Below, piece after piece: positions 1 through 64,000 of a DNA stretch of 64,000 nucleotides. The position numbers and the translations under genes are program-made. The stretch lies in the NCBI GenBank assembly GCA_046329775.1, contig JAXLTX010000003.1, positions 405,391 to 469,390 on the forward strand, given 5' to 3'. The notes beneath the pieces were generated by a model that was given only the letters and a program-made list of their open reading frames with translations, was not told the origin of the DNA and did not search any database. The stretch is from Chitinophagales bacterium (lineage in GTDB: Bacteria > Bacteroidota > Bacteroidia > Chitinophagales > JADIYW01). Numbering within the stretch: the first letter of the stretch is position 1; each line of letters opens with the position of its first letter.

Positions 1-56
1 CTGCTTATGTGTCAGAATTTTTGTAGACATAATTTGAAACAAAGATAAAATAAAAA

Positions 57-90
57 AACATTGGGAAAGTTTTAAAACAATCCCAATGTT
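57..90 (-). terminator. Rho-independent terminator downstream of metY
   Basis: The perfect 10-bp arms aacattggga (57-66) and tcccaatgtt (81-90) are followed on the minus strand by a T-run (the A-run at 51-58 on the plus strand). Confidence 0.6.
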
Positions 91-105
91 ATTAATGTAG
101 TACAA

Positions 106-1419
<1,314 letters not shown>

Positions 1420-1430
1420 TCAATAGACAT

Positions 1431-1503
1431 AAAAAAAGCCTTCCGAAATCAAGGAAGGCTGTATATTTCATTCAAATATTTCAGTTTCAGACAAAGCCTT
1501 CCG
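1431..1503 (-). promoter_or_regulatory. Putative terminator/antiterminator leader (attenuator or riboswitch expression platform) upstream of metY
   Basis: On the minus-strand RNA, AGCCUUCC (1460-1453) can pair with the downstream GGAAGGCU (1444-1437), which is followed by U7. It can alternatively pair with an identical upstream CGGAAGGCUUU (1503-1493). The 11-nt element aaagccttccg is duplicated at 1435-1445 and 1493-1503. Confidence 0.45.
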
Positions 1504-1629
1504 TTTCTGTTTTACAACAGCAGCACATTGCATTGTTCAAAAAGCTTTTCATCAAGACAAACATAGAGAATTAGTTTCTTAAAACAAAATGATGGGGAAT
1601 TATAATTCTTAAATAATGTAAATACCAGA

Positions 1630-1908
1630 TTACCCGATTTCGAGACTGCCTCCATCCTTAATGGTTAATGTACCACCTTTGATTTCCAAACCGCCTTTAA
1701 TTTTTATAGTTGCATTATCTGTAATTTGCACATCCGCGCCATCTCTTATCACCATATTCTGATTGGTATTATCTGTGAGTGTAATGGTAGTATCTACCTG
1801 CGTGCCGCAATGTGTACACTCTATATGTGTTTCATCTATGTCTTTGAAATCGTTACCACCGCATTGAGGGCAAGTAATTTTCTGTTTATCCATATTGAGA
1901 TATTCCAT
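1630..1908 (-). CDS. Small zinc-ribbon protein with a short beta-solenoid-like Gly/Ile-rich tail (hypothetical)
   Basis: This is a 92-aa ORF with the motif CPQCGG...CTHCGT, followed by repetitive IKGG/IKDGG segments. It starts 3 nt after the stop of the upstream esterase gene. Confidence 0.55.
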   Translation of the reverse strand: MEYLNMDKQKITCPQCGGNDFKDIDETHIECTHCGTQVDTTITLTDNTNQNMVIRDGADVQITDNATIKIKGGLEIKGGTLTIKDGGSLEIG

Positions 1909-1911
1909 AAA

Positions 1912-2844
1912 TCAGTAAATTGCCATGGCATCCTGTCTGTCGGCTTTCGTGCTTACCTGCACAGACTTTACAAAATCACCTATTTCATCGATGGCTTTAT
2001 TGGCTTCAGGTACAATGCCGCCGAGATATTGCCAGACATGCATCATGTTTTCATAAATCTCCAGCTGTACTTTCACTCCGGCCTTGTTCATCTTTTGGGC
2101 CATGCGGATGGAATCATCAAATAATACCTCATTACTGCCCACCTGAATCAGGGTAGGCGGAAATCCTTTCACATCTGCGAAGTGCGGAGAAATCAGGGGG
2201 TCGCTGGGATCTGCGTCTCCCAAATATCTTTTGGAGAAAATCCCCAGCAGATGCGGCGTAATCAGGGGATCTTTGTCTTTTTTTGATCTGATGCTATCAC
2301 CGCTGAGTGTCAGGTCTGTCCAGGGAGAAAGCAATACCACACCTGCAGCTTTTTGCAGTCGCTGTTTTCTTATCATTTGCAACAAGGCGAGCGTTAATCC
2401 TCCACCAGCAGAGTCGCCCATGATAAAGATATTTTCGTATCCATCTTCCAGCATTTTCTTATAGGCGGCCAGTGCATCTATAAGAGCGCAAGGGTAGGCG
2501 TTTTCAGGTGCTTTCCGATAATTAATCGCCAGCGCTTTACACCCGGAAGCGCGGGCTATACGGGCTATTAATGCCCTATGTGTATTATAGGATCCAACAA
2601 CATAGCCACCGCCATGCAGATATAAGATGGTCTTGGATTTTCCATATCCATCCGGGATAAACCACGCGGCATCAACACCTGCATACTGCAGCTCTTCCTT
2701 TTTTACAAATCTTGGAAACTTGGTAATATTGGATAAACGTTCAAAGCCAACCCTTACCGTATTGGGTTCTGTCTTGTGTACAAACAAAATGTTCCTGATG
2801 ACATTAATAAAAGTCTTTACCGTATAAATCTGGATACTTTGCAT
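1912..2844 (-). CDS. Alpha/beta hydrolase, family IV (HSL-like) esterase/lipase
   Basis: This is a 310-aa ORF with the HGGG oxyanion motif (LHGGGY) and the GDSAGG nucleophile elbow. Confidence 0.85.
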   Translation of the reverse strand: MQSIQIYTVKTFINVIRNILFVHKTEPNTVRVGFERLSNITKFPRFVKKEELQYAGVDAAWFIPDGYGKSKTILYLHGGGYVVGSYNTHRALIARIARASGCKALAINYRKAPENAYPCALIDALAAYKKMLEDGYENIFIMGDSAGGGLTLALLQMIRKQRLQKAAGVVLLSPWTDLTLSGDSIRSKKDKDPLITPHLLGIFSKRYLGDADPSDPLISPHFADVKGFPPTLIQVGSNEVLFDDSIRMAQKMNKAGVKVQLEIYENMMHVWQYLGGIVPEANKAIDEIGDFVKSVQVSTKADRQDAMAIY

Positions 2845-2999
2845 GAGTTACTTTATGTTACGTAACACCAAATTAACCAATTTTGAGTGCTTCTGGTTTG
2901 ATTTTTAACAAGAAATGTGAAAATTTTATGAACAGCTATGAAATGCTATCGTGTAGAATCAACGGATTTCAGGGCAGAAAACAGGCATATCTGATGTAC

Positions 3000-5966
3000 T
3001 TACACCAATGCATCATACAGCACCTCCACCGGATGCAGTGCGTGCCTTTGGGTGCCATCCTTGATTTGATGGCGGCAGCTGGTACCGGGTGCGGCTATGA
3101 TGGTTTCTGCGTCGGCACTTCTCACAGCCGGAAATAAGACCAACTCTCCTACCTGTATGGAAACGTCGAAATGTTCTTTCTCATATCCGAAACTGCCGGC
3201 CATACCACAGCAGCCGCTTGGAATATTTTCAACATGATAATTTTCCGGCAAACTCATCAGCTGTATGGAAGATTGAACAGACGATAATGCCTTCTGATGG
3301 CAATGTCCGTGCAGTTTTATTTGCTTGGTGGCTTTGGTAAATTGAGCAGATGTTATGTTTCCTTTCTGAATTTCGAGTGCAATAAATTCATCGATGATGA
3401 AACAGTTTTCCGCCAATTTTCTGGCAGCCTGAATTTCACTCTTATCTACCAGTCTCGGGTATTCATCTCTAAAGGATAAAATGGCGGATGGCTCGATACC
3501 AATGAGGGGGACATCGTTATTGATCCAGGTTTTAAAGATGGCAACATTCTCTTTCGCCAGTTTCTGCGCTTCCTGTATCAAGCCTTTTGACAAATGCGCA
3601 CGACCACTATCGGCGTGTTCAATATATGCAATCTCGTAGCCGAGTTTTGTCAGTAGTTTTAGCGCCTTGATGCCAATCTCCACATCATTATAATTGGTAA
3701 ACTCATCAAAAAAGAAATACACTTTTCCTTTTTGCGGAATTTTCAATTCCAACTCCTTCGTGTTTTTCTTATACCAGCTTAACAGCGTTTCTTTGTAATA
3801 CAAGGGCATCGAACGATTCGGTGCAATCCTCAGTATTTTCTTCAATAATCCGGATGTGAATCTATTGGTCAATCCAAAATTGCTGAGAGATGGGAATAAC
3901 ATGGCCAATTTGCTTAACTGTCCGATATTTGCAATCGCTTTTGTTCGCAAGGGCACGCCATTCTCTTTATAATACTGATGTAGGAATTCCGCTTTCAGTG
4001 TCGTGATGTCCACATTAGACGGGCATTCGGAGGAGCATCCCTTACAACTGAGGCATAAGTCCATCACTTCATAGACTTCCTTGTGATTGAACTTATTCGC
4101 TTGTTCTGAATTTGTCAGGAAATCTCTCAAAATATTCGCGCGCGCGCGCGTGGTGTCTTTTTCATTTCGGGTAGCCATATAAGACGGACACATGGTGCCT
4201 CCGCTGCCCGGCAATTTGCGGCAATCGCCGCTTCCGTTGCATTTTTCTGCAGCACGCAGAATCCCTTCGTCTCTATCGAAATTGAAGACTGTATCAAACT
4301 GTCGGGTCTCCTGATTTTCTTCATATCTCAAAGAGGTATCCATCGGCGGCGTATCAACAATCTTACCCGGATTCAGGATATTATTGGCGTCAAACGTGTA
4401 TTTCAGCCTGCGCAACAATTGATAATTCTTCTCTCCTACCATCAGCGGAATAAACTCTCCCCTTACGCGACCATCGCCATGCTCTCCACTCAGGGAACCT
4501 TTATATTTTTTTACGAGATGCGCCGTCTCCGTAGCAATGGTTCTGAACAATACCCGATCTTCTCTTTTCTTCAAATCCAGGATAGGGCGCAAATGCAATT
4601 CGCCCGCCCCGGCATGCGCGTAATACACGCTGCGCTGCTGATGGCTGTTCATCATATCGGTAAACTCGCCGATATATGCCGGCAAATCATCCACAGCCAC
4701 GGCCGTATCTTCAATCACGGCCACCGCCTTTGCATCGCCGGGAATATTGGCCAGAAGCCCCAAACCTGCCTTGCGCAGGGTCCATATCTTGTTGATGTCA
4801 TTTCCATACAGATAAGGGAAATGATATCCTATATTTTCCTTCTCAAAATCATTTTGCAATGCTTTTGCTTTGGTATCAATTTCTTCTTTCGTTTCCCCGT
4901 GAAACTCCACACATAAAATGGCTTCTGGATCTCCTTTTACAAAAAAACGGTTTTTGCGCTGTTCTATATTTTCTTTGGTGCAATCCAGGATTATCTTGTC
5001 AATCAGCTCACAGGCACTCGGCTGATGCTTCATGGCAATTACCGTGGCTCGTAAACTTTCTTCCAGCGTCTTGAAATGGATGGCGACAACGACACTCTCT
5101 TTGGGTGGAATCGGCACCAGATTTAATTTTATTTCCGTAATGAAAGCTAAGGTTCCCTCACTGCCGCAAATCAGTTCACACATATTGAACGGCTTGCCGT
5201 TTTCGGCAAATGGCTGTTGCTTCAGCAATTCATCCACAGCATAGCCTGTATTTCTGCGATGTATTTTCTGATTCGGGAATTGCTGCAGAATCTCTGCCTG
5301 CATTTCCTTGTCGGATAACTCTTGCTGCAAAAATTTATAAATAGCGCCTTCCAGATTTCCCTGCTGTGTTTTCTTGTAGAAATCCTGTGTCGTGATATTT
5401 CCGAAAACCACTTCCGAGCCATCACTCAAAAACCCTGAAAGCTCAAGCACATGGTCGCGCGTGCTGCCATATACGATAGAATTGGCACCGCAGGAATTGT
5501 TACCCACCATACCGCCTATCATGGCGCGGTTGGCGGTAGACGTTTCAGGTGCAAAGAACAGTCCGGAAGATTTCAACTGACGGTTCAGTTCATCGCGTAC
5601 TACACCGGGCTGCACGATGCAGTAGTTATGCTCCTTGTTTATTTCAAGAATATTGTTGAAATGTTTGGAAACATCCACCACGATGCCGCCGCCCACCACC
5701 TGACCACCAAGCGAAGTGCCGGCCGTACGGGGAATGACAGACGTCTTATGTCTGGCTGCAAAATGCAGCAAGGTCTGAATATCCTTCCCGGATTTCGGGT
5801 AACACACCGCTGTCGGATATTCCTTATACACCGAGGCATCTGTGGCATACAGTGCACGCATGGTATCATTAAAAAATAATTCGCCTTCTAAGGAAGAAGC
5901 CAACTGTTCCAGTAATGCGGTGTCGAAGTTTTGTTTCATTTTACGGTACTTCAATGCGGTAGGCAA
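3000..5966 (-). CDS. FAD-binding plus (Fe-S)-binding oxidoreductase (GlcD-like FAD-linked oxidase fused to a GlcF-like 4Fe-4S/CCG domain)
   Basis: This is a 988-aa ORF. It has an N-terminal FAD_binding_4-like region and the cluster motif CLSCKGCSSECP. The C-terminal Cys-rich CCG-type motifs include CCGMAGSFG. Confidence 0.85.
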   Translation of the reverse strand: MPTALKYRKMKQNFDTALLEQLASSLEGELFFNDTMRALYATDASVYKEYPTAVCYPKSGKDIQTLLHFAARHKTSVIPRTAGTSLGGQVVGGGIVVDVSKHFNNILEINKEHNYCIVQPGVVRDELNRQLKSSGLFFAPETSTANRAMIGGMVGNNSCGANSIVYGSTRDHVLELSGFLSDGSEVVFGNITTQDFYKKTQQGNLEGAIYKFLQQELSDKEMQAEILQQFPNQKIHRRNTGYAVDELLKQQPFAENGKPFNMCELICGSEGTLAFITEIKLNLVPIPPKESVVVAIHFKTLEESLRATVIAMKHQPSACELIDKIILDCTKENIEQRKNRFFVKGDPEAILCVEFHGETKEEIDTKAKALQNDFEKENIGYHFPYLYGNDINKIWTLRKAGLGLLANIPGDAKAVAVIEDTAVAVDDLPAYIGEFTDMMNSHQQRSVYYAHAGAGELHLRPILDLKKREDRVLFRTIATETAHLVKKYKGSLSGEHGDGRVRGEFIPLMVGEKNYQLLRRLKYTFDANNILNPGKIVDTPPMDTSLRYEENQETRQFDTVFNFDRDEGILRAAEKCNGSGDCRKLPGSGGTMCPSYMATRNEKDTTRARANILRDFLTNSEQANKFNHKEVYEVMDLCLSCKGCSSECPSNVDITTLKAEFLHQYYKENGVPLRTKAIANIGQLSKLAMLFPSLSNFGLTNRFTSGLLKKILRIAPNRSMPLYYKETLLSWYKKNTKELELKIPQKGKVYFFFDEFTNYNDVEIGIKALKLLTKLGYEIAYIEHADSGRAHLSKGLIQEAQKLAKENVAIFKTWINNDVPLIGIEPSAILSFRDEYPRLVDKSEIQAARKLAENCFIIDEFIALEIQKGNITSAQFTKATKQIKLHGHCHQKALSSVQSSIQLMSLPENYHVENIPSGCCGMAGSFGYEKEHFDVSIQVGELVLFPAVRSADAETIIAAPGTSCRHQIKDGTQRHALHPVEVLYDALV

Positions 5967-6041
5967 GGATGTTTACAGGTTAAATTTACAAAATGCGGCA
6001 GGATACTTGGCGGAACTTGTCAGAATTAATGATTTAAAAAT

Positions 6042-6066
6042 AAAAAAGCCTCCTTTGAAAGAGGCT
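6042..6066 (-). terminator. Terminator of the 137-aa gene
   Basis: The stem agcctc (6047-6052) / gaggct (6061-6066) is followed by a T-run on the minus strand. Confidence 0.5.
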
Positions 6067-6098
6067 CACGTAAACAACATCATTTTATATCTCAGGTA

Positions 6099-6512
6099 TT
6101 ACTTCTTCACCTTGATGAACTGGTTGTCGATGTTCTCGAAATTGGAATACAGGAAATTGTAATCAATGGCATTTTCCTTACCATATTCATTCAGAATCAG
6201 TTTTCCGTTCTTTTCGGTCCATTTCCCGTCGATGGAGTAGTTTTTCACCCTGAAATAATCCTGCGGTGAAATGGGTACTACCTGCACAAACTGGTGGTAA
6301 GTACCATCCGAGTTCAGAGAGAGATAGAAAATTTTCTTGGCCACTCCGTCTTCCGGTGAGTATTTCGTCTGATCCTGCTCATATTTCCAGATACTCCGGA
6401 TAACAGCCTCCGTATTTTTGTCTGTATCATTATTGCTTGCGAAGACCGTAAACGGTACAAAAATGAACACCAGCATGTAAAACTGTACTAATATTTTGTA
6501 TATCTTTCTCAT
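6099..6512 (-). CDS. Secreted hypothetical protein
   Basis: This is a 137-aa ORF with a hydrophobic N-terminal signal-like segment. No family was recognised. Confidence 0.5.
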   Translation of the reverse strand: MRKIYKILVQFYMLVFIFVPFTVFASNNDTDKNTEAVIRSIWKYEQDQTKYSPEDGVAKKIFYLSLNSDGTYHQFVQVVPISPQDYFRVKNYSIDGKWTEKNGKLILNEYGKENAIDYNFLYSNFENIDNQFIKVKK

Positions 6513-6767
6513 ACACTAAAGTTTTATTTTTTCACCCCCCGCCCCGACATAGAATTTACACAATATCATATATAACTATAACACGCAACTGGCACAAAAA
6601 GTTTCATTGGAGAATGAAACTTTGAAATTCTAGGGTAATGAAGTTCTAAATACTTTAGGGTCTTGTTAAAAGCCGTAAACAACAGATTAAAAGAGAGAGA
6701 AACGTAAACAAATCTGTTTGTTGATACAATATTACATCAAGCTTTACAACCCGTAAGGGCAACTTTG

Positions 6768-6818
6768 TAAATGGCAGTTTAAACACAATAAGTGGCAGAT
6801 TTGGCTTTATAAGTGGCA
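6768..6818. repeat. Three phased direct repeats of TAARTGGCA with 21-bp periodicity
   Basis: The copies are taaatggca at 6768-6776, taagtggca at 6789-6797 and taagtggca at 6810-6818. Confidence 0.6.
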
Positions 6819-6827
6819 AAAAAGACA

Positions 6828-6855
6828 AAATCCGTTGATAAACATCAACGGATTT
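6828..6855 (-). terminator. Rho-independent terminator of the M13 peptidase gene
   Basis: A perfect 12-bp stem, aaatccgttgat / atcaacggattt, has the loop aaac. On the minus strand it is followed by gtctttttt. Confidence 0.7.
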
Positions 6856-6908
6856 GGATAATAACTATAAATAACTAATTAAAAAACAGATACTTATACA
6901 AATACCTT

Positions 6909-8930
6909 TTACCAGATTTTAACGCGCTCTGCGGGAGTGCGATACATTTTAGTGCCGGGTTCTATATTGAATGCATTGTAGAAATCATCCATATTGGAGA
7001 ATGGTCCGTTTACACGCAGGAATGCAGGCGAATGTACATCCGTCAGTACGCGGGTAGCCAGTTCCTCATCGCGCTGATGACCTAACCAACCCAGTGCATA
7101 GCCTAGGAAGTATCGTTGTAACGGAGTTAATCCATCAATCGGTTTTCCTTCTTTGTACTGTGTCGTTTTCTTGAAAGCGTCTAATGCAATCACCAGACCG
7201 CCCAAGTCGGCAATATTCTCGCCCAAGGTGGCCTTGCCATTGATATGCATGGAATCCAGCACCACATAATTATCAAACTGGTCGATGTATTTCTGTGCCT
7301 TTTCATTGAACTTCTTTTCATCCTCTTCCAGCCACCAGTTTTGCAGGTTTCCCTTATCGTCAAACTGTCGACCTTCATCATCAAAACCATGGGTGATTTC
7401 ATGGCCAATAGTAGAGGCCGCCGCATATCCGTAGATGACTGCATCGTCTATATCTTCATCCCGGAATCCCGGAATGACAAAAATACCCGCCGGCAATACG
7501 ATTTCATTGTTGGACGGATTGTAGTATGCATTATACGTTTGCGGTGTCATGTCCCATTCGGTTCTGTCCACCGGCTTGTTGAGTTTGCCGATATTGTAAC
7601 GGAACCAGAATTTGTTGGCGTTTCTGATATTCTCAACCAGTGATTTATCGTTGGTCACCAGAGAAGAAAAATCTTTCCAGGTGGCGGGATATCCGACTTT
7701 CTTGGTGACGGAGTTTAATTTTTGCAGGGATTTCTGTTTGGTAGCCTCACTCATCCAGTCCAGGTTCTTGATGCGTTCTGCAAAGGCGGCAAACACATCA
7801 TCGCATAGACGTTCGTAACGCTGTTTGGTGGCCGGTGTGAAATTATCCTTCACATACAATTGTCCCAGAATTTCGCCCATGGCGCTTTCCTCCCATTGCA
7901 GCGCACGTTTCCAGCGCGGCAATTGTTCCTGTCTTCCTCTGATTACCTTTCCGTAAAAGCGAAAATCCTCGTTGTTTACTTTCTTTGGAAGATAATCCGC
8001 ATAGTTGGAAATCAGGTGAAAACGCAGGTAGTTTTTCCAAACCGCCAGCGATGTCTTTTTCCAGATGCTGTTCAGTCGGGTGAAGAATTCCGGTTGACCA
8101 ACAATCACGGAGTCGGTTTTGATATTCAGTTCTTTAAACACCTCGGTCCAGTTGATGGATGGCGTCAGCTGATTCAATTGAGCTACGGACATCTTATTGT
8201 AATTCTCATATGGATCGCGCAGATCTTCCAGTTTTCTGGATTGCTCCGCCAGTCCTTTTTCCAGTTCATAAACGCCGGTCGCTCCTGTTGTAAAGTCCGG
8301 ATGAATGAATTCCAGCATTCTGCCGAGGTGTTTGTTCTTGTAGTCTTTCACAATTTTCACCGTGCGCTCATCCTTGTTGAAATAGTAGTCGCGGTTAGGC
8401 AGTCCCAAGCCGCCCTGAGACAGATACAGCGCGTTGACATCGCTGTTTTTCATATCCTGATAAACGCCCAGATCAAAAGCCACGGGAACGCCGATGGAGT
8501 GCAGATGCGTTATGGCCTTCAGCAAGGTAGCTTTATCTTTGATGGCATTGATCATCTTGAGTTCCGCCGCAATGGGGCTTAATTTCTGCTTTTCGATGGA
8601 AACGGTATCCATGGCGGTACGATAGAAATTGGCAATCATTCGGGTATTGTTTTCCACCTTATCCAGTGTCTTATTTTGCAGTACTGCATTTTCACTGATG
8701 GTCCTGAGTTTTGTCCAAACATCTTCCTGCACCAGGTTGCCGATGCCCCATTGTGAATACGCTGCCGGAATAGGATTCTGTTTGATCCAGCCACCGTTGG
8801 CGTATTTGAAGAAGTCATCACCTGGCTTGGCGGTTTTGTCGATATTCTTTCCCACCACATCATTTTGCTGTGCAAATGACAGTAGTGAAAGTGAGAGTGA
8901 AAGTGAAAGTGCTATTAGTCTTTTCATCAA
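6909..8930 (-). CDS. pepO: M13 family zinc metallopeptidase (neprilysin / endothelin-converting-enzyme / PepO-like)
   Basis: This is a 673-aa ORF with a signal peptide and the HEITHGFDD zinc motif. The downstream GENIADLGG and NAYY motifs are typical of M13. Confidence 0.9.
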   Translation of the reverse strand: MMKRLIALSLSLSLSLLSFAQQNDVVGKNIDKTAKPGDDFFKYANGGWIKQNPIPAAYSQWGIGNLVQEDVWTKLRTISENAVLQNKTLDKVENNTRMIANFYRTAMDTVSIEKQKLSPIAAELKMINAIKDKATLLKAITHLHSIGVPVAFDLGVYQDMKNSDVNALYLSQGGLGLPNRDYYFNKDERTVKIVKDYKNKHLGRMLEFIHPDFTTGATGVYELEKGLAEQSRKLEDLRDPYENYNKMSVAQLNQLTPSINWTEVFKELNIKTDSVIVGQPEFFTRLNSIWKKTSLAVWKNYLRFHLISNYADYLPKKVNNEDFRFYGKVIRGRQEQLPRWKRALQWEESAMGEILGQLYVKDNFTPATKQRYERLCDDVFAAFAERIKNLDWMSEATKQKSLQKLNSVTKKVGYPATWKDFSSLVTNDKSLVENIRNANKFWFRYNIGKLNKPVDRTEWDMTPQTYNAYYNPSNNEIVLPAGIFVIPGFRDEDIDDAVIYGYAAASTIGHEITHGFDDEGRQFDDKGNLQNWWLEEDEKKFNEKAQKYIDQFDNYVVLDSMHINGKATLGENIADLGGLVIALDAFKKTTQYKEGKPIDGLTPLQRYFLGYALGWLGHQRDEELATRVLTDVHSPAFLRVNGPFSNMDDFYNAFNIEPGTKMYRTPAERVKIW

Positions 8931-9039
8931 AAATGTATTAGGTTGCTAAATTAGTGAATAAAATGCTGGGAATATTACAAGACAAACGGATTATTTATGA
9001 TGAATACCGATATGTCAGATTGAGCGCATCTTGCATCGA

Positions 9040-9486
9040 TTAAAAAATATCAAAGGAATCTTCCGATGATTCCCAGGCTGTTCTGTCGCCGTAAGTATTC
9101 AACTCCAGCATGTGGTAATCATCGGCAGCAATTTCGCTGTTAAAGGCCTTAAAATCATGACACTGGCAGATGTCCAGAACTTTTCCCTGTTTGACATCAA
9201 TGATGAGGTCCATGCGATGTTTGGAGTGGTTGCCGACAAAGGAATATCCGCCGTCACAAGCATTCGGACAAATATCGCTGTTGCAAAACCCGGGATGTCC
9301 GACCAGTTTAGTGTTTTTATTATGCCTGAAGATATTGAACACGTTTCCCAGTGTTTCTATAAAAGTTGCCTTGGATACATTCTGATAGGTTTTATCCTCA
9401 TCCAGAATCAGCTCCACCATTTCAATATCCATTTCCTGAATGTAATAGATGACAGCTTCGGATTGCGTGGTGGGTTTGGTTGACAT
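9040..9486 (-). CDS. Cys/His-rich hypothetical protein co-transcribed with the helicase
   Basis: The ORF spans 9040-9525. I prefer the ATG at 9486 (MSTKPTT...), which lies 19 nt after the helicase stop. The protein carries the segment HPGFCNSDICPNACDGG...CQCHDF. No family was recognised. Confidence 0.55.
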   Translation of the reverse strand: MSTKPTTQSEAVIYYIQEMDIEMVELILDEDKTYQNVSKATFIETLGNVFNIFRHNKNTKLVGHPGFCNSDICPNACDGGYSFVGNHSKHRMDLIIDVKQGKVLDICQCHDFKAFNSEIAADDYHMLELNTYGDRTAWESSEDSFDIF

Positions 9487-9505
9487 ACTATGATTAAAAG
9501 TTTGA

Positions 9506-10867
9506 CTAGTACAATAATAATTCATTTTGTGCTCTGGTGATGGCAGTATATTGCCATTTTAAATTTGGAATATAGTAAGTATTTACATAAACATTTTTCC
9601 ATTCACCGCCTTGAGCTTTATTGCAAGTAATAGAATGACCATAGGTTAATCTTATCGCACCAATATAACGGTCGTCTTTTGCATTCTTAGATTCACGATA
9701 TACATTATTTTTAGCGAATCTGTCGTGACGTAACTGTTTCTCTTTTTCTAATGTAAGAACACCACTTGGATTTGTTATACTATCCAGTAAAATATAGTCG
9801 TCAATAATTTCATCTTTGCCTTCTATATTTTTTGCTTTTAATTTTATGGGCATAAAATGTAACCCAGCTACCAATTCTGTATGTGTTGCATCAAAATCTT
9901 CCACAATTACGTGGTCGCCATTAAACAATCGCTGTCCGTTTCTTTCCCAGCTTTGTGTTACCAGTAAGTAATCTCCTTTTTCAATCATCTTGCAGTTTTT
10001 CCCAAACAACTTCTCTCGAACAATACTATTAAATAATTGATTACTGTTGTGTGAACAGGCAATCGAAATACTGTTATCCGGTCCATTTTTTTTGAACTCA
10101 TTCAGATAATGGGTTGTTGCTCCTGCAATCCTGCCACCAAACTTAAAGCATTCTAATTTTGAAAACGTTTTATTGTTTTCAATGGCGATTCTTGTATTAA
10201 TGGCATTCTTCATGATTTTACTTCCATCTTCCTGACGTTTGACCTCTGTAAGTATCTGATGATTACCTTTCCAATTGAATTTTGTTTCCAGATATTCCGG
10301 TAATAACGCATAGGAATTTTGTTCGTTGATGGGCGGCAATTGATTTCTGTCGCCTAAAAATATAATCTTGCTGTTAGCATGGTGTTGCTTTACAAATTTC
10401 ACCAAATCTACCAGTAAAGAATTATCACTCAGAAACAAGCTATCTTCCTGTTTATAGGTTTCTGCGTTTATCATAGATGCTTCATCTATAATGAAGATAG
10501 AAGGTGCATCTTCCTCATTGTCTCTCTGTTTTAGGGTGTACTTGATTTCACCTGTTTCAGGATTGCAATTAACCAAATAAATCATGGAATGAATAGTGGA
10601 ACTCAACACCTTGGATTTTCTCCCTAAGATACGCGCTGCACGTCCCGTTGGAGCGGCAATACAATATCCGATTTCCCTGTTGTTCATATAACCCACCAAG
10701 GCTGTGGTAATGGATGTTTTTCCCGTACCCGCAGCACCGCACAAAATAAAGAAGTCGTCATTATTCTCCGGATTTACAAATGCTGCCATAGCCAATAAAG
10801 CAGCTTTTTGTTCCTGTGTAGGGCAGTCAAATTGTAAAAAATCAAGGATGGAGATACCGTTTTGCAT
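9506..10867 (-). CDS. SF1B RecD/Dda/Pif1-like ATP-dependent DNA helicase
   Basis: It has the Walker A motif GAAGTGKTS, the Walker B-like motif FIIDEASM, and the C-terminal motif VI-like TCNKAQGGEW...YTAITRAQNEL. The start was moved to the ATG at 10867 because the longer ORF runs over a promoter/operator-like region. Confidence 0.8.
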   Translation of the reverse strand: MQNGISILDFLQFDCPTQEQKAALLAMAAFVNPENNDDFFILCGAAGTGKTSITTALVGYMNNREIGYCIAAPTGRAARILGRKSKVLSSTIHSMIYLVNCNPETGEIKYTLKQRDNEEDAPSIFIIDEASMINAETYKQEDSLFLSDNSLLVDLVKFVKQHHANSKIIFLGDRNQLPPINEQNSYALLPEYLETKFNWKGNHQILTEVKRQEDGSKIMKNAINTRIAIENNKTFSKLECFKFGGRIAGATTHYLNEFKKNGPDNSISIACSHNSNQLFNSIVREKLFGKNCKMIEKGDYLLVTQSWERNGQRLFNGDHVIVEDFDATHTELVAGLHFMPIKLKAKNIEGKDEIIDDYILLDSITNPSGVLTLEKEKQLRHDRFAKNNVYRESKNAKDDRYIGAIRLTYGHSITCNKAQGGEWKNVYVNTYYIPNLKWQYTAITRAQNELLLY

Positions 10868-10902
10868 AACTTTTAATTTATGTACCAAAGTTACGATGCA
10901 TG

Positions 10903-10921
10903 TGTGCAGTGAAAGTGCACA
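10903..10921. promoter_or_regulatory. Palindromic operator-like site TGTGCA-N7-TGCACA in the helicase promoter
   Basis: The site reads tgtgca gtgaaag tgcaca followed by gaaaactaattt. It lies just upstream (on the minus strand) of a TAacTTTG -7-like box (10893-10886), about 18 nt before the ATG at 10867. Confidence 0.6.
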
Positions 10922-10951
10922 GAAAACTAATTTATAACTAAATAGAATCAA

Positions 10952-12511
10952 TTAATCTATTATTTGGGTCTCCAATAATTTCTTCTGATTTTGCAGAAGA
11001 AATTATTGATTTAATACTCTTAAGATGGCTCAAATAATGATTATATTTTGTTTGATTATTGTTGTTATCCATTGAATAAGGGAATAAATGCAATGAAGTG
11101 CTAGCGTAAAAGTACATTGTATATGAGTTTCCAGCAAAAATGATAGTGTATAATGTCTATCATGAACCATTTTCTTTTTAATTATAGTTTTATTCTTCAT
11201 AATGCCAACTTATTTCTTAAATATTATTACAATCTTATATCAATTTTCTTTTAGATCGTAGATTCAATTCATTTTTCTTACTCTTTACTCATTTTCTTTG
11301 ATTTCTAAGTAAGAATAATATTTTGAATACTTGTAAAAATTAAAAGTCTAGATTTTTCACAGATCAGGTAGATGTGTTAAAAGATCTCACAGGAAATGCA
11401 ATATTATCTAAAACTAATATCTGTAAAATCAATCTTCTGATATACAGATATAAGATCAGTTCTCATTAGATAGTGTATCATTTAATCACTTTGACTCTCA
11501 TCAAGCATCCGAATTTAATCTATTGAATAAGTTAATGCTCACTCTTTTGGTAGCGATGGATAAAAAGATAAGAATATATCTTCTGTTTCTTTTTTAGCTG
11601 TGAGAATTCAACGTCTATCAATATTCACTGGTGTTTCGTAATAAACGAAAAACCTCATTACAATATTTAACTTGCTTTTGTGATTGACAGTTTACTGGTC
11701 TTTTCAAATATTGCATAAATTAATATCAAAGATCTATGTAATACAATACAAAGTTAGCTGCATAAATCTCTTGTTTATGGTTTTCCTCTTCTTTTATTTA
11801 ACCTTTTACATATGTAAATCCCAATTCAATTTCTCACATATTTATTAATGTTCAATTTGTTTTTTTTAAATATTTTTGCAAAATCTTATGTATTCCATAT
11901 TTTCTATTTAAAATATTAGTATATCGTGAAATGAGTTTTTAAAATCTTCTTTTATTCCAAAGTGCAAAAATTCGATAAGAAAATTATTCATTAGTTTCTT
12001 TTAAAAAACTATGAACTCTGTCAAAAATCTCACTTTTTATTACATCAAAAATCTATGAAAATAAATCTTAATTTCTAACATTTGAAGTGCTTCAAAATTC
12101 AAACTACGTATACTATTTCTTTTAATTTTATCAAAACTCATTTCATGATTTTTAAATAAACAATATTAATTTTAGAATCTTACTTATTTTTAAAAAACTT
12201 TTAATATTGATTCATCAATTTTCAAAGTAAAGGTCATTCTTATAAAATAATATTCGTTTTAATCAATTTAGGCTATTTTTTTATTTTATTCTTGAGTTAA
12301 CCAATTTATTCTTAGAATAGTAAACCCTTTTTACGTCTAATCATTTGATAATAAGCGCCCAAAATTCTTCAAATTTCAATTGTATTTAGAACTTATCAAC
12401 TCATTAATAATTGTTTTAAATATTCCACATTGTTCCGTCAGATTAATAAAGTTTTTTAAACTGATTTTCTAGATTGTTATGTCCATCTTCTTTAATTATT
12501 TCTAAATATAC
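10952..12511. other. About 1.56 kb strongly AT-rich tract with no ORF of 60 aa or more in any frame
   Basis: The six-frame track is empty from 10952 to 12516. The composition is visibly much more AT-rich than the flanks. No transposase, integrase or recognisable RNA gene is present. Confidence 0.8.
10974..11007. promoter_or_regulatory. Perfect 14-bp inverted repeat (hairpin or operator)
   Basis: The arms are aataatttcttctg (10974-10987) and cagaagaaattatt (10994-11007), separated by the loop attttg. Confidence 0.6.
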
Positions 12512-12517
12512 TATATT

Positions 12518-12536
12518 TGTGCACTACAACTGCACA
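12518..12536. promoter_or_regulatory. Palindromic operator-like site TGTGCA-N7-TGCACA overlapping the WYL-gene promoter
   Basis: The site reads tgtgca ctacaac tgcaca followed by gaaaataaattt. It overlaps a TAtaTTTG -7-like box (12512-12519) and lies 14 nt before the ATG at 12550. Confidence 0.6.
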
Positions 12537-12549
12537 GAAAATAAATTTT

Positions 12550-13557
12550 ATGGCAATTAATAAAAATGCGTGGATAAGATACAAAACATTAGACAAATGT
12601 TTTAGTAGTAGATATAAAAAATATTATATAGATGATTTAATTGCGGAATGTGATAAGGTATTGGCTGAAATTGACCCAAATCATAATGGCATCAGCTTGC
12701 GACAGATACGCGATGATATTGCCTTTATGCGTAGTTCAGAAGGTTGGAATATAGAACTGGACGATGTGCGTGACGGAAAAAAATTGATTTATCGTTACAA
12801 AGATTCAGGATTTTCCATTAACAAGCAACCAATGAACAGCATGGAAGCAGAACAAATGCGTTCTGCACTATTATTACTGCAACGTTTTAGCGGCATGCCT
12901 CAGTTCGACTGGATACAGGAAATTATACCTCAGCTCGAAAAATCATTTGGTCTCAACGAAAAAGCCGAAGGCATTATTGCCTTTGATGATAATCCGGATT
13001 TAAAAGGAAGGCATTTTCTAGGTGAACTTTACCAACATATCTTGGATAAAAGTGTATTAAATATCAACTATCAGCCTTTTAATTCAGAAAATTACTCTTT
13101 GCTTACCATACATCCTTATTATCTGAAACAATACAACAAACGTTGGTATTTATTTGGTTGGAATGACGAAGCAAATAAACTTTTTAACTTACCATTGGAC
13201 AGATTTGTGAGCATTGAATCCATAAAGAAAAAATACCGAAAGAATAAAGAGATTAATTTCAACGAATACTTTGATGATATTATTGGCGTCACCAAACCAG
13301 ATGGTGTAAAACCTGTAAATATAGTTTTGCGGTTTGTTCCTTCTTTTGCAGCTTATATTCGTACAAAACCAATTTCACCTTATCAGAAACATAAAGATTT
13401 AGCAGATGGTTCTTTGGAAGTACGCTTAGAACTTATTCCAAATAAAGAATTATTTTCATTATTGCTCAGCTATGGTGCTCAGGTAACAATCCTCGAACCG
13501 GCATCGCTTGCAAGGCAAATAAAACAGGAATTCAATCGTGCTGCAGATCAATATTAA
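12550..13557 (+). CDS. WYL-domain transcriptional regulator (wHTH-WYL-WCX architecture; BrxR/CapW/PafBC-like)
   Basis: The ORF spans 12517-13557. I prefer the ATG at 12550 (MAINKNAW...). The WYL signature is YYLKQYNKRWYLFGW, and the overall length and layout match WYL regulators. Confidence 0.8.
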   Translation: MAINKNAWIRYKTLDKCFSSRYKKYYIDDLIAECDKVLAEIDPNHNGISLRQIRDDIAFMRSSEGWNIELDDVRDGKKLIYRYKDSGFSINKQPMNSMEAEQMRSALLLLQRFSGMPQFDWIQEIIPQLEKSFGLNEKAEGIIAFDDNPDLKGRHFLGELYQHILDKSVLNINYQPFNSENYSLLTIHPYYLKQYNKRWYLFGWNDEANKLFNLPLDRFVSIESIKKKYRKNKEINFNEYFDDIIGVTKPDGVKPVNIVLRFVPSFAAYIRTKPISPYQKHKDLADGSLEVRLELIPNKELFSLLLSYGAQVTILEPASLARQIKQEFNRAADQY

Positions 13558-13675
13558 TTAAGAGATTTGTATTTCACCTTATCGGCAGACTCTCCTACAG
13601 GGGACTCTGCGCTCAGAATCAGATAAACTTACAACGCAGCGTCCTCTTCGAGAGACTTGCTGGCAAATGAAGGAA

Positions 13676-15481
13676 TCAAACATTTCGTTCGTGCAGACTA
13701 ACATTAGTGGCACATAATACCAATTCTCCTTCTTCTCCGCTTTTAATTTCAGCTGCATTGCCTTCGTCCGTGTCTATGTGCATCTCCAGCTTAAATTTAT
13801 CCGATACACGAATAAGTACATTCTTAAATGTCAGCGGTCTGTCTTCATCATCCACATCCACACTGACCACATCCTTATCTTTCACCCCAAACAACTCCGC
13901 ATCTGCAGGGTGCATGTGTATATGCCTCCACGCCACAATCACCCCTTCTTTTAAGGTGACGCTGCCTTTGGGTCCCTGCAACGTGATACCCGGCGTTCCG
14001 CTCACATTCCCGCTTTCCCGAACCGGTGCATCCACCCCTAAGAAGAATTCATCTGTCTTGGAAATCTCCACCTGATCTTTCGGTCGCAGCGGCCCCAGTA
14101 TACGCACGTTCTCTATCTTATTCTTCTTACCCACAATCGTTACGGTTTCATTCGCAGCGTACTGTCCGGGTTGCGACAAAGGTTTATATTCCGTCAGTTC
14201 GTAATCTTTTCCGAATAAGACATCCACCGTCTCCCGGGTCAGATGCACATGACGCGCAGAAATGGCAATCGGAATTTTCGGCACGCAATTCACCTTATTC
14301 TTCTCTTCAATGATCTTTTGCGTTTCCAGTGCAATGGCCAGCTGTTCATCCGTTCGTATGGCCAGAATCTTTACACGGGAATTTTCATCCGAAATATTAT
14401 ACACTTCATTTTCTTCACTCAGCTTTACCGATTTGTTTTTATCATCGTCGAGCATGATTCCCATAAACTCTAAGCCCTGACAAACCCTGTTTCTGATTTC
14501 AGGACTGTTTTCGCCAATCCCTGCGGTAAACAATAATACATCCACACCGCTCATCACGGCGGCATAAGCACCGATGTATTTTGTAAGCCGGTGTGTAAAT
14601 ACCTGTATTGCCAGGCGAGCGTCTTCATTGCCGTTTTCTGCATGCTGTAAGATGTCGCGCATATCATTTCCCAATCCGCTCAAGCCGGCAAGTCCCGATT
14701 TCTTATTCAGGAAATTCTCCACCTGTTCGCATGTCCAGTTTTCTTTTTGCTGCAAAAAGGTCACGATGCCCGGATCGGTATCTCCGGCACGTGTTCCCAT
14801 CACCAGGCCTTCCATGGTCGTCATGCCAAAAGACACCTCCACACTTCTGCCAAATTCAATGGCACAGATACTCGCACCATTACCCAGATGACAGGAAAGG
14901 ATACGCAGATTCCGGATGTCCTGTTTGAGATAATCCGCAGCTTTTTGTGCAACGTACTGATGGCTGGTGCCATGAAATCCGTAGCGTTTGATGTTGTATT
15001 TTTCTGCAATCTCTTTGTCTATCGCATAATGCTTTGCACGGTTGGGCAGGGTTTGATGGAAGGCGGTATCGAAGACGGCTACGTTCGGCAAGCCCGGAAA
15101 AACTTGCTGTGCCGCCTTTATGCCGGCAAGATTGGCAGGGTTGTGCAGCGGTGCCAGATCAATCAGCTCTTCGATGGTTTTGGCAACCTGTTCATCTATA
15201 AGTACAGGTTGGTAATATTGATCTCCTCCATGAACCACGCGATGCCCTATTCCGCTGATGGTCATGTCTGCCAGTTCATTCTTCAGCGTCTGCAGACAAA
15301 ACAGAAGAATGGATGGAAATGATATTTCGCCACTGTAGGTGCGTGTTTCACCGTTAAATTTTATATCCCCTACCTCGGGTAAACGTTCAGCATTCAGTGT
15401 TGAAGCGGATTGTTGTGTTACCGTATCTATGACATCTAATTTCAGGGATGAGCTGCCGCAGTTGACGCTAAGGATATACAT
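13676..15481 (-). CDS. ackA: Acetate/propionate kinase fused to a PduL-type phosphate acyltransferase
   Basis: This is a 601-aa ORF. The N-terminal ~400 aa are AckA-like (ILSVNCGSSSLK, GFHGTSH, HLGNGASI). The C-terminal ~200 aa are PduL-like (ISARHVHL...RHIHMHPADA...MHIDTDEGNAA). Confidence 0.85.
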   Translation of the reverse strand: MYILSVNCGSSSLKLDVIDTVTQQSASTLNAERLPEVGDIKFNGETRTYSGEISFPSILLFCLQTLKNELADMTISGIGHRVVHGGDQYYQPVLIDEQVAKTIEELIDLAPLHNPANLAGIKAAQQVFPGLPNVAVFDTAFHQTLPNRAKHYAIDKEIAEKYNIKRYGFHGTSHQYVAQKAADYLKQDIRNLRILSCHLGNGASICAIEFGRSVEVSFGMTTMEGLVMGTRAGDTDPGIVTFLQQKENWTCEQVENFLNKKSGLAGLSGLGNDMRDILQHAENGNEDARLAIQVFTHRLTKYIGAYAAVMSGVDVLLFTAGIGENSPEIRNRVCQGLEFMGIMLDDDKNKSVKLSEENEVYNISDENSRVKILAIRTDEQLAIALETQKIIEEKNKVNCVPKIPIAISARHVHLTRETVDVLFGKDYELTEYKPLSQPGQYAANETVTIVGKKNKIENVRILGPLRPKDQVEISKTDEFFLGVDAPVRESGNVSGTPGITLQGPKGSVTLKEGVIVAWRHIHMHPADAELFGVKDKDVVSVDVDDEDRPLTFKNVLIRVSDKFKLEMHIDTDEGNAAEIKSGEEGELVLCATNVSLHERNV

Positions 15482-15612
15482 GATTTAAATTTTGGCTAAG
15501 ATAATAAAATTGGTCGGCACGGATTATCCATAGACAACTTTAACCAAAACTAAACAATCGTATAGTCGCTTTCCTATCATTTATACTTATCTTAATAGTC
15601 TAATTATAAGCT

Positions 15613-17694
15613 ATGCAAAAACCACTCTTACTCTTCCTGCTCACCTGCTGTCTTTCTTCTGCATTCTCTATTGAAATCAACACGAAGAATATAAAAATCA
15701 TCCGTGACAAATGGGGCGTGCCTCATATTTACGGAAAGACAGATGAAGAAGTGGCCTATGGTCTGGCCTGGGCCACCTGCGAAGATGATATCAAATCCAT
15801 GCGGGAAAACCTACTGACGGCACGTGGCAGACTGGGTGAATTGAAAGGTAAAGACGGGGCCATCATGGATTTTCTGTGTGCCTTCATCGGTGCGCGTGAG
15901 AGTGTGGATAGATTGTATGACAAGAGTTTCTCTCCCAAATTCAAGAGCATCCTCAGTGCTTATGTGCTGGCTTGCAATAATTATATCAAATTACATCCGG
16001 AAGAAGACATGATGAAGGATTTGCTTCCGATTACGGAAAAAGATATGATTGTAGGCTATACGGTGGGACTGGCCCTGATGACGAATGTTCCGTTTTCCAT
16101 CATGAAAATTTCTAACGGCACCATTGGCACTTCCACCTTAAATGCACCCAAAGGAAGTAACGGATTTGCCCTGAACGGCAACAAGACGGCGGATGGCAAC
16201 ACCTACCTCGGTATCAACTCCCATCAGCCGCTGGAGGGCCCTTATTCCTGGTATGAGGCGCACCTGCATTCGGATGAAGGCTGGAATATTCTGGGGGGAA
16301 CGTTTCCGGGTGGAGTCACCATCTTTCACGGCGCCAATGAACATCTGGGATGGGCACATACGGTGAGCTTTGCAGACCACGATGATGTATATCAGCTGAA
16401 AATGCATCCGTCGGAAAAACTGAAGTATGAATACGATGGCAAATGGCTGGAATTGAAGGAGAAAAAAGTGAGGATGCGGGTGAAAATCTGGTGGATCATT
16501 AAAATTCCTGTCACTAAAAAATTTTATGAAAGTGTGTATGGCCCGGTGATGGAGAAAGACGGCAACTATTTTGCGCTGCGTTTCCCTTCAGCCTTTGATA
16601 TTCGAGGTGCGGAACAATGGTACCACATGAACAAAGCCAGGAACTTTGATGAATTTCAAACGGCAGTGAAAGAGATGGCATTACCGGGTATGAATATCAT
16701 TTATGCGGACAAGGACAATAACATCATGTACCTCGATAATGGACATTTTCCGAGAAGAGCCAAAGGGTATGACTGGTGGCATGTGCTGCCTGGAAACACC
16801 TCAGCCACCAACTGGAAAGCCAATGACTATTACCCTTATGACACGCTATTGAAGGTGATTAATCCAAAGTGCGGCTATGTGTTCAACAACAACAATACGC
16901 CATTTAATTGCACCTCAAAAGAAGACAACCCCGACAAAAATTCACATCCGCTGAAAGATTATTATTTCGCGTATGATGACAACCGTTCTTTACGCACCAG
17001 CTATCTGTTTGCCAACAGTGGCAAACTGACTTACGAGGATTTCAAGAAGATAAAATACGATCAGTCGTTCATGAATCCGGCCTTTAATTATGCCATGATA
17101 AACATTGAAGATGTACTGCATCTGGATACAAAGAAATATCCCCAGATTAAAGAAAGCATTGACATGCTGAATAGATGGAACAGAAGTGCCGATGTAAACA
17201 ACAAACAAGCCGCTATGGTAGCGTTGATTACCCGTTCTGTAATCGACAGGCTGGTCAAAGAAGGACATTTCCCGGCAGTGCGCACCAAAATCAAGGAGTG
17301 GCTCTTAGTGCAATGCGTGGAAGATGCACAGGCGCACCTGAAAGAACATTTCGGAACGATTGAAGTTCCACTGGGTGATTTGCAAAAACTGGTAAGGGGC
17401 AAAAAGGAATTACCGATAGGCGGCATACCGGATGTGATTGCCACCATGTGGATTTCCAAACATAAAAACGGTACGTTTAAGGCGGAAGTGGGAGAAACCT
17501 ACATCGAATTGGTGCAGTTTACTCCAAACTGCCCTGTTATTGAAAGCATCTCACCATATGGTACCAGTAATGTGGAAGGCAATAAGCATTACGATGACCA
17601 GATGGATTTATTTGTGCAGCAGAAATGCAAAAAGATGAGCATGAATTACGATGAAATCATCAGAGATAAAGAAAGCGAGTATAGTCCGAAGTAA
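15613..17694 (+). CDS. Penicillin/AHL acylase family Ntn-hydrolase
   Basis: This is a 693-aa ORF with a signal peptide. The putative autoprocessing nucleophile context is PKGSNGFAL. Overall it resembles the penicillin amidase (S45) family. Confidence 0.8.
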   Translation: MQKPLLLFLLTCCLSSAFSIEINTKNIKIIRDKWGVPHIYGKTDEEVAYGLAWATCEDDIKSMRENLLTARGRLGELKGKDGAIMDFLCAFIGARESVDRLYDKSFSPKFKSILSAYVLACNNYIKLHPEEDMMKDLLPITEKDMIVGYTVGLALMTNVPFSIMKISNGTIGTSTLNAPKGSNGFALNGNKTADGNTYLGINSHQPLEGPYSWYEAHLHSDEGWNILGGTFPGGVTIFHGANEHLGWAHTVSFADHDDVYQLKMHPSEKLKYEYDGKWLELKEKKVRMRVKIWWIIKIPVTKKFYESVYGPVMEKDGNYFALRFPSAFDIRGAEQWYHMNKARNFDEFQTAVKEMALPGMNIIYADKDNNIMYLDNGHFPRRAKGYDWWHVLPGNTSATNWKANDYYPYDTLLKVINPKCGYVFNNNNTPFNCTSKEDNPDKNSHPLKDYYFAYDDNRSLRTSYLFANSGKLTYEDFKKIKYDQSFMNPAFNYAMINIEDVLHLDTKKYPQIKESIDMLNRWNRSADVNNKQAAMVALITRSVIDRLVKEGHFPAVRTKIKEWLLVQCVEDAQAHLKEHFGTIEVPLGDLQKLVRGKKELPIGGIPDVIATMWISKHKNGTFKAEVGETYIELVQFTPNCPVIESISPYGTSNVEGNKHYDDQMDLFVQQKCKKMSMNYDEIIRDKESEYSPK

Positions 17695-17763
17695 TTAACA
17701 GATGTGCTTTATAGTTTTAGTATAAAATCCAAAGAGATTCTTCACTTCGTTCAGAATGACAAA

Positions 17764-18582
17764 ATGGAAAAAATAAAAATACAACTCGGTCGTGTGCAGG
17801 AAACGTTATTGCTGCCGTTGGTTTCAAGGGCAAAGGAAACGGAATACAAAAATCCGTTGCTGAATGACACAAAAGCCGTAGACTTATTTAATCAGCTGGA
17901 TGTTGACCGAAAAAAGCTGCTGCGCAATATCACAGAAATTGGTGTGCATGGTTTATGTTATCGTGCTTATAGAATGGATGAAGCGATTAAAGAATTTTTG
18001 CGAAAACATCCAAACGGAAAAATCCTGGATATCGGAGCCGGGCTGGATACCACCTATTACAGATGCGATAACGGTACAGCCTTATGGTATGACTTAGACT
18101 TGCCGGATTCCATTGCCTTGCGTACACAATTGCTGCCGCCGCCAAACAACCGTGTAAAATATATTGCAAAGTCGATGCTGGATTATTCCTGGATAGACGA
18201 AATCGGCGACATCAGTCAGGGTTTGTTTATTACGGTTCCTGGCGTATTGCCTTACTTTAGGGAGGAAGATGTAAGGGATTTTTTAAGCACCCTCGCACAG
18301 AGATTTAGAGGTGCCGAAATCATGTTTGATGTCATTTCACAGTTCGGTAAATTCTTTGTGGATATGCGTATCAAGAGTGCCGGCATGAAAGAGGCGCATC
18401 TGGAGTGGGGCATTCTGGACCCGAAAACGGTAACGGACTGGAGCAAACACATCGAACTTGTACGTACCATAAAGTTCTTCGAAGATATGCCGAAATCCAA
18501 CCAACGTCCTTTTACAAAGATTGCCATGCAGTTCAACAAGATGTTCGACATGACACAATTGTTTCACCTTCGTTTTGTATAG
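17764..18582 (+). CDS. Class I SAM-dependent methyltransferase (LCM / TcmP-like O-methyltransferase family)
   Basis: The ORF spans 17704-18582, with a likely start at the ATG at 17764 (MEKIKIQLGR). Motif I is ILDIGAGLDT. Confidence 0.75.
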   Translation: MEKIKIQLGRVQETLLLPLVSRAKETEYKNPLLNDTKAVDLFNQLDVDRKKLLRNITEIGVHGLCYRAYRMDEAIKEFLRKHPNGKILDIGAGLDTTYYRCDNGTALWYDLDLPDSIALRTQLLPPPNNRVKYIAKSMLDYSWIDEIGDISQGLFITVPGVLPYFREEDVRDFLSTLAQRFRGAEIMFDVISQFGKFFVDMRIKSAGMKEAHLEWGILDPKTVTDWSKHIELVRTIKFFEDMPKSNQRPFTKIAMQFNKMFDMTQLFHLRFV

Positions 18583-18647
18583 TATTTCTTTATAAAAAAG
18601 AGCCCTACAGAACATCTGCATGGCTCTTGAAACTGATCTGATGCATC

Positions 18648-19256
18648 TTATTTATTCTTCTTAGCTGCTTTAGCTTCCCGTCTCGGGAGGACTTTTTCGG
18701 AACGTCTCTTGTCCCAGTTCTGAGTAAAGTTCACCCTGAATCCCACATTGAAATACAAGGTGGAAGCATTATACTTTACCGCAGGTTCCTCCATCGGCTT
18801 ATTGATATCAATTTCTTTAAGTGTCAATCCTGTTGAATAACGCAAGGTATTGGATTCCTCCGTCAGTTCTTTCTTATACACAAAATGTTTCAGATACTCC
18901 GGCGCATCCGCTGCACTTGCCACATTCAATGGCAGAGGAGTCAGTGCGGAAATAATAGGCAGAAACGGGGATTCCGTCTTCAGAGAGAATTCTGTAAAAT
19001 TTGTTTCTTTAGGTGCGATGGTAAACGCCTGCACACGCATTTCCGCAAACGCCCATACATTTTTAAACAATCTTACATCAAATGCAATAGAGGCACTGAC
19101 GCCAATCGTAGGATTTAATTTTGATTTTGCCGTAGCCGTATATTCAGAAGAGAAATCCGTCAGTATGGTAAGAGGTATAACAGGAAGGCCGGCCAGTGTT
19201 TCCACCAGTCTTCCGGAATGGTCTATGATTTTTGCTTTTGTAACAGGTGTTCCGCC
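18648..19256 (-). pseudogene. 5'-truncated copy (C-terminal ~200 codons) of the outer-membrane beta-barrel gene at 21558-22487
   Basis: The ORF 18648-19205 shares the sequence ETLAGLPVIPLTILTDFSSEYTATAKSKLNPTIGVSASIAFDVRLFKNVWAFAEMRVQAFTIAPKETNFTEFSLKTESPFLPIISALTPLPLNVASA with the 309-aa ORF. It is cut off at the duplication junction. Confidence 0.8.
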
Positions 19257-19257
19257 T

Positions 19258-20479
19258 AGTATGAATACGATGGCAAATGGCTGAATTGAAGGAGAAAAAA
19301 GTGAGGATGCGGGTGAAAATCTGGTGGATCATTAAAATTCCTGTCACTAAAAATTTTATGAAAGTGTGTATGGCCCGGTGATGGAGAAAGACGGCAACTA
19401 TTTTGCGCTGCGTTTCTTCAGCCTTTGATATTCGAGGTGCGGAACAATGGTACCACATGAACGCCAGGAACTTTGATGAATTTCAAACGGCAGTGAAAGA
19501 GATGGCATTACCGGGTATGAATATCATTTATGCGGACAAGACAATAACATCATGTACTCGATAATGACATTTTCCGAGAAGAGCCAAAGGGTATGACTGG
19601 TGGCGTGTGCTGAAACACCTCAGCCACCAACGGAAAGCCAATGACTATTACCCTTATGACACGCTATTGAAGGTGATTAATCCAAAGTGCGGCTATGTGT
19701 TCAACAACAACAATACGCCATTTAATTGCACCTCAAAAGACAACCCGACAAAAATTCACATCCGCTGAAAGATTATTATTTCTTGATGACAACCGTTCTT
19801 TACGCACCAGTATCTGTTGCCAACAGTGGCAAACTGACTTACGAGGATTTCAAGAAGATAAAATACGATCAGTCGTTCATGAACCGGCCTTTAATTATGC
19901 CATGATAAACATTGAAGATGTACTGCATCTGATACAAAGAAATATCCCCAGATTAAAGAAAGCATTGACATGCTGAATAGATGGAACAGAAGTGCCGATG
20001 TAAACAAACACGCTATGGTAGCGTTGATTACCCGTTCTGTAATCGACAGGCTGGTCAAAGAAGGACATTTCCCGCGTGCAAAATCAAGGAGTGGCTCTTA
20101 GTGCAATGCGTGGAAGATGCACAGGCGCACCTGAAAGAACATTTCGAACGATTGAAGTTCCACTGGGTGATTTGCAAAAACGTAAGGGGCAAAAGGAATT
20201 ACCGATAGGCGGCATACGGATGATTGCCACCATGTGGATTTCAAACATAAAAACGGTACGTTTAAGGCGGAAGTGGGAGAAACCTACATCGAATTGGTGC
20301 AGTTTACTCCAAACTGCCCTGTTATTGAAAGCATCTCACCATATGGTACCAGTAATGTGGAAGGCAATAAGCATTACGATGACCAGATGGATTTATTTGT
20401 GCAGCAGAAATGCAAAAAGATGAGCATGAATTACGATGAAATCATCAGAGATAAAGAAAGCGAGTATAGTCCGAAGTAA
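19258..20479 (+). pseudogene. Frameshifted 3' fragment of the acylase gene (copy B)
   Basis: It is homologous to 16424-17694. The reading frame is broken into the pieces 19695-19976, 19981-20208, 20076-20423 and 20234-20479. Confidence 0.85.
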
Positions 20480-20553
20480 TCAACAAATGTACTTCATAGT
20501 TTTAGTATAAAATCCAAAAATATGCTTCACTTCTTCCGAATAATCGAAACACA

Positions 20554-21293
20554 ATGAAAAAAATAAAGATACAACTGGGGCGTGTGCAGGAAACGTTATT
20601 GCTGCCGTTGGTTTCGCGTGCTAAAGAAACGGAATACAAAAATCCCCTGCTTAATGACACAAAGGCGGTAAATTATTTAATCAGCTGGATGTTGACCGAA
20701 ACTGCTGCGCAATATCACAGAAATTGGCATTATTATGTTATCTTATAGATGGATGAAGCGATTAAAGAATTTAAAAATCAACGGAAAAATTGATATCGGA
20801 GCCGGGCTGATACCACAACCGATGCGATAACGGTACAGCCTTATGGTATGACTTAGACTTGCCGGATTCCATTGCCTTGCACACAATTTGCCGCCGCCAA
20901 AAACCGTGTAAAATATATTGCAAATCGATGCTGGATTATTCCTGGATAGACGAAATCGGGACATCAGTCAGGGTTTGTTTATTACGGTTCCTGGCGTATT
21001 GCCTTACTTTAGGGAGGAAGATGTAAGGGATTTTTAAGCACCCTCGCACAGGTTTGAGGTGCCGAAATCATGTTTGATGTCATTTCACAGTTCGATTGTG
21101 GATATGCATCAAGAGCGGCATGAAAGAGGCGCATCTGGAGGCATTCTGGACCCGAAAACGGTAACGACTGAGCAACACATCGAACTACGATAAAGTCTTC
21201 GAAGATATGCCGAAATCCAACCAACGTTTTACAAAGTTGCCATGCAGTTCAACAAGATTTGACATGACACAATTGTTTCACTCGTTTGTATAA
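20554..21293 (+). pseudogene. Frameshifted copy of the SAM-dependent methyltransferase (copy B)
   Basis: The first ~39 codons (MKKIKIQLGRVQETLLLPLVSRAKETEYKNPLLNDTKAV) are intact. After that the frame is lost through deletions relative to 17764-18582. Confidence 0.85.
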
Positions 21294-21557
21294 AAAAAGA
21301 GCCCTACAGAACATCGGCTCTTGATATCTGATGATCTTATTCTTTAGGCTTTAGCTTCCCGTTCGGGAGGACTTTTTCGAACGTCTCTTGTCCCAGTTCT
21401 GAGTAAAGTTCACCCTGAATCCCACATTGAAATACAAGGTGGAAGCATTATACTTTACCGCAGGTTCTCCGTCGTGATATCAATTTTTGCGTCAATCCTG
21501 TTGAATAACGCAAGGTATTGGATTCCTCCGTCAGTTCTTTCTTATACACAAAATGTT

Positions 21558-22487
21558 TCAGATACTCCGGTTTGCACTTGCCACATTCAATGGCAGAGGA
21601 GTCAGTGCGGAAATAATAGGCAGAAACGGGGATTCCGTCTTCAGAGAGAATTCTGTAAAATTTGTTTCTTTAGGTGCGATGGTAAACGCCTGCACACGCA
21701 TTTCCGCAAACGCCCATACATTTTTAAACAATCTTACATCAAATGCAATAGAGGCACTGACGCCAATCGTAGGATTTAATTTTGATTTTGCCGTAGCCGT
21801 ATATTCAGAAGAGAAATCCGTCAGTATGGTAAGAGGTATAACAGGAAGGCCGGCCAGTGTTTCCACCAGTCTTCCGGAATGGTCTATGATTTTTGCTTTT
21901 GTAACAGGTGTTCCGCCAATAGGCATACACAATCCAGCTTTTCCCGTTACTCCGAAACGTTTACCGTTGTCCCAATGCATGACTAAGTGCGGATTGATAT
22001 ATATGGCCGGCTGGATCTTAGTATATTCTTCCGCATAGTAAGATGCTTTTTTCCCTCCGCCCAGATCGACATCTGTGTTGATTCTTGCATCTAACTGATT
22101 CGGGTGAATGGCTATCGTATGCAGAATATCAATACCGATAAACTTATTAAACATGTGTCCCCATCCCAAGCTGGCTTGCCAGCCGCCGCCCAGTGTTCCG
22201 TAAATCGGCTTTACACTCAATGCTGTAGGACTCTGGAACCAGTCTTTATTGCCTACTTCCTTAAATGGAGAAAATTTATTGGTACTCAGAAAAGGAATTC
22301 CATAGCCAGCGGAACCATATATAAACCAGCCCTTCCCTTCAGGGCGTGTCACTTTGCTTCGAATATTCAGTTTACTTTCTGTAGTGGCTGAATTTGTGAC
22401 GGCAGTTGAATTCTTCGCTTTCTTCTGAGCAAATCCGGAAGCTGCAAAGAATACCACTGCAACCCAAAGGATGGCGTGTTTCTTCAT
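21558..22487 (-). CDS. Outer-membrane beta-barrel protein, probably C-terminally frameshifted (the ancestral stop corresponds to about 21337)
   Basis: This is a 309-aa ORF with a signal peptide. It is a paralog of the gene at 22553-23755. The region 21337-21573 has deletions relative to the copy at 18648-18920. Confidence 0.6.
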   Translation of the reverse strand: MKKHAILWVAVVFFAASGFAQKKAKNSTAVTNSATTESKLNIRSKVTRPEGKGWFIYGSAGYGIPFLSTNKFSPFKEVGNKDWFQSPTALSVKPIYGTLGGGWQASLGWGHMFNKFIGIDILHTIAIHPNQLDARINTDVDLGGGKKASYYAEEYTKIQPAIYINPHLVMHWDNGKRFGVTGKAGLCMPIGGTPVTKAKIIDHSGRLVETLAGLPVIPLTILTDFSSEYTATAKSKLNPTIGVSASIAFDVRLFKNVWAFAEMRVQAFTIAPKETNFTEFSLKTESPFLPIISALTPLPLNVASANRSI

Positions 22488-22552
22488 TGGTTGGTTATTT
22501 ATTATTTACAAAATTTATATCACCAAACACTCCGGCATCACTTAAAACCCAT

Positions 22553-23755
22553 TTATTTTCTGGATTTCTGTGATTTACGGGAAGCTTGTTTTGATTCAAG
22601 TTTCTTCGTCCACATGTCAAAATCTATTCTTAAACCTGCGTTGAAATATAAGGTTGACGCGTTGAATTTTTGTCCCGGCTCATCCATTGGTTTGTCTTTG
22701 TCAATGGTAGGAATTCCGGTTTGTCCTGTGAGTGTTCTCACCAAACCACCGATACCATCTTCCGTGAAAAGGCTCTTGGTACCATAACGGGCGGTATTGG
22801 ATTCTTGCGTAATCTCACTTCTGTAAACGTAATGTTTTAAGTATTCCGGTGCTTCATCCACATTGGCTACGTTAGACGGAATAGCCAGTAAGCCTTCCGG
22901 GGCATCCAGTTTTATACCCAATACGTTGATTTTAGAAGTTTGCTTAAATTCATCGAAGATGGTTTCTTTGAGTGTAATGGTATATGCCTGTACGCGAACC
23001 TCTGAGAAGAACGTAACTCGTTTGCTGAGCTTGACATCAAAACCAATGGAGGCACTAACACCAACCGTTGGTTTATAAGAAGTGTGCGCTTTACCAACGA
23101 TTTCAATTTCTAAACCTAAGAGATTCGGGATATTCAACGGCAATATCGGCAAACCTGCCAGTGTTTCGATAATTCTACCCTGTTTGTCCAGGATATATGC
23201 TCTGGTGGAAGTATTACCGAACACAGGCAATACTAAACCCACTTTACCGGTCACGCCAAAACGTTTACCGTTATCCCAGCGCATAATCAGATGCGGGGAG
23301 ATATAAATACCGAATGTTCCGGTTTTTTGCGTAGCGTAGTATGTATCTAAGTCTATACGGGCATTCAATTGTTCAGGATGCCACGCCAGAGTGTGTGTTA
23401 CATCAATACCGATATGCTTGTTGAACATGTGTCCCCAGCCGAAGTTGAATGCAAAACCACCGCCATTGGTGCCAAACAAAGGCTTTACACTTAATTCTTT
23501 TCCATGCTGATACCAATCCTTATCTCCGATTTCTTTCAATGGAGATCTCTTGTTGGTAGAAAGGAACGGCATACCGTATCCTCCGCTTACTGAAATATAC
23601 CAATCCTTACCTAATGGTCTTATCACATTCTTTCTGATACGTAACTTTAATGGCTCTTTTTCTGTCGTCTGCGTTGCTCCTATGGTTGAATTTCCCTGTG
23701 CAAAAATGCTGACAGTGGAAAGTGCAAATAGTGCTGTAATGAACAATCTTTTCAT
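22553..23755 (-). CDS. Outer-membrane beta-barrel protein (paralog of 21558-22487)
   Basis: The ORF spans 22553-23788, with a likely start at MKRLFITALF (ATG at 23755) followed by a signal peptide. Blocks shared with the neighbour are GYGxPFLSTNK, WGHMFNK, WDNGKRFGVTGK and ETLAGLPxxPL. Confidence 0.7.
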   Translation of the reverse strand: MKRLFITALFALSTVSIFAQGNSTIGATQTTEKEPLKLRIRKNVIRPLGKDWYISVSGGYGMPFLSTNKRSPLKEIGDKDWYQHGKELSVKPLFGTNGGGFAFNFGWGHMFNKHIGIDVTHTLAWHPEQLNARIDLDTYYATQKTGTFGIYISPHLIMRWDNGKRFGVTGKVGLVLPVFGNTSTRAYILDKQGRIIETLAGLPILPLNIPNLLGLEIEIVGKAHTSYKPTVGVSASIGFDVKLSKRVTFFSEVRVQAYTITLKETIFDEFKQTSKINVLGIKLDAPEGLLAIPSNVANVDEAPEYLKHYVYRSEITQESNTARYGTKSLFTEDGIGGLVRTLTGQTGIPTIDKDKPMDEPGQKFNASTLYFNAGLRIDFDMWTKKLESKQASRKSQKSRK

Positions 23756-23909
23756 GATTCCTGATATTTTATAATTCAATGCTTGCATTCTATCAACTGA
23801 TTTGCATCACATTCAGTTGTCTTATTTATAATAATGCGTTAATAATGGCGTAATATTACAAAAATCCACTCTAAATAAAAAATTAAGTGTGGCTTTTTTA
23901 TGGAAGAAA

Positions 23910-25235
23910 CTAGGCTCCAATCATACTACCACCACAAACACGTACACATTCTCCGTTAATTCCATCTGATAATGGTGATGCAAGGAAGCCGATAAGTTCC
24001 GCGACATCTTCCGGCAAGCCCCCCTGCTTCAGTGTCGACAGTCGTCTTCCTCCTTCTTTTACGAAGAAGGGCAGATTTTCAGTCATCTTGGTTTCTATGA
24101 AGCCCGGTGCGACGGCATTGGCAAAAATCTTATTATTGCCTGATGCGACGGCTTTGGTGAATCCAATCACCCCCGCTTTGGTAAGCGAGTAATTGGTTTG
24201 CCCAACATTGCCGGCAATACCGGAGATGGAAGAAAGGCTCACCACCTTTGCATGTTCGTTAAACCCTTTGCGAATAAAGGTTTCCGTAAGGTTGATGACC
24301 GCCTTCAGGTTCACATTCAGCACGCCGCGCCATTGGTCTATATTCATTTTAGCGATGGTCTTATCACGCGTAATCCCCGCATTATTGACGAGTATATCCA
24401 GTCCTTTGTAATTGTTTATTACATACCGCTGTATATCTTCCGTGGCTTTTGCATCTGTGATATCTTCGAGTAAGACGTCCGCACCGATTTCCTGCGCCAG
24501 TTTCTGCGCATCCTCTTTTGAAGAAGGTACATCAATAATGATCACCTTCGCTCCTTCGCGTGCCAGCACTCTGGCGGCAGCGGCACCGATACCGCGCGCA
24601 CCACCCGTGACAATGGCTGTCTTATCCTGCAGCAGTTTTGCCGGAGAAGGGAATGAAGTACCATATGCGTTACCCAACTCCACCACTTGCCCGGTGATGA
24701 ATGAGGATTTATCGCTCAGAAAAAAGAAAGCCGCATTGGCTACAGCCGTCACGCTTACCTGTGTGTTCGTGATTTTCAGCAGGTTGACAGTCACCCCTTT
24801 TTTTCCTCCGATTTCTTTGGACAATGCACGGGAAAATCCATCCACAGACTTTTGCACGGCATACGACAATGCCGTATTGTCATCCGATCTTGTTACCATC
24901 ACCACTCTTCCGTTGGCAGCAATTTTTGCAACCGTATTCTTGACGGTGGTATACAGGTCTTCCAAATCTTCAATGGTTTGCATGCCGACACAGCTCACCA
25001 CCAGTCCGTCTATTTTCTCGTCATAGATGGTTGCTGCATTTATCAGAGGCTGAAAAGCATGCTGCAGCTCATGCAGGAATTCATTTTCCTTTCCGGCAAC
25101 AGCCACCTTTTTACCGCTCAGTTCGTCGTCCGTATAGGCGCCTAGGTTGCGCTTCAGCAGCGGTGGCACCGGCACCGGAATGTTTAAGGTTTTCAACAAG
25201 GTGCGCAACGTGGAGTTTTGTAAGTAATCGTTCAT
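23910..25235 (-). CDS. Two-domain (high-molecular-weight, FabG4-like) 3-oxoacyl reductase of the SDR family
   Basis: This is a 441-aa ORF. The C-terminal classical SDR domain carries TGGARGIGAA, NNAG and YSLTKAG. It is preceded by a ~190-aa flavodoxin-like or pseudo-SDR N-domain. Confidence 0.8.
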   Translation of the reverse strand: MNDYLQNSTLRTLLKTLNIPVPVPPLLKRNLGAYTDDELSGKKVAVAGKENEFLHELQHAFQPLINAATIYDEKIDGLVVSCVGMQTIEDLEDLYTTVKNTVAKIAANGRVVMVTRSDDNTALSYAVQKSVDGFSRALSKEIGGKKGVTVNLLKITNTQVSVTAVANAAFFFLSDKSSFITGQVVELGNAYGTSFPSPAKLLQDKTAIVTGGARGIGAAAARVLAREGAKVIIIDVPSSKEDAQKLAQEIGADVLLEDITDAKATEDIQRYVINNYKGLDILVNNAGITRDKTIAKMNIDQWRGVLNVNLKAVINLTETFIRKGFNEHAKVVSLSSISGIAGNVGQTNYSLTKAGVIGFTKAVASGNNKIFANAVAPGFIETKMTENLPFFVKEGGRRLSTLKQGGLPEDVAELIGFLASPLSDGINGECVRVCGGSMIGA

Positions 25236-25259
25236 GGTAGTAGAATATTGATGTAAGAT

Positions 25260-25841
25260 TTAAATTAATTTTTGTTTCCGTTGTCTGAACAGGTGAAGAT
25301 ATAATTTCGGGAAATAGTACACATAAATCAGTGCAACGGCTATCATCAGCATTTTTACCGCAAAGATATCATTGTATCTGAAAACAACGAACAAGATATA
25401 GAATTCGCAGATGACACCGACCGGATAGCAGCAGATGAAAACCGAATAACGCAACCAGGTCAGCATCTTGTTTTCCTTTTGCAATAAACGCATCACGTAA
25501 TAGGCATATCGGGCAATCTCTGCCATGCACCATGCCACCAGCATGATGTATATGACTTCATACAGAAACGGTATCTTCCTGAAGATGCTGATAAAAATGA
25601 GCAAGAAGGAAAAAAACAGGATAAGCAGTCTGGCAGCTATCTGAATGAAACAAAACAAGGGTGATGAATTGTTCCACTTCTTATATGCCTGAAACACCTC
25701 TGAAAGCGATAGGACCTGAACGACAACGATGGTATAAAAGGAAACCAAAAAGTTGAACGGAAGCGCCATAAACGCCACCAGCCAGCCCGTCAATTGCACC
25801 AAATTGTAGGCTTTCAAATATTTTTCAATGCGTGCATTCAT
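25260..25841 (-). CDS. PTPLA/HACD/Phs1-family membrane 3-hydroxyacyl-CoA dehydratase homolog
   Basis: This is a 193-aa polytopic membrane ORF. It has YLKAYNLVQLTGW, VAWCMAEIARYAYY, LRYSVFICCYPVGVICE (matching the Phs1 catalytic Tyr/Glu block RYNLFWILYPTGVASE) and a C-terminal HLFRQRKQK. Confidence 0.75.
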   Translation of the reverse strand: MNARIEKYLKAYNLVQLTGWLVAFMALPFNFLVSFYTIVVVQVLSLSEVFQAYKKWNNSSPLFCFIQIAARLLILFFSFLLIFISIFRKIPFLYEVIYIMLVAWCMAEIARYAYYVMRLLQKENKMLTWLRYSVFICCYPVGVICEFYILFVVFRYNDIFAVKMLMIAVALIYVYYFPKLYLHLFRQRKQKLI

Positions 25842-25894
25842 TTTTTTTGGTACTACAAGATACTAAATGCTGTATTATTTTTTACTTTTAGCCT

Positions 25895-26353
25895 ATGGAT
25901 TTATTTCAAGAAGCGGCTGATAAAATGGTGCTCTACCATCTGCGCACCTCCTGGCTGAATATTGTGAAAGTGTTTAACGACAAGGCGCATTTATACAACG
26001 GCACCATATCAATGGCTTTCATACTGATGGCCATATACGAGGAAGACGGTGTTCCGGTTACAAAGATTGCGCCGCGCATCGGTATGGAACCCAACAGTCT
26101 TTCCCGCACCCTGAACAGTCTGGAAGAAAGTGGCGCGATTACCCGCAAACCGGATGAAAACGACCAGCGCAAAGTACTGGTATTCCTCACACCGGAAGGT
26201 AAAAAACTACGTAAAATAGCCTTGAAGACCGTGTTTGATTTAGAAAAGAAAATCACCGAAAAATTAAGCCCGAAGCAACTAAAAGCATTCAGTGAAGTGA
26301 TAGAACAGGTTTCTGTATCATTGGAAGATTTTGGGAAGGAACTGGAGAAATAA
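25895..26353 (+). CDS. MarR family transcriptional regulator
   Basis: This is a 152-aa ORF with a winged-HTH layout (TKIAPRIGMEPNSLSRTLNSLEESGAITR...DQRKVLVFLTPEG). Confidence 0.85.
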   Translation: MDLFQEAADKMVLYHLRTSWLNIVKVFNDKAHLYNGTISMAFILMAIYEEDGVPVTKIAPRIGMEPNSLSRTLNSLEESGAITRKPDENDQRKVLVFLTPEGKKLRKIALKTVFDLEKKITEKLSPKQLKAFSEVIEQVSVSLEDFGKELEK

Positions 26354-26371
26354 AATGAGTTGGAAAACAAT

Positions 26372-26402
26372 AAAAAGCCCTGATTAATTATCAGGGCTTT
26401 TT
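26372..26402. terminator. Bidirectional terminator between the MarR gene and the acyl-CoA dehydrogenase gene
   Basis: The 12-bp stem aaaaagccctga / tcagggcttttt has the loop ttaatta. It is flanked by an A-run and a T-run and sits between convergent genes. Confidence 0.7.
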
Positions 26403-26452
26403 TATTAATTAAGATGTATGGCACTACGCTACACTCGAAATGACCAGTGGTA

Positions 26453-28258
26453 TCAAAACGGATATTGATTCGCTGCAATCACCACATCCGCAATCGCGCG
26501 GCGCGTATCTTTCGGATTGATATCGTAGTTTTTCAATAAGGAATTCACCACGCGTTTCATCGTGAACTTCTCTACGCCTTTCGCATAACTGTCAATCGCA
26601 TTATCGGCTGCTTTTCTAGCGATTTCCAATGCTTCGTACACATACAACTGCGTCATTTTTATTTTCGTTTTCAATTGCTCCTTATCGCTTTCCTTATCCG
26701 CATTTAATTTCTTGATGCGCAATAAAGCCGACTCTGCCATAAACGCCACGGCCATGATGTCCGCCAGATTCATTACAATTTCCTGCTCATCCACCAACTT
26801 GGTCTTCAACTTATTTCCGGCAGCCCCCGTAATAATCATGAATACCGATTTCAGGTTGGAAACAATTTCTTCCTCATCCGCCATAAATCCATTATTGAAC
26901 GGATTGAAATTTTGTGCGATGCCTTTTGGTATGGATTTCATCGCATCATTTATTTTCAGCTCTTTTGTCTGGAACGCACGTTTGTAAAACTCCGCCAGCG
27001 CCAGCATTCGGTTGATTTCATTGGTGCCTTCATAAATTTTTGTGATACGTGCATCACGGTAAGCCATCTCCACACCGGTTTCCATGGAATAACCCATACC
27101 CCCATGAATCTGTATCGCTTCATCCGCTGCCCAGCAAACCGCTTCGGAGCCCTGTACTTTCAGAATCGCACACTCAATCGCATACTCACGCATGGAGTTT
27201 ATCTTTGCATCATTCTCGGATGAGCCATTCGCTAATAATTCTTTGTATTTCTTATCCACTTCCGCTCCTACTCTGTATGCTGCCGATTCATTTACGAATG
27301 CCAGCATCGCCATTTGTCCAATCTTGTATTTCATGGCACCGAATTGTGCAATCGGCTGGTTGAACTGTATTCGCTGGTTGGCATATTCCACCGATTTGGT
27401 TACACCGAACTTGATTCCTCCCACACCACCTGCACAGATCTTGATACGTCCGTTGTTAAGAATATTCAACGCCATATTAAATCCTTTGCCTCGTTCGCCC
27501 AACAGATTCTCTTTTGGAATAGGAACATTATTGAAGAACAACTGAACCGTGGAAGAAGATTTGATACCCATCTTCTTTTCTTCTTTACCGATCTCAATGC
27601 CTCCGAATGCTTTTTCCACGATGAACGCTGACAAACGTTCGTCGTTGTCAATCTTGGCGAAAATGATAAAGATGTCTGCAAAGCCACCGTTGGTAATCCA
27701 CATCTTTTGTCCGTTCAGGATATAGTGTGTTCCGGCTTCATTCAGCACCGCCTGTGATTTGGCAGAGTTGGCATCAGAACCGGAACTTGGTTCTGTCAAT
27801 GCATATGAACATGCGTATTCACCGGTTGCGATTTTAGGCAGGTATTTTTCTTTCTGTTCGTGTGTTCCGTAAAATACAATCGGTAAGGAACCGATGGAGA
27901 CCTGTGCCCCAACGGTGGTGGCAAATGACAATCCTAATGCCAGCGCCTCGGTGAACAATAAGCCGGTATTGAAATCCAGGCCCATGCCGCCGTATTCTTC
28001 CGGAATGGAAACGCCAAACAATCCCAACTCTCCTGCTTTTTTAAACAATTCAATCACGAGGTCTCTGTCTTTTTCTGCATCCATTAACGCTACACGTTCT
28101 ATACCAAGTCCGTGTAATTCTTTCATACAGAAATCGTGAACGGTCTGCCAGATCATTTTCTGTTCTTCCGTAAATTCTTCCGGAATAAAGACGTCTTTTA
28201 TATCTGTTTCTGAAAACAAGAAGTTTCCACCGATTAATTTGCTTTTTGTGGTTGCCAT
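26453..28258 (-). CDS. Long-form acyl-CoA dehydrogenase (FadE5/VLCAD-like, with an extra C-terminal helical domain)
   Basis: This is a 601-aa ORF. ACAD motifs include YALTEPSSGSDA, KMWITNG and QIHGGMGY, followed by a ~180-aa C-terminal extension. Confidence 0.85.
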   Translation of the reverse strand: MATTKSKLIGGNFLFSETDIKDVFIPEEFTEEQKMIWQTVHDFCMKELHGLGIERVALMDAEKDRDLVIELFKKAGELGLFGVSIPEEYGGMGLDFNTGLLFTEALALGLSFATTVGAQVSIGSLPIVFYGTHEQKEKYLPKIATGEYACSYALTEPSSGSDANSAKSQAVLNEAGTHYILNGQKMWITNGGFADIFIIFAKIDNDERLSAFIVEKAFGGIEIGKEEKKMGIKSSSTVQLFFNNVPIPKENLLGERGKGFNMALNILNNGRIKICAGGVGGIKFGVTKSVEYANQRIQFNQPIAQFGAMKYKIGQMAMLAFVNESAAYRVGAEVDKKYKELLANGSSENDAKINSMREYAIECAILKVQGSEAVCWAADEAIQIHGGMGYSMETGVEMAYRDARITKIYEGTNEINRMLALAEFYKRAFQTKELKINDAMKSIPKGIAQNFNPFNNGFMADEEEIVSNLKSVFMIITGAAGNKLKTKLVDEQEIVMNLADIMAVAFMAESALLRIKKLNADKESDKEQLKTKIKMTQLYVYEALEIARKAADNAIDSYAKGVEKFTMKRVVNSLLKNYDINPKDTRRAIADVVIAANQYPF

Positions 28259-28505
28259 GGCTTTGAATTTAATTTGAACTAAAGTTAGGTTAAATAATCC
28301 AATGCATGCATTGGATTAATAATTATTTAACGATGTTTTAGAATTACTTATACTTTGTTAAGTGAAACACTGTGTAAATGCATTGACTTTTACATAACAA
28401 ACACAAAAACAATTAATTATGATGTTAAATTTCTTTTTAACAAGTTTTTAACCGCTATCTGAAGGGAAAAATTTGGCTCACTACAAATCGGTATGTATTT
28501 TTACA

Positions 28506-29045
28506 ATGATGAAAAAAGCGATTCTACTACTTTTACTCGTTACCACCTTGTTCAGCAACCATACTTATGCAAGCGGAGGTTTCTGTACCGTGTTGGAAAA
28601 GATTTGTCAGCAGAAACAGATTGACGCAGATGCATTTTCCGATTTTTTCCAAAAAATGGGCGTAAACATCTACAAGGCGACTGACTTGGGCATGTATGCC
28701 AATGTCTTTAAATGGTTGTATACTCCTTATCGTTATGGCGGAAAGGGCGAGAAAGGCATCGACTGCTCCAATTATGTATTCAAACTGATGAACGAATGCT
28801 CCGATTCTTATGCCACTTCTAAGCAATTGGCTGACATGACAGAATATGTGGACAGAGAAGAGTTGAAAGAAGGTGATTTGATTTTCTTTAATGTGAAGGG
28901 TTACGGCATTTCTCACGTAGGTGTTTATTTACAGAATGGAAAATTCACGCATTCATGTTCTTCTAAAGGCGTTACCGTAAGTTCTTTAGATGAATCTTAT
29001 TGGAATGCACGTTACTGCAGAGCCGGCAGAATAATTGGCAAATAA
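28506..29045 (+). CDS. NlpC/P60 (C40) family peptidoglycan peptidase
   Basis: A signal peptide begins at MMKKAILLL. The catalytic Cys context is GIDCSNYV and the His context is ISHVGVYL. Confidence 0.8.
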   Translation: MMKKAILLLLLVTTLFSNHTYASGGFCTVLEKICQQKQIDADAFSDFFQKMGVNIYKATDLGMYANVFKWLYTPYRYGGKGEKGIDCSNYVFKLMNECSDSYATSKQLADMTEYVDREELKEGDLIFFNVKGYGISHVGVYLQNGKFTHSCSSKGVTVSSLDESYWNARYCRAGRIIGK

Positions 29046-29169
29046 GATAATCTTACCAGATACAGATATACAGTTCTCCATTTGGAGGACTTTTTTGTTT
29101 AATTAAACATAACACATCTTTCTAATATTCCAGTTTGCAATTCAATATTTTTGTACAAACATTGAATGT

Positions 29170-30366
29170 ATGCTACCAACTTCAGACACACTCAACAGAG
29201 TATCCGAATCCGCCACCATCAAAATGGCCCAATTGAGCAGAGAACTGTCCGCTAAAGGTGTAAACGTCATCAGTTTATCCTTAGGGGAACCGGATTTCAA
29301 TACACCCAAGCACATCAAGGAAGCGGCCAAACAGGCGATTGACAGTGGCAAGTACGATTCCTACTCACCGATTTCAGGATATTTGGATTTGAGACAGGCT
29401 ATCTGTGAGAAGTTGAAACGTGATAACAATCTGGAGTATAAACCTGAAAATATTGTGGTTTCCACCGGCGCCAAACAGTCTCTGGCGAACATCTTTATTT
29501 CCTTCCTGAATGAAGGTGATGAGGTGATCATTCCAGCTCCGTTCTGGGTATCATATCCCGAGCAGGTGAAATTATGCAATGCCAGCCCTGTGTATATCCC
29601 AACCACTGTAGATGCGGAATTCAAGATGACAGCAGAGCAGCTGGAAAAGGCCATCACGCCAAAAACAAAATTCCTGGTGTATTCTTCACCAAGCAACCCC
29701 ACGGGTTCCGTCTATACACGTGAAGAAATCGAATCTTTCGTGAAAGTGCTGGAAAAATATCCGCATGTCTATGTGATTTCCGACGAAATATACGAGCATA
29801 TCAACTATGCCGGCAAACACGTTTCGATTGCAGAATTCCCTTCCATGAAAGACAGAACGATCGTGGTGAACGGGCAGGCAAAAGGCTATGCCATGACGGG
29901 CTGGAGAATCGGTTATATGGCAGCACCTGCATACATTGCCAAGGCTTGCGATAAATTGCAGGGACAAATCACTTCCGGTACCAACTCGGTAGCGCAACAT
30001 GCCACCATTACAGCATTACTGGGTGACCAGCAGCCGACATATGACATGCGTGAGGCATTCAGAAAGCGTAGAGACCTGGTACTTGGCATGCTGATAGAAA
30101 TTCCGGATGTAAAATGCAATGTACCTGCCGGTGCATTCTATGTATTCCCGGATCTGAGCGCTTATTTCGGAAAAGATTTCAACGGAGAACCTATCAAGGA
30201 TGCTGACGATTTGGCTCTGTACCTGCTGCACGAGGGCCATGTGGCTGCAGTGAGCGGCACGGGATTTGGAGCGCCGGAGTGTATCCGTTTCTCTTATGCA
30301 GCCTCTGAAGAAAATCTGACGGAAGCATTCAAACGTGTGAAAAACGCGCTGGCGAAATTAGTATAA
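29170..30366 (+). CDS. Class I/II PLP-dependent aminotransferase (aspartate aminotransferase-like)
   Basis: This is a 398-aa ORF. LSLGEPDF, SSPSNPTG and NGQAKGYAMTGWRIGY (PLP-Lys region) are typical of AspC/AspB-type enzymes. Confidence 0.85.
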   Translation: MLPTSDTLNRVSESATIKMAQLSRELSAKGVNVISLSLGEPDFNTPKHIKEAAKQAIDSGKYDSYSPISGYLDLRQAICEKLKRDNNLEYKPENIVVSTGAKQSLANIFISFLNEGDEVIIPAPFWVSYPEQVKLCNASPVYIPTTVDAEFKMTAEQLEKAITPKTKFLVYSSPSNPTGSVYTREEIESFVKVLEKYPHVYVISDEIYEHINYAGKHVSIAEFPSMKDRTIVVNGQAKGYAMTGWRIGYMAAPAYIAKACDKLQGQITSGTNSVAQHATITALLGDQQPTYDMREAFRKRRDLVLGMLIEIPDVKCNVPAGAFYVFPDLSAYFGKDFNGEPIKDADDLALYLLHEGHVAAVSGTGFGAPECIRFSYAASEENLTEAFKRVKNALAKLV

Positions 30367-30374
30367 CACACCTA

Positions 30375-30443
30375 TTTTATCCAAAGTTTAAGACTTTGGA
30401 TAAAATCATTATAAGCCTCGCAGGTTTTAAGAGCCTGCGAGGC
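30375..30443 (+). terminator. Two tandem hairpins downstream of the aminotransferase gene
   Basis: The first has a 13-bp stem, ttttatccaaagt / actttggataaaa (30375-30405). The second has a 10-bp stem, gcctcgcagg / cctgcgaggc (30415-30443), followed by attttta. Confidence 0.65.
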
Positions 30444-30474
30444 ATTTTTAATTTATATTTTCTATTTTCGTTCT

Positions 30475-31455
30475 GTGCAAACACCCATGGATATCTCAAC
30501 ATTTGAAAACAAACGAATCATCATCGTTGGAGATATCATGTTGGATGAATTTGTGTACACACGATCTTCAAGAAATTCTCCGGAGTATAAGGATGTTCCT
30601 GTTTTAAATACAGAAAATAAAAGACAGTACCTGGGCGGTGCGGCAAATGTGGCATTGAACATCAAAAAGCTGAAGGCTATTCCTTATTTGATCGGCACAG
30701 TTGGGGAGGACGATGCGTCCAGATCCATCTATGCCATGCTGCATGAACATGACATCAGCAATCATTATGTACACACGAATCCCAGACAGAGCACCATAAA
30801 GAAAATGCGTATATTTCTGGACAATCAACCTGTATATCGACTAGACGAAGAGGAAGTAAATGAGTATCCGGATTTAATGAACCATTTCATCTTAAAGAAT
30901 ATACAGGCGGCCATCACTAATCATAAGCCGCATGCCATCATCTTGCAGGACTACAACAAAGGCGTTTTGAATGCAGCTGTTATTCCTGAAATTTTGACCA
31001 TTGCCAAACAACACAACTTATTGATTTGTGTGGACCCTAAATTTGAAAACTGGAATTCATACAAGGATGTAGATCTATTTAAACCGAATTTGCAAGAGTT
31101 TGATTTTATGTGTCAGCAGGAAAGTGAGGGTGCATCGGAAAACCAGATGCTGTTGAAGCGTGCAGTTGACTTGAAAGAAAAGATAAATTTCAAAAACTTA
31201 TTAGTGACGCTTGGTGCAAAAGGAAATTTCAGTTTTGATGGCAACAAATCTCAGATTTCCAATCTCAAATCCCAAATCCAACAACCGGATGTTTGCGGTG
31301 CGGGTGATGCTGTCATTGCTGTGGCATCCTTAGCAATGGTTTGTGGTTTCCCGCTGGAAGAAACTGCTGATTTGGCGAACAAAGCGGGGTTTATGGTTTG
31401 CAGAAAAGAAAATGTACAGCCTGTAACATTGGAGGAACTTTCATTGTCATATTGA
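30475..31455 (+). CDS. PfkB-family carbohydrate kinase (RfaE domain-I-like heptose-7-phosphate kinase)
   Basis: This is a 326-aa ORF with IIVGDIMLDEF...GGAANVA at the N-terminus and the GAGDAV anion-hole motif near the C-terminus. Confidence 0.7.
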   Translation: MQTPMDISTFENKRIIIVGDIMLDEFVYTRSSRNSPEYKDVPVLNTENKRQYLGGAANVALNIKKLKAIPYLIGTVGEDDASRSIYAMLHEHDISNHYVHTNPRQSTIKKMRIFLDNQPVYRLDEEEVNEYPDLMNHFILKNIQAAITNHKPHAIILQDYNKGVLNAAVIPEILTIAKQHNLLICVDPKFENWNSYKDVDLFKPNLQEFDFMCQQESEGASENQMLLKRAVDLKEKINFKNLLVTLGAKGNFSFDGNKSQISNLKSQIQQPDVCGAGDAVIAVASLAMVCGFPLEETADLANKAGFMVCRKENVQPVTLEELSLSY

Positions 31456-31529
31456 GCGCGGCGGAATATTTTCTGCTATCTATTTCCTTTGAAAATATCC
31501 CTTATCAAGTTCAGGATGACATTGTGGTG

Positions 31530-32792
31530 TCACTTGCTTCTGATCGCCTCTACAGGATCCATGGTAGCAGCCAGATAAGCGGGAATGATACCGGCCAGAA
31601 TTCCCAACAGAAAGGAAATGCCAAAGGCTATCATGACGTTGACCGCACCTATCTTAAATTCCATTTCTGTGGCTTCTGTGGCAAAATGACACATGACATA
31701 CACCAGGGCAAGGCCAACGATAGCCCCCATCATACATAGAAAAATCGCCTCCAGTAAAAACTCCAGCAAAATATCCGAACGCCTGGCTCCCAATGCTTTC
31801 TTGATGCCGATAATGGCCTTTCTTTCTGAAACGCTTACAAACATAATGTTGGCGATACCGAATCCTCCCACTATCAAAGAGAAGGCGCCAATCACCCATT
31901 TTACCATACTCAGGGAATCAAAGACACTATCAAAACCTTTGGCGATAACACTCAACTGATTGACGGAGAAATTATCTTCCTGCGATGGCCGTAATTTTCT
32001 GGCCGCACGCATGATCCCGGTAAGTTCTTGCTTCAATTCCTCCAGGCTAACCCCCGGTTTTGTTCTTATTTCCAGCGTATAGTCTGATGAATTCTCATCG
32101 GTGGCAAAATTACGGGTAAAATAATCCAGCGGCACTATGATGGCCTTATCGTAATTGAATCCCAACAAATCCTCTCCTTTTTTTGCTATGACGCCCACCA
32201 CATTAAGCGGTTTCCCACCCAGCCGCAGCTCCATACCAACAGGATTGGATATATTCTTATATAGCTTTTCTGCAATATCCCCTCCGATAACACATACGTT
32301 CAGGCCATTGCCAACTTCCATCGTAGATAAATACCTGCCTTGCGCTATATCTAGTTGAAATACCTTTCCATAGTTGTCCGTTACGGCGGAAACCTGAGCC
32401 TTGTGGGTTTTCTTATCCTTGTAAGCCACCTCCGGCGCAATACGGGGGTTCAATTCAAAGGTTACATATTCGGCCAGTTTTGACTTAGCCTGAACGTATT
32501 TATAGTTCTCATACTTCACATTGGGTCGCTGAAAATATTTCCACCACGGATAATCGCTCGGACCGTCAAATGTCCATGCCCATTTATTGACAAAAAGGAT
32601 ATTATCCCCGAGACTGTTGATCGATTGATTGATATTATTTTTCAAGGCATCTACGGCAGTCAGTATCGCAATAATGCTGAATATACCCACCGTGATTCCA
32701 AAGAGCGACAAGAAAGTACGCAACTTATTCAACCATAACTGCTGCAAAGTTAGCTTTAATGTCTCTCTTAATACTGTAAACAGTTGACGCAT
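31530..32792 (-). CDS. ABC transporter permease, FtsX/MacB-like
   Basis: This is a 420-aa ORF. It has an N-terminal TM helix, a large periplasmic domain and a C-terminal FtsX-type 3-TM bundle (IGIKKALGARRSDIL). Confidence 0.85.
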   Translation of the reverse strand: MRQLFTVLRETLKLTLQQLWLNKLRTFLSLFGITVGIFSIIAILTAVDALKNNINQSINSLGDNILFVNKWAWTFDGPSDYPWWKYFQRPNVKYENYKYVQAKSKLAEYVTFELNPRIAPEVAYKDKKTHKAQVSAVTDNYGKVFQLDIAQGRYLSTMEVGNGLNVCVIGGDIAEKLYKNISNPVGMELRLGGKPLNVVGVIAKKGEDLLGFNYDKAIIVPLDYFTRNFATDENSSDYTLEIRTKPGVSLEELKQELTGIMRAARKLRPSQEDNFSVNQLSVIAKGFDSVFDSLSMVKWVIGAFSLIVGGFGIANIMFVSVSERKAIIGIKKALGARRSDILLEFLLEAIFLCMMGAIVGLALVYVMCHFATEATEMEFKIGAVNVMIAFGISFLLGILAGIIPAYLAATMDPVEAIRSK

Positions 32793-32916
32793 AAGACAAA
32801 CCTACAAAATTTAATCAAATAAAAATATTTGTCGGTTGTTTTTTGACTTTCTTACACGTACCTTTGCGAAGCTTTTAACCGACAAGCTATTATTCCGTAA
32901 AATAATAAACTACCAT

Positions 32917-33966
32917 ATGAAACTTTCACAATTTGATTTCGAATTACCCAAAGAAAAAATCGCATTATATCCGTCCAAACAACGCGATGAGTGTAAATTA
33001 ATGGTCGTTCACCGTAAATCCGGTAAGATTGAACACAAACTATTCAAGAACGTATTGGATTACTTTGATGATGGTGATGTAATGGTCATCAATAATACGA
33101 AGGTATTCCCGGCACGTATGTATGGCACCAAAGAAAAAACGGGTGCAAAAATCGAGGTTTTCCTTTTAAGAGAATTAAACCATGACTTACGATTGTGGGA
33201 CGTATTGGTAGATCCGGCCCGCAAGATTCGTGTCGGCAACAAATTATATTTCGGCGATGATGATCTGGTAGCAGAAGTGGTGGACAACACCACATCCCGT
33301 GGCCGTACCATCCGTTTCCTGTTTGACGGAACCGATGCTGAGTTCAGAGCGGTACTCGATAAATTAGGAAATACGCCTCTGCCAAAGTACATCAAGAGAG
33401 AGCCGGAAGAATCCGACAAGGAAAACTACCAGACTGTTTTTGCCAGCCAGGAAGGTGCGGTGGCAGCTCCTACGGCGGGATTACACTTCAGCAAAGAGCT
33501 CATGAAACGACTTGAAATCAAAGGCGTGGATTTTGCTGAACTGACCTTACATATCGGCTTGGGAACGTTCCGTTCCATTGACGTGGAAGATTTATCTAAA
33601 CACAAAATGGATGCAGAATATTTCAAGATAGACGAGAAATGTGCCAAGACGGTGAACCGTGCCTTACAAAGAGGCAAGAACGTTTGTGCCGTAGGTACCA
33701 CCTCCATGCGCTCACTGGAAACGGCCGTATCCGCAGAGCATCTGCTGAAGCCTATGGAAGGCTGGACAAACCTCTTCGTTCACCCTCCGTATGATTTCAG
33801 CATTGCCAACAGCATGATTACCAATTTCCACGTTCCAAAATCAAGCTTAATCATCATGATTGCAGCATTCGCCGGTTTTGACTTGACCATGGAAGCCTAT
33901 CAGATTGCCATTCAGAAAAAATATAACTTCTTCTCCTATGGAGACGCGATGTTGATCATAGATTGA
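32917..33966 (+). CDS. queA: S-adenosylmethionine:tRNA ribosyltransferase-isomerase
   Basis: The sequence [20 protein letters not shown]...AAPTAGLHF...GTTSMRSLE is typical of QueA. The start was taken at the ATG at 32917 inside the longer ORF. Confidence 0.9.
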
Positions 33967-34007
33967 TATCCTGCAACATCATTTAATTTATTCAAGCTTT
34001 TTTCAAT

Positions 34008-34035
34008 AAAATCCTCACAATTATGTGAGGATTTT
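34008..34035 (+). terminator. Rho-independent terminator of queA
   Basis: A perfect 12-bp stem, aaaatcctcaca / tgtgaggatttt, has the loop atta and is followed by a T-rich tract. Confidence 0.75.
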
Positions 34036-34108
34036 ATTGTATTGTTGATATAAATGGAAAACAAAAAAATCCTGAAACTCATATTCTTGTTACTTTTGCC
34101 ACCCACTC

Positions 34109-35299
34109 ATGACGGTTTTCAAGAATATAAAGGAGTTGATCAAGACACTGGATTGGTCGAGAGATTTGCTGTCAGAAATGTTTGAAAAGCGCAATACCTT
34201 CTCCTACAAATTTGATATGGCCGTAATGGTGCTGGGTGATGTGGACAGAGTGGAGAAACTTATCGAGACGGAAATCATCCGTAAAAACGGCTCCTTTCTG
34301 GAAATCGATGAAAAATACCTTGACTTCTTTGAATTGGTATTGGAAGTGAATGAACAAATCAGCACGGCATTCATTCAGGACAACATACAACAGGTAAAAG
34401 ACAGCATCAATTTCTACCTGAAAGAGAATAAGGAGGATAAGCAATATTCTTACTTAAAGCAGGTTAAATCTGCATTGCAAAAAATAGGTCGAATCACCAC
34501 CAGAAGTATCATTGACCTGAATAGAAATATTGACAACACCTTCAAGACCGAACCGAACTATAAAATCAAGCTGAATAAGCTGGAGAATTTCGACCTCAAG
34601 CGGATGCAGATAAAAGACCTCATTGAACAGACAGACAATCTGATTACAACGGATGAACTCACGTTCTTCACGACGGCGCTGGATGTGGAGCTTAACCAGA
34701 TTGTAAACCGTCTTCGCCTGCAATTGGTGGATGCCCGTCACAATATCAGTGAGACACACAACCAGATTATCGAATACATCAACCAGACCAAACACAAATC
34801 GCAATTACTGGAAAAGGTGAAACAGGTGAAATACCTGCGCGATATGTTTGAACTAAAATCCAAAACCAATTTCGAGGAAATACTGATGGATTCCAATGCC
34901 GTGCTGTTTACCGGCAGGGAACAATTCAAAACGAGATTATCACTGGAATATCTGCAAACGGATCAGGCTCGGGATATCCTGGAAAATGCCGTCAGAAAAT
35001 TCAAAACCAAAAACAAGGCAACGGTCCAGCTCTCAGAAGCGATATCGGATAATTACCTGCAAACAGAGGAAGAACAGGAACAGTTCATCCATCTGGAAGA
35101 TTTAAAAAGAACGTTTACCGCATCCGGCAACCATCTGTATGATTTCATCATGAATTATAATTTCTCCAGAGAAGTTGATTTCAGCGAACGTGTCACCCTG
35201 TTCTGTAAAATCGTTTCCATCTACGACAAGGAATTTGAGATAACGGAGAAATTCGGATCCCGAGATAATATTGAATTTGCTATAATCTACCCAAAATAA
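34109..35299 (+). CDS. jetA: Wadjet/Mks-type kleisin-like subunit (JetA/MksF-like)
   Basis: This 396-aa, mostly helical ORF is the first gene of a four-gene operon. Its stop TAA abuts the next ATG with zero spacing. The call rests on position, size and operon context rather than on a sequence motif. Confidence 0.55.
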   Translation: MTVFKNIKELIKTLDWSRDLLSEMFEKRNTFSYKFDMAVMVLGDVDRVEKLIETEIIRKNGSFLEIDEKYLDFFELVLEVNEQISTAFIQDNIQQVKDSINFYLKENKEDKQYSYLKQVKSALQKIGRITTRSIIDLNRNIDNTFKTEPNYKIKLNKLENFDLKRMQIKDLIEQTDNLITTDELTFFTTALDVELNQIVNRLRLQLVDARHNISETHNQIIEYINQTKHKSQLLEKVKQVKYLRDMFELKSKTNFEEILMDSNAVLFTGREQFKTRLSLEYLQTDQARDILENAVRKFKTKNKATVQLSEAISDNYLQTEEEQEQFIHLEDLKRTFTASGNHLYDFIMNYNFSREVDFSERVTLFCKIVSIYDKEFEITEKFGSRDNIEFAIIYPK

Positions 35300-35872
35300 A
35301 TGATGAATCTACCAGACAAAACCGGCGACATCTTTGAACGACTGAGCAAAGGGAATTTCATCTGTTCCAACAGCACGGATGAATACACCTGCAGGCTTTA
35401 CGACATCATCAATGAAAATGAAGAAACGCTTTACAATTATTTTCTGGCCATCCATTTTATTCTGGAACGGGGCGATGAGTACTTCTATTTCTCAAGAAAA
35501 GAACAAAAGGCGGATCTCGAGGCTAAGATAGCCCGAGCGGAAAAATGGATTGACCTGATAGACTTCCTGAAAGCCTTTGACAGTTCCTTTACAAACGGCT
35601 TCCGTTTTTACCCAAACGACATAGAAGTAAAAATCAGGGTTGACATTAACCTGCGCGACAAGCTGGATAAGCTAAAAAAACATATCGGTGAAGCGAAAAG
35701 CTATACAGAGAAGATCGGTGCACTGATTAGGCTGCTGGAAAAGGAAGGTTTCGTGGAACTCGAGAATGAAATCAACAACCAATACAAGGTGGTTGCCGCA
35801 TTCAAATATGTGGAACAACTGATATTAAACATTAACATACCCGAAGACAAACTGAATGAGATACCTGAATAA
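35300..35872 (+). CDS. jetB: Wadjet/Mks-type small accessory subunit (JetB/MksE-like)
   Basis: This 190-aa ORF is the second gene. Its N-terminal FERLSKGNFICSNS...LY resembles the MukE/MksE N-terminal signature. It overlaps the next gene by 17 nt. Confidence 0.55.
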   Translation: MMNLPDKTGDIFERLSKGNFICSNSTDEYTCRLYDIINENEETLYNYFLAIHFILERGDEYFYFSRKEQKADLEAKIARAEKWIDLIDFLKAFDSSFTNGFRFYPNDIEVKIRVDINLRDKLDKLKKHIGEAKSYTEKIGALIRLLEKEGFVELENEINNQYKVVAAFKYVEQLILNINIPEDKLNEIPE

Positions 35873-38800
35873 AATCATTTTCATCAACAGCGCCACCATC
35901 AAATATGCGGAAATCATTGTGGGTGGCAATGTGCACTTCATCGGCACACAGGGGGTGGGCAAAAGCACCGTGCTGCGCTCCATCTTATTTTTCTATAATG
36001 CAGACACTCAGAAACTTGGAATAAAGCCCGGACAAAAGTCATTTTACGAATATTACTTCCCTTCTGCAGATTCATATATCATCTATGAGATAGCAAAAGA
36101 AACAGGCACCTTTTCTGTCTTGTGCTACAGACAATCAGGTAAAATCTGCTATCGATTCTTTGACAGCGAGTACCGAAAGGAATTCTTCATCAGCGAACAA
36201 AACAAGGCATTCGAAAGCTGGGATAAGATCAAGGAACAATTCAACAAGTATCAGATTACGTCTTCCAACAAGATAGACCGCTACGAAGACTATCGAGATA
36301 TCCTGTACGGAAACAATGATGGAAGGAAAGAATACAGAAAATATGCATTGCTGGAAAGCAAGCAATATCAGAATATACCGAGAACGATTCAGAATGTATT
36401 GCTGAATGCGGAACTGAAAGCCGATTTCATAAAGCAGACCATCATCAAATCCTTAAACGATGACGATATTGAAATTGACCTGAAGGTTTACACGCACGAG
36501 CTGAACACGTTCGACCATCAACTGAACGACATCAGAAAGTGGACGGATAAAAACAAGAACGGCGAAATACTGGTAAGGAAACAGGCGGAACAGATTGCGC
36601 GTTTACATACCAATATCCGATTTCTGGAGAATGAAAAAAATCAATTGGTAAAACAACTTACCTGGATAATCCGGCATATCGAAACACATCTCCCGAAACT
36701 GGAAGACAAACTGGACATGCAGGAAAACAAAAAGGCTGTTCTGGAGAAAAAGGCGGAAGAGTTAACGGATATTTTTCAAAAAAAGAGAGAGAGACTGCTG
36801 GGTGAGATTAAGGTGCTGAAGAACGACCTGGATAAAGCCAAGAAGAAAGAAGAGGAATATGACAAACAAAATATTGCGGATATCATACAGCGCGTTGGGA
36901 AAAAGGCGTTACTGCTTTCTCGACAGGAAAACCTACTGAACGAGAAGCAGATCCTGTCAGCACAGTTCACGGAGCTCACACAACGATTTGACGCCCTGCT
37001 GCATGAAATTGAAAACCAGAAACAGCGATTCCTGAATATCAAAAAAGAAGAGAAGAATGACCTGCAGGCTGCTTTCCTTCAATTACAACAGGATATTTCC
37101 ATGCAATTCAACAGGCAACTTCGTGAGATCAGAGAAGAGCACAAGGAGCGCCTGGACACTGTCAGGTTAAATCTGGAAGACAACAAACATTTGCAGCTGA
37201 CACTAAACGGCAAAAGGGCGGAGATAAGACACAAACGCTATTTTGAGACAGAAATAGAAATCAAGAAGACAGAAATCAATGAGATAAAGGCTATCAGGCA
37301 GCACTGTGAAAACCAGGTGATTCATTTCCAAAATCAGATAAAAGCCATTCAGACGCAATTTGATGCGGAAGAAAAAAGCAGGAATGAAACTTCCGAACGA
37401 CAAATTGAAAGGCTGCAGGAACAGACCGCTCAACTGCAGGAAGAGATCGATGCGATAGACTACAAAATAAACAACAGCAAAGATTCCCTGTACGGATGGC
37501 TGAACGAGCATTGTAAAGGATGGGAAAACAATATCGGTAAAATCATCCGGGATGACGAATCCGTGCTGTTCAATACTTCATTGCAACCGAAGCTTATAGA
37601 CAAATCTGCGGGATTCTACGGCATCGAAATCAATCTGGAAGAAATTAGCAAAAGCATAAAGACCGTTGCAGATTACAAAAAAGAAAAGAGCATCCTGGTG
37701 GCAAAGATGGATGCCCTTAAAACCGAAATCACGGAACAGTCCGAAACGCTTGCGACGGAGATTGAAAAACTGAAAAACAAGTACCAGCCAAAGATCAAAG
37801 AATACAGAAAAGAGATTGACCTGCACAATTATACGGTTGAGCAGAACAAATCAAAACTGGAACAGGCGCTGATTGCCCTGAGCGACTTTGAAAGGAATGC
37901 ACGACTGGAAAAAGAACAGGATCTGCAAAAGATAGAACGAGAGATCGGAATCGCAGTTGATACAGAATTGAAGGCTAAGGAAAACCTTCAAAAAATTGAA
38001 CTGGAAATCGGGAAACTGGAACGGGAGAAAGACAAAGAAAAAGAAAAGAAGATAGCGGAAGAAAAGAACAGAACCGACGCACTCATCCGACAAATAGAAA
38101 CGGATATCAGAAATTCCTCGGAAGAGCTGGATGCCAGAAGAGACGCCATCTTGGAAGAAAAGAACAGGGAATTGACCGGCAAAGGTGCGGATACAAAACG
38201 CCTCCAGGAGATAGAAACGGAAGTCAATCTGCTGAAAAATGAACTCAGGTTCATAGATAGCAATATTGCATTGGTGGAAAGGTATAAGTATGACAAGCTG
38301 GAATTGCTGGATAAAATGCAGGAATTCAAAAATCAGAAAGACATCTTAGAAAGGAATCTGGAAACCGAGGAAGATAAACACCGCCATCAGAAACTTAAAC
38401 TCAATAAGGAACTGCAGGAATTCAATGAGTTCATCTCAGGTCTGAAAACCAACATCAACAGCTACAAGGCCGACCTTTCAGAGTTTGAATCATTCAGCAA
38501 GACGGAAATCTATCTGGCAATTCCCGACAAGTTCAAGGAGCTTAGAGATGAAAATAAATCTGACAAGCATTGCAGAAGCCTGATCAGAGAAATCAACCAG
38601 ACTGTCTACTCACTGATCGACAAACAAAACAAGTTGAAAGAGGAAGTCACCCAATTTACCGGAAACTTCTCTGCAGAAAATATCTTTAAATTCAAAACCA
38701 GCTTTACCAGATCCGATGAATTCCTTCAATTCGCCGACGAACTGAATGAGTTCATGGAAGAAAATAAAATTGAACGCTTTGAAAAAGATGTGAATGAACG

Positions 38801-39521
38801 CTTTGCATACATTGTGCTTTCCATAGGAAAAGAAACGGAAAACCTGATGTCCAGAAGCGGTGAAATACAGAAAACCATCTCAAAAATCAACAATGATTTC
38901 CTTACCAAAGGTTCATTCGTTACGGCTATCAAGAAGATAGAATTACGTTGGGTGGAAAGCAGCAACAAGATTGTCTCCTACCTCTTGAACATACAGCAAT
39001 TCAGGAACGAACATCCGTTCATAGGCAGCAACAATCTGTTTGCCGAACAGGACAGCGACAAAAAAAACAAGCAGGCCATTGAGCTGCTGAAAGGATTATC
39101 AAAAGCGATAGCGGAATCAAAGAAAGATAAGATAAGCCTGTCGGATTCTTTTGAATTGCAGTTCAGGATAGTGGAAAACCAGAACGATACCGGATGGGTG
39201 GAGAAGATCGCCAATGTAGGCAGTGAAGGAACAGACATTCTCGTAAAAGCCATGATAAACATCATGCTGCTGAATGTCTCCAAAGGTGAATCATCCAAAA
39301 GTTTTAAAGACTTCAAGCTGCATTGCATGATGGATGAAATCGGAAAACTGCACTCCAACAACGTAAAGGGAATCCTGCAGTTTGCCAACGAAAGAAATAT
39401 CCTGTTGATCAACGGTTCGCCGGAAGAGAGCAATGCACTGAGCTATAAGCACATCTACCAACTTTATAAAGATGACAAAAGTTTCACGAAGGTAAAACGA
39501 TTAATTTCTAACTTTAATTGA
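35856..39521 (+). CDS. jetC: SMC-like ABC ATPase with a long coiled coil (JetC/MksB-like)
   Basis: This is a 1221-aa ORF. It has an N-terminal Walker A (GTQGVGKST), about 650 aa of K/E/Q-rich coiled coil, and a C-terminal signature-like GSEGT. The Walker B / D-loop is LHCMMDEIGKL. Confidence 0.8.
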   Translation: MRYLNKIIFINSATIKYAEIIVGGNVHFIGTQGVGKSTVLRSILFFYNADTQKLGIKPGQKSFYEYYFPSADSYIIYEIAKETGTFSVLCYRQSGKICYRFFDSEYRKEFFISEQNKAFESWDKIKEQFNKYQITSSNKIDRYEDYRDILYGNNDGRKEYRKYALLESKQYQNIPRTIQNVLLNAELKADFIKQTIIKSLNDDDIEIDLKVYTHELNTFDHQLNDIRKWTDKNKNGEILVRKQAEQIARLHTNIRFLENEKNQLVKQLTWIIRHIETHLPKLEDKLDMQENKKAVLEKKAEELTDIFQKKRERLLGEIKVLKNDLDKAKKKEEEYDKQNIADIIQRVGKKALLLSRQENLLNEKQILSAQFTELTQRFDALLHEIENQKQRFLNIKKEEKNDLQAAFLQLQQDISMQFNRQLREIREEHKERLDTVRLNLEDNKHLQLTLNGKRAEIRHKRYFETEIEIKKTEINEIKAIRQHCENQVIHFQNQIKAIQTQFDAEEKSRNETSERQIERLQEQTAQLQEEIDAIDYKINNSKDSLYGWLNEHCKGWENNIGKIIRDDESVLFNTSLQPKLIDKSAGFYGIEINLEEISKSIKTVADYKKEKSILVAKMDALKTEITEQSETLATEIEKLKNKYQPKIKEYRKEIDLHNYTVEQNKSKLEQALIALSDFERNARLEKEQDLQKIEREIGIAVDTELKAKENLQKIELEIGKLEREKDKEKEKKIAEEKNRTDALIRQIETDIRNSSEELDARRDAILEEKNRELTGKGADTKRLQEIETEVNLLKNELRFIDSNIALVERYKYDKLELLDKMQEFKNQKDILERNLETEEDKHRHQKLKLNKELQEFNEFISGLKTNINSYKADLSEFESFSKTEIYLAIPDKFKELRDENKSDKHCRSLIREINQTVYSLIDKQNKLKEEVTQFTGNFSAENIFKFKTSFTRSDEFLQFADELNEFMEENKIERFEKDVNERFAYIVLSIGKETENLMSRSGEIQKTISKINNDFLTKGSFVTAIKKIELRWVESSNKIVSYLLNIQQFRNEHPFIGSNNLFAEQDSDKKNKQAIELLKGLSKAIAESKKDKISLSDSFELQFRIVENQNDTGWVEKIANVGSEGTDILVKAMINIMLLNVSKGESSKSFKDFKLHCMMDEIGKLHSNNVKGILQFANERNILLINGSPEESNALSYKHIYQLYKDDKSFTKVKRLISNFN

Positions 39522-40378
39522 TGAAGCTGCCACTCAATATTGCCATTAGATTGCAATCCATGTTGCAGGGCGAAGAGATTCTGGCCAGCAGCATGAAACA
39601 GACACTGATATTGAAGATGGTAGATGATGGCGTGGTAAAGAGCAGATACATCAGCAAGACGAAACACCGCTATTATATTGACAATAAAGAAAATCTGGAA
39701 AATTATCTGTCTGTCGATTTTGGCATACGCAATTTATCCGAATATATACAGCAACTGAAAAATCCGGATATCACCCGAAGTGATGCCGTAAAGGTGGCAT
39801 CCGACTCAAAACTTAGAAACATCAGGACATTCAAAGGATTCCTGATCAACAGCCTCGAGCCGGTCTGCGTGAAGATGCGACAGCAGGAAATCACCTTGCA
39901 ACCGACAGACGGAATCTTTCATTTCATCCATGATTATGAATCCTTTGAAATACCCGCAAACATTACCGTAGTAGGCATTGAGAATGCGGAAAACTTCAGG
40001 CATATCAACAGGCAACAACAACTATTCCGCAACATAACACCGCTCTTCATTTCGCGCTATCCGCAAAACAAGGACGCCATCAGATGGCTGAAAAACATTC
40101 CGAACAACTATCTGCACTTCGGAGATCTTGATTTTGCAGGCATCCGTATTTTCATGCACGAATACAGGAAACACCTGGGCGACAGGGCAAAATTTTACAT
40201 TCCTGACAACATCGGATATCTGTTGAAAACCTACGGAAATGAAAGGCTGTACAATACCCAACTCTACAGACAACCTGCACTTGTGAGCGCGGACGATGCC
40301 GAACTTGCTGAACTCATCCGCCTGATGCATACAAATAAAAAAGGACTGGAACAGGAAGTTTTCATTAATTTAGATTGA
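39521..40378 (+). CDS. jetD: Toprim-domain nuclease subunit (JetD/MksG-like, short form)
   Basis: The ATG overlaps the jetC stop (TGATG). The Toprim acidic motifs are VVGIENAENF (Glu) and HFGDLDFAGIRIF (DxD), as in the JetD C-terminal (DUF2220) domain. At about 285 aa it is shorter than typical JetD proteins. Confidence 0.75.
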   Translation: MKLPLNIAIRLQSMLQGEEILASSMKQTLILKMVDDGVVKSRYISKTKHRYYIDNKENLENYLSVDFGIRNLSEYIQQLKNPDITRSDAVKVASDSKLRNIRTFKGFLINSLEPVCVKMRQQEITLQPTDGIFHFIHDYESFEIPANITVVGIENAENFRHINRQQQLFRNITPLFISRYPQNKDAIRWLKNIPNNYLHFGDLDFAGIRIFMHEYRKHLGDRAKFYIPDNIGYLLKTYGNERLYNTQLYRQPALVSADDAELAELIRLMHTNKKGLEQEVFINLD

Positions 40379-40390
40379 CGATACTTTCAG

Positions 40391-40993
40391 ATGTCTATAT
40401 TTCCTTTTCATAGAGATGAGAATCTATTGCCTTTCGGTGGCACCGTAAACTATTTCGGGAAAATATTTACCACTCAAGATGCCGACCATTACTTTCACAT
40501 TTTGATGAAGACCATTGACTGGCGAAATGATGAGGCTTTTATTTTCGGCAAACATATCATTACCGCACGCAAGGTAGCCTGGTATGCTGACAACACCATC
40601 CCATACACCTATTCTAACATTACCAAAACGGCCCTACCCTGGTCAAAGGAATTATCCGAGCTAAAGTTGATTACGGAACGGCTGACAAATTCATCCTTTA
40701 ATTCCTGCCTGTTGAACCTATATCACAATGGCAGTGAAGGCATGGCATATCACAGCGATGATGAAAAGTCACTGGCAAGGAACGGCACCATCGCATCATT
40801 GAGTTTCGGTGCAGAAAGAAAATTCCTGTTCAAACATAAGACCAACGGACATACCGTATCCATGCAGCTGGAACATGGCAGCCTGCTGCTTATGAAAGAT
40901 GAAACACAACAGAACTGGATGCATCGTCTGCCGACGACTTCAAAAATAAACTCAGCACGGATCAATCTGACTTTCAGACAAATGCTTATTTAA
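40391..40993 (+). CDS. alkB: AlkB-like Fe(II)/2-oxoglutarate-dependent dioxygenase (alkylation repair)
   Basis: This is a 200-aa ORF with LLNLYHNGSEGMAYHSDDE (HxD), WMHRL (distal His) and RINLTFR. It starts 12 nt after the jetD stop. Confidence 0.85.
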   Translation: MSIFPFHRDENLLPFGGTVNYFGKIFTTQDADHYFHILMKTIDWRNDEAFIFGKHIITARKVAWYADNTIPYTYSNITKTALPWSKELSELKLITERLTNSSFNSCLLNLYHNGSEGMAYHSDDEKSLARNGTIASLSFGAERKFLFKHKTNGHTVSMQLEHGSLLLMKDETQQNWMHRLPTTSKINSARINLTFRQMLI

Positions 40994-41032
40994 CCTACTG
41001 CTTTTTTTATTAAGTTTGTCTAAACCATTAAC

Positions 41033-41950
41033 ATGAAAATCAAAAAGTTTAATTGTATCAGTTGTGGCGCACCGAAAATAAATCCGTATGCATCACCCTA
41101 TATTGTTTGTGATTTCTGCGGTACATTTACCGATGTGGATTTTGAACAGGGTTTGGACGCCTGGAATAAAGACCCGAAGCGTACTGAAAATTACATGAAA
41201 GGAAAGATAAGATTTGAATCAGAACTGGCGGAACTGTTGGGGAAAGATAAAAGAGAAGGCTACAGGAAAGCGCAATCAGCATACTGGGATTTCTACTACA
41301 AGACTTATCCTGAATACCTGCCGCCCACCATCACTTCCGTTGAAAAATACAAACTGTATCTGGATATCTGTGCAGACGTCTCCACCTTCTATGCATTTGA
41401 TCCGGCTTGGGCAAAGAAGGCCGGCGAACAGGCGCTCTTACAACAGGGTATCTCTTATGGTGTGGAAGATGGAAAAACCTACGCTGATACCATTCCTTTT
41501 TTTAAATTAAGTGATTACTTCATCAACTATGTGAAAGAAGCCAATGCCGATTTTTATGCAAACCCCGATTACAGCATCATGCTGGAACTGCTTCCTCCCG
41601 ATGTGCACTTCAAGATGAAGATGTCAATGTTTGTTCAGGCATGGATTCCATACCTTCGGGCAAAAGATGCAGAACGGCTTTTACTGCAAACCGGCTTTAG
41701 CACTGAGTTTGTCGATGCAGAACCTGCAGAGGGAAAGCATCAGCCATGCCAGTTCTGTCAAAAAGATATTTTTGTATTGGATGGCGCATACAAGGCTATG
41801 TGTGAACACTGCCTGAAAGTAAATACCATCCGACAAGTGTTCCATTGTATTTCATGTGGCATGGAAAACCAGGTACCTGAGAATCCAGCCAAACCAATCA
41901 ATTGCACCTCTTGCGGAACAGAAAACCGGTTGATAAGAGGCTGGTTTTAG
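41033..41950 (+). CDS. Hypothetical protein with four CxxC...CxxC zinc-ribbon-like pairs
   Basis: This is a 305-aa ORF. The pairs are CISCGAP...CDFCGT at the N-terminus, and CQFCQ...CEHC and CISCGMEN...CTSCGTEN at the C-terminus. Confidence 0.6.
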   Translation: MKIKKFNCISCGAPKINPYASPYIVCDFCGTFTDVDFEQGLDAWNKDPKRTENYMKGKIRFESELAELLGKDKREGYRKAQSAYWDFYYKTYPEYLPPTITSVEKYKLYLDICADVSTFYAFDPAWAKKAGEQALLQQGISYGVEDGKTYADTIPFFKLSDYFINYVKEANADFYANPDYSIMLELLPPDVHFKMKMSMFVQAWIPYLRAKDAERLLLQTGFSTEFVDAEPAEGKHQPCQFCQKDIFVLDGAYKAMCEHCLKVNTIRQVFHCISCGMENQVPENPAKPINCTSCGTENRLIRGWF

Positions 41951-41966
41951 CAAATGCGGTTCGATT

Positions 41967-41987
41967 CTTTTCAGCTTCACTGAAAAG
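41967..41987. terminator. Hairpin between convergent genes (zinc-ribbon gene and purD)
   Basis: The 8-bp stem cttttcag / ctgaaaag has the loop cttca. Confidence 0.45.
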
Positions 41988-41992
41988 ATATT

Positions 41993-43267
41993 TTACAGGT
42001 CAAATCCAATATCTCTTCGGTAATATTTACCCTCATATTTTATTTTTGCAGCACTTTCATTCGAACGTTCAATCGCTTTTTTCCAATCTGCATGCAGGGA
42101 TGTAACGGCTAAAACCCTTCCTCCGCTTGTGATCAGATTTCCACTTTCGTCCTGTCTGGTACCGCAATGAAATACAATGGAATCCTTCACCTCCTCAATT
42201 CCTGAAATCACTTTTCCTTTCTCAAAATCCTGCGGATATCCGCCACTCGCCAAGATGATTGTAGTAGCGGCACGTTCATCTATTTCTAAGTGCACCGATG
42301 CGAGCGCTCCATTTGCCGTTTTTTCAAAGACGTCCACAATATCATTTTTCCACCTTGGAAAAACCGCTTCCGTCTCCGGATCACCCATTCGACAATTGTA
42401 TTCGACCACTTTCAGTTCTCCCGTTTTCAGATACATCAGACCAACATACACAAAACCAATGTACACAATCCCATCTTGCTGAAAGCCAGCTATGGTGGGT
42501 TTAACAATCGTTTCTTCCACGACCTGCATCATGTCTTCTGTTACAAACGGTGGCGGTGAGACGGCACCCATGCCGCCGGTATTCAAACCGGTATCTCCTT
42601 CCCCGATGCGTTTGTAATCCTTGGCGGTTGGCAATAGCTTATATTCTTTTCCGTCTGTCAGGACGAATACGGAAAATTCAATGCCATCCATGAATTCCTC
42701 AATCACCACTTTGGCACTGGCATCTCCGAACTTTCCCCCCAGCATTTCTTTGAACTCCGCTTTTGCTTCTTCAATACTCTGGCAAATCAACACCCCTTTT
42801 CCGGCAGCCAATCCATCCGCTTTCAAAACAATCGGCGTTTTTTGTTTTTCAATATACGCCAAACCTTCCCCGACGGTAGCTTGCGTAAATTCTGCATACG
42901 CGGCTGTCGGAATATCGTGCCGCAGCATAAATGCTTTGGAAAATGCCTTACTGCCTTCCAGCTGTGCACCCGTTTTTGACGGTCCGATTACAGGAATATT
43001 TTTTAGTTCCGCATCATTTTCGAAAAAATCAAAAATACCTTCAACCAAAGGCGCCTCCGGCCCCACGATGACCATTTCAACATTATTTTCCAGTACGAAT
43101 GCTTTTATAGCCGGAAAATCTGTTGCAGAGATATGCACATTTGTACCAAATGCTGAAGTTCCGGGATTTCCGGGTGCAATAAACAACTTCGTACATTTTG
43201 CGCTTTGGGCTATTTTATAGGCAAAAGCATGTTCTCTTCCACCGGAACCGAGTAATAAAAGGTGCAT
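41993..43267 (-). CDS. purD: Phosphoribosylamine--glycine ligase
   Basis: The sequence MHLLLLGSGGREHAF... has an ATP-grasp layout. The start was taken at the ATG at 43267 inside the longer ORF. Confidence 0.9.
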   Translation of the reverse strand: MHLLLLGSGGREHAFAYKIAQSAKCTKLFIAPGNPGTSAFGTNVHISATDFPAIKAFVLENNVEMVIVGPEAPLVEGIFDFFENDAELKNIPVIGPSKTGAQLEGSKAFSKAFMLRHDIPTAAYAEFTQATVGEGLAYIEKQKTPIVLKADGLAAGKGVLICQSIEEAKAEFKEMLGGKFGDASAKVVIEEFMDGIEFSVFVLTDGKEYKLLPTAKDYKRIGEGDTGLNTGGMGAVSPPPFVTEDMMQVVEETIVKPTIAGFQQDGIVYIGFVYVGLMYLKTGELKVVEYNCRMGDPETEAVFPRWKNDIVDVFEKTANGALASVHLEIDERAATTIILASGGYPQDFEKGKVISGIEEVKDSIVFHCGTRQDESGNLITSGGRVLAVTSLHADWKKAIERSNESAAKIKYEGKYYRRDIGFDL

Positions 43268-43417
43268 TTTCTGATTTTTCTGCAAAATAACTCCTTTTAA
43301 ACGGAATGCCATTTTGTCTTTGGAACTTTTTTTGCACAGAGTAAGTGATTTCACTTTTATTATCATTCAAAATGAGGGTAAAATGTTAACTTTGCAACCT
43401 ATTTATACAATATTATC

Positions 43418-46400
43418 ATGTTAAACTTCTTACAGAAAGGATTATCCAAAATTTTCGGCAGCAAATCAAATCGTGACGTAAAGTCAGTTGAACCCATTGT
43501 CGCTGAGATAAATGAGCATTTTTTGTCGTATCAGAATTTCACACACGACGAATTGCGCCAGAAAACACAGGATTTTAAATACAGGATCCAGCAATACTTG
43601 TCAGAAATTGATCAGCAAATCAATGAGCTGACGGAAAAAGCAGAGACACAGGAGCTGGATTTAGACGAAAAAGAGTCCGTCTTCGGTCAGGTAGATAAAT
43701 TAAAGAAAGAACGCGATGAAGCGATTGAAGAGGTTTTAAATGAAATCCTGCCGGAAGCTTTCGCTGTAGTAAAAGAGGCATCCCGTCGTTTTTCCACCAA
43801 CGAATTCATCCATGTCAAAGCCACGCAATTGGACAAGGATCTTGCGGTAAAAAATCCTCATATCAAGATAGAAGGCGATGAAGCCATCTATCCAAATAAA
43901 TGGACCGCTGCGGGAGGTGAAATCACCTGGAACATGGTTCACTATGATGTTCAGCTGATTGGAGGTATCGTATTGCACCGCGGAAAAATTTCCGAAATGG
44001 CAACAGGGGAAGGTAAGACTTTAGTATCCACTTTACCGGCTTACCTGAATGCGCTGGCCGGTTGCGGCGTTCACATCGTAACGGTGAATGATTATCTTGC
44101 GCGTCGTGACTCTGAATGGAATGGCATGTTATTCAATTTCCTGGGTCTTACCGTAGATTGTATTGACAAACACGAACCACACACGGAGGGCAGAAAAAAT
44201 GCCTATTTAGCAGACATCACCTACGGTACCAACAACGAATTTGGTTTCGATTACCTACGCGACAACATGGTGCGTGCCGCCGACGAACAGGTACAGCGCA
44301 AGCTTCATTTCGCCATGGTGGATGAGGTTGACTCCGTATTGATTGATGATGCAAGAACACCCCTGATTATTTCAGGCCCTGTACCGAAAGGCGAAGAACA
44401 GATGTTTCAGGAACTGAAACCGAGAATTGAACGTCTGGTGGCGGCACAAAAAAGAGCGGCACAACAGTTCTTACTGGATGCAAAGAAAATGATTGCAGAG
44501 GGCAATACAGGTCCGAAAGAAGGCGAAGGTGGATTGGCTTTACTGCGTGCGCACCGAGGATTACCTAAAAACAGCGCGCTCATCAAATTCCTGAGCGAAC
44601 CGGGCAATAAGCAAATCCTGATGAAGACGGAGAATTACTATCTCCAAGATCAGCAAAAAGAAATGCCGACATGTGATGCGGCATTATACTTTGTCATAGA
44701 TGAAAAAAACAATCAGATTGACCTTACGGATAAAGGGATTGAACTGATCACCTCTTCCGGCGAAGAGAAGGATTTCTTTGTTATGCCGGATGTCGGCGCT
44801 CTGATTGCGGAGGTGGAACACGAAGCTTTATCTCACGAAGAAAAATTGAAAAAGAAAGATGAGATCCTGCTGGATTTCAATATAAAATCGGAACGTCTGC
44901 ATACCGTTAACCAATTGCTGAAAGCCTACTGCTTGTTCGACAAGGACATCGAGTATGTGATCATGGATGGCAAAGTGAAAATCGTGGATGAACAGACCGG
45001 CCGTATCATGGAAGGCCGCCGCTACAGCGACGGATTGCATCAGGCGATTGAGGCCAAAGAGAATGTAACGATAGAAGCGGCTACTCAAACCTTTGCCACC
45101 ATCACCCTGCAGAATTTCTTCCGTATGTATCACAAACTTTGCGGCATGACGGGTACTGCAGAAACGGAAGCGGCAGAGTTCTGGGAAATCTATAAACTGG
45201 ATACGGTCGTGGTGCCGACAAATAAACCAACCTTGCGTGAAGACAAAGAAGACCTCATCTTCAAGACCAAGCGCGAAAAATATACTGCCATCATTGAAGA
45301 AATCATCCGATTGAAAGAAGCAGGCCGACCTGTTTTAGTAGGTACTACCAATGTGGAAGTATCGGAATTGCTGAGCAAAATGCTGAGCATGCGAAAGATT
45401 CCGCATAATGTATTGAATGCGAAACAACATCAGCGTGAAGCGGAGATAGTGGCGCAAGCCGGTTTGAGCGGACAAATCACCATCGCCACCAATATGGCGG
45501 GCCGTGGTACGGATATCAAACTCGGAGCCGGCGTAAAAGAATTGGGCGGTCTGGCCATCATCGGTTCCGAACGTCACGATTCACGTCGTGTAGACAGGCA
45601 GTTACGTGGTCGTGCCGGACGTCAGGGTGATACAGGTTCTACACAGTTCTATTCATCATTGGAGGACGACCTGATGCGTCTATTCGGATCCGACAGGATT
45701 GCCGGTATGATGGACAAGATGGGCTATAAGGAAGGTGAAGTGATTCAACATTCCTTGGTAACAAAATCCATCGAGCGTGCACAGAAAAAAGTGGAAGAAA
45801 ACCACTTCGGTACCCGTAAACGATTGTTGGAATATGATGACGTGATGAATGCGCAGCGTGAAGTGATATACAAACGCAGACAACATGCGCTGATTGGTGA
45901 GCGTATCACGTTCGACCTGATCAATATGTACTACGATTTGAGTTTTGAAGTGTGTAACGACGCTAAGATTTCACAGGATATTGAAGCATTCAAGCTGGAT
46001 GCAATCCGTTTCCTTTCTGTAGACACCTCCATTTCAGCCGAAGATCTGAAAAATAAAAATGTCAATCAACTGGCAGACCATCTCTATCATGAAGTGTATG
46101 AAAAATACCTGCGCAAATCCGAATCGATTTCACAGGAGGCCTATCCGATCATAAAAGATGTGTTTGAACGTCAGGGCAGCCAGTTCCAGAACATCGTTAT
46201 TCCGTTGACAGACGGCAGCAGAAACATCAACATCATTGCCAATCTGGAGAAAGCCTATAACAGCAAAGGAAAGGAACTGGTGAAAGTATTTGAACAGAAC
46301 ATCATTTTATCCTTTATCGATCATCACTGGAAAGACCATTTACGTCAGATGGATGAATTGAAACATTCCGTACAGATGGCGGTACACGAACAGAAAGATC

Positions 46401-46738
46401 CATTGTTGATTTTTAAATTCGAAGCGTTTGAATTATTCAAGCAGATGTTATCCGCCATCAACAAGGATGTGACCACCTTCCTGATGAAAGGTTCTTTGCC
46501 GGTGCAGGATCCGACGCAGATTCAGCAGCACAGACAAATGAAGAGAGTGGTGGAGAAAACGAAAGAATCTCGCGGCGACGGCACGGTGGAAGATGAATAC
46601 AATGGCGGTGAAGCTGCCACTGATACACGCGAGAAACAGCAGCCGGTGCGTGCAGAAGTGAAAATCGGACGGAACGATCCTTGTCCTTGCGGAAGCGGCA
46701 AGAAATTCAAGGTCTGCCATGGAAAGGATATGGCATAA
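43418..46738 (+). CDS. secA: Preprotein translocase ATPase SecA
   Basis: This is a 1106-aa ORF with MATGEGKTL, the [23 protein letters not shown]-like motor, and the C-terminal zinc finger [14 protein letters not shown]. Confidence 0.95.
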
Positions 46739-46770
46739 GAATTGAAGATATCCTGTATAAATAGTATTGA

Positions 46771-47199
46771 ATGAAATTTTTATTTACTGCATTTTGTCTG
46801 ACGGCAGCCGTTTTGTTTGCGAAGCCTGCCGATAATGATTCCACAGAAATCAGGAATAATATTTTATTCTTTAAAGATCCACGAGTGGACGTACTGCAGA
46901 AAATGTATATGCGCAAACCGGTCAATACCAAAAAGGCCATCCGTGTACAGATTTTTCAGGCAGCCGCCCGTGATAAGATTTTTGAAGCAAAAGCGCAGTT
47001 TTCCGCCCGTTTTCCCGGAATCCCCACCTTTGTAACCTATGCACCACCAAATTTCAAACTGAGAGTAGGTGAATTTGAAACGCAGGGTGAAGCCTATAAA
47101 TTCATGCAGCAGCTGAAACCTTATTTTCCCACAAGTTTTGTGATAGAAGAGAAAGGGAAAGATGACGATGATAAGACGAAGCCGAAGAAAGGGAATTAG
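46771..47199 (+). CDS. SPOR-domain (peptidoglycan-binding) protein
   Basis: This is a 142-aa ORF with a signal peptide. The C-terminal segment IRVQIF...FKLRVGEFETQGEAYKF resembles a SPOR fold. Confidence 0.55.
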   Translation: MKFLFTAFCLTAAVLFAKPADNDSTEIRNNILFFKDPRVDVLQKMYMRKPVNTKKAIRVQIFQAAARDKIFEAKAQFSARFPGIPTFVTYAPPNFKLRVGEFETQGEAYKFMQQLKPYFPTSFVIEEKGKDDDDKTKPKKGN

Positions 47200-47260
47200 G
47201 ATCTAAAATTCGGTTTCAAAACAAATCAAAAACAATAAAATAATCTGTTTTTAGAGCTTT

Positions 47261-47623
47261 TTACAGTAAAAAGGCTGCTAATAAGAAAATGGCAAATGTT
47301 ATTACTAAGTATAAGTAAACCCACTTATCATTTTTATATTCAAAAGTATTATTTAAGCAATTAACCAATTCTGCTTTATTTCGAAACAGACTATTAATGA
47401 TTACCAGTAACCCAAAAAGTAAAATGGTTAATAATGTACTATACCTTTTAAATACACCAATTACCAAAGGTAATAGCGAAAAATAATCTGCTATTTTTAA
47501 AAGTGCTAACAGATTTATAAGTATTAATAATGATATGTTCAGCGTAGCCGTAAAATGTTGAACATACCTTATTGATTTGCTCTTTCTAATAAAGAAACAA
47601 TGTAGGTACGATATTATATTCAT
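47261..47623 (-). CDS. Small polytopic membrane protein, low-GC orphan
   Basis: This is a 120-aa ORF with 3-4 hydrophobic helices. Its composition is visibly more AT-rich than its neighbours. Confidence 0.4.
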   Translation of the reverse strand: MNIISYLHCFFIRKSKSIRYVQHFTATLNISLLILINLLALLKIADYFSLLPLVIGVFKRYSTLLTILLFGLLVIINSLFRNKAELVNCLNNTFEYKNDKWVYLYLVITFAIFLLAAFLL

Positions 47624-47689
47624 TTGCTCTTATTTCTTGTTGAAAAACAGAGATTGGAATCAATTCATATTTAGCAATAACATATTACA

Positions 47690-49933
47690 CTAATACTCCG
47701 AATCAGGGGCTTCTTCATCCACCTGCCCCCAGTTGCCGGCATCGCCGCCACTGATGAGTGAACCGCTGCCGTCTTCACACAAGTCTTTCACCAATGTAGA
47801 ATCGGACGGAAGGAAGAACTTGGCATTCTTGTCCAGCGCAAGTCTCGGATCGCTGTATGCTTTTTGCATGAACATCCCCCAAACAGGCATTGCGGCATGC
47901 CCCCCCTGTCCGGTACTGGTGTACAGAAAACGCAGCAGCGGATCATCGCAGCCTACCCATACGCCGGCCAGCAATTGCGGAGTAAATCCGATAAACCAGG
48001 CATCCGTATTCTTATTGGTCGTCCCCGTCTTTCCAGCCTTGTCTACCGGATAATTGAAATATGCCGGAAGCGAAGCTCCCGTACCGCCCGGTGAAACAGG
48101 CCCTTTCATGATCTGACACATCTTATAGGCGGTATTGTCACTGAAGACTTCTTTCATCTCTGTGGTAAAGTTCTGGATGACATTACCATCCTTGTCATCT
48201 ATTCGCATCAGGTATTGCGGTTTGGTGCTGATACCCGCATTGATGAAGGTGCTGTACACCGTCATCATTTCATATAAAGAGATCTCTCCTGCTCCCAAGC
48301 AAATGGATGGCACCGTAGGTATATTGGAGGTGATGCCCATTTTATGTGACAAATCCACAAGCGCTTCCGGTCCGAAATTCTTCATCATATAGGCTGCGGC
48401 CGTATTGATAGAATGCGCCAGACAAACTTTCATCGGATAGGAACCGCCGTATCTGCCCGAGTTCTTAGGCTGCCACACCGTTCCCTGATAGGTTACGGTT
48501 ATCGGTCCGGTCGGAATCTGCATACAAGGCGACCATCCGTTATCTATCGCCAGTGCATATTGAACCGGCTTAAAGGTGGAACCTACCTGGCGTTTGGTGT
48601 TCACATTACAGTGGTCATATTTGAAATATTCAAACTTTGGTCCGCCTACCCAGGCACGCACATAGCCCGTATAGGGCTCCACCACCATAAAGCCAATCTG
48701 CAAAAATGACTTGTAGTATTTCACAGAATCATACGGTGTCAGCGTAGTGTCTTTCATACCTTTATAAGTAAAAACTTTCATTCGATGCTTGTCCGTCTTG
48801 AAATTATTCAGTATCTCCTTCTCGTTGAGTCCCTGTTCTTTCAATGCAGCCCAGCGGTATGTGTATTTGCAGGCTGTTTCGAGGATATGCTTACCATCCT
48901 TGGTTTCCCATGGTTTCCAGCCACCGGCAAACTGCGAATTGAAGATTCCCTGATATTTTGACAAATGTTGGGTTGCCGCCTCTTCCGCATATTTCTGCAT
49001 ACGGGTATCAATGGTCGTATAAATCTTTAATCCGTCAGTATAGATATTGTATTCCTCTCCGTTTTGTTTCTTGTTTTCTTTTGCCCACTTTTTCAGCTCT
49101 TCGGCTACCACCATTCTGAAATATGGCGCCAGACCGTCATTGGCGGTTTCAGGATGAAAATCCAGTTCGATTGGTTTGTCTTTCAATGCATTAAACTGCG
49201 CCTCGGTGATATCACCCTGCTCCATCAGTTTGCGCAAAACGGTGGCACGTCGCTCACGTGTTCTCTTTTCAAATCTGCGCGGATTGTAGTAAGACGGATT
49301 CTGCAGCATGCCGACAAACATGGCGGCTTCCTCCACCGTTAAATCTTTAGGTTGTTTATTGAAATAGATCCTGGAAGCACTTTCAATTCCTACGGCATTA
49401 TTGACGAAATCAAAGGTATTGAAATACATGGCGATGATCTCTTCCTTAGTGTAACGTCTTTCCAGCATGATGGAAATCACATATTCCTTCGCTTTCTGCA
49501 TCACACGTTGCACGATATTTCTGGCTCTGTTGTGAAACATATTTTTTGCCAGCTGTTGTGTGATGGTACTACCGCCGCCACTTTTTCCTAAAGTAATGAT
49601 CGCCCGGAATGTTCCCAGAAAATCAATACCGGAATGTTCATAAAAACGTTCATCCTCATTTGCCACCAAGGCTTTTGGCAGGTATGCCGGCAAGTCATCG
49701 TAAGATATGTTGCTTCGGTTGTCCACAAAATATTTCCCAATCAGTACAGAATCCGCCGAGTATATTTCGGAAGCCAGATTGGCAGACGGATTTTCGAGTT
49801 CTTCAAAGCTTGGCAGACTGCCGAACAGGCCTATTCTCACCAGTGTGAAGAATAAAATAATACTCAGCACAAATCCTCCAAAAAGTTTCCATAAATTCTT
49901 AGGCTCCTTCAGCCATTCAATTGCTCTGTTCAT
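47690..49933 (-). CDS. mrcA: Class A penicillin-binding protein 1A (glycosyltransferase plus transpeptidase)
   Basis: This is a 747-aa ORF. The GT51 motifs are EDERFYEHSGID and GGSTITQQLAKN. The transpeptidase motifs are STFKP and KTGTTN. Confidence 0.9.
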   Translation of the reverse strand: MNRAIEWLKEPKNLWKLFGGFVLSIILFFTLVRIGLFGSLPSFEELENPSANLASEIYSADSVLIGKYFVDNRSNISYDDLPAYLPKALVANEDERFYEHSGIDFLGTFRAIITLGKSGGGSTITQQLAKNMFHNRARNIVQRVMQKAKEYVISIMLERRYTKEEIIAMYFNTFDFVNNAVGIESASRIYFNKQPKDLTVEEAAMFVGMLQNPSYYNPRRFEKRTRERRATVLRKLMEQGDITEAQFNALKDKPIELDFHPETANDGLAPYFRMVVAEELKKWAKENKKQNGEEYNIYTDGLKIYTTIDTRMQKYAEEAATQHLSKYQGIFNSQFAGGWKPWETKDGKHILETACKYTYRWAALKEQGLNEKEILNNFKTDKHRMKVFTYKGMKDTTLTPYDSVKYYKSFLQIGFMVVEPYTGYVRAWVGGPKFEYFKYDHCNVNTKRQVGSTFKPVQYALAIDNGWSPCMQIPTGPITVTYQGTVWQPKNSGRYGGSYPMKVCLAHSINTAAAYMMKNFGPEALVDLSHKMGITSNIPTVPSICLGAGEISLYEMMTVYSTFINAGISTKPQYLMRIDDKDGNVIQNFTTEMKEVFSDNTAYKMCQIMKGPVSPGGTGASLPAYFNYPVDKAGKTGTTNKNTDAWFIGFTPQLLAGVWVGCDDPLLRFLYTSTGQGGHAAMPVWGMFMQKAYSDPRLALDKNAKFFLPSDSTLVKDLCEDGSGSLISGGDAGNWGQVDEEAPDSEY

Positions 49934-52900
49934 TATTTTAAATAGTTATTCTTAAAAAACGTTGCGTACACATCCAGATCCGCCGTCTTCTTCATAAGCT
50001 TGAAATTACCGGGTGATATGATAAAGAAAGATGATTTCGGCAGATTGACCTCTCCGACTACCGTTGCGGCATTTGACTGCAATGCCGTGTAGTATTTCAA
50101 CGCATCTGTGATGCCTTCAAATTTTTTCATCTGAATCACGGCAAAACCTTCAATGAATATCGGATTGATCTTTATCTTCTGGTCGTTGAAATTTTTCTTG
50201 TTGAATTTCTGTATGCCCACCACAATATCCGACACCTTTATATACTGATCTTTCAGTTGAATCAACACAAGCAGGTCGGTGGTATCCGTATTGAACTTAT
50301 TGGAAATGGAATCTTTGATTTTAGGTGTCTCCGGTGCATTCATTGCCTGCAGGGTAGAATCGTTCAGTTTGCTTTCAAACTGAATATAGGTAATGAGATA
50401 ATCCTGCGCCTTTTTCTTGATCTCCCCATCTTTATATTTCAGGATGATATCCGATAAGGCGGTTTTATAGGCATCAAATTTTTTCAGTTTCCCGTAAGAA
50501 ACGGCTTCCAGAAACTCAAACTGCGGAAGTTGCTGTGAACCTGGGAATTTTGTCTTGGCAATGAAACGGTTTTTAATGACCTGTTCATAATTTTCACTCT
50601 GGAACAGTTGGTACGTAGAGGCATACAATTTTTCAACCGTTTCGACATTGGCATCTTCCGTCACCGTTTTACCGGCATTGTTCAACACATCCGCCACTTC
50701 GCTTAGCGGATAATTTTCCAGTATATAGTCTTTCTCTTTCTGGGCCAGTCCTTTCAGATTCTGATCATTGTAGATGAGGTATTCGTAGTAATGTGCTATC
50801 GCATCAAATTCGCTGTTCGGGTATCTGCGTATCAGTTCATCAAAGGCCTGCTTGGCTTTTGGTATGTTGTTGAGTTTATTCCTGAAGATCTCTCCTTTGC
50901 CGAAGAATGCATTTGCGATTTTGGTATCCGATTTCATGAAGTCTTCAGGTGTCTTGGGAATTTTCAGCGAATCGGTTGCCGCAACGCCTGCGGTATTGGT
51001 GGTTTTCTTTTTCGTTATGCTCTTGGTGGTATCCTGTACGTCGACCTGCGGTGTGTCTTCATCCTCAAAAAAAACGGAACGATTGCTTCTTCTCCAGTTT
51101 TCCTCCAGCTTCCTGTCTCCCCAGATACGGATAAACTCATTGTAGCCTTTGCTTTTTGCTTCCGGATTATAGAAGTACCATAAGCCATTCGAAATAGCAT
51201 CTTCGGGTACAAACGAAGTTTGCTGAAAACTGTTCTCGCCGCCATCCGAACTGAATCTTGATTTTTTCTTATCTTCTTTTTCCTGCTTCGCTTTTACTTC
51301 CGCAATATACTTATCGAGGTCTTTTGGGCTCATTTTGCCAAGGCGTTGTAAACTATCCTGTTCCGCGATGGTTCTCACATAGGTTGCCAGTTCGTTGAGG
51401 ACATCCTTTCTGCCGGAAATCTGCGCATAATTTTCGAATGTATTCGGAAGATAGACAATCGCACTGTCGTAATATACGGCAGCCTGTTCATAAGCTTCCT
51501 TGTCAAAATAGATTTTGCCCAGGCGCAGGAATGATTTCCCTTTCTGTTCATTGTTTCCGATGGATTTCTTAACGGATTTCTGCAGATAGGCGATGGCATT
51601 CGTGGTATCTTTTCGATAGTAGTAATAATTTGCAATCGTATACAACACCTCATCGGCATGGTCCTTATTCTTACCGAATTTTATCAATTTGGTCAGCATT
51701 TTCACGATATCCTGATCTGCCAGGTCGGGATTTTCGCTGTATAGTTTCGCGAGCTGAATCTGAGAGAACAGATTGAGTTCTTCCGTTTTCGTATGCTTGC
51801 CTGCTTTCACAAAATAATCTACCGCATCTGCAGGCTGGTTATTTTTCTGATACAGTTGTGCCAGCAGGTATTCATAGTAAGCTTTTTCCTTTTTCTTTTT
51901 GAAATACAGCATGGCGGTTTCCAATTCCTCAATGGCCGGTGAGAAATCGTTTCTTCGAACGTTGTAATAAGCATCTATGAGGTAGAATTCTCGGCGTTGT
52001 TTTTTCGTAAGCTTACGAAGTGCCTTACCGTAAGATATCATACTTTTTGCATCGGCATAGTTGCCAAGTTCAATCAATGATTTTGCCATCCAGACGATCG
52101 CTTCCGGGCGTGATGGTTTATGCTTTATCTTTTCCCAGGTAGTCAGCTTATCGAATTTGGCTTCCTTTTTAGGGTCAAGATCTTTCAGCGGATTCTGATT
52201 TTTCCTGTCGCCGGTAGTGTCCTTATAGTAAGGATTAGCCACATACTGATCTCCCAACAGCACATAGGGCAGGTTTTTATCAAATTTAGGCTTCTCCGTT
52301 TTCTTGGCACTCGTGTTGGCGTTCAGCACCGTAGAATCAATTTTAGTGGTCTTTGCTTTTGCTTTTTCAATAAGTTCCGCCGGTATCTTTTTGCCTTTTT
52401 TCTGCAGTTCTATGATTTTCTTCTTAGCCTTAATGATTTCCTCCAGTTCCTTTTTCTTTTTTGCGATGGCTGCTTCCTGTTTTTCACGGGCTGTTTTAGC
52501 CTTTTGCTCGGATTCCTCCTGTTGTTGTTTATATTTCAGTTCTATAAACTTTTTCTTCTCCCCCATTTGCTTGGCCAGTTCCTTTTGTCGCTGGCGGATA
52601 TACTTCAAGCGGTCTTTATTGCTGTATTCCAGCTTAAGGTTCATCTTGCCGGGTTTCATCGTGGTGACGATGTACTGAAACGTGATCAATGAGGTATCGA
52701 ATTGCTGACGCAAGAACTGTGACTTGCCGAGCAGCAGGAAAGCATTATCTCTCCAGCGGCTGTAATCATGCAATTGCAGTACAATTCCCGTTTTCTTGGC
52801 CACGGTCTCCAGGTCTGCCGTGTAGGCGGAGAAATCCGCCTGGTCGTGATAATAAAACGGTAATAACTTATTGTAATCTATCTGACGTTGAAATTCATAG

Positions 52901-53103
52901 GTGCGCACCAGTTCCTTGTACAACTCACTGGCATTGAAATAATAATTATTACGGGTCGTCAAATCGCCCCATGCTCGTTTTACGATGTTTGGCTTTTCGT
53001 ATTGAGATGACGTTTTCTTCTTGTTATCAGCAAACAGGTCTGCTGAGATAAAGCAAACGCAGCTTAATAATAAAAACAGATTTTTAACAGTAGATAGACG
53101 CAT
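49933..53103 (-). CDS. Large TPR-repeat protein with a K/E-rich coiled segment (possibly an SprE/PorW-like gliding/T9SS-associated lipoprotein)
   Basis: This is a 1056-aa ORF with a signal peptide containing Cys (LLLSCVCF). It has multiple TPR-like repeats. Its stop overlaps the PBP1A start (TAATG). The SprE/PorW assignment is only a guess. Confidence 0.5.
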   Translation of the reverse strand: MRLSTVKNLFLLLSCVCFISADLFADNKKKTSSQYEKPNIVKRAWGDLTTRNNYYFNASELYKELVRTYEFQRQIDYNKLLPFYYHDQADFSAYTADLETVAKKTGIVLQLHDYSRWRDNAFLLLGKSQFLRQQFDTSLITFQYIVTTMKPGKMNLKLEYSNKDRLKYIRQRQKELAKQMGEKKKFIELKYKQQQEESEQKAKTAREKQEAAIAKKKKELEEIIKAKKKIIELQKKGKKIPAELIEKAKAKTTKIDSTVLNANTSAKKTEKPKFDKNLPYVLLGDQYVANPYYKDTTGDRKNQNPLKDLDPKKEAKFDKLTTWEKIKHKPSRPEAIVWMAKSLIELGNYADAKSMISYGKALRKLTKKQRREFYLIDAYYNVRRNDFSPAIEELETAMLYFKKKKEKAYYEYLLAQLYQKNNQPADAVDYFVKAGKHTKTEELNLFSQIQLAKLYSENPDLADQDIVKMLTKLIKFGKNKDHADEVLYTIANYYYYRKDTTNAIAYLQKSVKKSIGNNEQKGKSFLRLGKIYFDKEAYEQAAVYYDSAIVYLPNTFENYAQISGRKDVLNELATYVRTIAEQDSLQRLGKMSPKDLDKYIAEVKAKQEKEDKKKSRFSSDGGENSFQQTSFVPEDAISNGLWYFYNPEAKSKGYNEFIRIWGDRKLEENWRRSNRSVFFEDEDTPQVDVQDTTKSITKKKTTNTAGVAATDSLKIPKTPEDFMKSDTKIANAFFGKGEIFRNKLNNIPKAKQAFDELIRRYPNSEFDAIAHYYEYLIYNDQNLKGLAQKEKDYILENYPLSEVADVLNNAGKTVTEDANVETVEKLYASTYQLFQSENYEQVIKNRFIAKTKFPGSQQLPQFEFLEAVSYGKLKKFDAYKTALSDIILKYKDGEIKKKAQDYLITYIQFESKLNDSTLQAMNAPETPKIKDSISNKFNTDTTDLLVLIQLKDQYIKVSDIVVGIQKFNKKNFNDQKIKINPIFIEGFAVIQMKKFEGITDALKYYTALQSNAATVVGEVNLPKSSFFIISPGNFKLMKKTADLDVYATFFKNNYLK

Positions 53104-53183
53104 GCTCGTTATAATTCCCTAATTTTAACGCAATTTCTTAAATTTATTTTACTTATTAGAGTGAATTTTATTTAATTCCGTTT

Positions 53184-54047
53184 ATGGCACTAAAAAAACC
53201 GGATTGGAAACAGTGGCGTGACAAGCTAAAGAATGTATATCGCTTCCAGATTGTAGATGAAAAAAGCTATGATGTGAAGATGGTATTGGAACTGAACAGG
53301 CTTAATGTGCTTGTTGGAGTGGGTTTGGTATTGGCTTTTTTTACAGTACTGAACTTTCTGTTCATCGCTTTCACCCCCTTAAAACAGTACATCCCCGGCT
53401 ATGGCTCCTCCTCCGGGAGAAGGGAACTGGTGAGTATGAGTATGAAAACGGAGGAACTCGGAGATATTGTAAATGCTCAGCAGAAATATGTGGCGAATCT
53501 CCAGAACATCCTGAACGACAAAGTGGTGGTAGATGTGGTGCAATCGAACGTTAAGAAATCCAAAGTGGATACCGGTATCCTCAGCATCAAGACAACCGAT
53601 GAGTCCAAATTTGTTCAGGAAGTGGAAAAAGGGCTGAAAAATGCAGAATTACTGGAGTCTGTTCGTGACACCAAGGCTAGCCCATTGGGAAATCTGCAGC
53701 TGGAAAAACCGGTTTCCGGCAAGGTATTGACTAAATTCTCCGACAATAACAATAATGTCACTTTTTCTGCAGCAAACAACGAAGAAGTAAAAGCCATATT
53801 GTCCGGAAACGTAATTTTGACAGGCAACACACCTGAAAGCGGCCATTACATGGTGGTTCAGGCTGAAAATCAATTGGTTTACATATTAAAAAATAACAGC
53901 CAACTTTTAAAGAAAACAGGTAACTTTGTAAACGCAGGGGAAACTATAGCAATTTCGGGTAAGAACAACGCCCTAAAAAACTATATTTGCGTCCTTGAAC
54001 TTTGGTATAGAGGACAAGCAATTGATCCTCAGAAATTTATAAAATAA
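53184..54047 (+). CDS. LytM/M23-like domain protein (apparently degenerate, lacking obvious metal ligands), membrane-anchored
   Basis: This is a 287-aa ORF with one N-terminal TM helix. It has a coiled segment and a C-terminal beta-rich domain resembling EnvC/NlpD-type LytM domains. Confidence 0.45.
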   Translation: MALKKPDWKQWRDKLKNVYRFQIVDEKSYDVKMVLELNRLNVLVGVGLVLAFFTVLNFLFIAFTPLKQYIPGYGSSSGRRELVSMSMKTEELGDIVNAQQKYVANLQNILNDKVVVDVVQSNVKKSKVDTGILSIKTTDESKFVQEVEKGLKNAELLESVRDTKASPLGNLQLEKPVSGKVLTKFSDNNNNVTFSAANNEEVKAILSGNVILTGNTPESGHYMVVQAENQLVYILKNNSQLLKKTGNFVNAGETIAISGKNNALKNYICVLELWYRGQAIDPQKFIK

Positions 54048-54052
54048 ACGCT

Positions 54053-54478
54053 ATGTTCTCTAAAATTGCTCCGAAAAGTAACCTTGAAACCATGGTTGCC
54101 AATAAGATAAATGAAGGTACTGTCATTACCGGTGACATCTCCGCACAGACAGACCTACGCATCGACGGGAAAATCACGGGAAACATTACCTGTGCCTCCA
54201 AGGTGGTCATCGGGTCTTCCGCTCAGATTTTCGGGCACATCAAATGCAATGACCTGACATTGGAAGGTAAGCTGAAAGGCAATCTGGAAGTAAATGGCAC
54301 CTTATTTTTCAGGGCTACAGCCGGTTTTGAAGGCGATGTAAAGTATAAAAAGCTGATTGTGGAAGAAGGTGCCGCCATCAACGGCTCATTGATAAACATT
54401 TCTTCCCTGGTAAAAACCATTCAACAACCTGAACAAAATAATGGACAAGCGAAAGCAAGCATCCAGCAACACGCCTGA
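54053..54478 (+). CDS. Bactofilin (polymer-forming cytoskeletal protein, DUF583)
   Basis: This is a 141-aa ORF with the typical repetitive beta-helix sequence (GTVITGDISAQTDLRIDGKITGNITCASKVVIGSSAQIFGHIKCNDLTLEGKLKGNLEV). Confidence 0.85.
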   Translation: MFSKIAPKSNLETMVANKINEGTVITGDISAQTDLRIDGKITGNITCASKVVIGSSAQIFGHIKCNDLTLEGKLKGNLEVNGTLFFRATAGFEGDVKYKKLIVEEGAAINGSLINISSLVKTIQQPEQNNGQAKASIQQHA

Positions 54479-54665
54479 TAAGAAGTTCAGCAATTGGATA
54501 CTCTATTCAGGTATGGCATTTGAAATGTTTGCCATCATTGGATTGTTTGCCGCTGCCGGATATTTTCTCGATGGCAGACTAAATACAGCTCCGGTATTGC
54601 TTATCCTGCTTTTACTCCTCGGGCTGGCAATTGCATTTTACAGGATTTACAAGCAAATAATCTGA
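54441..54665 (+). CDS. AtpZ/AtpI-like small membrane protein
   Basis: This is a 74-aa ORF with two TM helices (YSGMAFEMFAIIGLFAAAGYFLD...LLILLLLLGLAIAFYRIY). Confidence 0.45.
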   Translation: MDKRKQASSNTPDKKFSNWILYSGMAFEMFAIIGLFAAAGYFLDGRLNTAPVLLILLLLLGLAIAFYRIYKQII

Positions 54666-54672
54666 CTATACC

Positions 54673-55035
54673 ATGCACAAAAAATGGTTCCTGACATTGG
54701 CCGTCATTACCTCTATACTTGTTGTTACCGGCTTCTTCTTAGACAGCTCCATAGCATTCGGATACAGATGGATGACAACAGGAATGAGCATAGTTGCCTT
54801 CATTTACTATTTCATCGTCACCTCATCCAATGAGAAAGACAGCAAAAAGATGATTGGAGGAAATCTTGCGGCCATCGTACTCAAATTCATTCTCTCTGGT
54901 GTCGTCGTCATCCTATACCTCCTGCTCTACGGCATACAGGATCCGCTTGACTTTGCCTTCTTTTTCATGGCATATGGTATTTTCTCTGTAGTAAACTATA
55001 TCTTTTCCTACAATTATAAAATGAACGCAAATTGA
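54673..55035 (+). CDS. Hypothetical 4-TM membrane protein
   Basis: This is a 120-aa hydrophobic ORF. Confidence 0.45.
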   Translation: MHKKWFLTLAVITSILVVTGFFLDSSIAFGYRWMTTGMSIVAFIYYFIVTSSNEKDSKKMIGGNLAAIVLKFILSGVVVILYLLLYGIQDPLDFAFFFMAYGIFSVVNYIFSYNYKMNAN

Positions 55036-55076
55036 CTTTGGCGCATTTTTTGCCTAAGTTTGATAAAATATGATGC

Positions 55077-55619
55077 ATGAAATCAAATCATTCTACACTC
55101 ATTCTGTTTTTTTTGCTGTCATTAGGATTAAGCGCTTTTAAACCACCCAAGAACAGTGCTCCCAAAAATGACATCCTATATTCCAAATACGGCGGAGACA
55201 TCGATAAGATGATGCGTGAGGAACGACGCCTGGACTCACTGGCACATCCGTATCTTTATCAGGTGCCTGAAGAAAAAAAAGAAGGAGCGCCTGCCATTGA
55301 TGATGAGTCTGTCATTCTTGAGAAAGCGGAAATAATGCCGCAATTTCCTGAAGGAGAAAAGGGATTGAAAGATTACATCCAGTCCGGCACAACCTTTATT
55401 CCTGACACATTGGTCGGCAAAAAAGCAAATGTGACCGTCAAATTCTACATCAATACGTTGGGTGATGCCAAAAACCCGAAAGTCGTCAAATCGGACAATC
55501 CTTCATTTGACATACAGGCCATCATGCTCATTGACGGCATGCCGAAATGGACTCCCGGGAAACAGAACGGAAAGGAAGTGAATTGCTATATCACCTTAGC
55601 GCTGAAATACGGTCAATAA
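55077..55619 (+). CDS. TonB C-terminal-domain protein (energy transducer TonB-like)
   Basis: This is a 180-aa ORF. The sequence AEIMPQFPEGEKGLKDYI...V.VKFYINTLGDAKNPKVVKS is typical of Bacteroidota TonB_C domains. Confidence 0.65.
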   Translation: MKSNHSTLILFFLLSLGLSAFKPPKNSAPKNDILYSKYGGDIDKMMREERRLDSLAHPYLYQVPEEKKEGAPAIDDESVILEKAEIMPQFPEGEKGLKDYIQSGTTFIPDTLVGKKANVTVKFYINTLGDAKNPKVVKSDNPSFDIQAIMLIDGMPKWTPGKQNGKEVNCYITLALKYGQ

Positions 55620-55686
55620 AAAGCATCCATCAACATGCATAGACTATTAGCTACCTATTAGCAATTGATTATTTCTCATAAAAATA

Positions 55687-55718
55687 ATGAATGGCGTAGT
55701 GTTTACTACGCCATTCAT
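55687..55718. terminator. Bidirectional terminator between convergent genes
   Basis: A perfect 14-bp stem, atgaatggcgtagt / actacgccattcat, has the loop gttt. Confidence 0.7.
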
Positions 55719-55737
55719 ATTTCTTTGTAATGATACC

Positions 55738-56664
55738 TTAATTTATAATGGGAATCAGCCCTCTTAAGCCCATATCCACCACACTGTCTTCCACCAATGC
55801 ATTGTTCGCGCCATTTAATGGCTGGTAGAGGCCATCTCCGTTTTTATCCTTCCATTCAAAACTTTTATTGGTAGATAAAGAAACCGTGATGACCACATCA
55901 GAAGTTTCATTTCCGGTAATCGTTAAACCGGAAGCCACCGTAAATCTACCTGTGACCACACAAGATCCAGCCGGGATTGGCGAGGTGATGTTAAGCGGAT
56001 TCGGCACAGTGGTAGCATTAGGCGGCGCCTGAAACTCTATTGGTGCCTGTGCCGGAAATGACGGTGGCAGATTAAATAGTTCTACGGCTCCATATCCCTG
56101 CTTTTTCGCGGCATTCACGGTGACCGTCTGCGACCGTACCTTGTATGAAGTCAGATAGGTATTGAAACCTACAAATGAAGCCACATTGCCATCATAGATT
56201 CCGTTTGCTATCGGCAAGGCGTCATTCACATATTTTATCTTGATATCGTAATTCTGATAAGCCAGCGATACACGCAGCCACTTATAAGCGCCGGGTGTTA
56301 TGTTTCTGATAGGAACTGAAAAAAATGCCTCATTGTTACCGGCAAATACAGCCTTGGAAAAATCAATCGCCAGAGAACTACCGGAACCCACTTCTGCCGC
56401 TTTGTACAATATGTTTCCGGTACCCAGCGGCGACAAAGAATCGGGAGCCAACTCTATGTAATGTGCAGACATGGAGTGAAAAACCGGAGATTGGGCCGCA
56501 TGACCAGCAGGCAATGTGGACGGATTTCCAAAATTATTCAATCGCACCTGTGTGGAATCAAATCTGAACTTAAATATAAGCTTCGGCCCCGTATCTTCGG
56601 AGGGTTTGGTACAGGAAACTGCCAGCAGTACAAATGCGGCAACGGTGATAAATGTGTGTCTCAT
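55738..56664 (-). CDS. Hypothetical lipoprotein
   Basis: This is a 308-aa ORF with the lipobox-like segment LLAVSC. It is beta-rich. No family was recognised. Confidence 0.55.
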   Translation of the reverse strand: MRHTFITVAAFVLLAVSCTKPSEDTGPKLIFKFRFDSTQVRLNNFGNPSTLPAGHAAQSPVFHSMSAHYIELAPDSLSPLGTGNILYKAAEVGSGSSLAIDFSKAVFAGNNEAFFSVPIRNITPGAYKWLRVSLAYQNYDIKIKYVNDALPIANGIYDGNVASFVGFNTYLTSYKVRSQTVTVNAAKKQGYGAVELFNLPPSFPAQAPIEFQAPPNATTVPNPLNITSPIPAGSCVVTGRFTVASGLTITGNETSDVVITVSLSTNKSFEWKDKNGDGLYQPLNGANNALVEDSVVDMGLRGLIPIIN

Positions 56665-56692
56665 AAGATTATTTTCGACGTAAAATTACACT

Positions 56693-57460
56693 TTAAATAC
56701 CAAACAAATCACGGGCATTTTGGGTGGTGATGGCTGCCACCTCATCCAATCCCTTTTCATATACGGAACATAACGTTTCCGCCACCAGTTTAGTATAGGC
56801 GCTTTCATTTCTCTTGCCCCGATATGGCACCGGCGGCAGATAGGGAGCATCGGTTTCCAGTACAATCCTATCCAAAGGAAGTTGCTTTAAGGTATCCCGA
56901 AGATGCGTGTTTTTATACGTTACCACACCGCCAATACCAAGGTAAAAACCCAGTTTTAAAATTTCACGTGCTTCTTCTATACTTCCAGTAAAACAATGAA
57001 ACACCCCACGAGGATGCTGTTTTCTTTTTTTCAGCGTGTCAATCAGGATATGGGTGGCATCTCTGGAATGGATGGCTATGGGCAGATTCTTCTCCATGGC
57101 CCAATCGCATTGCAATTCAAATGCCTCTTTCTGTATATCCAATGTCGTCTTATCCCAATATAAATCGATACCGATTTCTCCCACTGCTACAAACTGCCCG
57201 TTATCCAGCGTATGCTTAATGGTTTCCAGTTCCTGTTTATAGGTTTCGGGTTTTACATAACAAGGATGCAAGCCTATCATGGGAAAAACATGTTCGGAAA
57301 ACTGTTGCACCAGCTCCATCATACCCTTAATGGTTGTAGCATCCACATTCGGAATGATCATCTTGGAAACCCCGTTATCTATGGCACGTTGTATCATCTC
57401 CGTCCGGTCTGCATCAAACTGCTCTTCGTACAGATGTGTATGGGTATCTACTAAAATCAT
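56693..57460 (-). CDS. tatD: TatD family metal-dependent hydrolase
   Basis: This is a 255-aa ORF with the N-terminal DTHTHL motif, GEIGLD-like GEIGIDL, and HSRDA and HCFTG motifs. Confidence 0.85.
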   Translation of the reverse strand: MILVDTHTHLYEEQFDADRTEMIQRAIDNGVSKMIIPNVDATTIKGMMELVQQFSEHVFPMIGLHPCYVKPETYKQELETIKHTLDNGQFVAVGEIGIDLYWDKTTLDIQKEAFELQCDWAMEKNLPIAIHSRDATHILIDTLKKRKQHPRGVFHCFTGSIEEAREILKLGFYLGIGGVVTYKNTHLRDTLKQLPLDRIVLETDAPYLPPVPYRGKRNESAYTKLVAETLCSVYEKGLDEVAAITTQNARDLFGI

Positions 57461-57463
57461 CCG

Positions 57464-58102
57464 CTACAAAGTTAGCAAATCCGACTTTAAGCCTTTGTTA
57501 TAAATGAAATCCAACCAGAATGGAAGGCAATATGTTAAATGTTTCCGGGCCTTTTCATTATCATGCAGGCAAATGATATCTCCGGATTTCATCTGCTTCA
57601 TCAGGTTGCTGCAGCATTGCTCCGAAGAAATCGTTTCATCAAAATCACCGGGCATCAGACTCCAGTTAATGATTTGAGCATCAGGAATTCGGGATTTGAG
57701 ATTGGAGATCTGGGATTTTTTTATTTTTCCGTATGGTGGACGGAACAACGTGTTTTCATACCCGATCTGCTTCGATATCTTCTCCGCATTCATGACATCT
57801 TCCAGATACGTTTCTGTATCGGTTTTCCAACCATTCAGATGATGATAACCATGACTGCCCACTGCATGTCCCTCTGCTATAATCTGCCGGACAATTTCAG
57901 GGTATTTTTCTGCATTTTTACCCAAACAGAAAAATGTTGCTTTTGCGTTGTATTTTTTCAGTTGCTCGAGAATCCATGGGGTGATTTCCGGGTGAGGACC
58001 GTCATCAAAAGTAAGATATATCGTCGGGACATTAGCGCTTAGCTCCCAGATGATTCCGGGAAGTAATTTCTTTACCAGATATGGTGTGCGAACGAAGTAC
58101 AA
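57464..58102 (-). CDS. Polysaccharide deacetylase (NodB homology domain)
   Basis: This is a 212-aa ORF with the TFDDGP motif and HGYHH. Confidence 0.8.
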   Translation of the reverse strand: MYFVRTPYLVKKLLPGIIWELSANVPTIYLTFDDGPHPEITPWILEQLKKYNAKATFFCLGKNAEKYPEIVRQIIAEGHAVGSHGYHHLNGWKTDTETYLEDVMNAEKISKQIGYENTLFRPPYGKIKKSQISNLKSRIPDAQIINWSLMPGDFDETISSEQCCSNLMKQMKSGDIICLHDNEKARKHLTYCLPFWLDFIYNKGLKSDLLTL

Positions 58103-58210
58103 GTTTTAATGTGATGTAATGATTCTGAAGTGTAATTTAATAATAATATTCCATTCCTCGGTTTTTCGGAAAAATCTTGCTATTTTATTGCTTTGAACAC
58201 TTCACTCAAG

Positions 58211-59449
58211 ATGATACGAAAAGTCAAGACCATATTACGTGACTGGTGGGATAGAGAATGGAATTTCTCCCGACCTTACGAACGCCTGTATCTGCTCATC
58301 ATCGCTGTTGGGGTGGTGTATACTTTTCTGGAAATTTTCCTGAAATTCGGCAATCCCGGTGTGAAATTCGGGATTGAAGACATCATCCCCTTTCTTCGTG
58401 ACCAGATTTCTTATAACGCACCCGATCTTGTTAAGAGGTACTTTCCATATGTATGGGCAATCGTTGCATTGAGCTGCTACAGCTTCAGGGTGTACATGAT
58501 CATTGCTTCATATTTCAGTTCGATGAAGGCTTTTAACCCGCAGAACTTTCAGCGTGACCTGGTGGTATATCTGTCGGCCGGGCTCATGGCCTTGGCGTCG
58601 GTTTTTCTGCTGTTCAGGCTCATCGGTTTCATTTTCTGGTTAAGCGGGCATGATTATATGACAGGTGTACATCTTATACAAATCTTCATAGAAAAGTGCA
58701 GGTTGTTTGTCAATGCATACGTGCCTACCATTGTTAATTTACCTTATCCTGTGGCATTACTCAGTATCCTGATGGGATTGACATTGAGTTCTCTGAGTGG
58801 CTATTTCGTGCATTGGCTGACACATCAATCCCGATTCTTATGGCTCACCACACACCGACCCCATCACCTGCCGGAAATGCTGCATCCGCTGGGTGCTCCA
58901 CTGGCATTCAATTTTGATTTTCTGCTGGTCATACCCAGCCTGATTTTCAATGTACTTTTCACCAAACTGTTCTATGCAGACTCCCTGATACTGGAAACAA
59001 CCATCATCCTCATATTCTACTATCATTTCGAAATCTATAATCATATGGCCACGCATTATGACATTTCATTTCGAAACAAACTGGTCCGTTTTTTCTGCGA
59101 TATCACCGGATCCGGCATTTACCATTACATGCATCATACTTCTGAAGAAGGAAAAGACGCCGTCAATCTGGGCGGTGGAATGTTTCTGATATGGGACAGG
59201 ATCTTCGGCACCTATGCTCAACCTCCCGCCATTAAACCTAACACCGGACTGACCAACAACCCAACAGTTATCATGAATCCGTTCCGTGTCAACTTCAGCG
59301 GTTTTGCGCAGCTTTGGTACGAACTGAAACACAACCGAGATTTTAAAACGCGGTGGCGAATCATCTTCGGAAGCATTTGGTATATTCCACCCCATACCAA
59401 AGAATACCTTATTACAGGTTATCCATCCCAAAAAAAGAATCCGGCATAA
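58211..59449 (+). CDS. Fatty acid hydroxylase / sterol desaturase superfamily membrane protein
   Basis: The histidine boxes are HWLTHQ, HRPHH and HHYMHH. An N-terminal extra polytopic segment is present. The start ATG at 58211 is preferred over the TTG at 58193. Confidence 0.75.
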   Translation: MIRKVKTILRDWWDREWNFSRPYERLYLLIIAVGVVYTFLEIFLKFGNPGVKFGIEDIIPFLRDQISYNAPDLVKRYFPYVWAIVALSCYSFRVYMIIASYFSSMKAFNPQNFQRDLVVYLSAGLMALASVFLLFRLIGFIFWLSGHDYMTGVHLIQIFIEKCRLFVNAYVPTIVNLPYPVALLSILMGLTLSSLSGYFVHWLTHQSRFLWLTTHRPHHLPEMLHPLGAPLAFNFDFLLVIPSLIFNVLFTKLFYADSLILETTIILIFYYHFEIYNHMATHYDISFRNKLVRFFCDITGSGIYHYMHHTSEEGKDAVNLGGGMFLIWDRIFGTYAQPPAIKPNTGLTNNPTVIMNPFRVNFSGFAQLWYELKHNRDFKTRWRIIFGSIWYIPPHTKEYLITGYPSQKKNPA

Positions 59450-59458
59450 ACAGAAGTC

Positions 59459-60379
59459 ATGAAAAAAGCCCTCAAAATCATCTCCCTTGTTGCCACATTG
59501 CTGCTCATCGCCTTTTTTGTCTTTAGAAAGGAAGATATCCCCGTGGAAAAACTACTTCCCAACTACACCACGCCGGCTTCCAGATTCGTTGAAATAGATG
59601 GCATGAATGTACATTACCGTATAGAGGGCGAGGGCAAACCTGTCGTATTGCTGCATGGTGTGGGTGCTTGCCTGCAAACATGGGATGAGTGGACGGATTC
59701 CTTAAAGAAATACTACAAGGTGATACGGCTGGATTTACCGGCTTACGGACTCACTGGCCCGAGACCGGATAATGATTATTCCTTTTCGACCTGCAACGCG
59801 TTTCTAAACAAATTCTTTACCACCTTAAAACTCGATTCCTTTGCATTGGCTGGCAATTCTCTGGGCGGTGAAATTGCATGGAAATACACGCTGGAAAATC
59901 CACAAAGGGTAACCCGCCTGATTTTGGTGGATCCGGGCGGATACAAGTTGAAAAACAAAAATTCCTTTAATGTCCTATCTCTCTTAAAATACAAATGGCT
60001 GACGAATATCGTGGATCAATTGGATACGAAGCATTTTATTGTGCCAGCAATGAAGAAAAGCTTTTACAGCGATTCCTGCATCACTAAAGAAAGGGTGCAG
60101 CTATACTATGACATGATGATGAGGGCTGGCAACCGGAAAAGCCTTGCCACCGCCATGCCTCAATACATGGCGGCTCCGCAGTTGGACGCTTCTAGGATCA
60201 ACACCCCAACGCTGATTCAATGGGGCAAATACGACGAGGAAATCGATGTCTCCCTGGCGGAGAACTTCCGAAAAATCCCCCGTTCCGTCTACATCGAATA
60301 CGATAATTGCGGACATACCGTGCAACAGGAAGCCATGCCTGAATCTGTAACGGATGTTATAAAATTCCTAAAACAATAA
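59459..60379 (+). CDS. Alpha/beta hydrolase
   Basis: This is a 306-aa ORF with an N-terminal TM/signal segment. It has an HG oxyanion motif (LLHGVG), the nucleophile elbow GNSLGG, and a C-terminal CGH. Confidence 0.8.
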   Translation: MKKALKIISLVATLLLIAFFVFRKEDIPVEKLLPNYTTPASRFVEIDGMNVHYRIEGEGKPVVLLHGVGACLQTWDEWTDSLKKYYKVIRLDLPAYGLTGPRPDNDYSFSTCNAFLNKFFTTLKLDSFALAGNSLGGEIAWKYTLENPQRVTRLILVDPGGYKLKNKNSFNVLSLLKYKWLTNIVDQLDTKHFIVPAMKKSFYSDSCITKERVQLYYDMMMRAGNRKSLATAMPQYMAAPQLDASRINTPTLIQWGKYDEEIDVSLAENFRKIPRSVYIEYDNCGHTVQQEAMPESVTDVIKFLKQ

Positions 60380-60464
60380 GTTTACGACTTATCTTTAAGA
60401 ATACTTAAACCATTCATTAAGCGAGATTCTTCATTTTTTACATTAATCGGCTTACCTTTACGGC

Positions 60465-61970
60465 ATGAAAGTGAGAGTACGTTTTGCGCCGAGTCCTACC
60501 GGCCCATTGCACATTGGTGGTGTCCGGACCGCATTGTATAATTATTTGTTTGCAAGGAAAAACGGAGGCGATTTTATCTTGAGAATTGAAGATACCGACC
60601 AAAACCGTCTGGTACCCGGTGCCGAACAATATATCATCGAATCCCTGAAATGGATAGGTATTGAACCGAACGAAGGTGTTGGCTTTGGGGATGGACCTTA
60701 TGCTTCATACCGCCAAAGCGACCGCAAGGACACTTACCGTCAATATGCCGAACAGTTGCTGGATGCCGGCTATGCTTACTATGCCTTTGACACGGAAGAT
60801 GAGCTGGAATTATTGAAAGCCACCTATCCGAATTTCAAGTATGACGCCAACACCAGGTCTCATGGCAAAAACTCCCTGACGCTTTCTGCCGATGAGGTGG
60901 CACAACGCCTTCAAAACAAGGAGAATTATGTCATACGCATCAAACTGCCTGCAGATGAAGAAGTAAAATTCCACGATGAAATCCGTGGCTGGGTAAGCGT
61001 CAACTCTTCTCAGATGGACGACAAGGTACTGCTGAAAAGCGATGGCATGCCGACCTACCATTTAGCCAATGTATGTGATGACTATGTGATGAAAATCACC
61101 CATGTGATACGTGGCGAGGAATGGCTGCCAAGTGCGCCCTTGCATGTAATGCTCTACCGTTACCTAGGTTGGGAAGCCTCCATGCCTAAATTTGCTCATT
61201 TGCCATTATTGTTAAAACCGGATGGCAACGGAAAACTGAGCAAGCGCGACGGCGACCGTTTAGGTTTTCCAGTTTTTCCATTGGAATGGGCAGATCCGAA
61301 AACGAATGAGGTGAGCAGCGGCTATAAACAAAGAGGTTATTTACCGGAAGCGGTATTCAACATGCTGGCCTTCTTAGGCTGGAATCCGGGAACGGAACAG
61401 GAGATTTTCAGCAAAGAAGAATTGATAGAAGCGTTCAGCATGGAGAACATTCACAAGGCCGGTGCCAAGTTTGATTTTGAAAAGGCGAAATGGTTCAATG
61501 CAGAATACATCAAACGTTTATCCGATGAGCGACTGGCTGAACTGGTAAAGGATATCGTAGTGGAAAGATTCGGCCCTCAGGATATGGATTACCTTACTAA
61601 GGCTGTCGGTATGGTGAAAGAACGTCTGGTATTTTTGAATGATATAGAACAATTCGGCTACTTATTCCAGGCGACGGAAAAATATCCGGATGCATCTCTG
61701 GCTAAAATCATCAATATCAAATCCGGCGCCTTTCATCCCGGTGCATTTGAAACATTCCTGAAAGAATACACTTCTGCAGACCCAACAGCCTTAGAAATAA
61801 CGTTGAAAGATTTTGCCAACAGCAACGAAATCAAGGCGGGCGACCTGATGAAGTTTTTACGTGTCAGTTTAGTGGGAGAACTATCCGGTCCGGCTATACC
61901 GGATTTGATTGTATTATTAGGCGTAGAAGAAACCGGAAAGAGAGTAAAAAACTGTTTTAGTCAACTATAG
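60465..61970 (+). CDS. gltX: Glutamate--tRNA ligase
   Basis: This is a 501-aa ORF with RFAPSPTGPLHIGG (HIGH motif) and KLSKR (KMSKS motif). Confidence 0.95.
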   Translation: MKVRVRFAPSPTGPLHIGGVRTALYNYLFARKNGGDFILRIEDTDQNRLVPGAEQYIIESLKWIGIEPNEGVGFGDGPYASYRQSDRKDTYRQYAEQLLDAGYAYYAFDTEDELELLKATYPNFKYDANTRSHGKNSLTLSADEVAQRLQNKENYVIRIKLPADEEVKFHDEIRGWVSVNSSQMDDKVLLKSDGMPTYHLANVCDDYVMKITHVIRGEEWLPSAPLHVMLYRYLGWEASMPKFAHLPLLLKPDGNGKLSKRDGDRLGFPVFPLEWADPKTNEVSSGYKQRGYLPEAVFNMLAFLGWNPGTEQEIFSKEELIEAFSMENIHKAGAKFDFEKAKWFNAEYIKRLSDERLAELVKDIVVERFGPQDMDYLTKAVGMVKERLVFLNDIEQFGYLFQATEKYPDASLAKIINIKSGAFHPGAFETFLKEYTSADPTALEITLKDFANSNEIKAGDLMKFLRVSLVGELSGPAIPDLIVLLGVEETGKRVKNCFSQL

Positions 61971-62039
61971 ATGCTGAAATCCTGAAATAATCCCAAATCA
62001 AATTCAGGACAGGATGACATAAAAGGAGAAAAAATAAAA

Positions 62040-63701
62040 ATGGAAACATCACACACAGAAGAAAATAAATCGCTGAACTTCATTGAAGAAATCATTGACA
62101 AGGATTTGAAGGAAGGAAAATACGATTCCATCCTGACGCGTTTTCCGCCGGAGCCGAATGGTTATCTGCACTTGGGTCACGCTTCTTCCATCTGCCTGAA
62201 TTTTGGCATCGCTAAAAGATTCGGCGGCAAGACCAACCTGCGTTTTGACGACACCAATCCTGTGACGGAAGATACCGAATACGTAGACAGCATACAGGAA
62301 GACGTGAAATGGTTAGGTTTCGAGTGGGCGAATATTTTCTATGCCAGCGATTATTTCGACCAGCTCTATGATTTCGCAGTTCAGTTAATCAAACAAGGCG
62401 ATGCCTACGTGTGTGATTTATCCTCCGATGAAATTGCCGAACAAAAAGGAACCCCCACAGAAGCAGGCGTAAACAGCCCCTACCGCGACAGAACGGTGGA
62501 AGAAAACCTGCAACTGTTTGCCGACATGAAGGCAGGCAAATATCAGGAAGGTGAAAAAACCTTGCGTGCAAAAATCGACATGACCTCATCCAACATGCTG
62601 ATGCGCGACCCCTTGCTATACCGTATAAAATTTGCACATCATCACCGCACGGGCGACAAATGGTGCATCTATCCGATGTATGATTTCGCGCACGGACAAA
62701 GCGATTCCATCGAAAAAATCACGCATTCCATTTGCACGCTGGAATTTGTGCCGCATCGTGAAGTGTACGACTGGTGCATTGAGAAATTAGGCATCTATCC
62801 ATCCAAACAATATGAGTTTGCGCGCGTGAATGTGAACTATACCGTAATGAGCAAGCGCAAGCTGAAACAGCTGGTGGAAGAGCAGCACGTGGCAGGCTGG
62901 GACGACCCGCGCATGCCGACGATTTCGGGAATGCGCCGCCGCGGTTATACGGCCAGTGCCATTCGGGAATTTTGCGACAGAGCAGGCATTGCAAAGCGTG
63001 AAAAGATCAATGATATTTCCCTGCTGGAATTTTGCGTACGCGAAGATTTGAATAAAATTGCGCTGCGCAGAATGGCCGTTTTTAATCCGGTGAAGGTGAT
63101 CATTACCAATTTAGAGAATGAGATTTTACTGGATATTGAAAATAACCCTGAAGATGAAACGACCGGCCACAGACAGGTAGCCTTTACGAAAGAAATCTAT
63201 ATAGAGCGCGAAGATTTTGTGGAAGAGCCGCAAAAGAAAGTGTTCAAGATGGAAGTGGGCAAAACCATCCGTTTGAAAGGCGCCTTTATCGTTACCTGCG
63301 ACAGCGTTCTGAAAGATGCAGACGGCAAGATTACGGAAATCCATTGCAGCTACCATCCGGACAGCAAGAGCGGCCAGGATACTTCGGGTATAAAAGTGCA
63401 GGGCACGTTGCATTGGGTAAGTGTGGCACATGCCATTCCTGTGGAAGTGCGCGAATACGACCGCCTGTTCAAGGTGGAAAACCCGAATGCGGAAGAAGGC
63501 GATTTCAAGGAGTATATCAACGAACACAGTTTGGATATCATTCCGGTGGCGTATGCAGAACCTGAATTAGCAAATGCAACTTTAAACGACCATTTCCAGT
63601 TTTTGCGCAAAGGATATTTTTACCTGGATAAAGATTCCACCAAAGACAAGATCATCTTCAACAAGACAGTTGGCTTGAAGGATGGATTTACGAAGAAGTA
63701 A
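62040..63701 (+). CDS. glnS: Glutamine--tRNA ligase
   Basis: This is a 553-aa ORF with RFPPEPNGYLHLGH and VMSKR, plus a GlnRS-type C-terminal anticodon-binding domain. Confidence 0.95.
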   Translation: METSHTEENKSLNFIEEIIDKDLKEGKYDSILTRFPPEPNGYLHLGHASSICLNFGIAKRFGGKTNLRFDDTNPVTEDTEYVDSIQEDVKWLGFEWANIFYASDYFDQLYDFAVQLIKQGDAYVCDLSSDEIAEQKGTPTEAGVNSPYRDRTVEENLQLFADMKAGKYQEGEKTLRAKIDMTSSNMLMRDPLLYRIKFAHHHRTGDKWCIYPMYDFAHGQSDSIEKITHSICTLEFVPHREVYDWCIEKLGIYPSKQYEFARVNVNYTVMSKRKLKQLVEEQHVAGWDDPRMPTISGMRRRGYTASAIREFCDRAGIAKREKINDISLLEFCVREDLNKIALRRMAVFNPVKVIITNLENEILLDIENNPEDETTGHRQVAFTKEIYIEREDFVEEPQKKVFKMEVGKTIRLKGAFIVTCDSVLKDADGKITEIHCSYHPDSKSGQDTSGIKVQGTLHWVSVAHAIPVEVREYDRLFKVENPNAEEGDFKEYINEHSLDIIPVAYAEPELANATLNDHFQFLRKGYFYLDKDSTKDKIIFNKTVGLKDGFTKK

Positions 63702-63717
63702 TTTAGTTTAGATTCGT

Positions 63718-64000
63718 ATGAATAACTATAGAAAACATTTGGATGATTTAAACTTTCATGATAGTAACATTGAATCTATTATTTTTGAAAATGGTGATTC
63801 GTCTGATAGAAAATTAACCATTACAATAGATTATTATAATTGGGAAAACAACACAGAAGATTCTAATACTTGGACAACCAGAACTTTAAAATTAATTATT
63901 AATCATTGCGTACATCTACAGATAAATGCTCCTAATCTAGTGGAAGATACTTTTGAAATCATGTCTGAAGAATATGATTTATTGTATGATACATTTGTCA
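63718..64000 (+). CDS. Partial low-GC hypothetical ORF running off the window end
   Basis: The ATG at 63718 opens a frame that stays open for 94 codons to the window edge (MNNYRKHLDDLNFHDSNIESIIFENG...). It is not in the supplied track because no stop lies within the window. Confidence 0.35.
   Translation, partial: MNNYRKHLDDLNFHDSNIESIIFENGDSSDRKLTITIDYYNWENNTEDSNTWTTRTLKLIINHCVHLQINAPNLVEDTFEIMSEEYDLLYDTFV

Follow-up and report, generated by a model that had tools for sequence, protein, structure and literature searches.

Between two housekeeping genes of the 64-kb stretch of Chitinophagales DNA analyzed here (referred to as the window) lie genes for a helicase, a small protein and a WYL-domain regulator, and the question they raise is what kind of unit they belong to and what that unit does. 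The minus strand carries SML, a 148-aa protein (9040..9486, from the ORF call and a family alignment), and HEL, a 453-aa protein (9506..10867) identified by ORF call, Pfam, PADLOC and Foldseek as a Dda/RecD2-like SF1B DNA helicase. The two genes are 19 nt apart, as an earlier, sequence-only reading had reported, and the 335-aa WYL-WCX transcription factor (12550..13557, Pfam WYL and WCX) is encoded on the plus strand, again as described. The pepO-like and ackA neighbors were also recovered, as an M13 peptidase and an acetate kinase-PTAC fusion. The helicase and regulator genes had been called divergent; they do lie on opposite strands, but a 1.68-kb gap that had been missed (10868-12549) separates them, in which no ORF reaches 60 aa and the GC content is 20–28%. 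Overall, the block has 32–39% GC vs. 45–50% in the flanks, a foreign-looking composition.

The start of the helicase was placed at the ATG common to its orthologues, which yields 453 aa. The protein matches Pfam AAA_30 (9.5e-19), AAA_19, PIF1 and UvrD_C_2, with the AAA_30 plus UvrD_C_2 architecture, and its GAAGTGKT (Walker A), DEAS, GD.NQLPP, NKAQGGEW and TRA motifs are invariant in the alignment. An AF2 model (pLDDT 85) had its best Foldseek matches to DSH9 (1.6e-23), T4 Dda (3.7e-23) and RecD2 (6e-19), with TM scores of 0.58–0.67. The gene encodes an intact SF1B enzyme of the Dda/RecD2 type and evolves under strong purifying selection (dN/dS 0.05–0.08); the RecD/Dda-like identity proposed earlier is borne out by domains and fold alike. 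Equivalog status was rejected for both RecD2 (TIGR01448, 99 bits vs. a cut-off of 500) and RecD (TIGR01447, 64 bits vs. 310). The helicase family occurs in Bacteroidota genomes only (52 loci), and helicases that are 52% or less identical to that of the window have no WYL or RT neighbors.

A PADLOC search, which the sequence-only reading had suggested, returned a match of the helicase to PDC-M16A at 2.4e-92, confined to profile positions 3–482 of 721. PDC-M16 consists of an SF1B helicase fused to TBP-TOTE, with TOTE referring to the TPR, OB, TBP, Effector conflict systems. The helicase cores are homologous, and full-length PDC-M16A is found in the sister islands L015 and L026 beside RT-HisKin, p227 and iREC genes. 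Unlike PDC-M16, the helicase of the window ends before TBP-TOTE, a domain that is present in the sister protein HEL734 of L015. No PDC-M16 partner genes were recognized by PADLOC, as SML and the WYL protein match no PDC-M16 profile, and SML as a detached TBP domain was rejected (hhalign probability of 0.3%). PDC-M16 is itself a candidate system.

SML was described earlier as a Cys/His-rich protein of no known family. The second part of this description stands, in that nothing matched in Pfam, NCBIfam, PADLOC or the PDB. The first part holds for three cysteines (C68, C73 and C109), which are invariant throughout the family together with D20, G66, G80, F83, G85, N86, S88 and D105, while C77 (57/160) and H90 (25/160) are not conserved. 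With only three invariant Cys instead of four conserved metal ligands, and no Pfam match, a classical zinc finger (e.g., SWIM) was rejected. Searches of 1.84e9 proteins found 748 cluster representatives at E<=1e-3; SML belongs to a new, undescribed family with at least that many representatives, three invariant Cys, an SSB-like tail and no Pfam model. The AF2 model (pLDDT 70, good over residues 1–110) consists of three helices, a Cys-bearing loop and a four-stranded beta-sheet, followed by a disordered acidic tail. The fold search proposed for this protein gave weak matches (E>=3e-3, TM<=0.52), the best of which were all NTF2-like or SnoaL-like. SML lacks an OB fold and is not an SSB. No phage match was found by sequence or by fold. 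Its dN/dS is 0.20–0.25, and an alternative start at 9525 would give a 161-aa frame that overlaps the helicase.

The proposal that helicase and small protein form a fixed two-gene module does not survive comparison with other genomes. Of 36 loci, just 4 have SML immediately 3′ of the helicase; in others it occupies another place in the island, and close relatives carry it by itself at this chromosomal site, with neither helicase nor WYL gene. It does not, in other words, always travel with the two, as a gene-neighborhood check had been expected to decide. Since several genomes keep SML without the helicase, SML does not strictly depend on it. SML is a facultative accessory.

What is conserved is a different set of features. 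Among the 36 informative helicase loci, a divergent WYL gene is located upstream of the helicase in 21, so the pairing of regulator and helicase is upheld; a retron-type RT is present in 21 and the p244 protein in 15. The unit always ends with the helicase gene, and the content of the slot between this gene and the WYL gene differs even among close relatives (helicases 78–94% identical). For instance, it may be occupied by a type XI-like retron RT and an RN..HR (HEPN-like) protein, by RT-HisKin-conflict and iREC gene sets, by an AAA_15/DUF3696 ATPase and its ~320-aa partner, or by DUF3127, and the cargo is of a defence type in nearly all close relatives. Sister RTs match PADLOC RT-Protease_XI (4e-107), the ATPase matches NsnB, PDC-M55A, AriA and GajA profiles, and Pfam conflict-system domains in relatives include HisKin-conflict, iREC and TBP-TOTE. 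The frame of WYL gene and helicase occupies different chromosomal sites without common flanks, and its two-operator layout is conserved across many genera. These comparisons indicate that the conserved unit consists of WYL gene, operators and helicase, arranged around a cargo slot of variable content that is empty in the window.

Two kinds of cargo recall known systems. WYL-linked type XI-like and DnaB_C-linked retrons were recently flagged in gene-neighborhood surveys, and sister loci fit both of the protease-less types concerned, TXI_C2like (a WYL gene divergent from an RT and an uncharacterized downstream protein) and TXI_noncan_h (a DnaB_C-like gene with an RT) (bioRxiv 10.64898/2026.05.14.725207). 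That preprint surveyed two genes to either side only, and its text makes no mention of the SF1B helicase, the operator or SML. If the island reading is true, such retrons would be cargo of a larger conserved frame, made up of the WYL gene, the operators and the Dda-like helicase. Unlike them, the window has neither an RT nor a retron ncRNA. Gabija-like pairs join an OLD-family AAA_15 ATPase to an SF1 helicase, and in L064 and L083 an AAA_15/AAA_21 ATPase with weak matches to GajA, AriA and PtuA profiles is indeed located upstream of the same helicase. In contrast to Gabija, the sister ATPase has DUF3696 with no Toprim domain detected, the helicase is SF1B and Dda-like, not a UvrD-like GajB, and the window has no ATPase.

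The vacant slot (10945..12500) is a 1.55-kb, AT-rich stretch (23.7% GC) without a reading frame; each frame is interrupted by 35–53 stop codons, and alternative genetic codes open no ORF either. The slot shows no trace of the relatives' cargo genes, matches neither Rfam nor, in its minus-strand frames, Pfam, resembles no phage or plasmid, and forms no strong RNA structure. The retron ncRNA start conserved in sister loci, AGTTCTTTGAA..., is absent from the slot, tblastn and blastx with sister RTs found no RT in the window (nor did the slot frames match Pfam), and no effector (nuclease, HEPN domain or RT) is recognizable there. Homology between the window and relatives ends at both operator modules. 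Just 5′ of the helicase promoter module is an inverted repeat, I4 (10973..11008), with perfect 15-bp arms, a 6-nt loop and a local folding z-score of -3.3 to -4.5, and it may be the terminator of a former cargo unit. The window is a stripped-down copy of the WYL/helicase island from which cargo is absent, and compact WYL and helicase loci (with or without SML) that lack any cargo are also seen in L031, L032 and L057.

Such a copy could be a decaying, non-functional leftover, with the WYL, helicase and SML genes turning into pseudogenes after cargo loss. The non-coding slot would agree with this, as would a cargo-directed -7 box that reads TTTA, not TTTG, and the frameshifted DUF3127 gene of L010, a sister locus of 94% identity. 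However, all three reading frames are intact and keep their conserved motifs, both operators match the palindrome perfectly, and dN/dS values of 0.05–0.25 vs. several relatives argue for purifying selection on all three genes (0.11 for the WYL gene). Decay is very improbable.

The borders of the block were defined by blastn. Homology between the window and L009 or L001 breaks off at the ackA stop (~13684) and picks up again at 9479, within the opening codons of SML, which delimits a 4.2-kb block of WYL gene, slot and helicase (9480..13683). This block is present or absent among relatives with SML 80–87% identical, and those without it keep only SML between ackA and pepO. A clean indel at a conserved site might be left by a mobile element, in which case the helicase, together with the SSB-like DUF3127 and DnaB_C-like ATPase of sister loci, would be a WYL-repressed remnant of replication or maintenance functions and the defence genes would be its cargo. 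DnaB_C-like, SSB-like (DUF3127) and RT proteins do occur beside the helicase in sister islands, and Dda-like helicases are common in phages (176 records at E<=1e-10, the best ten at 25–31% identity). On the other hand, no integrase, transposase, relaxase, att-like direct repeats or tRNA were found at the block borders, the same frame sits at differing sites with unshared flanks, SML resembles nothing in phages, and the gap matches neither phages nor plasmids. A mobile-element origin of this kind is quite unlikely.

Comparison of the promoters strongly supports control by the WYL factor. The palindrome TGTGCA-N7-TGCACA has exactly two matches in 64 kb vs. none in 100 shuffles, and the earlier observation of one palindrome at both promoters is fully upheld, with none expected by chance. 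Operator 1, TGTGCAGTGAAAGTGCACA (10903..10921), is 36 nt 5′ of the helicase ATG, and operator 2, TGTGCACTACAACTGCACA (12518..12536), is 13 nt 5′ of the WYL ATG and also faces the slot; both belong to a common 34-nt direct repeat. The helicase-side position is kept in at least 16 related loci, 36–48 nt 5′ of the ATG, and with the copy beside the WYL start it lends comparative backing to WYL control of the helicase. A TTTG element 9–14 nt downstream of the palindrome and 18–30 nt upstream of the ATG is conserved in ~28 related loci and is the putative -7 box, judging by the published Bacteroidota consensus TAnnTTTG. In the window, this predicted box is TAACTTTG (10886..10893, minus strand), 18 nt 5′ of the helicase ATG. 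The palindrome would span about -40 to -22, directly 5′ of the -7 box, and no -33 element is conserved there. On the slot side, a degenerate -7-like box of the inferred cargo-directed promoter, TATATTTA (12503..12510, minus strand), reads TTTA vs. TTTG in cargo-carrying relatives; it was called from aligned WYL-to-cargo intergenic starts of the window, L012, L064 and L011. Operator 2 also overlaps a TATATTTG box at 12512-12519. The palindrome is the predicted binding site of the WYL factor, in two copies of one promoter module. With its set spacing from the -7 box, it offers a direct test of whether such factors in Bacteroidota activate, as PafBC does, or repress, as BrxR does.

WYL regulators include BrxR (with BREX) and CapW (with CBASS), which control defence loci, and PafBC and DriD, which are ssDNA-responsive activators of DNA-damage regulons. 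The regulator of the window matches Pfam WYL (5.6e-12, residues 157–223) and WCX (5.8e-14, residues 255–332), as well as PADLOC WYL profiles (the PDLC01457 alignment begins at residue 47). Its N-terminus matched no Pfam HTH model, and a wHTH there is inferred from the sequence pattern. Like all four regulators, it adjoins the genes expected under its control, has an inverted-repeat site, predicted here and conserved in position among related loci, in its own and its target promoter, and would be expected to sense nucleic acids. It differs from BREX, CBASS and genome-wide damage regulons in what it would control, here a Dda-like helicase together with SML and a slot of exchangeable content. When a profile of 16 orthologues was compared with solved structures, PafBC (6sj9, 7e-8), DriD (7u02/8tp8, ~1e-7) and PafBC-RNAP (7p5x) were recovered, and neither BrxR, CapW nor any other solved regulator was among the nine matches at E<0.01. 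This similarity is weak (E ~1e-7). The repression and de-repression logic of BrxR and CapW, taken as typical in the sequence-only reading, is not supported here; as indirect hints, the nearest solved relatives are activators that run DNA-damage responses, and the operator is located where a -33 element would be. The factor may act as a repressor or as an activator.

The regulator also bears on a further alternative, in which the locus would be a DNA-damage or replication-stress module made up of a PafBC/DriD-like ssDNA-sensing activator, a RecD2/Dda-type repair helicase and SML as an SSB-hub adaptor, with the retron and ATPase cargo of relatives exploiting a damage-inducible promoter pair. The palindrome's position resembles the place at which PafBC substitutes for the -35 element, and PafBC and DriD are the only solved relatives that the profile search recovered. 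The helicase fold, the SSB-type tails and the cargo-less compact loci also fit, and RecD2 acts with SSB at forks (PMC8989531). Set against this are a patchy distribution that is unusual for repair (relatives whose SML is 87% identical and whose synteny matches lack the block), a GC content below that of the flanks, an operator found at this locus only within 64 kb, and the defence-type cargo of nearly all close relatives. A damage module is unlikely, although it deserves more weight than decay or a mobile remnant.

The reading favored here, with a probability of roughly 60%, is that the locus represents a reduced form of the WYL-controlled, helicase-anchored islands common in Bacteroidota, whose role is most likely defence against phages or mobile elements. 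Points that count against it are the lack of TBP-TOTE and of a recognizable effector in the window, the damage-response role of the WYL protein's nearest solved relatives, the persistence of SML where the helicase is missing, and the lack of WYL or RT neighbors around the more distant helicases. Of the earlier suggestion of a WYL-controlled defence or DNA-damage module, WYL control and a defence context (PDC-M16A, and retron, HisKin-conflict/iREC and AAA_15 cargo) are retained and the two-gene unit is not. Under the favored reading, infection or DNA damage would lead the WYL domain to bind a nucleic-acid-derived ligand and change transcription at both modules, which would turn on the helicase and SML, plus cargo in relatives. 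The helicase would then translocate 5′-3′ on invader ssDNA or on the ssDNA at stalled forks. Without cargo, the locus of the window probably retains basal helicase/SML activity only, and as a natural minimal configuration it could be used to separate the function of the chassis from that of cargo.

The C-terminus of SML, ...SSEDSFDIF, is an acidic, disordered tip of the SSB type with a final hydrophobic residue. Tails ending in ...PF occur in 11 of 22 SML proteins, 8 of 10 DUF3127 proteins and 5 of 6 DnaB_C-like proteins vs. 3 of 781 background proteins, and their recurrence on two other island proteins suggests a common route into ssDNA machinery. The tail of SML probably docks to the helicase or to SSB-binding proteins, which would link a putative metal-binding Cys3 domain, weakly NTF2-like in its predicted fold, to transactions on ssDNA. 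Among the best fold matches of the helicase, T4 Dda and RecD2 are recruited by their cognate SSBs. In T4, the C-terminal region of gp32 brings in Dda (PMC11551737), and B. subtilis RecD2 works with SsbA (PMC8989531); the Dda contact, however, uses gp32 residues 248–270, not the acidic tip.

A bolder and rather doubtful extension makes the Dda-like helicase the hub of an undescribed modular Bacteroidota immune architecture. Unrelated tailed sensors or adaptors (SML, DUF3127 and the DnaB_C-like ATPase) would plug into it through ...[DE]xxPF tails, or else mimic host SSB to detect or hijack SSB-binding phage proteins. A PafBC-like WYL activator would fire the duplicated promoter modules, which would double as recombination sites for swaps of retrons, RT-HisKin-iREC sets and AAA_15 pairs. 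The window would then be a bare chassis, with SML an autonomous SSB-mimic sensor able to work without the helicase. Among 82 stand-alone representatives of the SML family, a final F occurs in 42 and a final PF in 28.

Three intact genes lie between a gene for an M13 peptidase (6909–8930, minus strand) and one for an acetate kinase–PTAC fusion (13676–15481, minus strand). They encode a Dda/RecD2-like SF1B helicase of 453 aa (9506–10867, minus strand), whose ATG at 10867 is common to all orthologues; a 148-aa protein, referred to here as SML, that starts 19 nt past the helicase stop (9040–9486, minus strand); and a 335-aa regulator with WYL and WCX domains in Pfam (12550–13557, plus strand). The palindrome TGTGCA-N7-TGCACA, the predicted WYL operator, is located at both promoters (10903–10921 and 12518–12536). 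These are the only two exact sites in 64 kb, compared with none in 100 shuffles, and both are the cores of a single 34-nt direct repeat. All of these features were correctly placed by the sequence-only reading, which also described the WYL and helicase genes as divergent; they are indeed on opposite strands, but their starts are 1.68 kb apart, a gap omitted from that description. A third operator in the window was ruled out, since the one-mismatch candidate at 35930 is inside a coding region.

Several minor features surround the locus. The acetate kinase gene product is a 601-aa fusion with a PTAC (PduL-type phosphotransacylase) domain, as indicated by the recorded Pfam hits of its orthologues (PF00871 and PF06130). 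The WYL and acetate kinase genes are convergent, and the 118 bp that separate them (13558–13675) carry an inverted repeat, imperfect and GC-rich, GCAGAGTCCCCTGTAGGAGAGTCTGC, that may be a bidirectional terminator. This spacer belongs to a block absent from relatives without the WYL gene and helicase. Farther away, a 19-mer with one mismatch to the operator, TGTGCAGCAGAAATGCAAA, is found in identical copies 2.8 kb apart (17613–17631 and 20398–20416). Its presence in two copies points to segment duplication or a repeated gene in this region, and a connection of the 19-mers to the WYL operator is improbable.

One genome per species was scanned with the helicase alignment, and the resulting 52 loci, all from Bacteroidota, were mapped by ORF clustering and HMM searches. 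A recurrent map has the WYL gene on one strand and, on the opposite strand, a run of genes with the helicase at its end. A full-length helicase preceded by ≥3 kb of sequence is available in 36 loci. Among these, the WYL gene is divergent and upstream of the helicase in 21, a retron-type reverse transcriptase (RT) lies between the two in 21, and a protein of ~245 aa (p244) is encoded in 15. The RTs score as retron RTs (PADLOC RT-Protease_XI at 4e-107, plus RT-TIR_XII and RT-Toprim_I-C matches) and are without the fused domains of those three systems. The p244 protein has no match in Pfam and carries an invariant RN-x(2–4)-HR motif. Since this motif is the HEPN signature, p244 may be an RNase. 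In some loci the RT and p244 are replaced by an RT-HisKin-conflict protein, a 227-aa protein, and an iREC protein, and in others the cargo is an AAA_15/AAA_21/DUF3696 ATPase with a ~320-aa partner. The WYL gene of several sister loci is adjoined by a second AAA_15 pair and by c6, a gene that by eye resembles a type I R-M methylase.

Cargo varies even among the closest relatives of the window. For example, a frameshifted DUF3127 gene accompanies a helicase 94% identical to that of the window (L010), an AAA_15 pair one of 87% (L064), iREC sets two of 85% (L079 and L081), DUF3127 one of 84% in the same ackA/pepO synteny as the window (L067), another AAA_15 pair one of 78% (L083), and RT, p244, and DUF3127 together one of 69% (L012). 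The L010 DUF3127 gene (1–178), directly upstream of the helicase operator, is split across two frames, which reflects either pseudogenization or, in a contig of 3.5x coverage, faulty assembly. Helicases ≤52% identical to that of the window have no WYL, RT, or other such neighbors.

The helicase promoter is constant in its geometry. In ~28 loci, the sequence 5′ of the helicase consists of the palindrome or a lineage-specific variant, 9–14 nt, TTTG, 18–30 nt, and ATG. The published consensus for the Bacteroidota −7 box is TAnnTTTG, and the candidate box in the window, TAACTTTG (10886–10893), fits it. This module is kept even where the helicase is last behind RT-p244, which implies a separate WYL-linked promoter for the helicase. 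The module recurs at the WYL gene, where it is oriented towards the slot, i.e., the DNA between the WYL gene and the helicase (10945–12500 in the window). In L012 (7365–7640), L011, L017, L027, L038, and L044, the operator-TTTG module is directly followed by a conserved (A)AGTTCTTTGAA(TGTC...), ~250 nt 5′ of the RT ATG, which is probably the 5′ end of a retron ncRNA transcribed from a WYL-controlled promoter.

Control by the WYL protein had been proposed from the sequence, specifically as repression followed by de-repression. Conserved operator modules at the helicase and the WYL gene strongly support control by the WYL protein, and its sign could be either. If TTTG is the −7 box, a predicted assignment that derives from the published consensus, as do the other promoter assignments here, the palindrome would span about −40 to −22. 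A −33 element would then fall inside it, and the palindrome spacer shows no conserved element of this kind. Among solved structures, a profile built from 16 WYL orthologues detected only PafBC (7e-8) and DriD (~1e-7); BrxR and CapW were not detected at E < 0.01. PafBC and DriD are ssDNA-responsive activators, and PafBC-like activation would be at least as compatible with the operator geometry as repression, which is one possibility. At the WYL gene, a TATATTTG box (12512–12519) overlaps the palindrome, an arrangement that would fit WYL autoregulation.

The window is a cargo-less variant of this WYL-operator-helicase frame. Its 1.68-kb gap has a GC content of 20–28%, no ORF of ≥60 aa, and 35–53 stop codons in every frame. 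Intergenic similarity to relatives is confined to ~75 nt at the helicase and ~47 nt at the WYL gene, which correspond to the two operator-bearing promoter modules. Twelve nt after the WYL-side palindrome, the cargo-facing box is TTTG in relatives and TTTA in the window, and homology ends there. The empty slot may be read as one whose cargo has been lost or replaced. Its AT-rich DNA, with a strand composition like that of a minus-strand coding region, could be either long-decayed sequence or DNA with its own function.

Other contents of the slot were considered and rejected. A recoded gene is excluded by the lack of a long frame with TGA or TAG read as sense, and Pfam gave no match to the stop-masked minus-strand frames. 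Searches by tblastn, blastx, and blastn against the cargo of 67 loci found nothing past the operator ends, so that no decayed retron, p244, or DUF3127 is recognizable, and the conserved AGTTCTTTGAA at which the presumed retron ncRNA of sister loci begins is absent as well. Rfam gave no match to 10945–12500 at E ≤ 1, and folding z-scores were unremarkable except for the palindrome, a perfect 15-bp hairpin at 10973–11008, and a hairpin at ~11414–11454, which speaks against a known or structured RNA. Mobile DNA was likewise discounted, as no similarity was found in phage or plasmid collections. A WYL-based scan of metagenomes for relatives of the slot returned just 11 loci, and the best of these extends 120 bp upstream.

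The helicase itself matches AAA_30, AAA_19, PIF1, and UvrD_C_2 in Pfam and falls far under the RecD2 and RecD equivalog cut-offs. The best structural matches to its AF2 model (pLDDT 85) are of the Dda type, namely DSH9 (1.6e-23), T4 Dda (3.7e-23), and the Dda-gp32 peptide complex, followed by RecD2 and RecD; Bacteroides Pif1 is clearly farther. Every helicase motif is invariant among relatives, and dN/dS against three of them is 0.05–0.08. The PADLOC search suggested by the sequence-only reading yielded a match of the helicase to the candidate defence system PDC-M16A (2.4e-92) over the first two-thirds of the profile only, and none for SML. Full-length PDC-M16A proteins differ from the window helicase by an additional TBP-TOTE domain, and TOTE stands for “TPR, OB, TBP, Effector” conflict systems (cited in PMC12458937). 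Such a protein, of 734 aa, is encoded in L015 and L026 (~1200–10000, minus strand), where the WYL gene is the first of an operon of co-directional genes that also encodes an RT-HisKin-conflict fusion, the 227-aa protein, iREC, and the helicase-TBP-TOTE protein. A short helicase and SML are divergent from this operon, and each of these islands therefore has two paralogous SF1B helicases.

SML is not an obligate partner of the helicase, contrary to the two-gene module that had been envisaged. It occurs anywhere in the island in 14 of the 36 loci and directly after the helicase in only four. In the ackA...pepO synteny it is found alone in L008/L009 and L001–L003 (87% and 55% identical to that of the window, respectively). 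Homology of the window to these SML-only relatives stops at the ackA stop (~13684) and restarts at 9479, in the first SML codons, so that the WYL gene, slot, and helicase constitute a 4.2-kb presence/absence block. A second synteny repeats the pattern: SML accompanies the full island in L012 and follows an unrelated AAA_14 ATPase in L006 and L007. In Flavobacteriia, an SML homologue with its own operator immediately follows the WYL gene. The GC content of SML (~42%) is nearer to that of the flanks (45–50%) than to that of the helicase and WYL genes (32–39%), and its dN/dS against a stand-alone copy is 0.25, indicating purifying selection. The dN/dS values speak against the locus being a dead remnant, a highly improbable reading.

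No match to SML was found in Pfam, NCBIfam, PADLOC, or the PDB sequence set. A word-based search gave only 11 relatives, but the family is not tiny: when 1.84 billion representatives were scanned in full with HMMER, 748 were found at E ≤ 1e-3, of which 451 reach E ≤ 1e-10. Homologues are either stand-alone (120–170 aa) or the N-terminal domain of 300–430-aa proteins. Across 160 members, D20, L28, F42, G66, C68, C73, G80, F83, G85, N86, S88, D105, and C109 are invariant. C77 and H90 of the window protein lack such conservation, and the family signature reads C-x4-C ... D-x3-C, unlike a Cys/His finger with four ligands. The AF2 model (pLDDT 70, good for residues 1–110) has three helices and a four-stranded sheet. 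The fold search proposed for this protein was run with this model, and its top PDB matches are all NTF2-like yet weak (E ≥ 3e-3, TM ≤ 0.52). A detached TBP-TOTE domain was rejected (hhalign probability 0.3%), as was a phage-derived or anti-defence protein (tblastn found nothing in 50,697 phage records, nor did a fold search of BFVD).

The last ~40 residues of SML are acidic and predicted to be disordered, and they end in F in 12 of 12 close relatives. Stand-alone representatives end in F in 42 of 82 cases and in PF in 28 of 82, often as [DE]xxPF (e.g., DDEIPF, GDLPF). In sister islands, PF tips of the SSB type are present on 8 of 10 DUF3127 proteins (L016, L017, L019, L036, L043, and L067) and 5 of 6 DnaB_C-like ATPases (L016, L017, L019, L024, and L036), with tips such as EDDLPF, DDILPF, and EDEAPF, versus 3 of 781 other proteins, although p-values for these counts overstate the enrichment because the sequences are related and not independent. 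The tails of all three families have the same form as the C-terminal tip of bacterial SSB, a docking site of many SSB-interacting proteins (PMC10164576). Known clients of SSBs include SF1B helicases. The gp32 C-terminal region recruits T4 Dda (PMC11551737), with the main contact at residues 248–270 and not at the acidic tip; RecD2 of B. subtilis acts with SsbA (PMC8989531), and yeast Pif1 associates with Rim1 (PMC3553982). Given the tail motif, SML might dock onto the helicase or onto SSB-binding proteins.

A defence function for the locus has an estimated probability of about 0.6. This reading is based on cargo comprising retron-type RTs, conflict-system domains, and AAA_15 ATPases that match defence profiles; the match of the helicase core to PDC-M16A; the c6 gene and second AAA_15 pair beside the WYL gene in several sisters; the lower GC of the block relative to its flanks; and its presence or absence among close relatives. 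A role in the DNA-damage response is rather unlikely, although the PafBC/DriD affinity of the WYL protein, the repair-type helicase, the SSB-type tails on partner proteins, and the occurrence of compact WYL|helicase(+SML) loci without cargo all favor it. Defence and damage roles are compatible, since ssDNA could be a common signal. That the locus is a remnant of mobile-element replication is quite improbable.

WYL-controlled defence loci are already known. Protease-less type XI-like retrons linked to WYL or DnaB_C have been reported in a preprint from 2026, which covered only ±2 genes and whose text does not mention an SF1B helicase (bioRxiv 10.64898/2026.05.14.725207). In the literature searched, PDC-M16 is not mentioned, and DUF3127 is found in just one paper, which concerns a Pantoea phage genome. 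As far as can be told, the WYL-operator-helicase frame with its swappable slot, the conserved promoter geometry, the SML family, and the SSB-type tails common to island proteins are new.

Elsewhere in the window (34109–40378), four co-directional genes encode proteins of 396, 190, 1221, and 286 aa, sizes that are patterned like those of Wadjet (JetABCD). The first three match no PADLOC profile and the last matches JetD (1.8e-9); if Wadjet-like, the cluster would therefore be very divergent.

Follow-up and report, generated by a model that had tools for sequence, protein, structure and literature searches.

A compact four-gene MukBEF-like SMC operon with a predicted Toprim nuclease in a Chitinophagales bacterium

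Known SMC systems and layout of the locus

Wadjet systems of types I-III (JetABCD, MksBEFG or EptABCD), as found in E. coli GF4-3, P. aeruginosa PA14, C. glutamicum and Neobacillus vireti, consist of four subunits: a MukF/JetA-type kleisin, a KITE protein, an SMC ATPase with a hinge, and a nuclease in which a CAP-like region is joined to a Toprim domain with its glutamate and DxD motifs. Types I and II cleave circular DNA only, following SMC scanning. The condensins E. coli MukBEF and P. aeruginosa MksBEF share the kleisin-KITE-SMC logic, but lack a nuclease subunit and work on the chromosome; inheritance of MukBEF is vertical within its clade, and it is essential when growth is fast. In their Data S1, Burmann et al. 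2025 (PMC7617805) tabulate compact MksBEFG operons with the gene order B-E-F-G from Psychrobacter, Acinetobacter, Vibrio breoganii, Ferrimonas and Methylomonas.

The window, a 64,000-nucleotide stretch of DNA from a Chitinophagales bacterium, contains a cassette of four co-directional genes. Like Wadjet types I-III, it encodes four subunits with the same roles in the order F-E-B-G (jetA-B-C-D). The features of the locus are:

34004..34039, no strand assigned: queA terminator hairpin, 16-bp perfect stem and 4-nt loop
34091..34098, + strand: candidate promoter TACTTTTG, by-eye match to TAnnTTTG
34109..35299, + strand: gene 1, putative MksF/JetA/MukF-like kleisin, 396 aa (Foldseek, hhalign)
35300..35872, + strand: gene 2, KITE subunit MksE, 190 aa (Pfam PF21980)
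35856..39521, + strand: gene 3, predicted MksB/JetC/MukB-like SMC ATPase, 1221 aa (DUF3584)
39521..40378, + strand: gene 4, putative MksG/JetD-like nuclease, 285 aa (DUF7281, Foldseek)
40391-40993, + strand: AlkB-like 2OG-Fe(II) oxygenase (Pfam 2OG-FeII_Oxy_2, 1.2e-31)
41033-41950, + strand: zinc-ribbon protein, a local neighbour outside the conserved cassette
41966..41988, + strand: first downstream + strand terminator (terminator prediction)

ORF calls and direct reading of the sequence confirmed the junctions described in an earlier, sequence-only reading, all of which abut or overlap. Gene 1 ends with AAA TAA directly followed by the ATG of gene 2, gene 3 starts at ATG 35856 within gene 2 (stop codon 35870-35872; 17-nt overlap), and genes 3 and 4 meet in the sequence TGATG. 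The ORF call for gene 4 gave 286 aa starting at TTG 39518; because its homologues begin with MKLP, ATG 39521 is the true start. The queA hairpin, an inverted repeat of 100% complementarity with a T-rich tail, is the upstream limit of the cassette. The candidate promoter element ends 10 nt 5′ of the gene 1 start codon; it matches by eye the Bacteroidota -7 promoter element, TAnnTTTG. On the downstream side, the cassette does not directly adjoin purD: the gene order is queA, cassette, AlkB-like gene, zinc-ribbon gene and purD. The AlkB-like gene begins 12 nt past gene 4. No + strand terminator was predicted between the cassette and position 41966, so that both intervening genes may be co-transcribed with it.

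The four-gene order was repeated in 54 fetched loci, and most of these intact loci displayed the 17-nt overlap of genes 2 and 3 together with a 1-4-nt overlap of genes 3 and 4. A recurrent fifth gene adjoining the cassette was not found among the loci compared. As gene 1 has more than 1100 and gene 4 more than 500 homologues, with order and overlaps recurring, the cassette is far beyond chance.

Predicted products of the four genes

The AF2 model of the gene 1 product (pLDDT 77, pTM 0.42) comprises an N-terminal winged helix (residues 1-66), a helical bundle (68-261), a disordered linker (264-328) and a C-terminal winged helix (329-395). Its best PDB fold match in Foldseek was MukF (9gm7_C, E 8.6e-5), followed among the top matches by 7nz2, 3euh, 1t98 and 8q72_E, which belongs to the JetABCD core of E. 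coli; like those of gene 4, these matches have low TM-scores of 0.33-0.44. The model thus folds like a MukF/JetA-like kleisin, a link which the sequence-only reading had not firmly drawn. No Pfam family matched this kleisin in 52 diverse members. Gene 2 matched Pfam PF21980 (MksE) over its full length (1.1e-40), and its Terrimonas orthologue is annotated in UniRef as 'condensin complex protein MksE'.

Gene 3 matched DUF3584 (2.9e-56) across residues 18-1199. It is predicted to be a full-length DUF3584/MukB-like SMC protein with an N-head (residues 1-210), an arm (211-540), a hinge-like domain (541-600), a second arm (601-930) and a C-head (931-1221), the arms having about 330 residues each. 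In the profile of gene 3, residues 541-600 are the sole stretch between the arms that is conserved and richer in glycine, proline and aromatic residues. All four motifs noted earlier in genes 3 and 4 (GTQGVGKST, LHCMMDE, IENAENF and GDLDFAG) are present in the translations:

35943..35969, + strand: Walker A GTQGVGKST, gene 3 residues 30-38, 100% conserved in 48 members
37476..37655, + strand: compact central hinge-like domain, gene 3 residues 541-600 (composition/conservation profile)
39213..39233, + strand: signature-like motif NVGSEGT, gene 3 residues 1120-1126, S1123 and G1125 100% conserved
39318..39338, + strand: Walker B LHCMMDE, gene 3 residues 1155-1161, D1160 and E1161 100% conserved
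39974..39997, + strand: Toprim glutamate motif GIENAENF, E154 counted from the ATG, glutamate invariant in 51 sequences
40115..40141, + strand: Toprim DxD motif HFGDLDFAG, D202 and D204 invariant in the sequence and locus sets

E154 is invariant in the locus set as well. [quoted passage not shown] It matched DUF7281 (6.6e-8), barely exceeded the Pfam JetD_C cut-off (22.6 bits against 22) and matched PADLOC JetD1 (1.8e-9) in the Toprim half only. The AF2 model (pLDDT 87.6) found Topo VI-A (1.7e-5), Spo11 (2.5e-5) and JetD (7til, 6.7e-4) in Foldseek; as modelled, gene 4 therefore encodes a winged-helix and Toprim protein of the Topo VI-A/Spo11/JetD type. The winged-helix/CAP plus Toprim arrangement is common to gene 4 and its best matches, Topo VI-A and Spo11, but unlike topoisomerase VI the cassette has no B subunit and the protein measures only 285 aa. 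JetD-type proteins were reported to lack the catalytic tyrosine of Topo VI-A/Spo11. Tyr75 of gene 4 is invariant. Taken together, the folds and families agree with the roles of kleisin, MksE, SMC and Toprim subunit assigned previously.

Could the likeness to Wadjet be superficial, the operon being another defence system that combines an ABC ATPase with Toprim or has an SMC-like protein, such as PARIS (AriAB), Gabija/OLD, Lamassu (LmuB) or a Rad50/SbcCD-like complex? The N-head profile of gene 3 matched generic P-loop ABC proteins only, PADLOC JetC matched merely residues 1-43, the P-loop, and an Acinetobacter relative has a weak LmuB coiled-coil match (E 1.6e-4). However, none of these systems has a kleisin or a KITE protein, and genes for both stand in this operon. 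Moreover, MukB was the sole PDB match of the C-head profile (E 0.004), rather than Rad50, SbcC or RecN, and the aligned part includes NVGSEGT. Neither a zinc hook nor a CxxC motif was found in the composition and conservation profile of gene 3, and OLD-family proteins were absent from the Foldseek matches of gene 4. Such a system is very improbable, and this reading is already largely refuted.

Relationship to B-E-F-G operons and Wadjet types I-III

By sequence comparison, the compact proteobacterial B-E-F-G Mks operons are the nearest relatives of the cassette. Both have a DUF3584 SMC, a PF21980 MksE, a DUF7281 protein and a kleisin that is not recognized by Pfam, and the B-E-F-G proteins (approx. 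1240, 210, 400-416 and 285-290 aa) are of near-identical size. Profile comparison shows all subunits to be homologous: hhalign, with templates for F, E and G only three sequences deep, paired gene 1 with MksF (probability 90.8%, E 1.2e-6), gene 2 with MksE (93.5%, E 2.2e-7) and gene 4 with MksG (95.8%, E 8e-9). Both groups are often plasmid-borne and escape the PADLOC JetA, JetB and JetC models. In contrast, the gene order differs (F-E-B-G versus B-E-F-G), pairwise similarity does not extend beyond the N-head of the SMC protein, where 134 aa align at 34%, and some MksE proteins of the B-E-F-G clade score under the PF21980 threshold, which gene 2 exceeds. Operons on pBASL58 of Pseudomonas Leaf58 and on a plasmid of Aromatoleum EbN1 have the order and sizes of this compact group and probably belong to it, as does, probably, the Shewanella DUF3584 operon of Price et al. 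The Pseudomonas relative weakly matches the TOP6A-Spo11 Toprim Pfam family.

The Bacteroidota F-E-B-G lineage is thus kin to operons already tabulated as MksBEFG. For the genera searched, its own branch was not found in the Data S1 table (PMC7617805); the survey applied a 400-aa filter, and the 396-aa kleisin falls just under it. The view of the cassette as a special Bacteroidota form did not hold, since the proteobacterial sister clade has the same Pfam signature and the Bacteroidota form has spread to Desulfuromonadales as well.

By HMM, the cassette does not classify as a type I-III Wadjet, which fits the 'unclassified subtype' suggested before. Gene 2 matched the MksE profile, and gene 4 matched JetD_C and, in the Toprim half, JetD1; the JetA and JetB models gave no match and JetC matched the P-loop only. 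A canonical Wadjet operon scanned in parallel displayed DUF2397, DUF2398, SbcC_Walker_B and DUF3323 plus DUF2399, a Pfam set disjoint from that of the cassette. Compared with types I-III, the kleisin is about 100 aa and the putative nuclease about 100-120 aa shorter, and the SMC protein differs in its arms of about 330 residues. The 'arm' part with which type I JetD contacts JetABC, approx. 120 residues at its N-terminus, is missing from gene 4, and recruitment of the nuclease must therefore differ from type I. PADLOC, a standard defence-finder library, misses the lineage with its JetA/B/C models.

Proposed function and distribution

By analogy to Wadjet types I and II, the cassette probably encodes a complete compact MukBEF-like SMC system ('Wadjet group', MksBEFG), in which a loop-extruding sensor of circular DNA activates a Toprim nuclease. 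The SMC, kleisin and KITE subunits would form a motor that loads on DNA and extrudes loops with ATP. On a small closed circle this motor would run out of DNA and stall, and a Toprim-subunit dimer would then receive a bent DNA segment and cut it with the glutamate/DxD metal site. The chromosome would be spared because it is too large for full extrusion. Complex formation, loop extrusion and specificity for circular DNA belong to this analogy, while the identities of the subunits, their intact catalytic motifs, the coupling in an operon and the mobility are seen in the data. The conservation of Walker A, signature-like motif, Walker B, Toprim glutamate and DxD, 100% in each case, predicts catalytic competence, and an anti-plasmid function, as assumed in the sequence-only reading, would follow by the same analogy.

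The cassette was found in at least 174 of 185,579 species genomes, a patchy distribution, and its flanks differ among the loci examined. Plasmids of Phocaeicola, Parabacteroides, Bacteroides and Persicobacter carry copies, which resembles the accessory distribution and occasional plasmid carriage of Wadjet types I-III. In an NJ tree, Desulfuromonadales copies nest within Bacteroidota, and two Terrimonas species have cassettes of different lineages. In some copies the SMC gene is split, in others the nuclease is lost, and some loci have Schlafen/AlbA_2, DUF4062, Fic or RhuM genes placed between gene 1 and gene 2. As an accessory module, the cassette is horizontally mobile; it moved across phyla and sometimes decayed. 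Such patchy and mobile behaviour is typical of defence modules; enrichment of defence genes among its neighbours was weak, a figure obtained without a control set.

In the window, the flanks are of housekeeping type and argue against a defence reading. The cassette sits stably between queA and the AlkB-like gene, its position being kept in a relative of 88% identity (L089), the only other locus with an AlkB-like gene 3′ of the cassette. An insertion, as claimed earlier, was not demonstrated here: flanking repeats, tRNA genes, an integrase and a GC deviation were all absent from the locus, and the base composition is ordinary.

This stability, which holds within the genus, would suit a condensin for chromosome maintenance or DNA-damage tolerance like MukBEF or P. 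aeruginosa MksBEF, whose Toprim subunit works on chromosomal DNA, for instance by resolving or processing damaged or entangled molecules, and leaves plasmids intact. Many Wadjet-group members including MukBEF are nuclease-free and organise chromosomes according to the cited paper, three loci (L011, L014 and L037) keep genes 1-3 without gene 4, and the next gene encodes an oxygenase of DNA-repair type. Furthermore, DUF3584 proteins have a single phenotype on record, from three Shewanella species: the mutants are sensitive to cisplatin and impaired in motility, and the two neighbour genes are co-fit. It points to chromosome or repair biology and not to plasmid defence. However, synteny and vertical inheritance would be expected of a core segregation factor, whereas the cassette is patchy, moved across phyla, is carried on plasmids, adjoins an integrase in one relative and occurs in decayed copies. 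The AlkB-like and zinc-ribbon genes do not adjoin it in the 83 loci compared, and wherever it occurs, gene 4 keeps its nuclease residues unchanged. We consider a condensin of this kind unlikely.

Returning to the proposed circular-DNA sensor, full-length copies reside on circular plasmids of 65 and 76 kb in Phocaeicola and of 157 kb in Persicobacter, and a plasmid killer limited by size would need to tolerate these carriers. These copies adjoin relaxase/MobC and HigB genes, the proteobacterial sister operons on large plasmids adjoin toxin-antitoxin genes, genes for a tyrosine integrase and an HTH_17 protein lie next to the cassette in a relative of 80% identity, and an RteC gene was found as a neighbour. 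Mobile elements rather than hosts might thus benefit, with carriers eliminating rival circular replicons or stabilising themselves and chromosomal copies as leftovers. The plasmid copies are the deepest branches of the NJ tree, but this tree is unrooted and without support values, and the majority of copies lie on chromosomes in ordinary surroundings. Use as such a weapon is rather improbable; it would involve the same molecular mechanism and differ in the beneficiary alone.

Gene layout of the cassette

The cassette comprises four genes on the forward strand, and an ORF map together with reading of the junctions confirmed the compact layout described in the sequence-only reading. Genes 1 and 2 abut (TAA directly followed by ATG), genes 2 and 3 overlap by 17 nt, and genes 3 and 4 are joined by TGATG. 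The ORF map listed a TTG at 39518 as the start of gene 4; homologues begin with MKLP, which moves the actual start to the ATG at position 39521. The motifs GTQGVGKST, LHCMMDE, IENAENF and GDLDFAG noticed at that stage were all found, as was the queA terminator ahead of the cassette.

Features of the cassette and the adjoining sequence (window positions)
34004-34039, queA terminator, perfect 16-bp hairpin
34091-34098, TACTTTTG, candidate promoter box
34109-35299, + strand, gene 1, predicted kleisin (MksF/JetA-like), 396 aa
35300-35872, + strand, gene 2, KITE protein MksE, 190 aa
35856-39521, + strand, gene 3, SMC protein (MukB-like), 1221 aa
39521-40378, + strand, gene 4, predicted Toprim nuclease (MksG/JetD-like), 285 aa
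40391-40993, + strand, AlkB-like 2OG-Fe(II) oxygenase, first gene past gene 4
41033-41950, + strand, zinc-ribbon protein with multiple CxxC motifs, 305 aa, after the oxygenase

By eye, TACTTTTG resembles the -7 promoter box of Bacteroidota, and it is regarded as a candidate only. Gene 4 is separated from the AlkB-like gene by a 12-nt spacer. As no forward-strand terminator was predicted after the cassette before position 41966, the AlkB-like and zinc-ribbon genes may be co-transcribed with it. The position is stable within the genus, as a relative of 88% identity (locus L089) displays exactly the context of the window, queA followed by the cassette and the AlkB-like gene, before its contig breaks off within the following ORF. 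Among the 83 loci analyzed, neither the AlkB-like nor the zinc-ribbon gene was found as a neighbour of the cassette. A PADLOC match of the oxygenase to 'CARF_2OG' was rejected as evidence for defence because it covers the 2OG domain only.

Assignment of the four subunits

Gene 3 matched DUF3584 over residues 18-1199 (2.9e-56). Conservation and composition divide the protein into N- and C-terminal heads (1-210 and 931-1221), two arms (211-540 and 601-930) that add up to about 660 residues and, between the arms, a short conserved domain (541-600) with a higher content of glycine, proline and aromatic residues. The sequence-only reading had stated that a RecN- or SbcC-like instead of a JetC-like gene 3 would speak against a Wadjet system. 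When a profile of the C-head, containing the signature-like motif and Walker B, was compared with all PDB sequences, MukB was the sole meaningful match (E 0.004), and no match to Rad50, SbcC or RecN was obtained. The N-head profile retrieved generic P-loop ABC proteins only and was non-discriminating. Judged from its sequence, gene 3 encodes an SMC protein of the MukB-like kind. It combines the features expected of the SMC subunit in the broad MksBEFG class, i.e. a length above 890 aa, Walker motifs, long arms, a hinge, here a hinge-like domain deduced from the sequence profile, and absence of a CxxC zinc hook from that profile. Walker A, the signature-like motif NVGSEGT and Walker B (D1160, E1161) were 100% conserved across the family, and the same was true for the Toprim glutamate and DxD motif of gene 4.

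The gene 2 product matched the Pfam MksE family PF21980 over the whole model (1.1e-40), which identifies it as the KITE subunit of the broad MksBEFG class. Its N-terminus contains the sequence DIFERL (residues 10-15, window 35327-35344), in which 'IFER' recalls IFDR, the motif that type I JetB uses for binding to the JetD arm-CAP. This stretch is aligned with the first helix of MksE proteins from compact proteobacterial operons ordered mksB-mksE-mksF-mksG (B-E-F-G), so the likeness may be coincidental.

Gene 1 gave no Pfam, NCBIfam, PADLOC or PDB sequence matches, even when 52 diverse members down to 20% identity were included. PDB profile searches with the gene 1 or the gene 4 family found nothing, and single-sequence phmmer searches of all four proteins against the PDB returned nothing meaningful. 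An AF2 model of the gene 1 product (pLDDT 77) has a winged helix at either end of the chain, with a long helical bundle and then a disordered linker in between, the arrangement that characterizes kleisins of the broad MksBEFG class. The best structural matches in Foldseek were MukF (9gm7, 7nz2, 3euh, 1t98) and a chain of the JetABCD core (8q72) with probabilities of 0.93-1.0, at a model pTM of 0.42; TM-scores of the structural matches described here are low (0.33-0.44). By its predicted fold, gene 1 is the kleisin.

Gene 4 passed the DUF7281 threshold (32.8 bits) and narrowly exceeded that of JetD_C (22.6 bits, cut-off 22). The sequence-only reading had suggested a structural comparison with JetD, and the AF2 model (pLDDT 87.6), composed of a winged-helix region and a Toprim domain, indeed matched Topo VI-A, Spo11 and P. 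aeruginosa JetD best among PDB structures. Gene 4 is a predicted Toprim nuclease of the JetD kind and carries the glutamate and DxD motif of MksG/JetD nucleases in the broad class. Compared with type I JetD, it is devoid of about 120 N-terminal residues forming the arm that contacts JetABC, and docking of the nuclease must therefore differ. The nucleases of types I and II are not interchangeable. In the N-terminal winged-helix region of gene 4, Tyr75 is invariant, and a conserved basic patch is present as well (S96, K97, R102); the catalytic tyrosine of Topo VI-A/Spo11 is reportedly missing from JetD.

Relationship to Wadjet and MksBEFG systems

The subunit assignments place the cassette in the Wadjet group (MksBEFG) as an uncharacterized compact variant. 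The Wadjet-class claim of the sequence-only reading thus holds for the broad class at the level of the subunits, all four of which show its sequence or structural characteristics, and fails for the JetA, JetB and JetC models of the defined types I-III. Gene 1 has neither DUF3375 nor DUF2397 and no PADLOC JetA match. Gene 2 scored 13.8 bits against DUF4194 (E 0.049, cut-off 32.7) and had no PADLOC JetB match, while PADLOC JetC1 covered residues 1-43 of gene 3 only (E 1e-4). The PADLOC model JetD1 matched gene 4 (1.8e-9), but over the Toprim half only (residues 136-283 to 256-406 of 409). In contrast to the cassette, a canonical Wadjet operon scanned in parallel displayed DUF2397, DUF2398, SbcC_Walker_B and DUF3323 plus DUF2399, a Pfam set disjoint from that of the cassette.

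Sequence comparisons suggest that, among described systems, the nearest to the cassette are compact B-E-F-G operons from Gamma- and Betaproteobacteria, which entries in Data S1 of Burmann et al. 2025 (PMC7617805) list as mksB/E/F/G. One of these entries is Acinetobacter indicus pB18-1; operons of the same order and sizes were found here on Pseudomonas Leaf58 pBASL58 and Aromatoleum EbN1 plasmid 1. Their subunits are nearly identical in size to those of the cassette. The Acinetobacter and Pseudomonas operons, which were scanned, share its Pfam signature of DUF3584 (up to 1e-165), DUF7281 and a kleisin without a Pfam family, and the Pseudomonas operon also matched MksE PF21980. Homology of the remaining subunits became visible only with three-sequence alignments as B-E-F-G templates in hhalign (MksF 90.8%, E 1.2e-6; MksE 93.5%, E 2.2e-7; MksG 95.8%, E 8e-9). 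Family profiles compared with single Acinetobacter proteins by hhalign showed no homology, nor did BLASTP with MksE. The SMC N-heads are 34% identical, and kinship of the cassette SMC to the B-E-F-G clade was gauged by pairwise and profile similarity. Gene order distinguishes the two groups, as the cassette is arranged mksF-mksE-mksB-mksG in contrast to B-E-F-G in the proteobacterial operons. For the genera searched in the published table, no Bacteroidota form was found, and the survey (PMC7617805) set 400 aa as the minimum for MksF, compared with 396 aa in the cassette.

MukBEF and MksBEF condensins have no nuclease, are vertically inherited and show conserved synteny, whereas the cassette has a conserved gene 4, a patchy distribution, varied contexts and signs of cross-phylum transfer. 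Rad50/SbcCD, RecN and Lamassu LmuB were rejected as alternative assignments, given the missing CxxC motif and the restriction of C-head matches to MukB. PARIS (AriAB), Gabija and OLD systems, in which two genes encode an ATPase and an OLD- or DUF4435-type Toprim protein and coiled-coil arms are lacking, were dismissed as well, as no PADLOC match to AriA/B or GajA/B was obtained and the cassette has four genes and SMC-length arms. The presence of kleisin and KITE partners speaks decisively against the Lamassu, Rad50 and PARIS-type readings alike.

Pfam covers the cassette in part and one published table includes its sister clade, but the PADLOC 2.0 Wadjet models miss the cassette, and its kleisin has no family model. 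Public names of genes 1 to 4 are 'hypothetical', 'condensin complex protein MksE', 'ATP-binding protein' and 'DUF7281 domain-containing protein'. We found no mention of DUF7281 in the literature, and a limited search for a fourth Wadjet type yielded nothing relevant. The cassette does not introduce a new principle, but is of use as a minimal system and exposes a real gap in annotation. The lineage affected occurs in Chitinophagaceae from soil and freshwater and is plasmid-borne in gut Bacteroidales (Phocaeicola, Parabacteroides, Bacteroides). HMMs for defence-finding tools could be seeded from the family alignments of this analysis.

Proposed function, distribution and variants

With the identities of the subunits at hand, a function can be proposed from the precedent of Wadjet types I and II. 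The cassette probably acts as a loop-extruding sensor of circular DNA that triggers Toprim cleavage. The kleisin would bridge head and neck of the SMC dimer, with an MksE dimer bound, and the SMC motor would load on DNA and extrude loops driven by ATP. On a small closed circle extrusion would stall, and a bent segment would be offered to a dimer of the Toprim subunit, which would cleave the DNA through its E/DxD site. Wadjet-type systems are a main barrier to plasmid uptake and hence to genetic tractability, and the cassette is of relevance for plasmid barriers in Bacteroidota. Furthermore, a minimized SMC-nuclease machine with a 396-aa kleisin, a 190-aa KITE protein and a 285-aa nuclease could reveal what portions of JetD and JetA the sensing of circular DNA can do without. 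A bolder, tentative reading, about which we are rather doubtful, is that compact DUF3584/MksE/DUF7281 systems form a fourth type within the Wadjet group, with the cassette as a founding branch in Bacteroidota. As the nuclease has no JetD 'arm', it would be a minimal form recruited and licensed through another SMC interface. Since DUF3584 mutants of three Shewanella species, relatives of this system, are cisplatin-sensitive, its targets might extend beyond small plasmids to damaged or aberrant chromosomal DNA.

The kleisin was detected in at least 174 of 185,579 genomes (one genome per species), a lower bound because the scan was seeded with the closer gene 1 alignment (A1), the diverse one (A3) being too divergent for this purpose. 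The carriers are mainly Chitinophagaceae and further Bacteroidota, joined by some Desulfuromonadales and a single Campylobacterota MAG, at 47-50% identity, the same as Bacteroidales. In a neighbor-joining tree of the SMC proteins, calculated without support values, Desulfuromonadales were nested inside Bacteroidota and two Terrimonas species were split. The order of genes 1-2-3-4 is kept in 54 of the 83 loci, mostly with the same overlaps. Full-length copies reside on Phocaeicola massiliensis plasmids and Persicobacter replicons, one of which, pPP6 (L085), carries the cassette beside MobC/relaxase, HigB and AAA + PD-(D/E)XK genes. In an 80%-identity relative, the cassette follows closely after genes for a tyrosine integrase and an HTH_17 protein. 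Such carriage would also fit a weapon of mobile elements, which would work by the same mechanism as the circular-DNA sensor; we regard this as improbable. Gene 4 was not found on phages. The window itself displayed no flanking direct repeats, tRNA, integrase or GC shift as signs of recent insertion.

Several copies are reduced. Gene 4 is lost in three loci (L011, L014, L037), kleisin-only remnants exist, and the SMC gene is split or interrupted in L001/L002 (11735-15417), L057 and L083, reflecting either pseudogenisation or assembly error. Such decayed copies bear on the chief rival of the sensor model, a chromosomal or repair role, which we consider unlikely. The cisplatin phenotype in Shewanella, the family members without nuclease and the housekeeping flanks in the window are in its favour, but patchy distribution, horizontal transfer, carriage with plasmids and integrases, and decay argue against it. 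The cassette and its proteobacterial sister clade, taken together, would allow one to test if a chromosomal role of such systems underlies the cisplatin phenotype seen in DUF3584 mutants.

Genes 1 and 2 are separated by anything from 0 to about 1100 nt, whereas the overlaps 2/3 and 3/4 are constant in most loci. Moreover, genes 2-3-4 are inverted and convergent with gene 1 in five to six Chitinophagaceae-type loci (L014, L015, L022, L026, L050 and also L031). The kleisin gene thus appears to form a transcription unit that can be separated from the rest. In three loci, genes of defence or mobile-element type lie between the kleisin and MksE genes.

Genes between the kleisin and MksE genes
L052:11254-13349 (Desulfuromonadales), DUF4062 and Schlafen AlbA_2/HATPase_c_4 protein
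L018:11370-12173, Fic/DOC gene
L071:11199-12245 (truncated cassette), RhuM-family gene

None of the 83 loci shares the flanking genes of the window, and no recurring fifth or neighbouring gene was found in the loci analyzed. Neighbours with a defence-type match are a type III restriction enzyme, SNF2/ZorD-like helicases and WYL proteins, few in number and counted without a control set. In L001/L002 (8168-9949), a WYL-domain regulator and a homologue of RteC, a regulator known from Bacteroides conjugative transposons, precede the cassette; genes for an RNase_H_2-fold protein and exonuclease VII follow it. MAG records titled Bosea thiooxidans, Rhizobium sp., Asaia bogorensis and 'Nostoc ellipsosporum NOK' (L026, L029, L031, L059 and further cluster members) contain Chitinophagaceae-like copies of about 53% identity or within the 90% cluster of Terrimonas; they are probably mislabelled or contaminated bins and not true Alphaproteobacteria or Cyanobacteria. 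On pPP6, three paralogous AAA family ATPase genes bracket the cassette (L085 4445-6034 and 12604-16039), and the two that were scanned combine AAA-ATPase_like with PD-(D/E)XK (PDDEXK_9).
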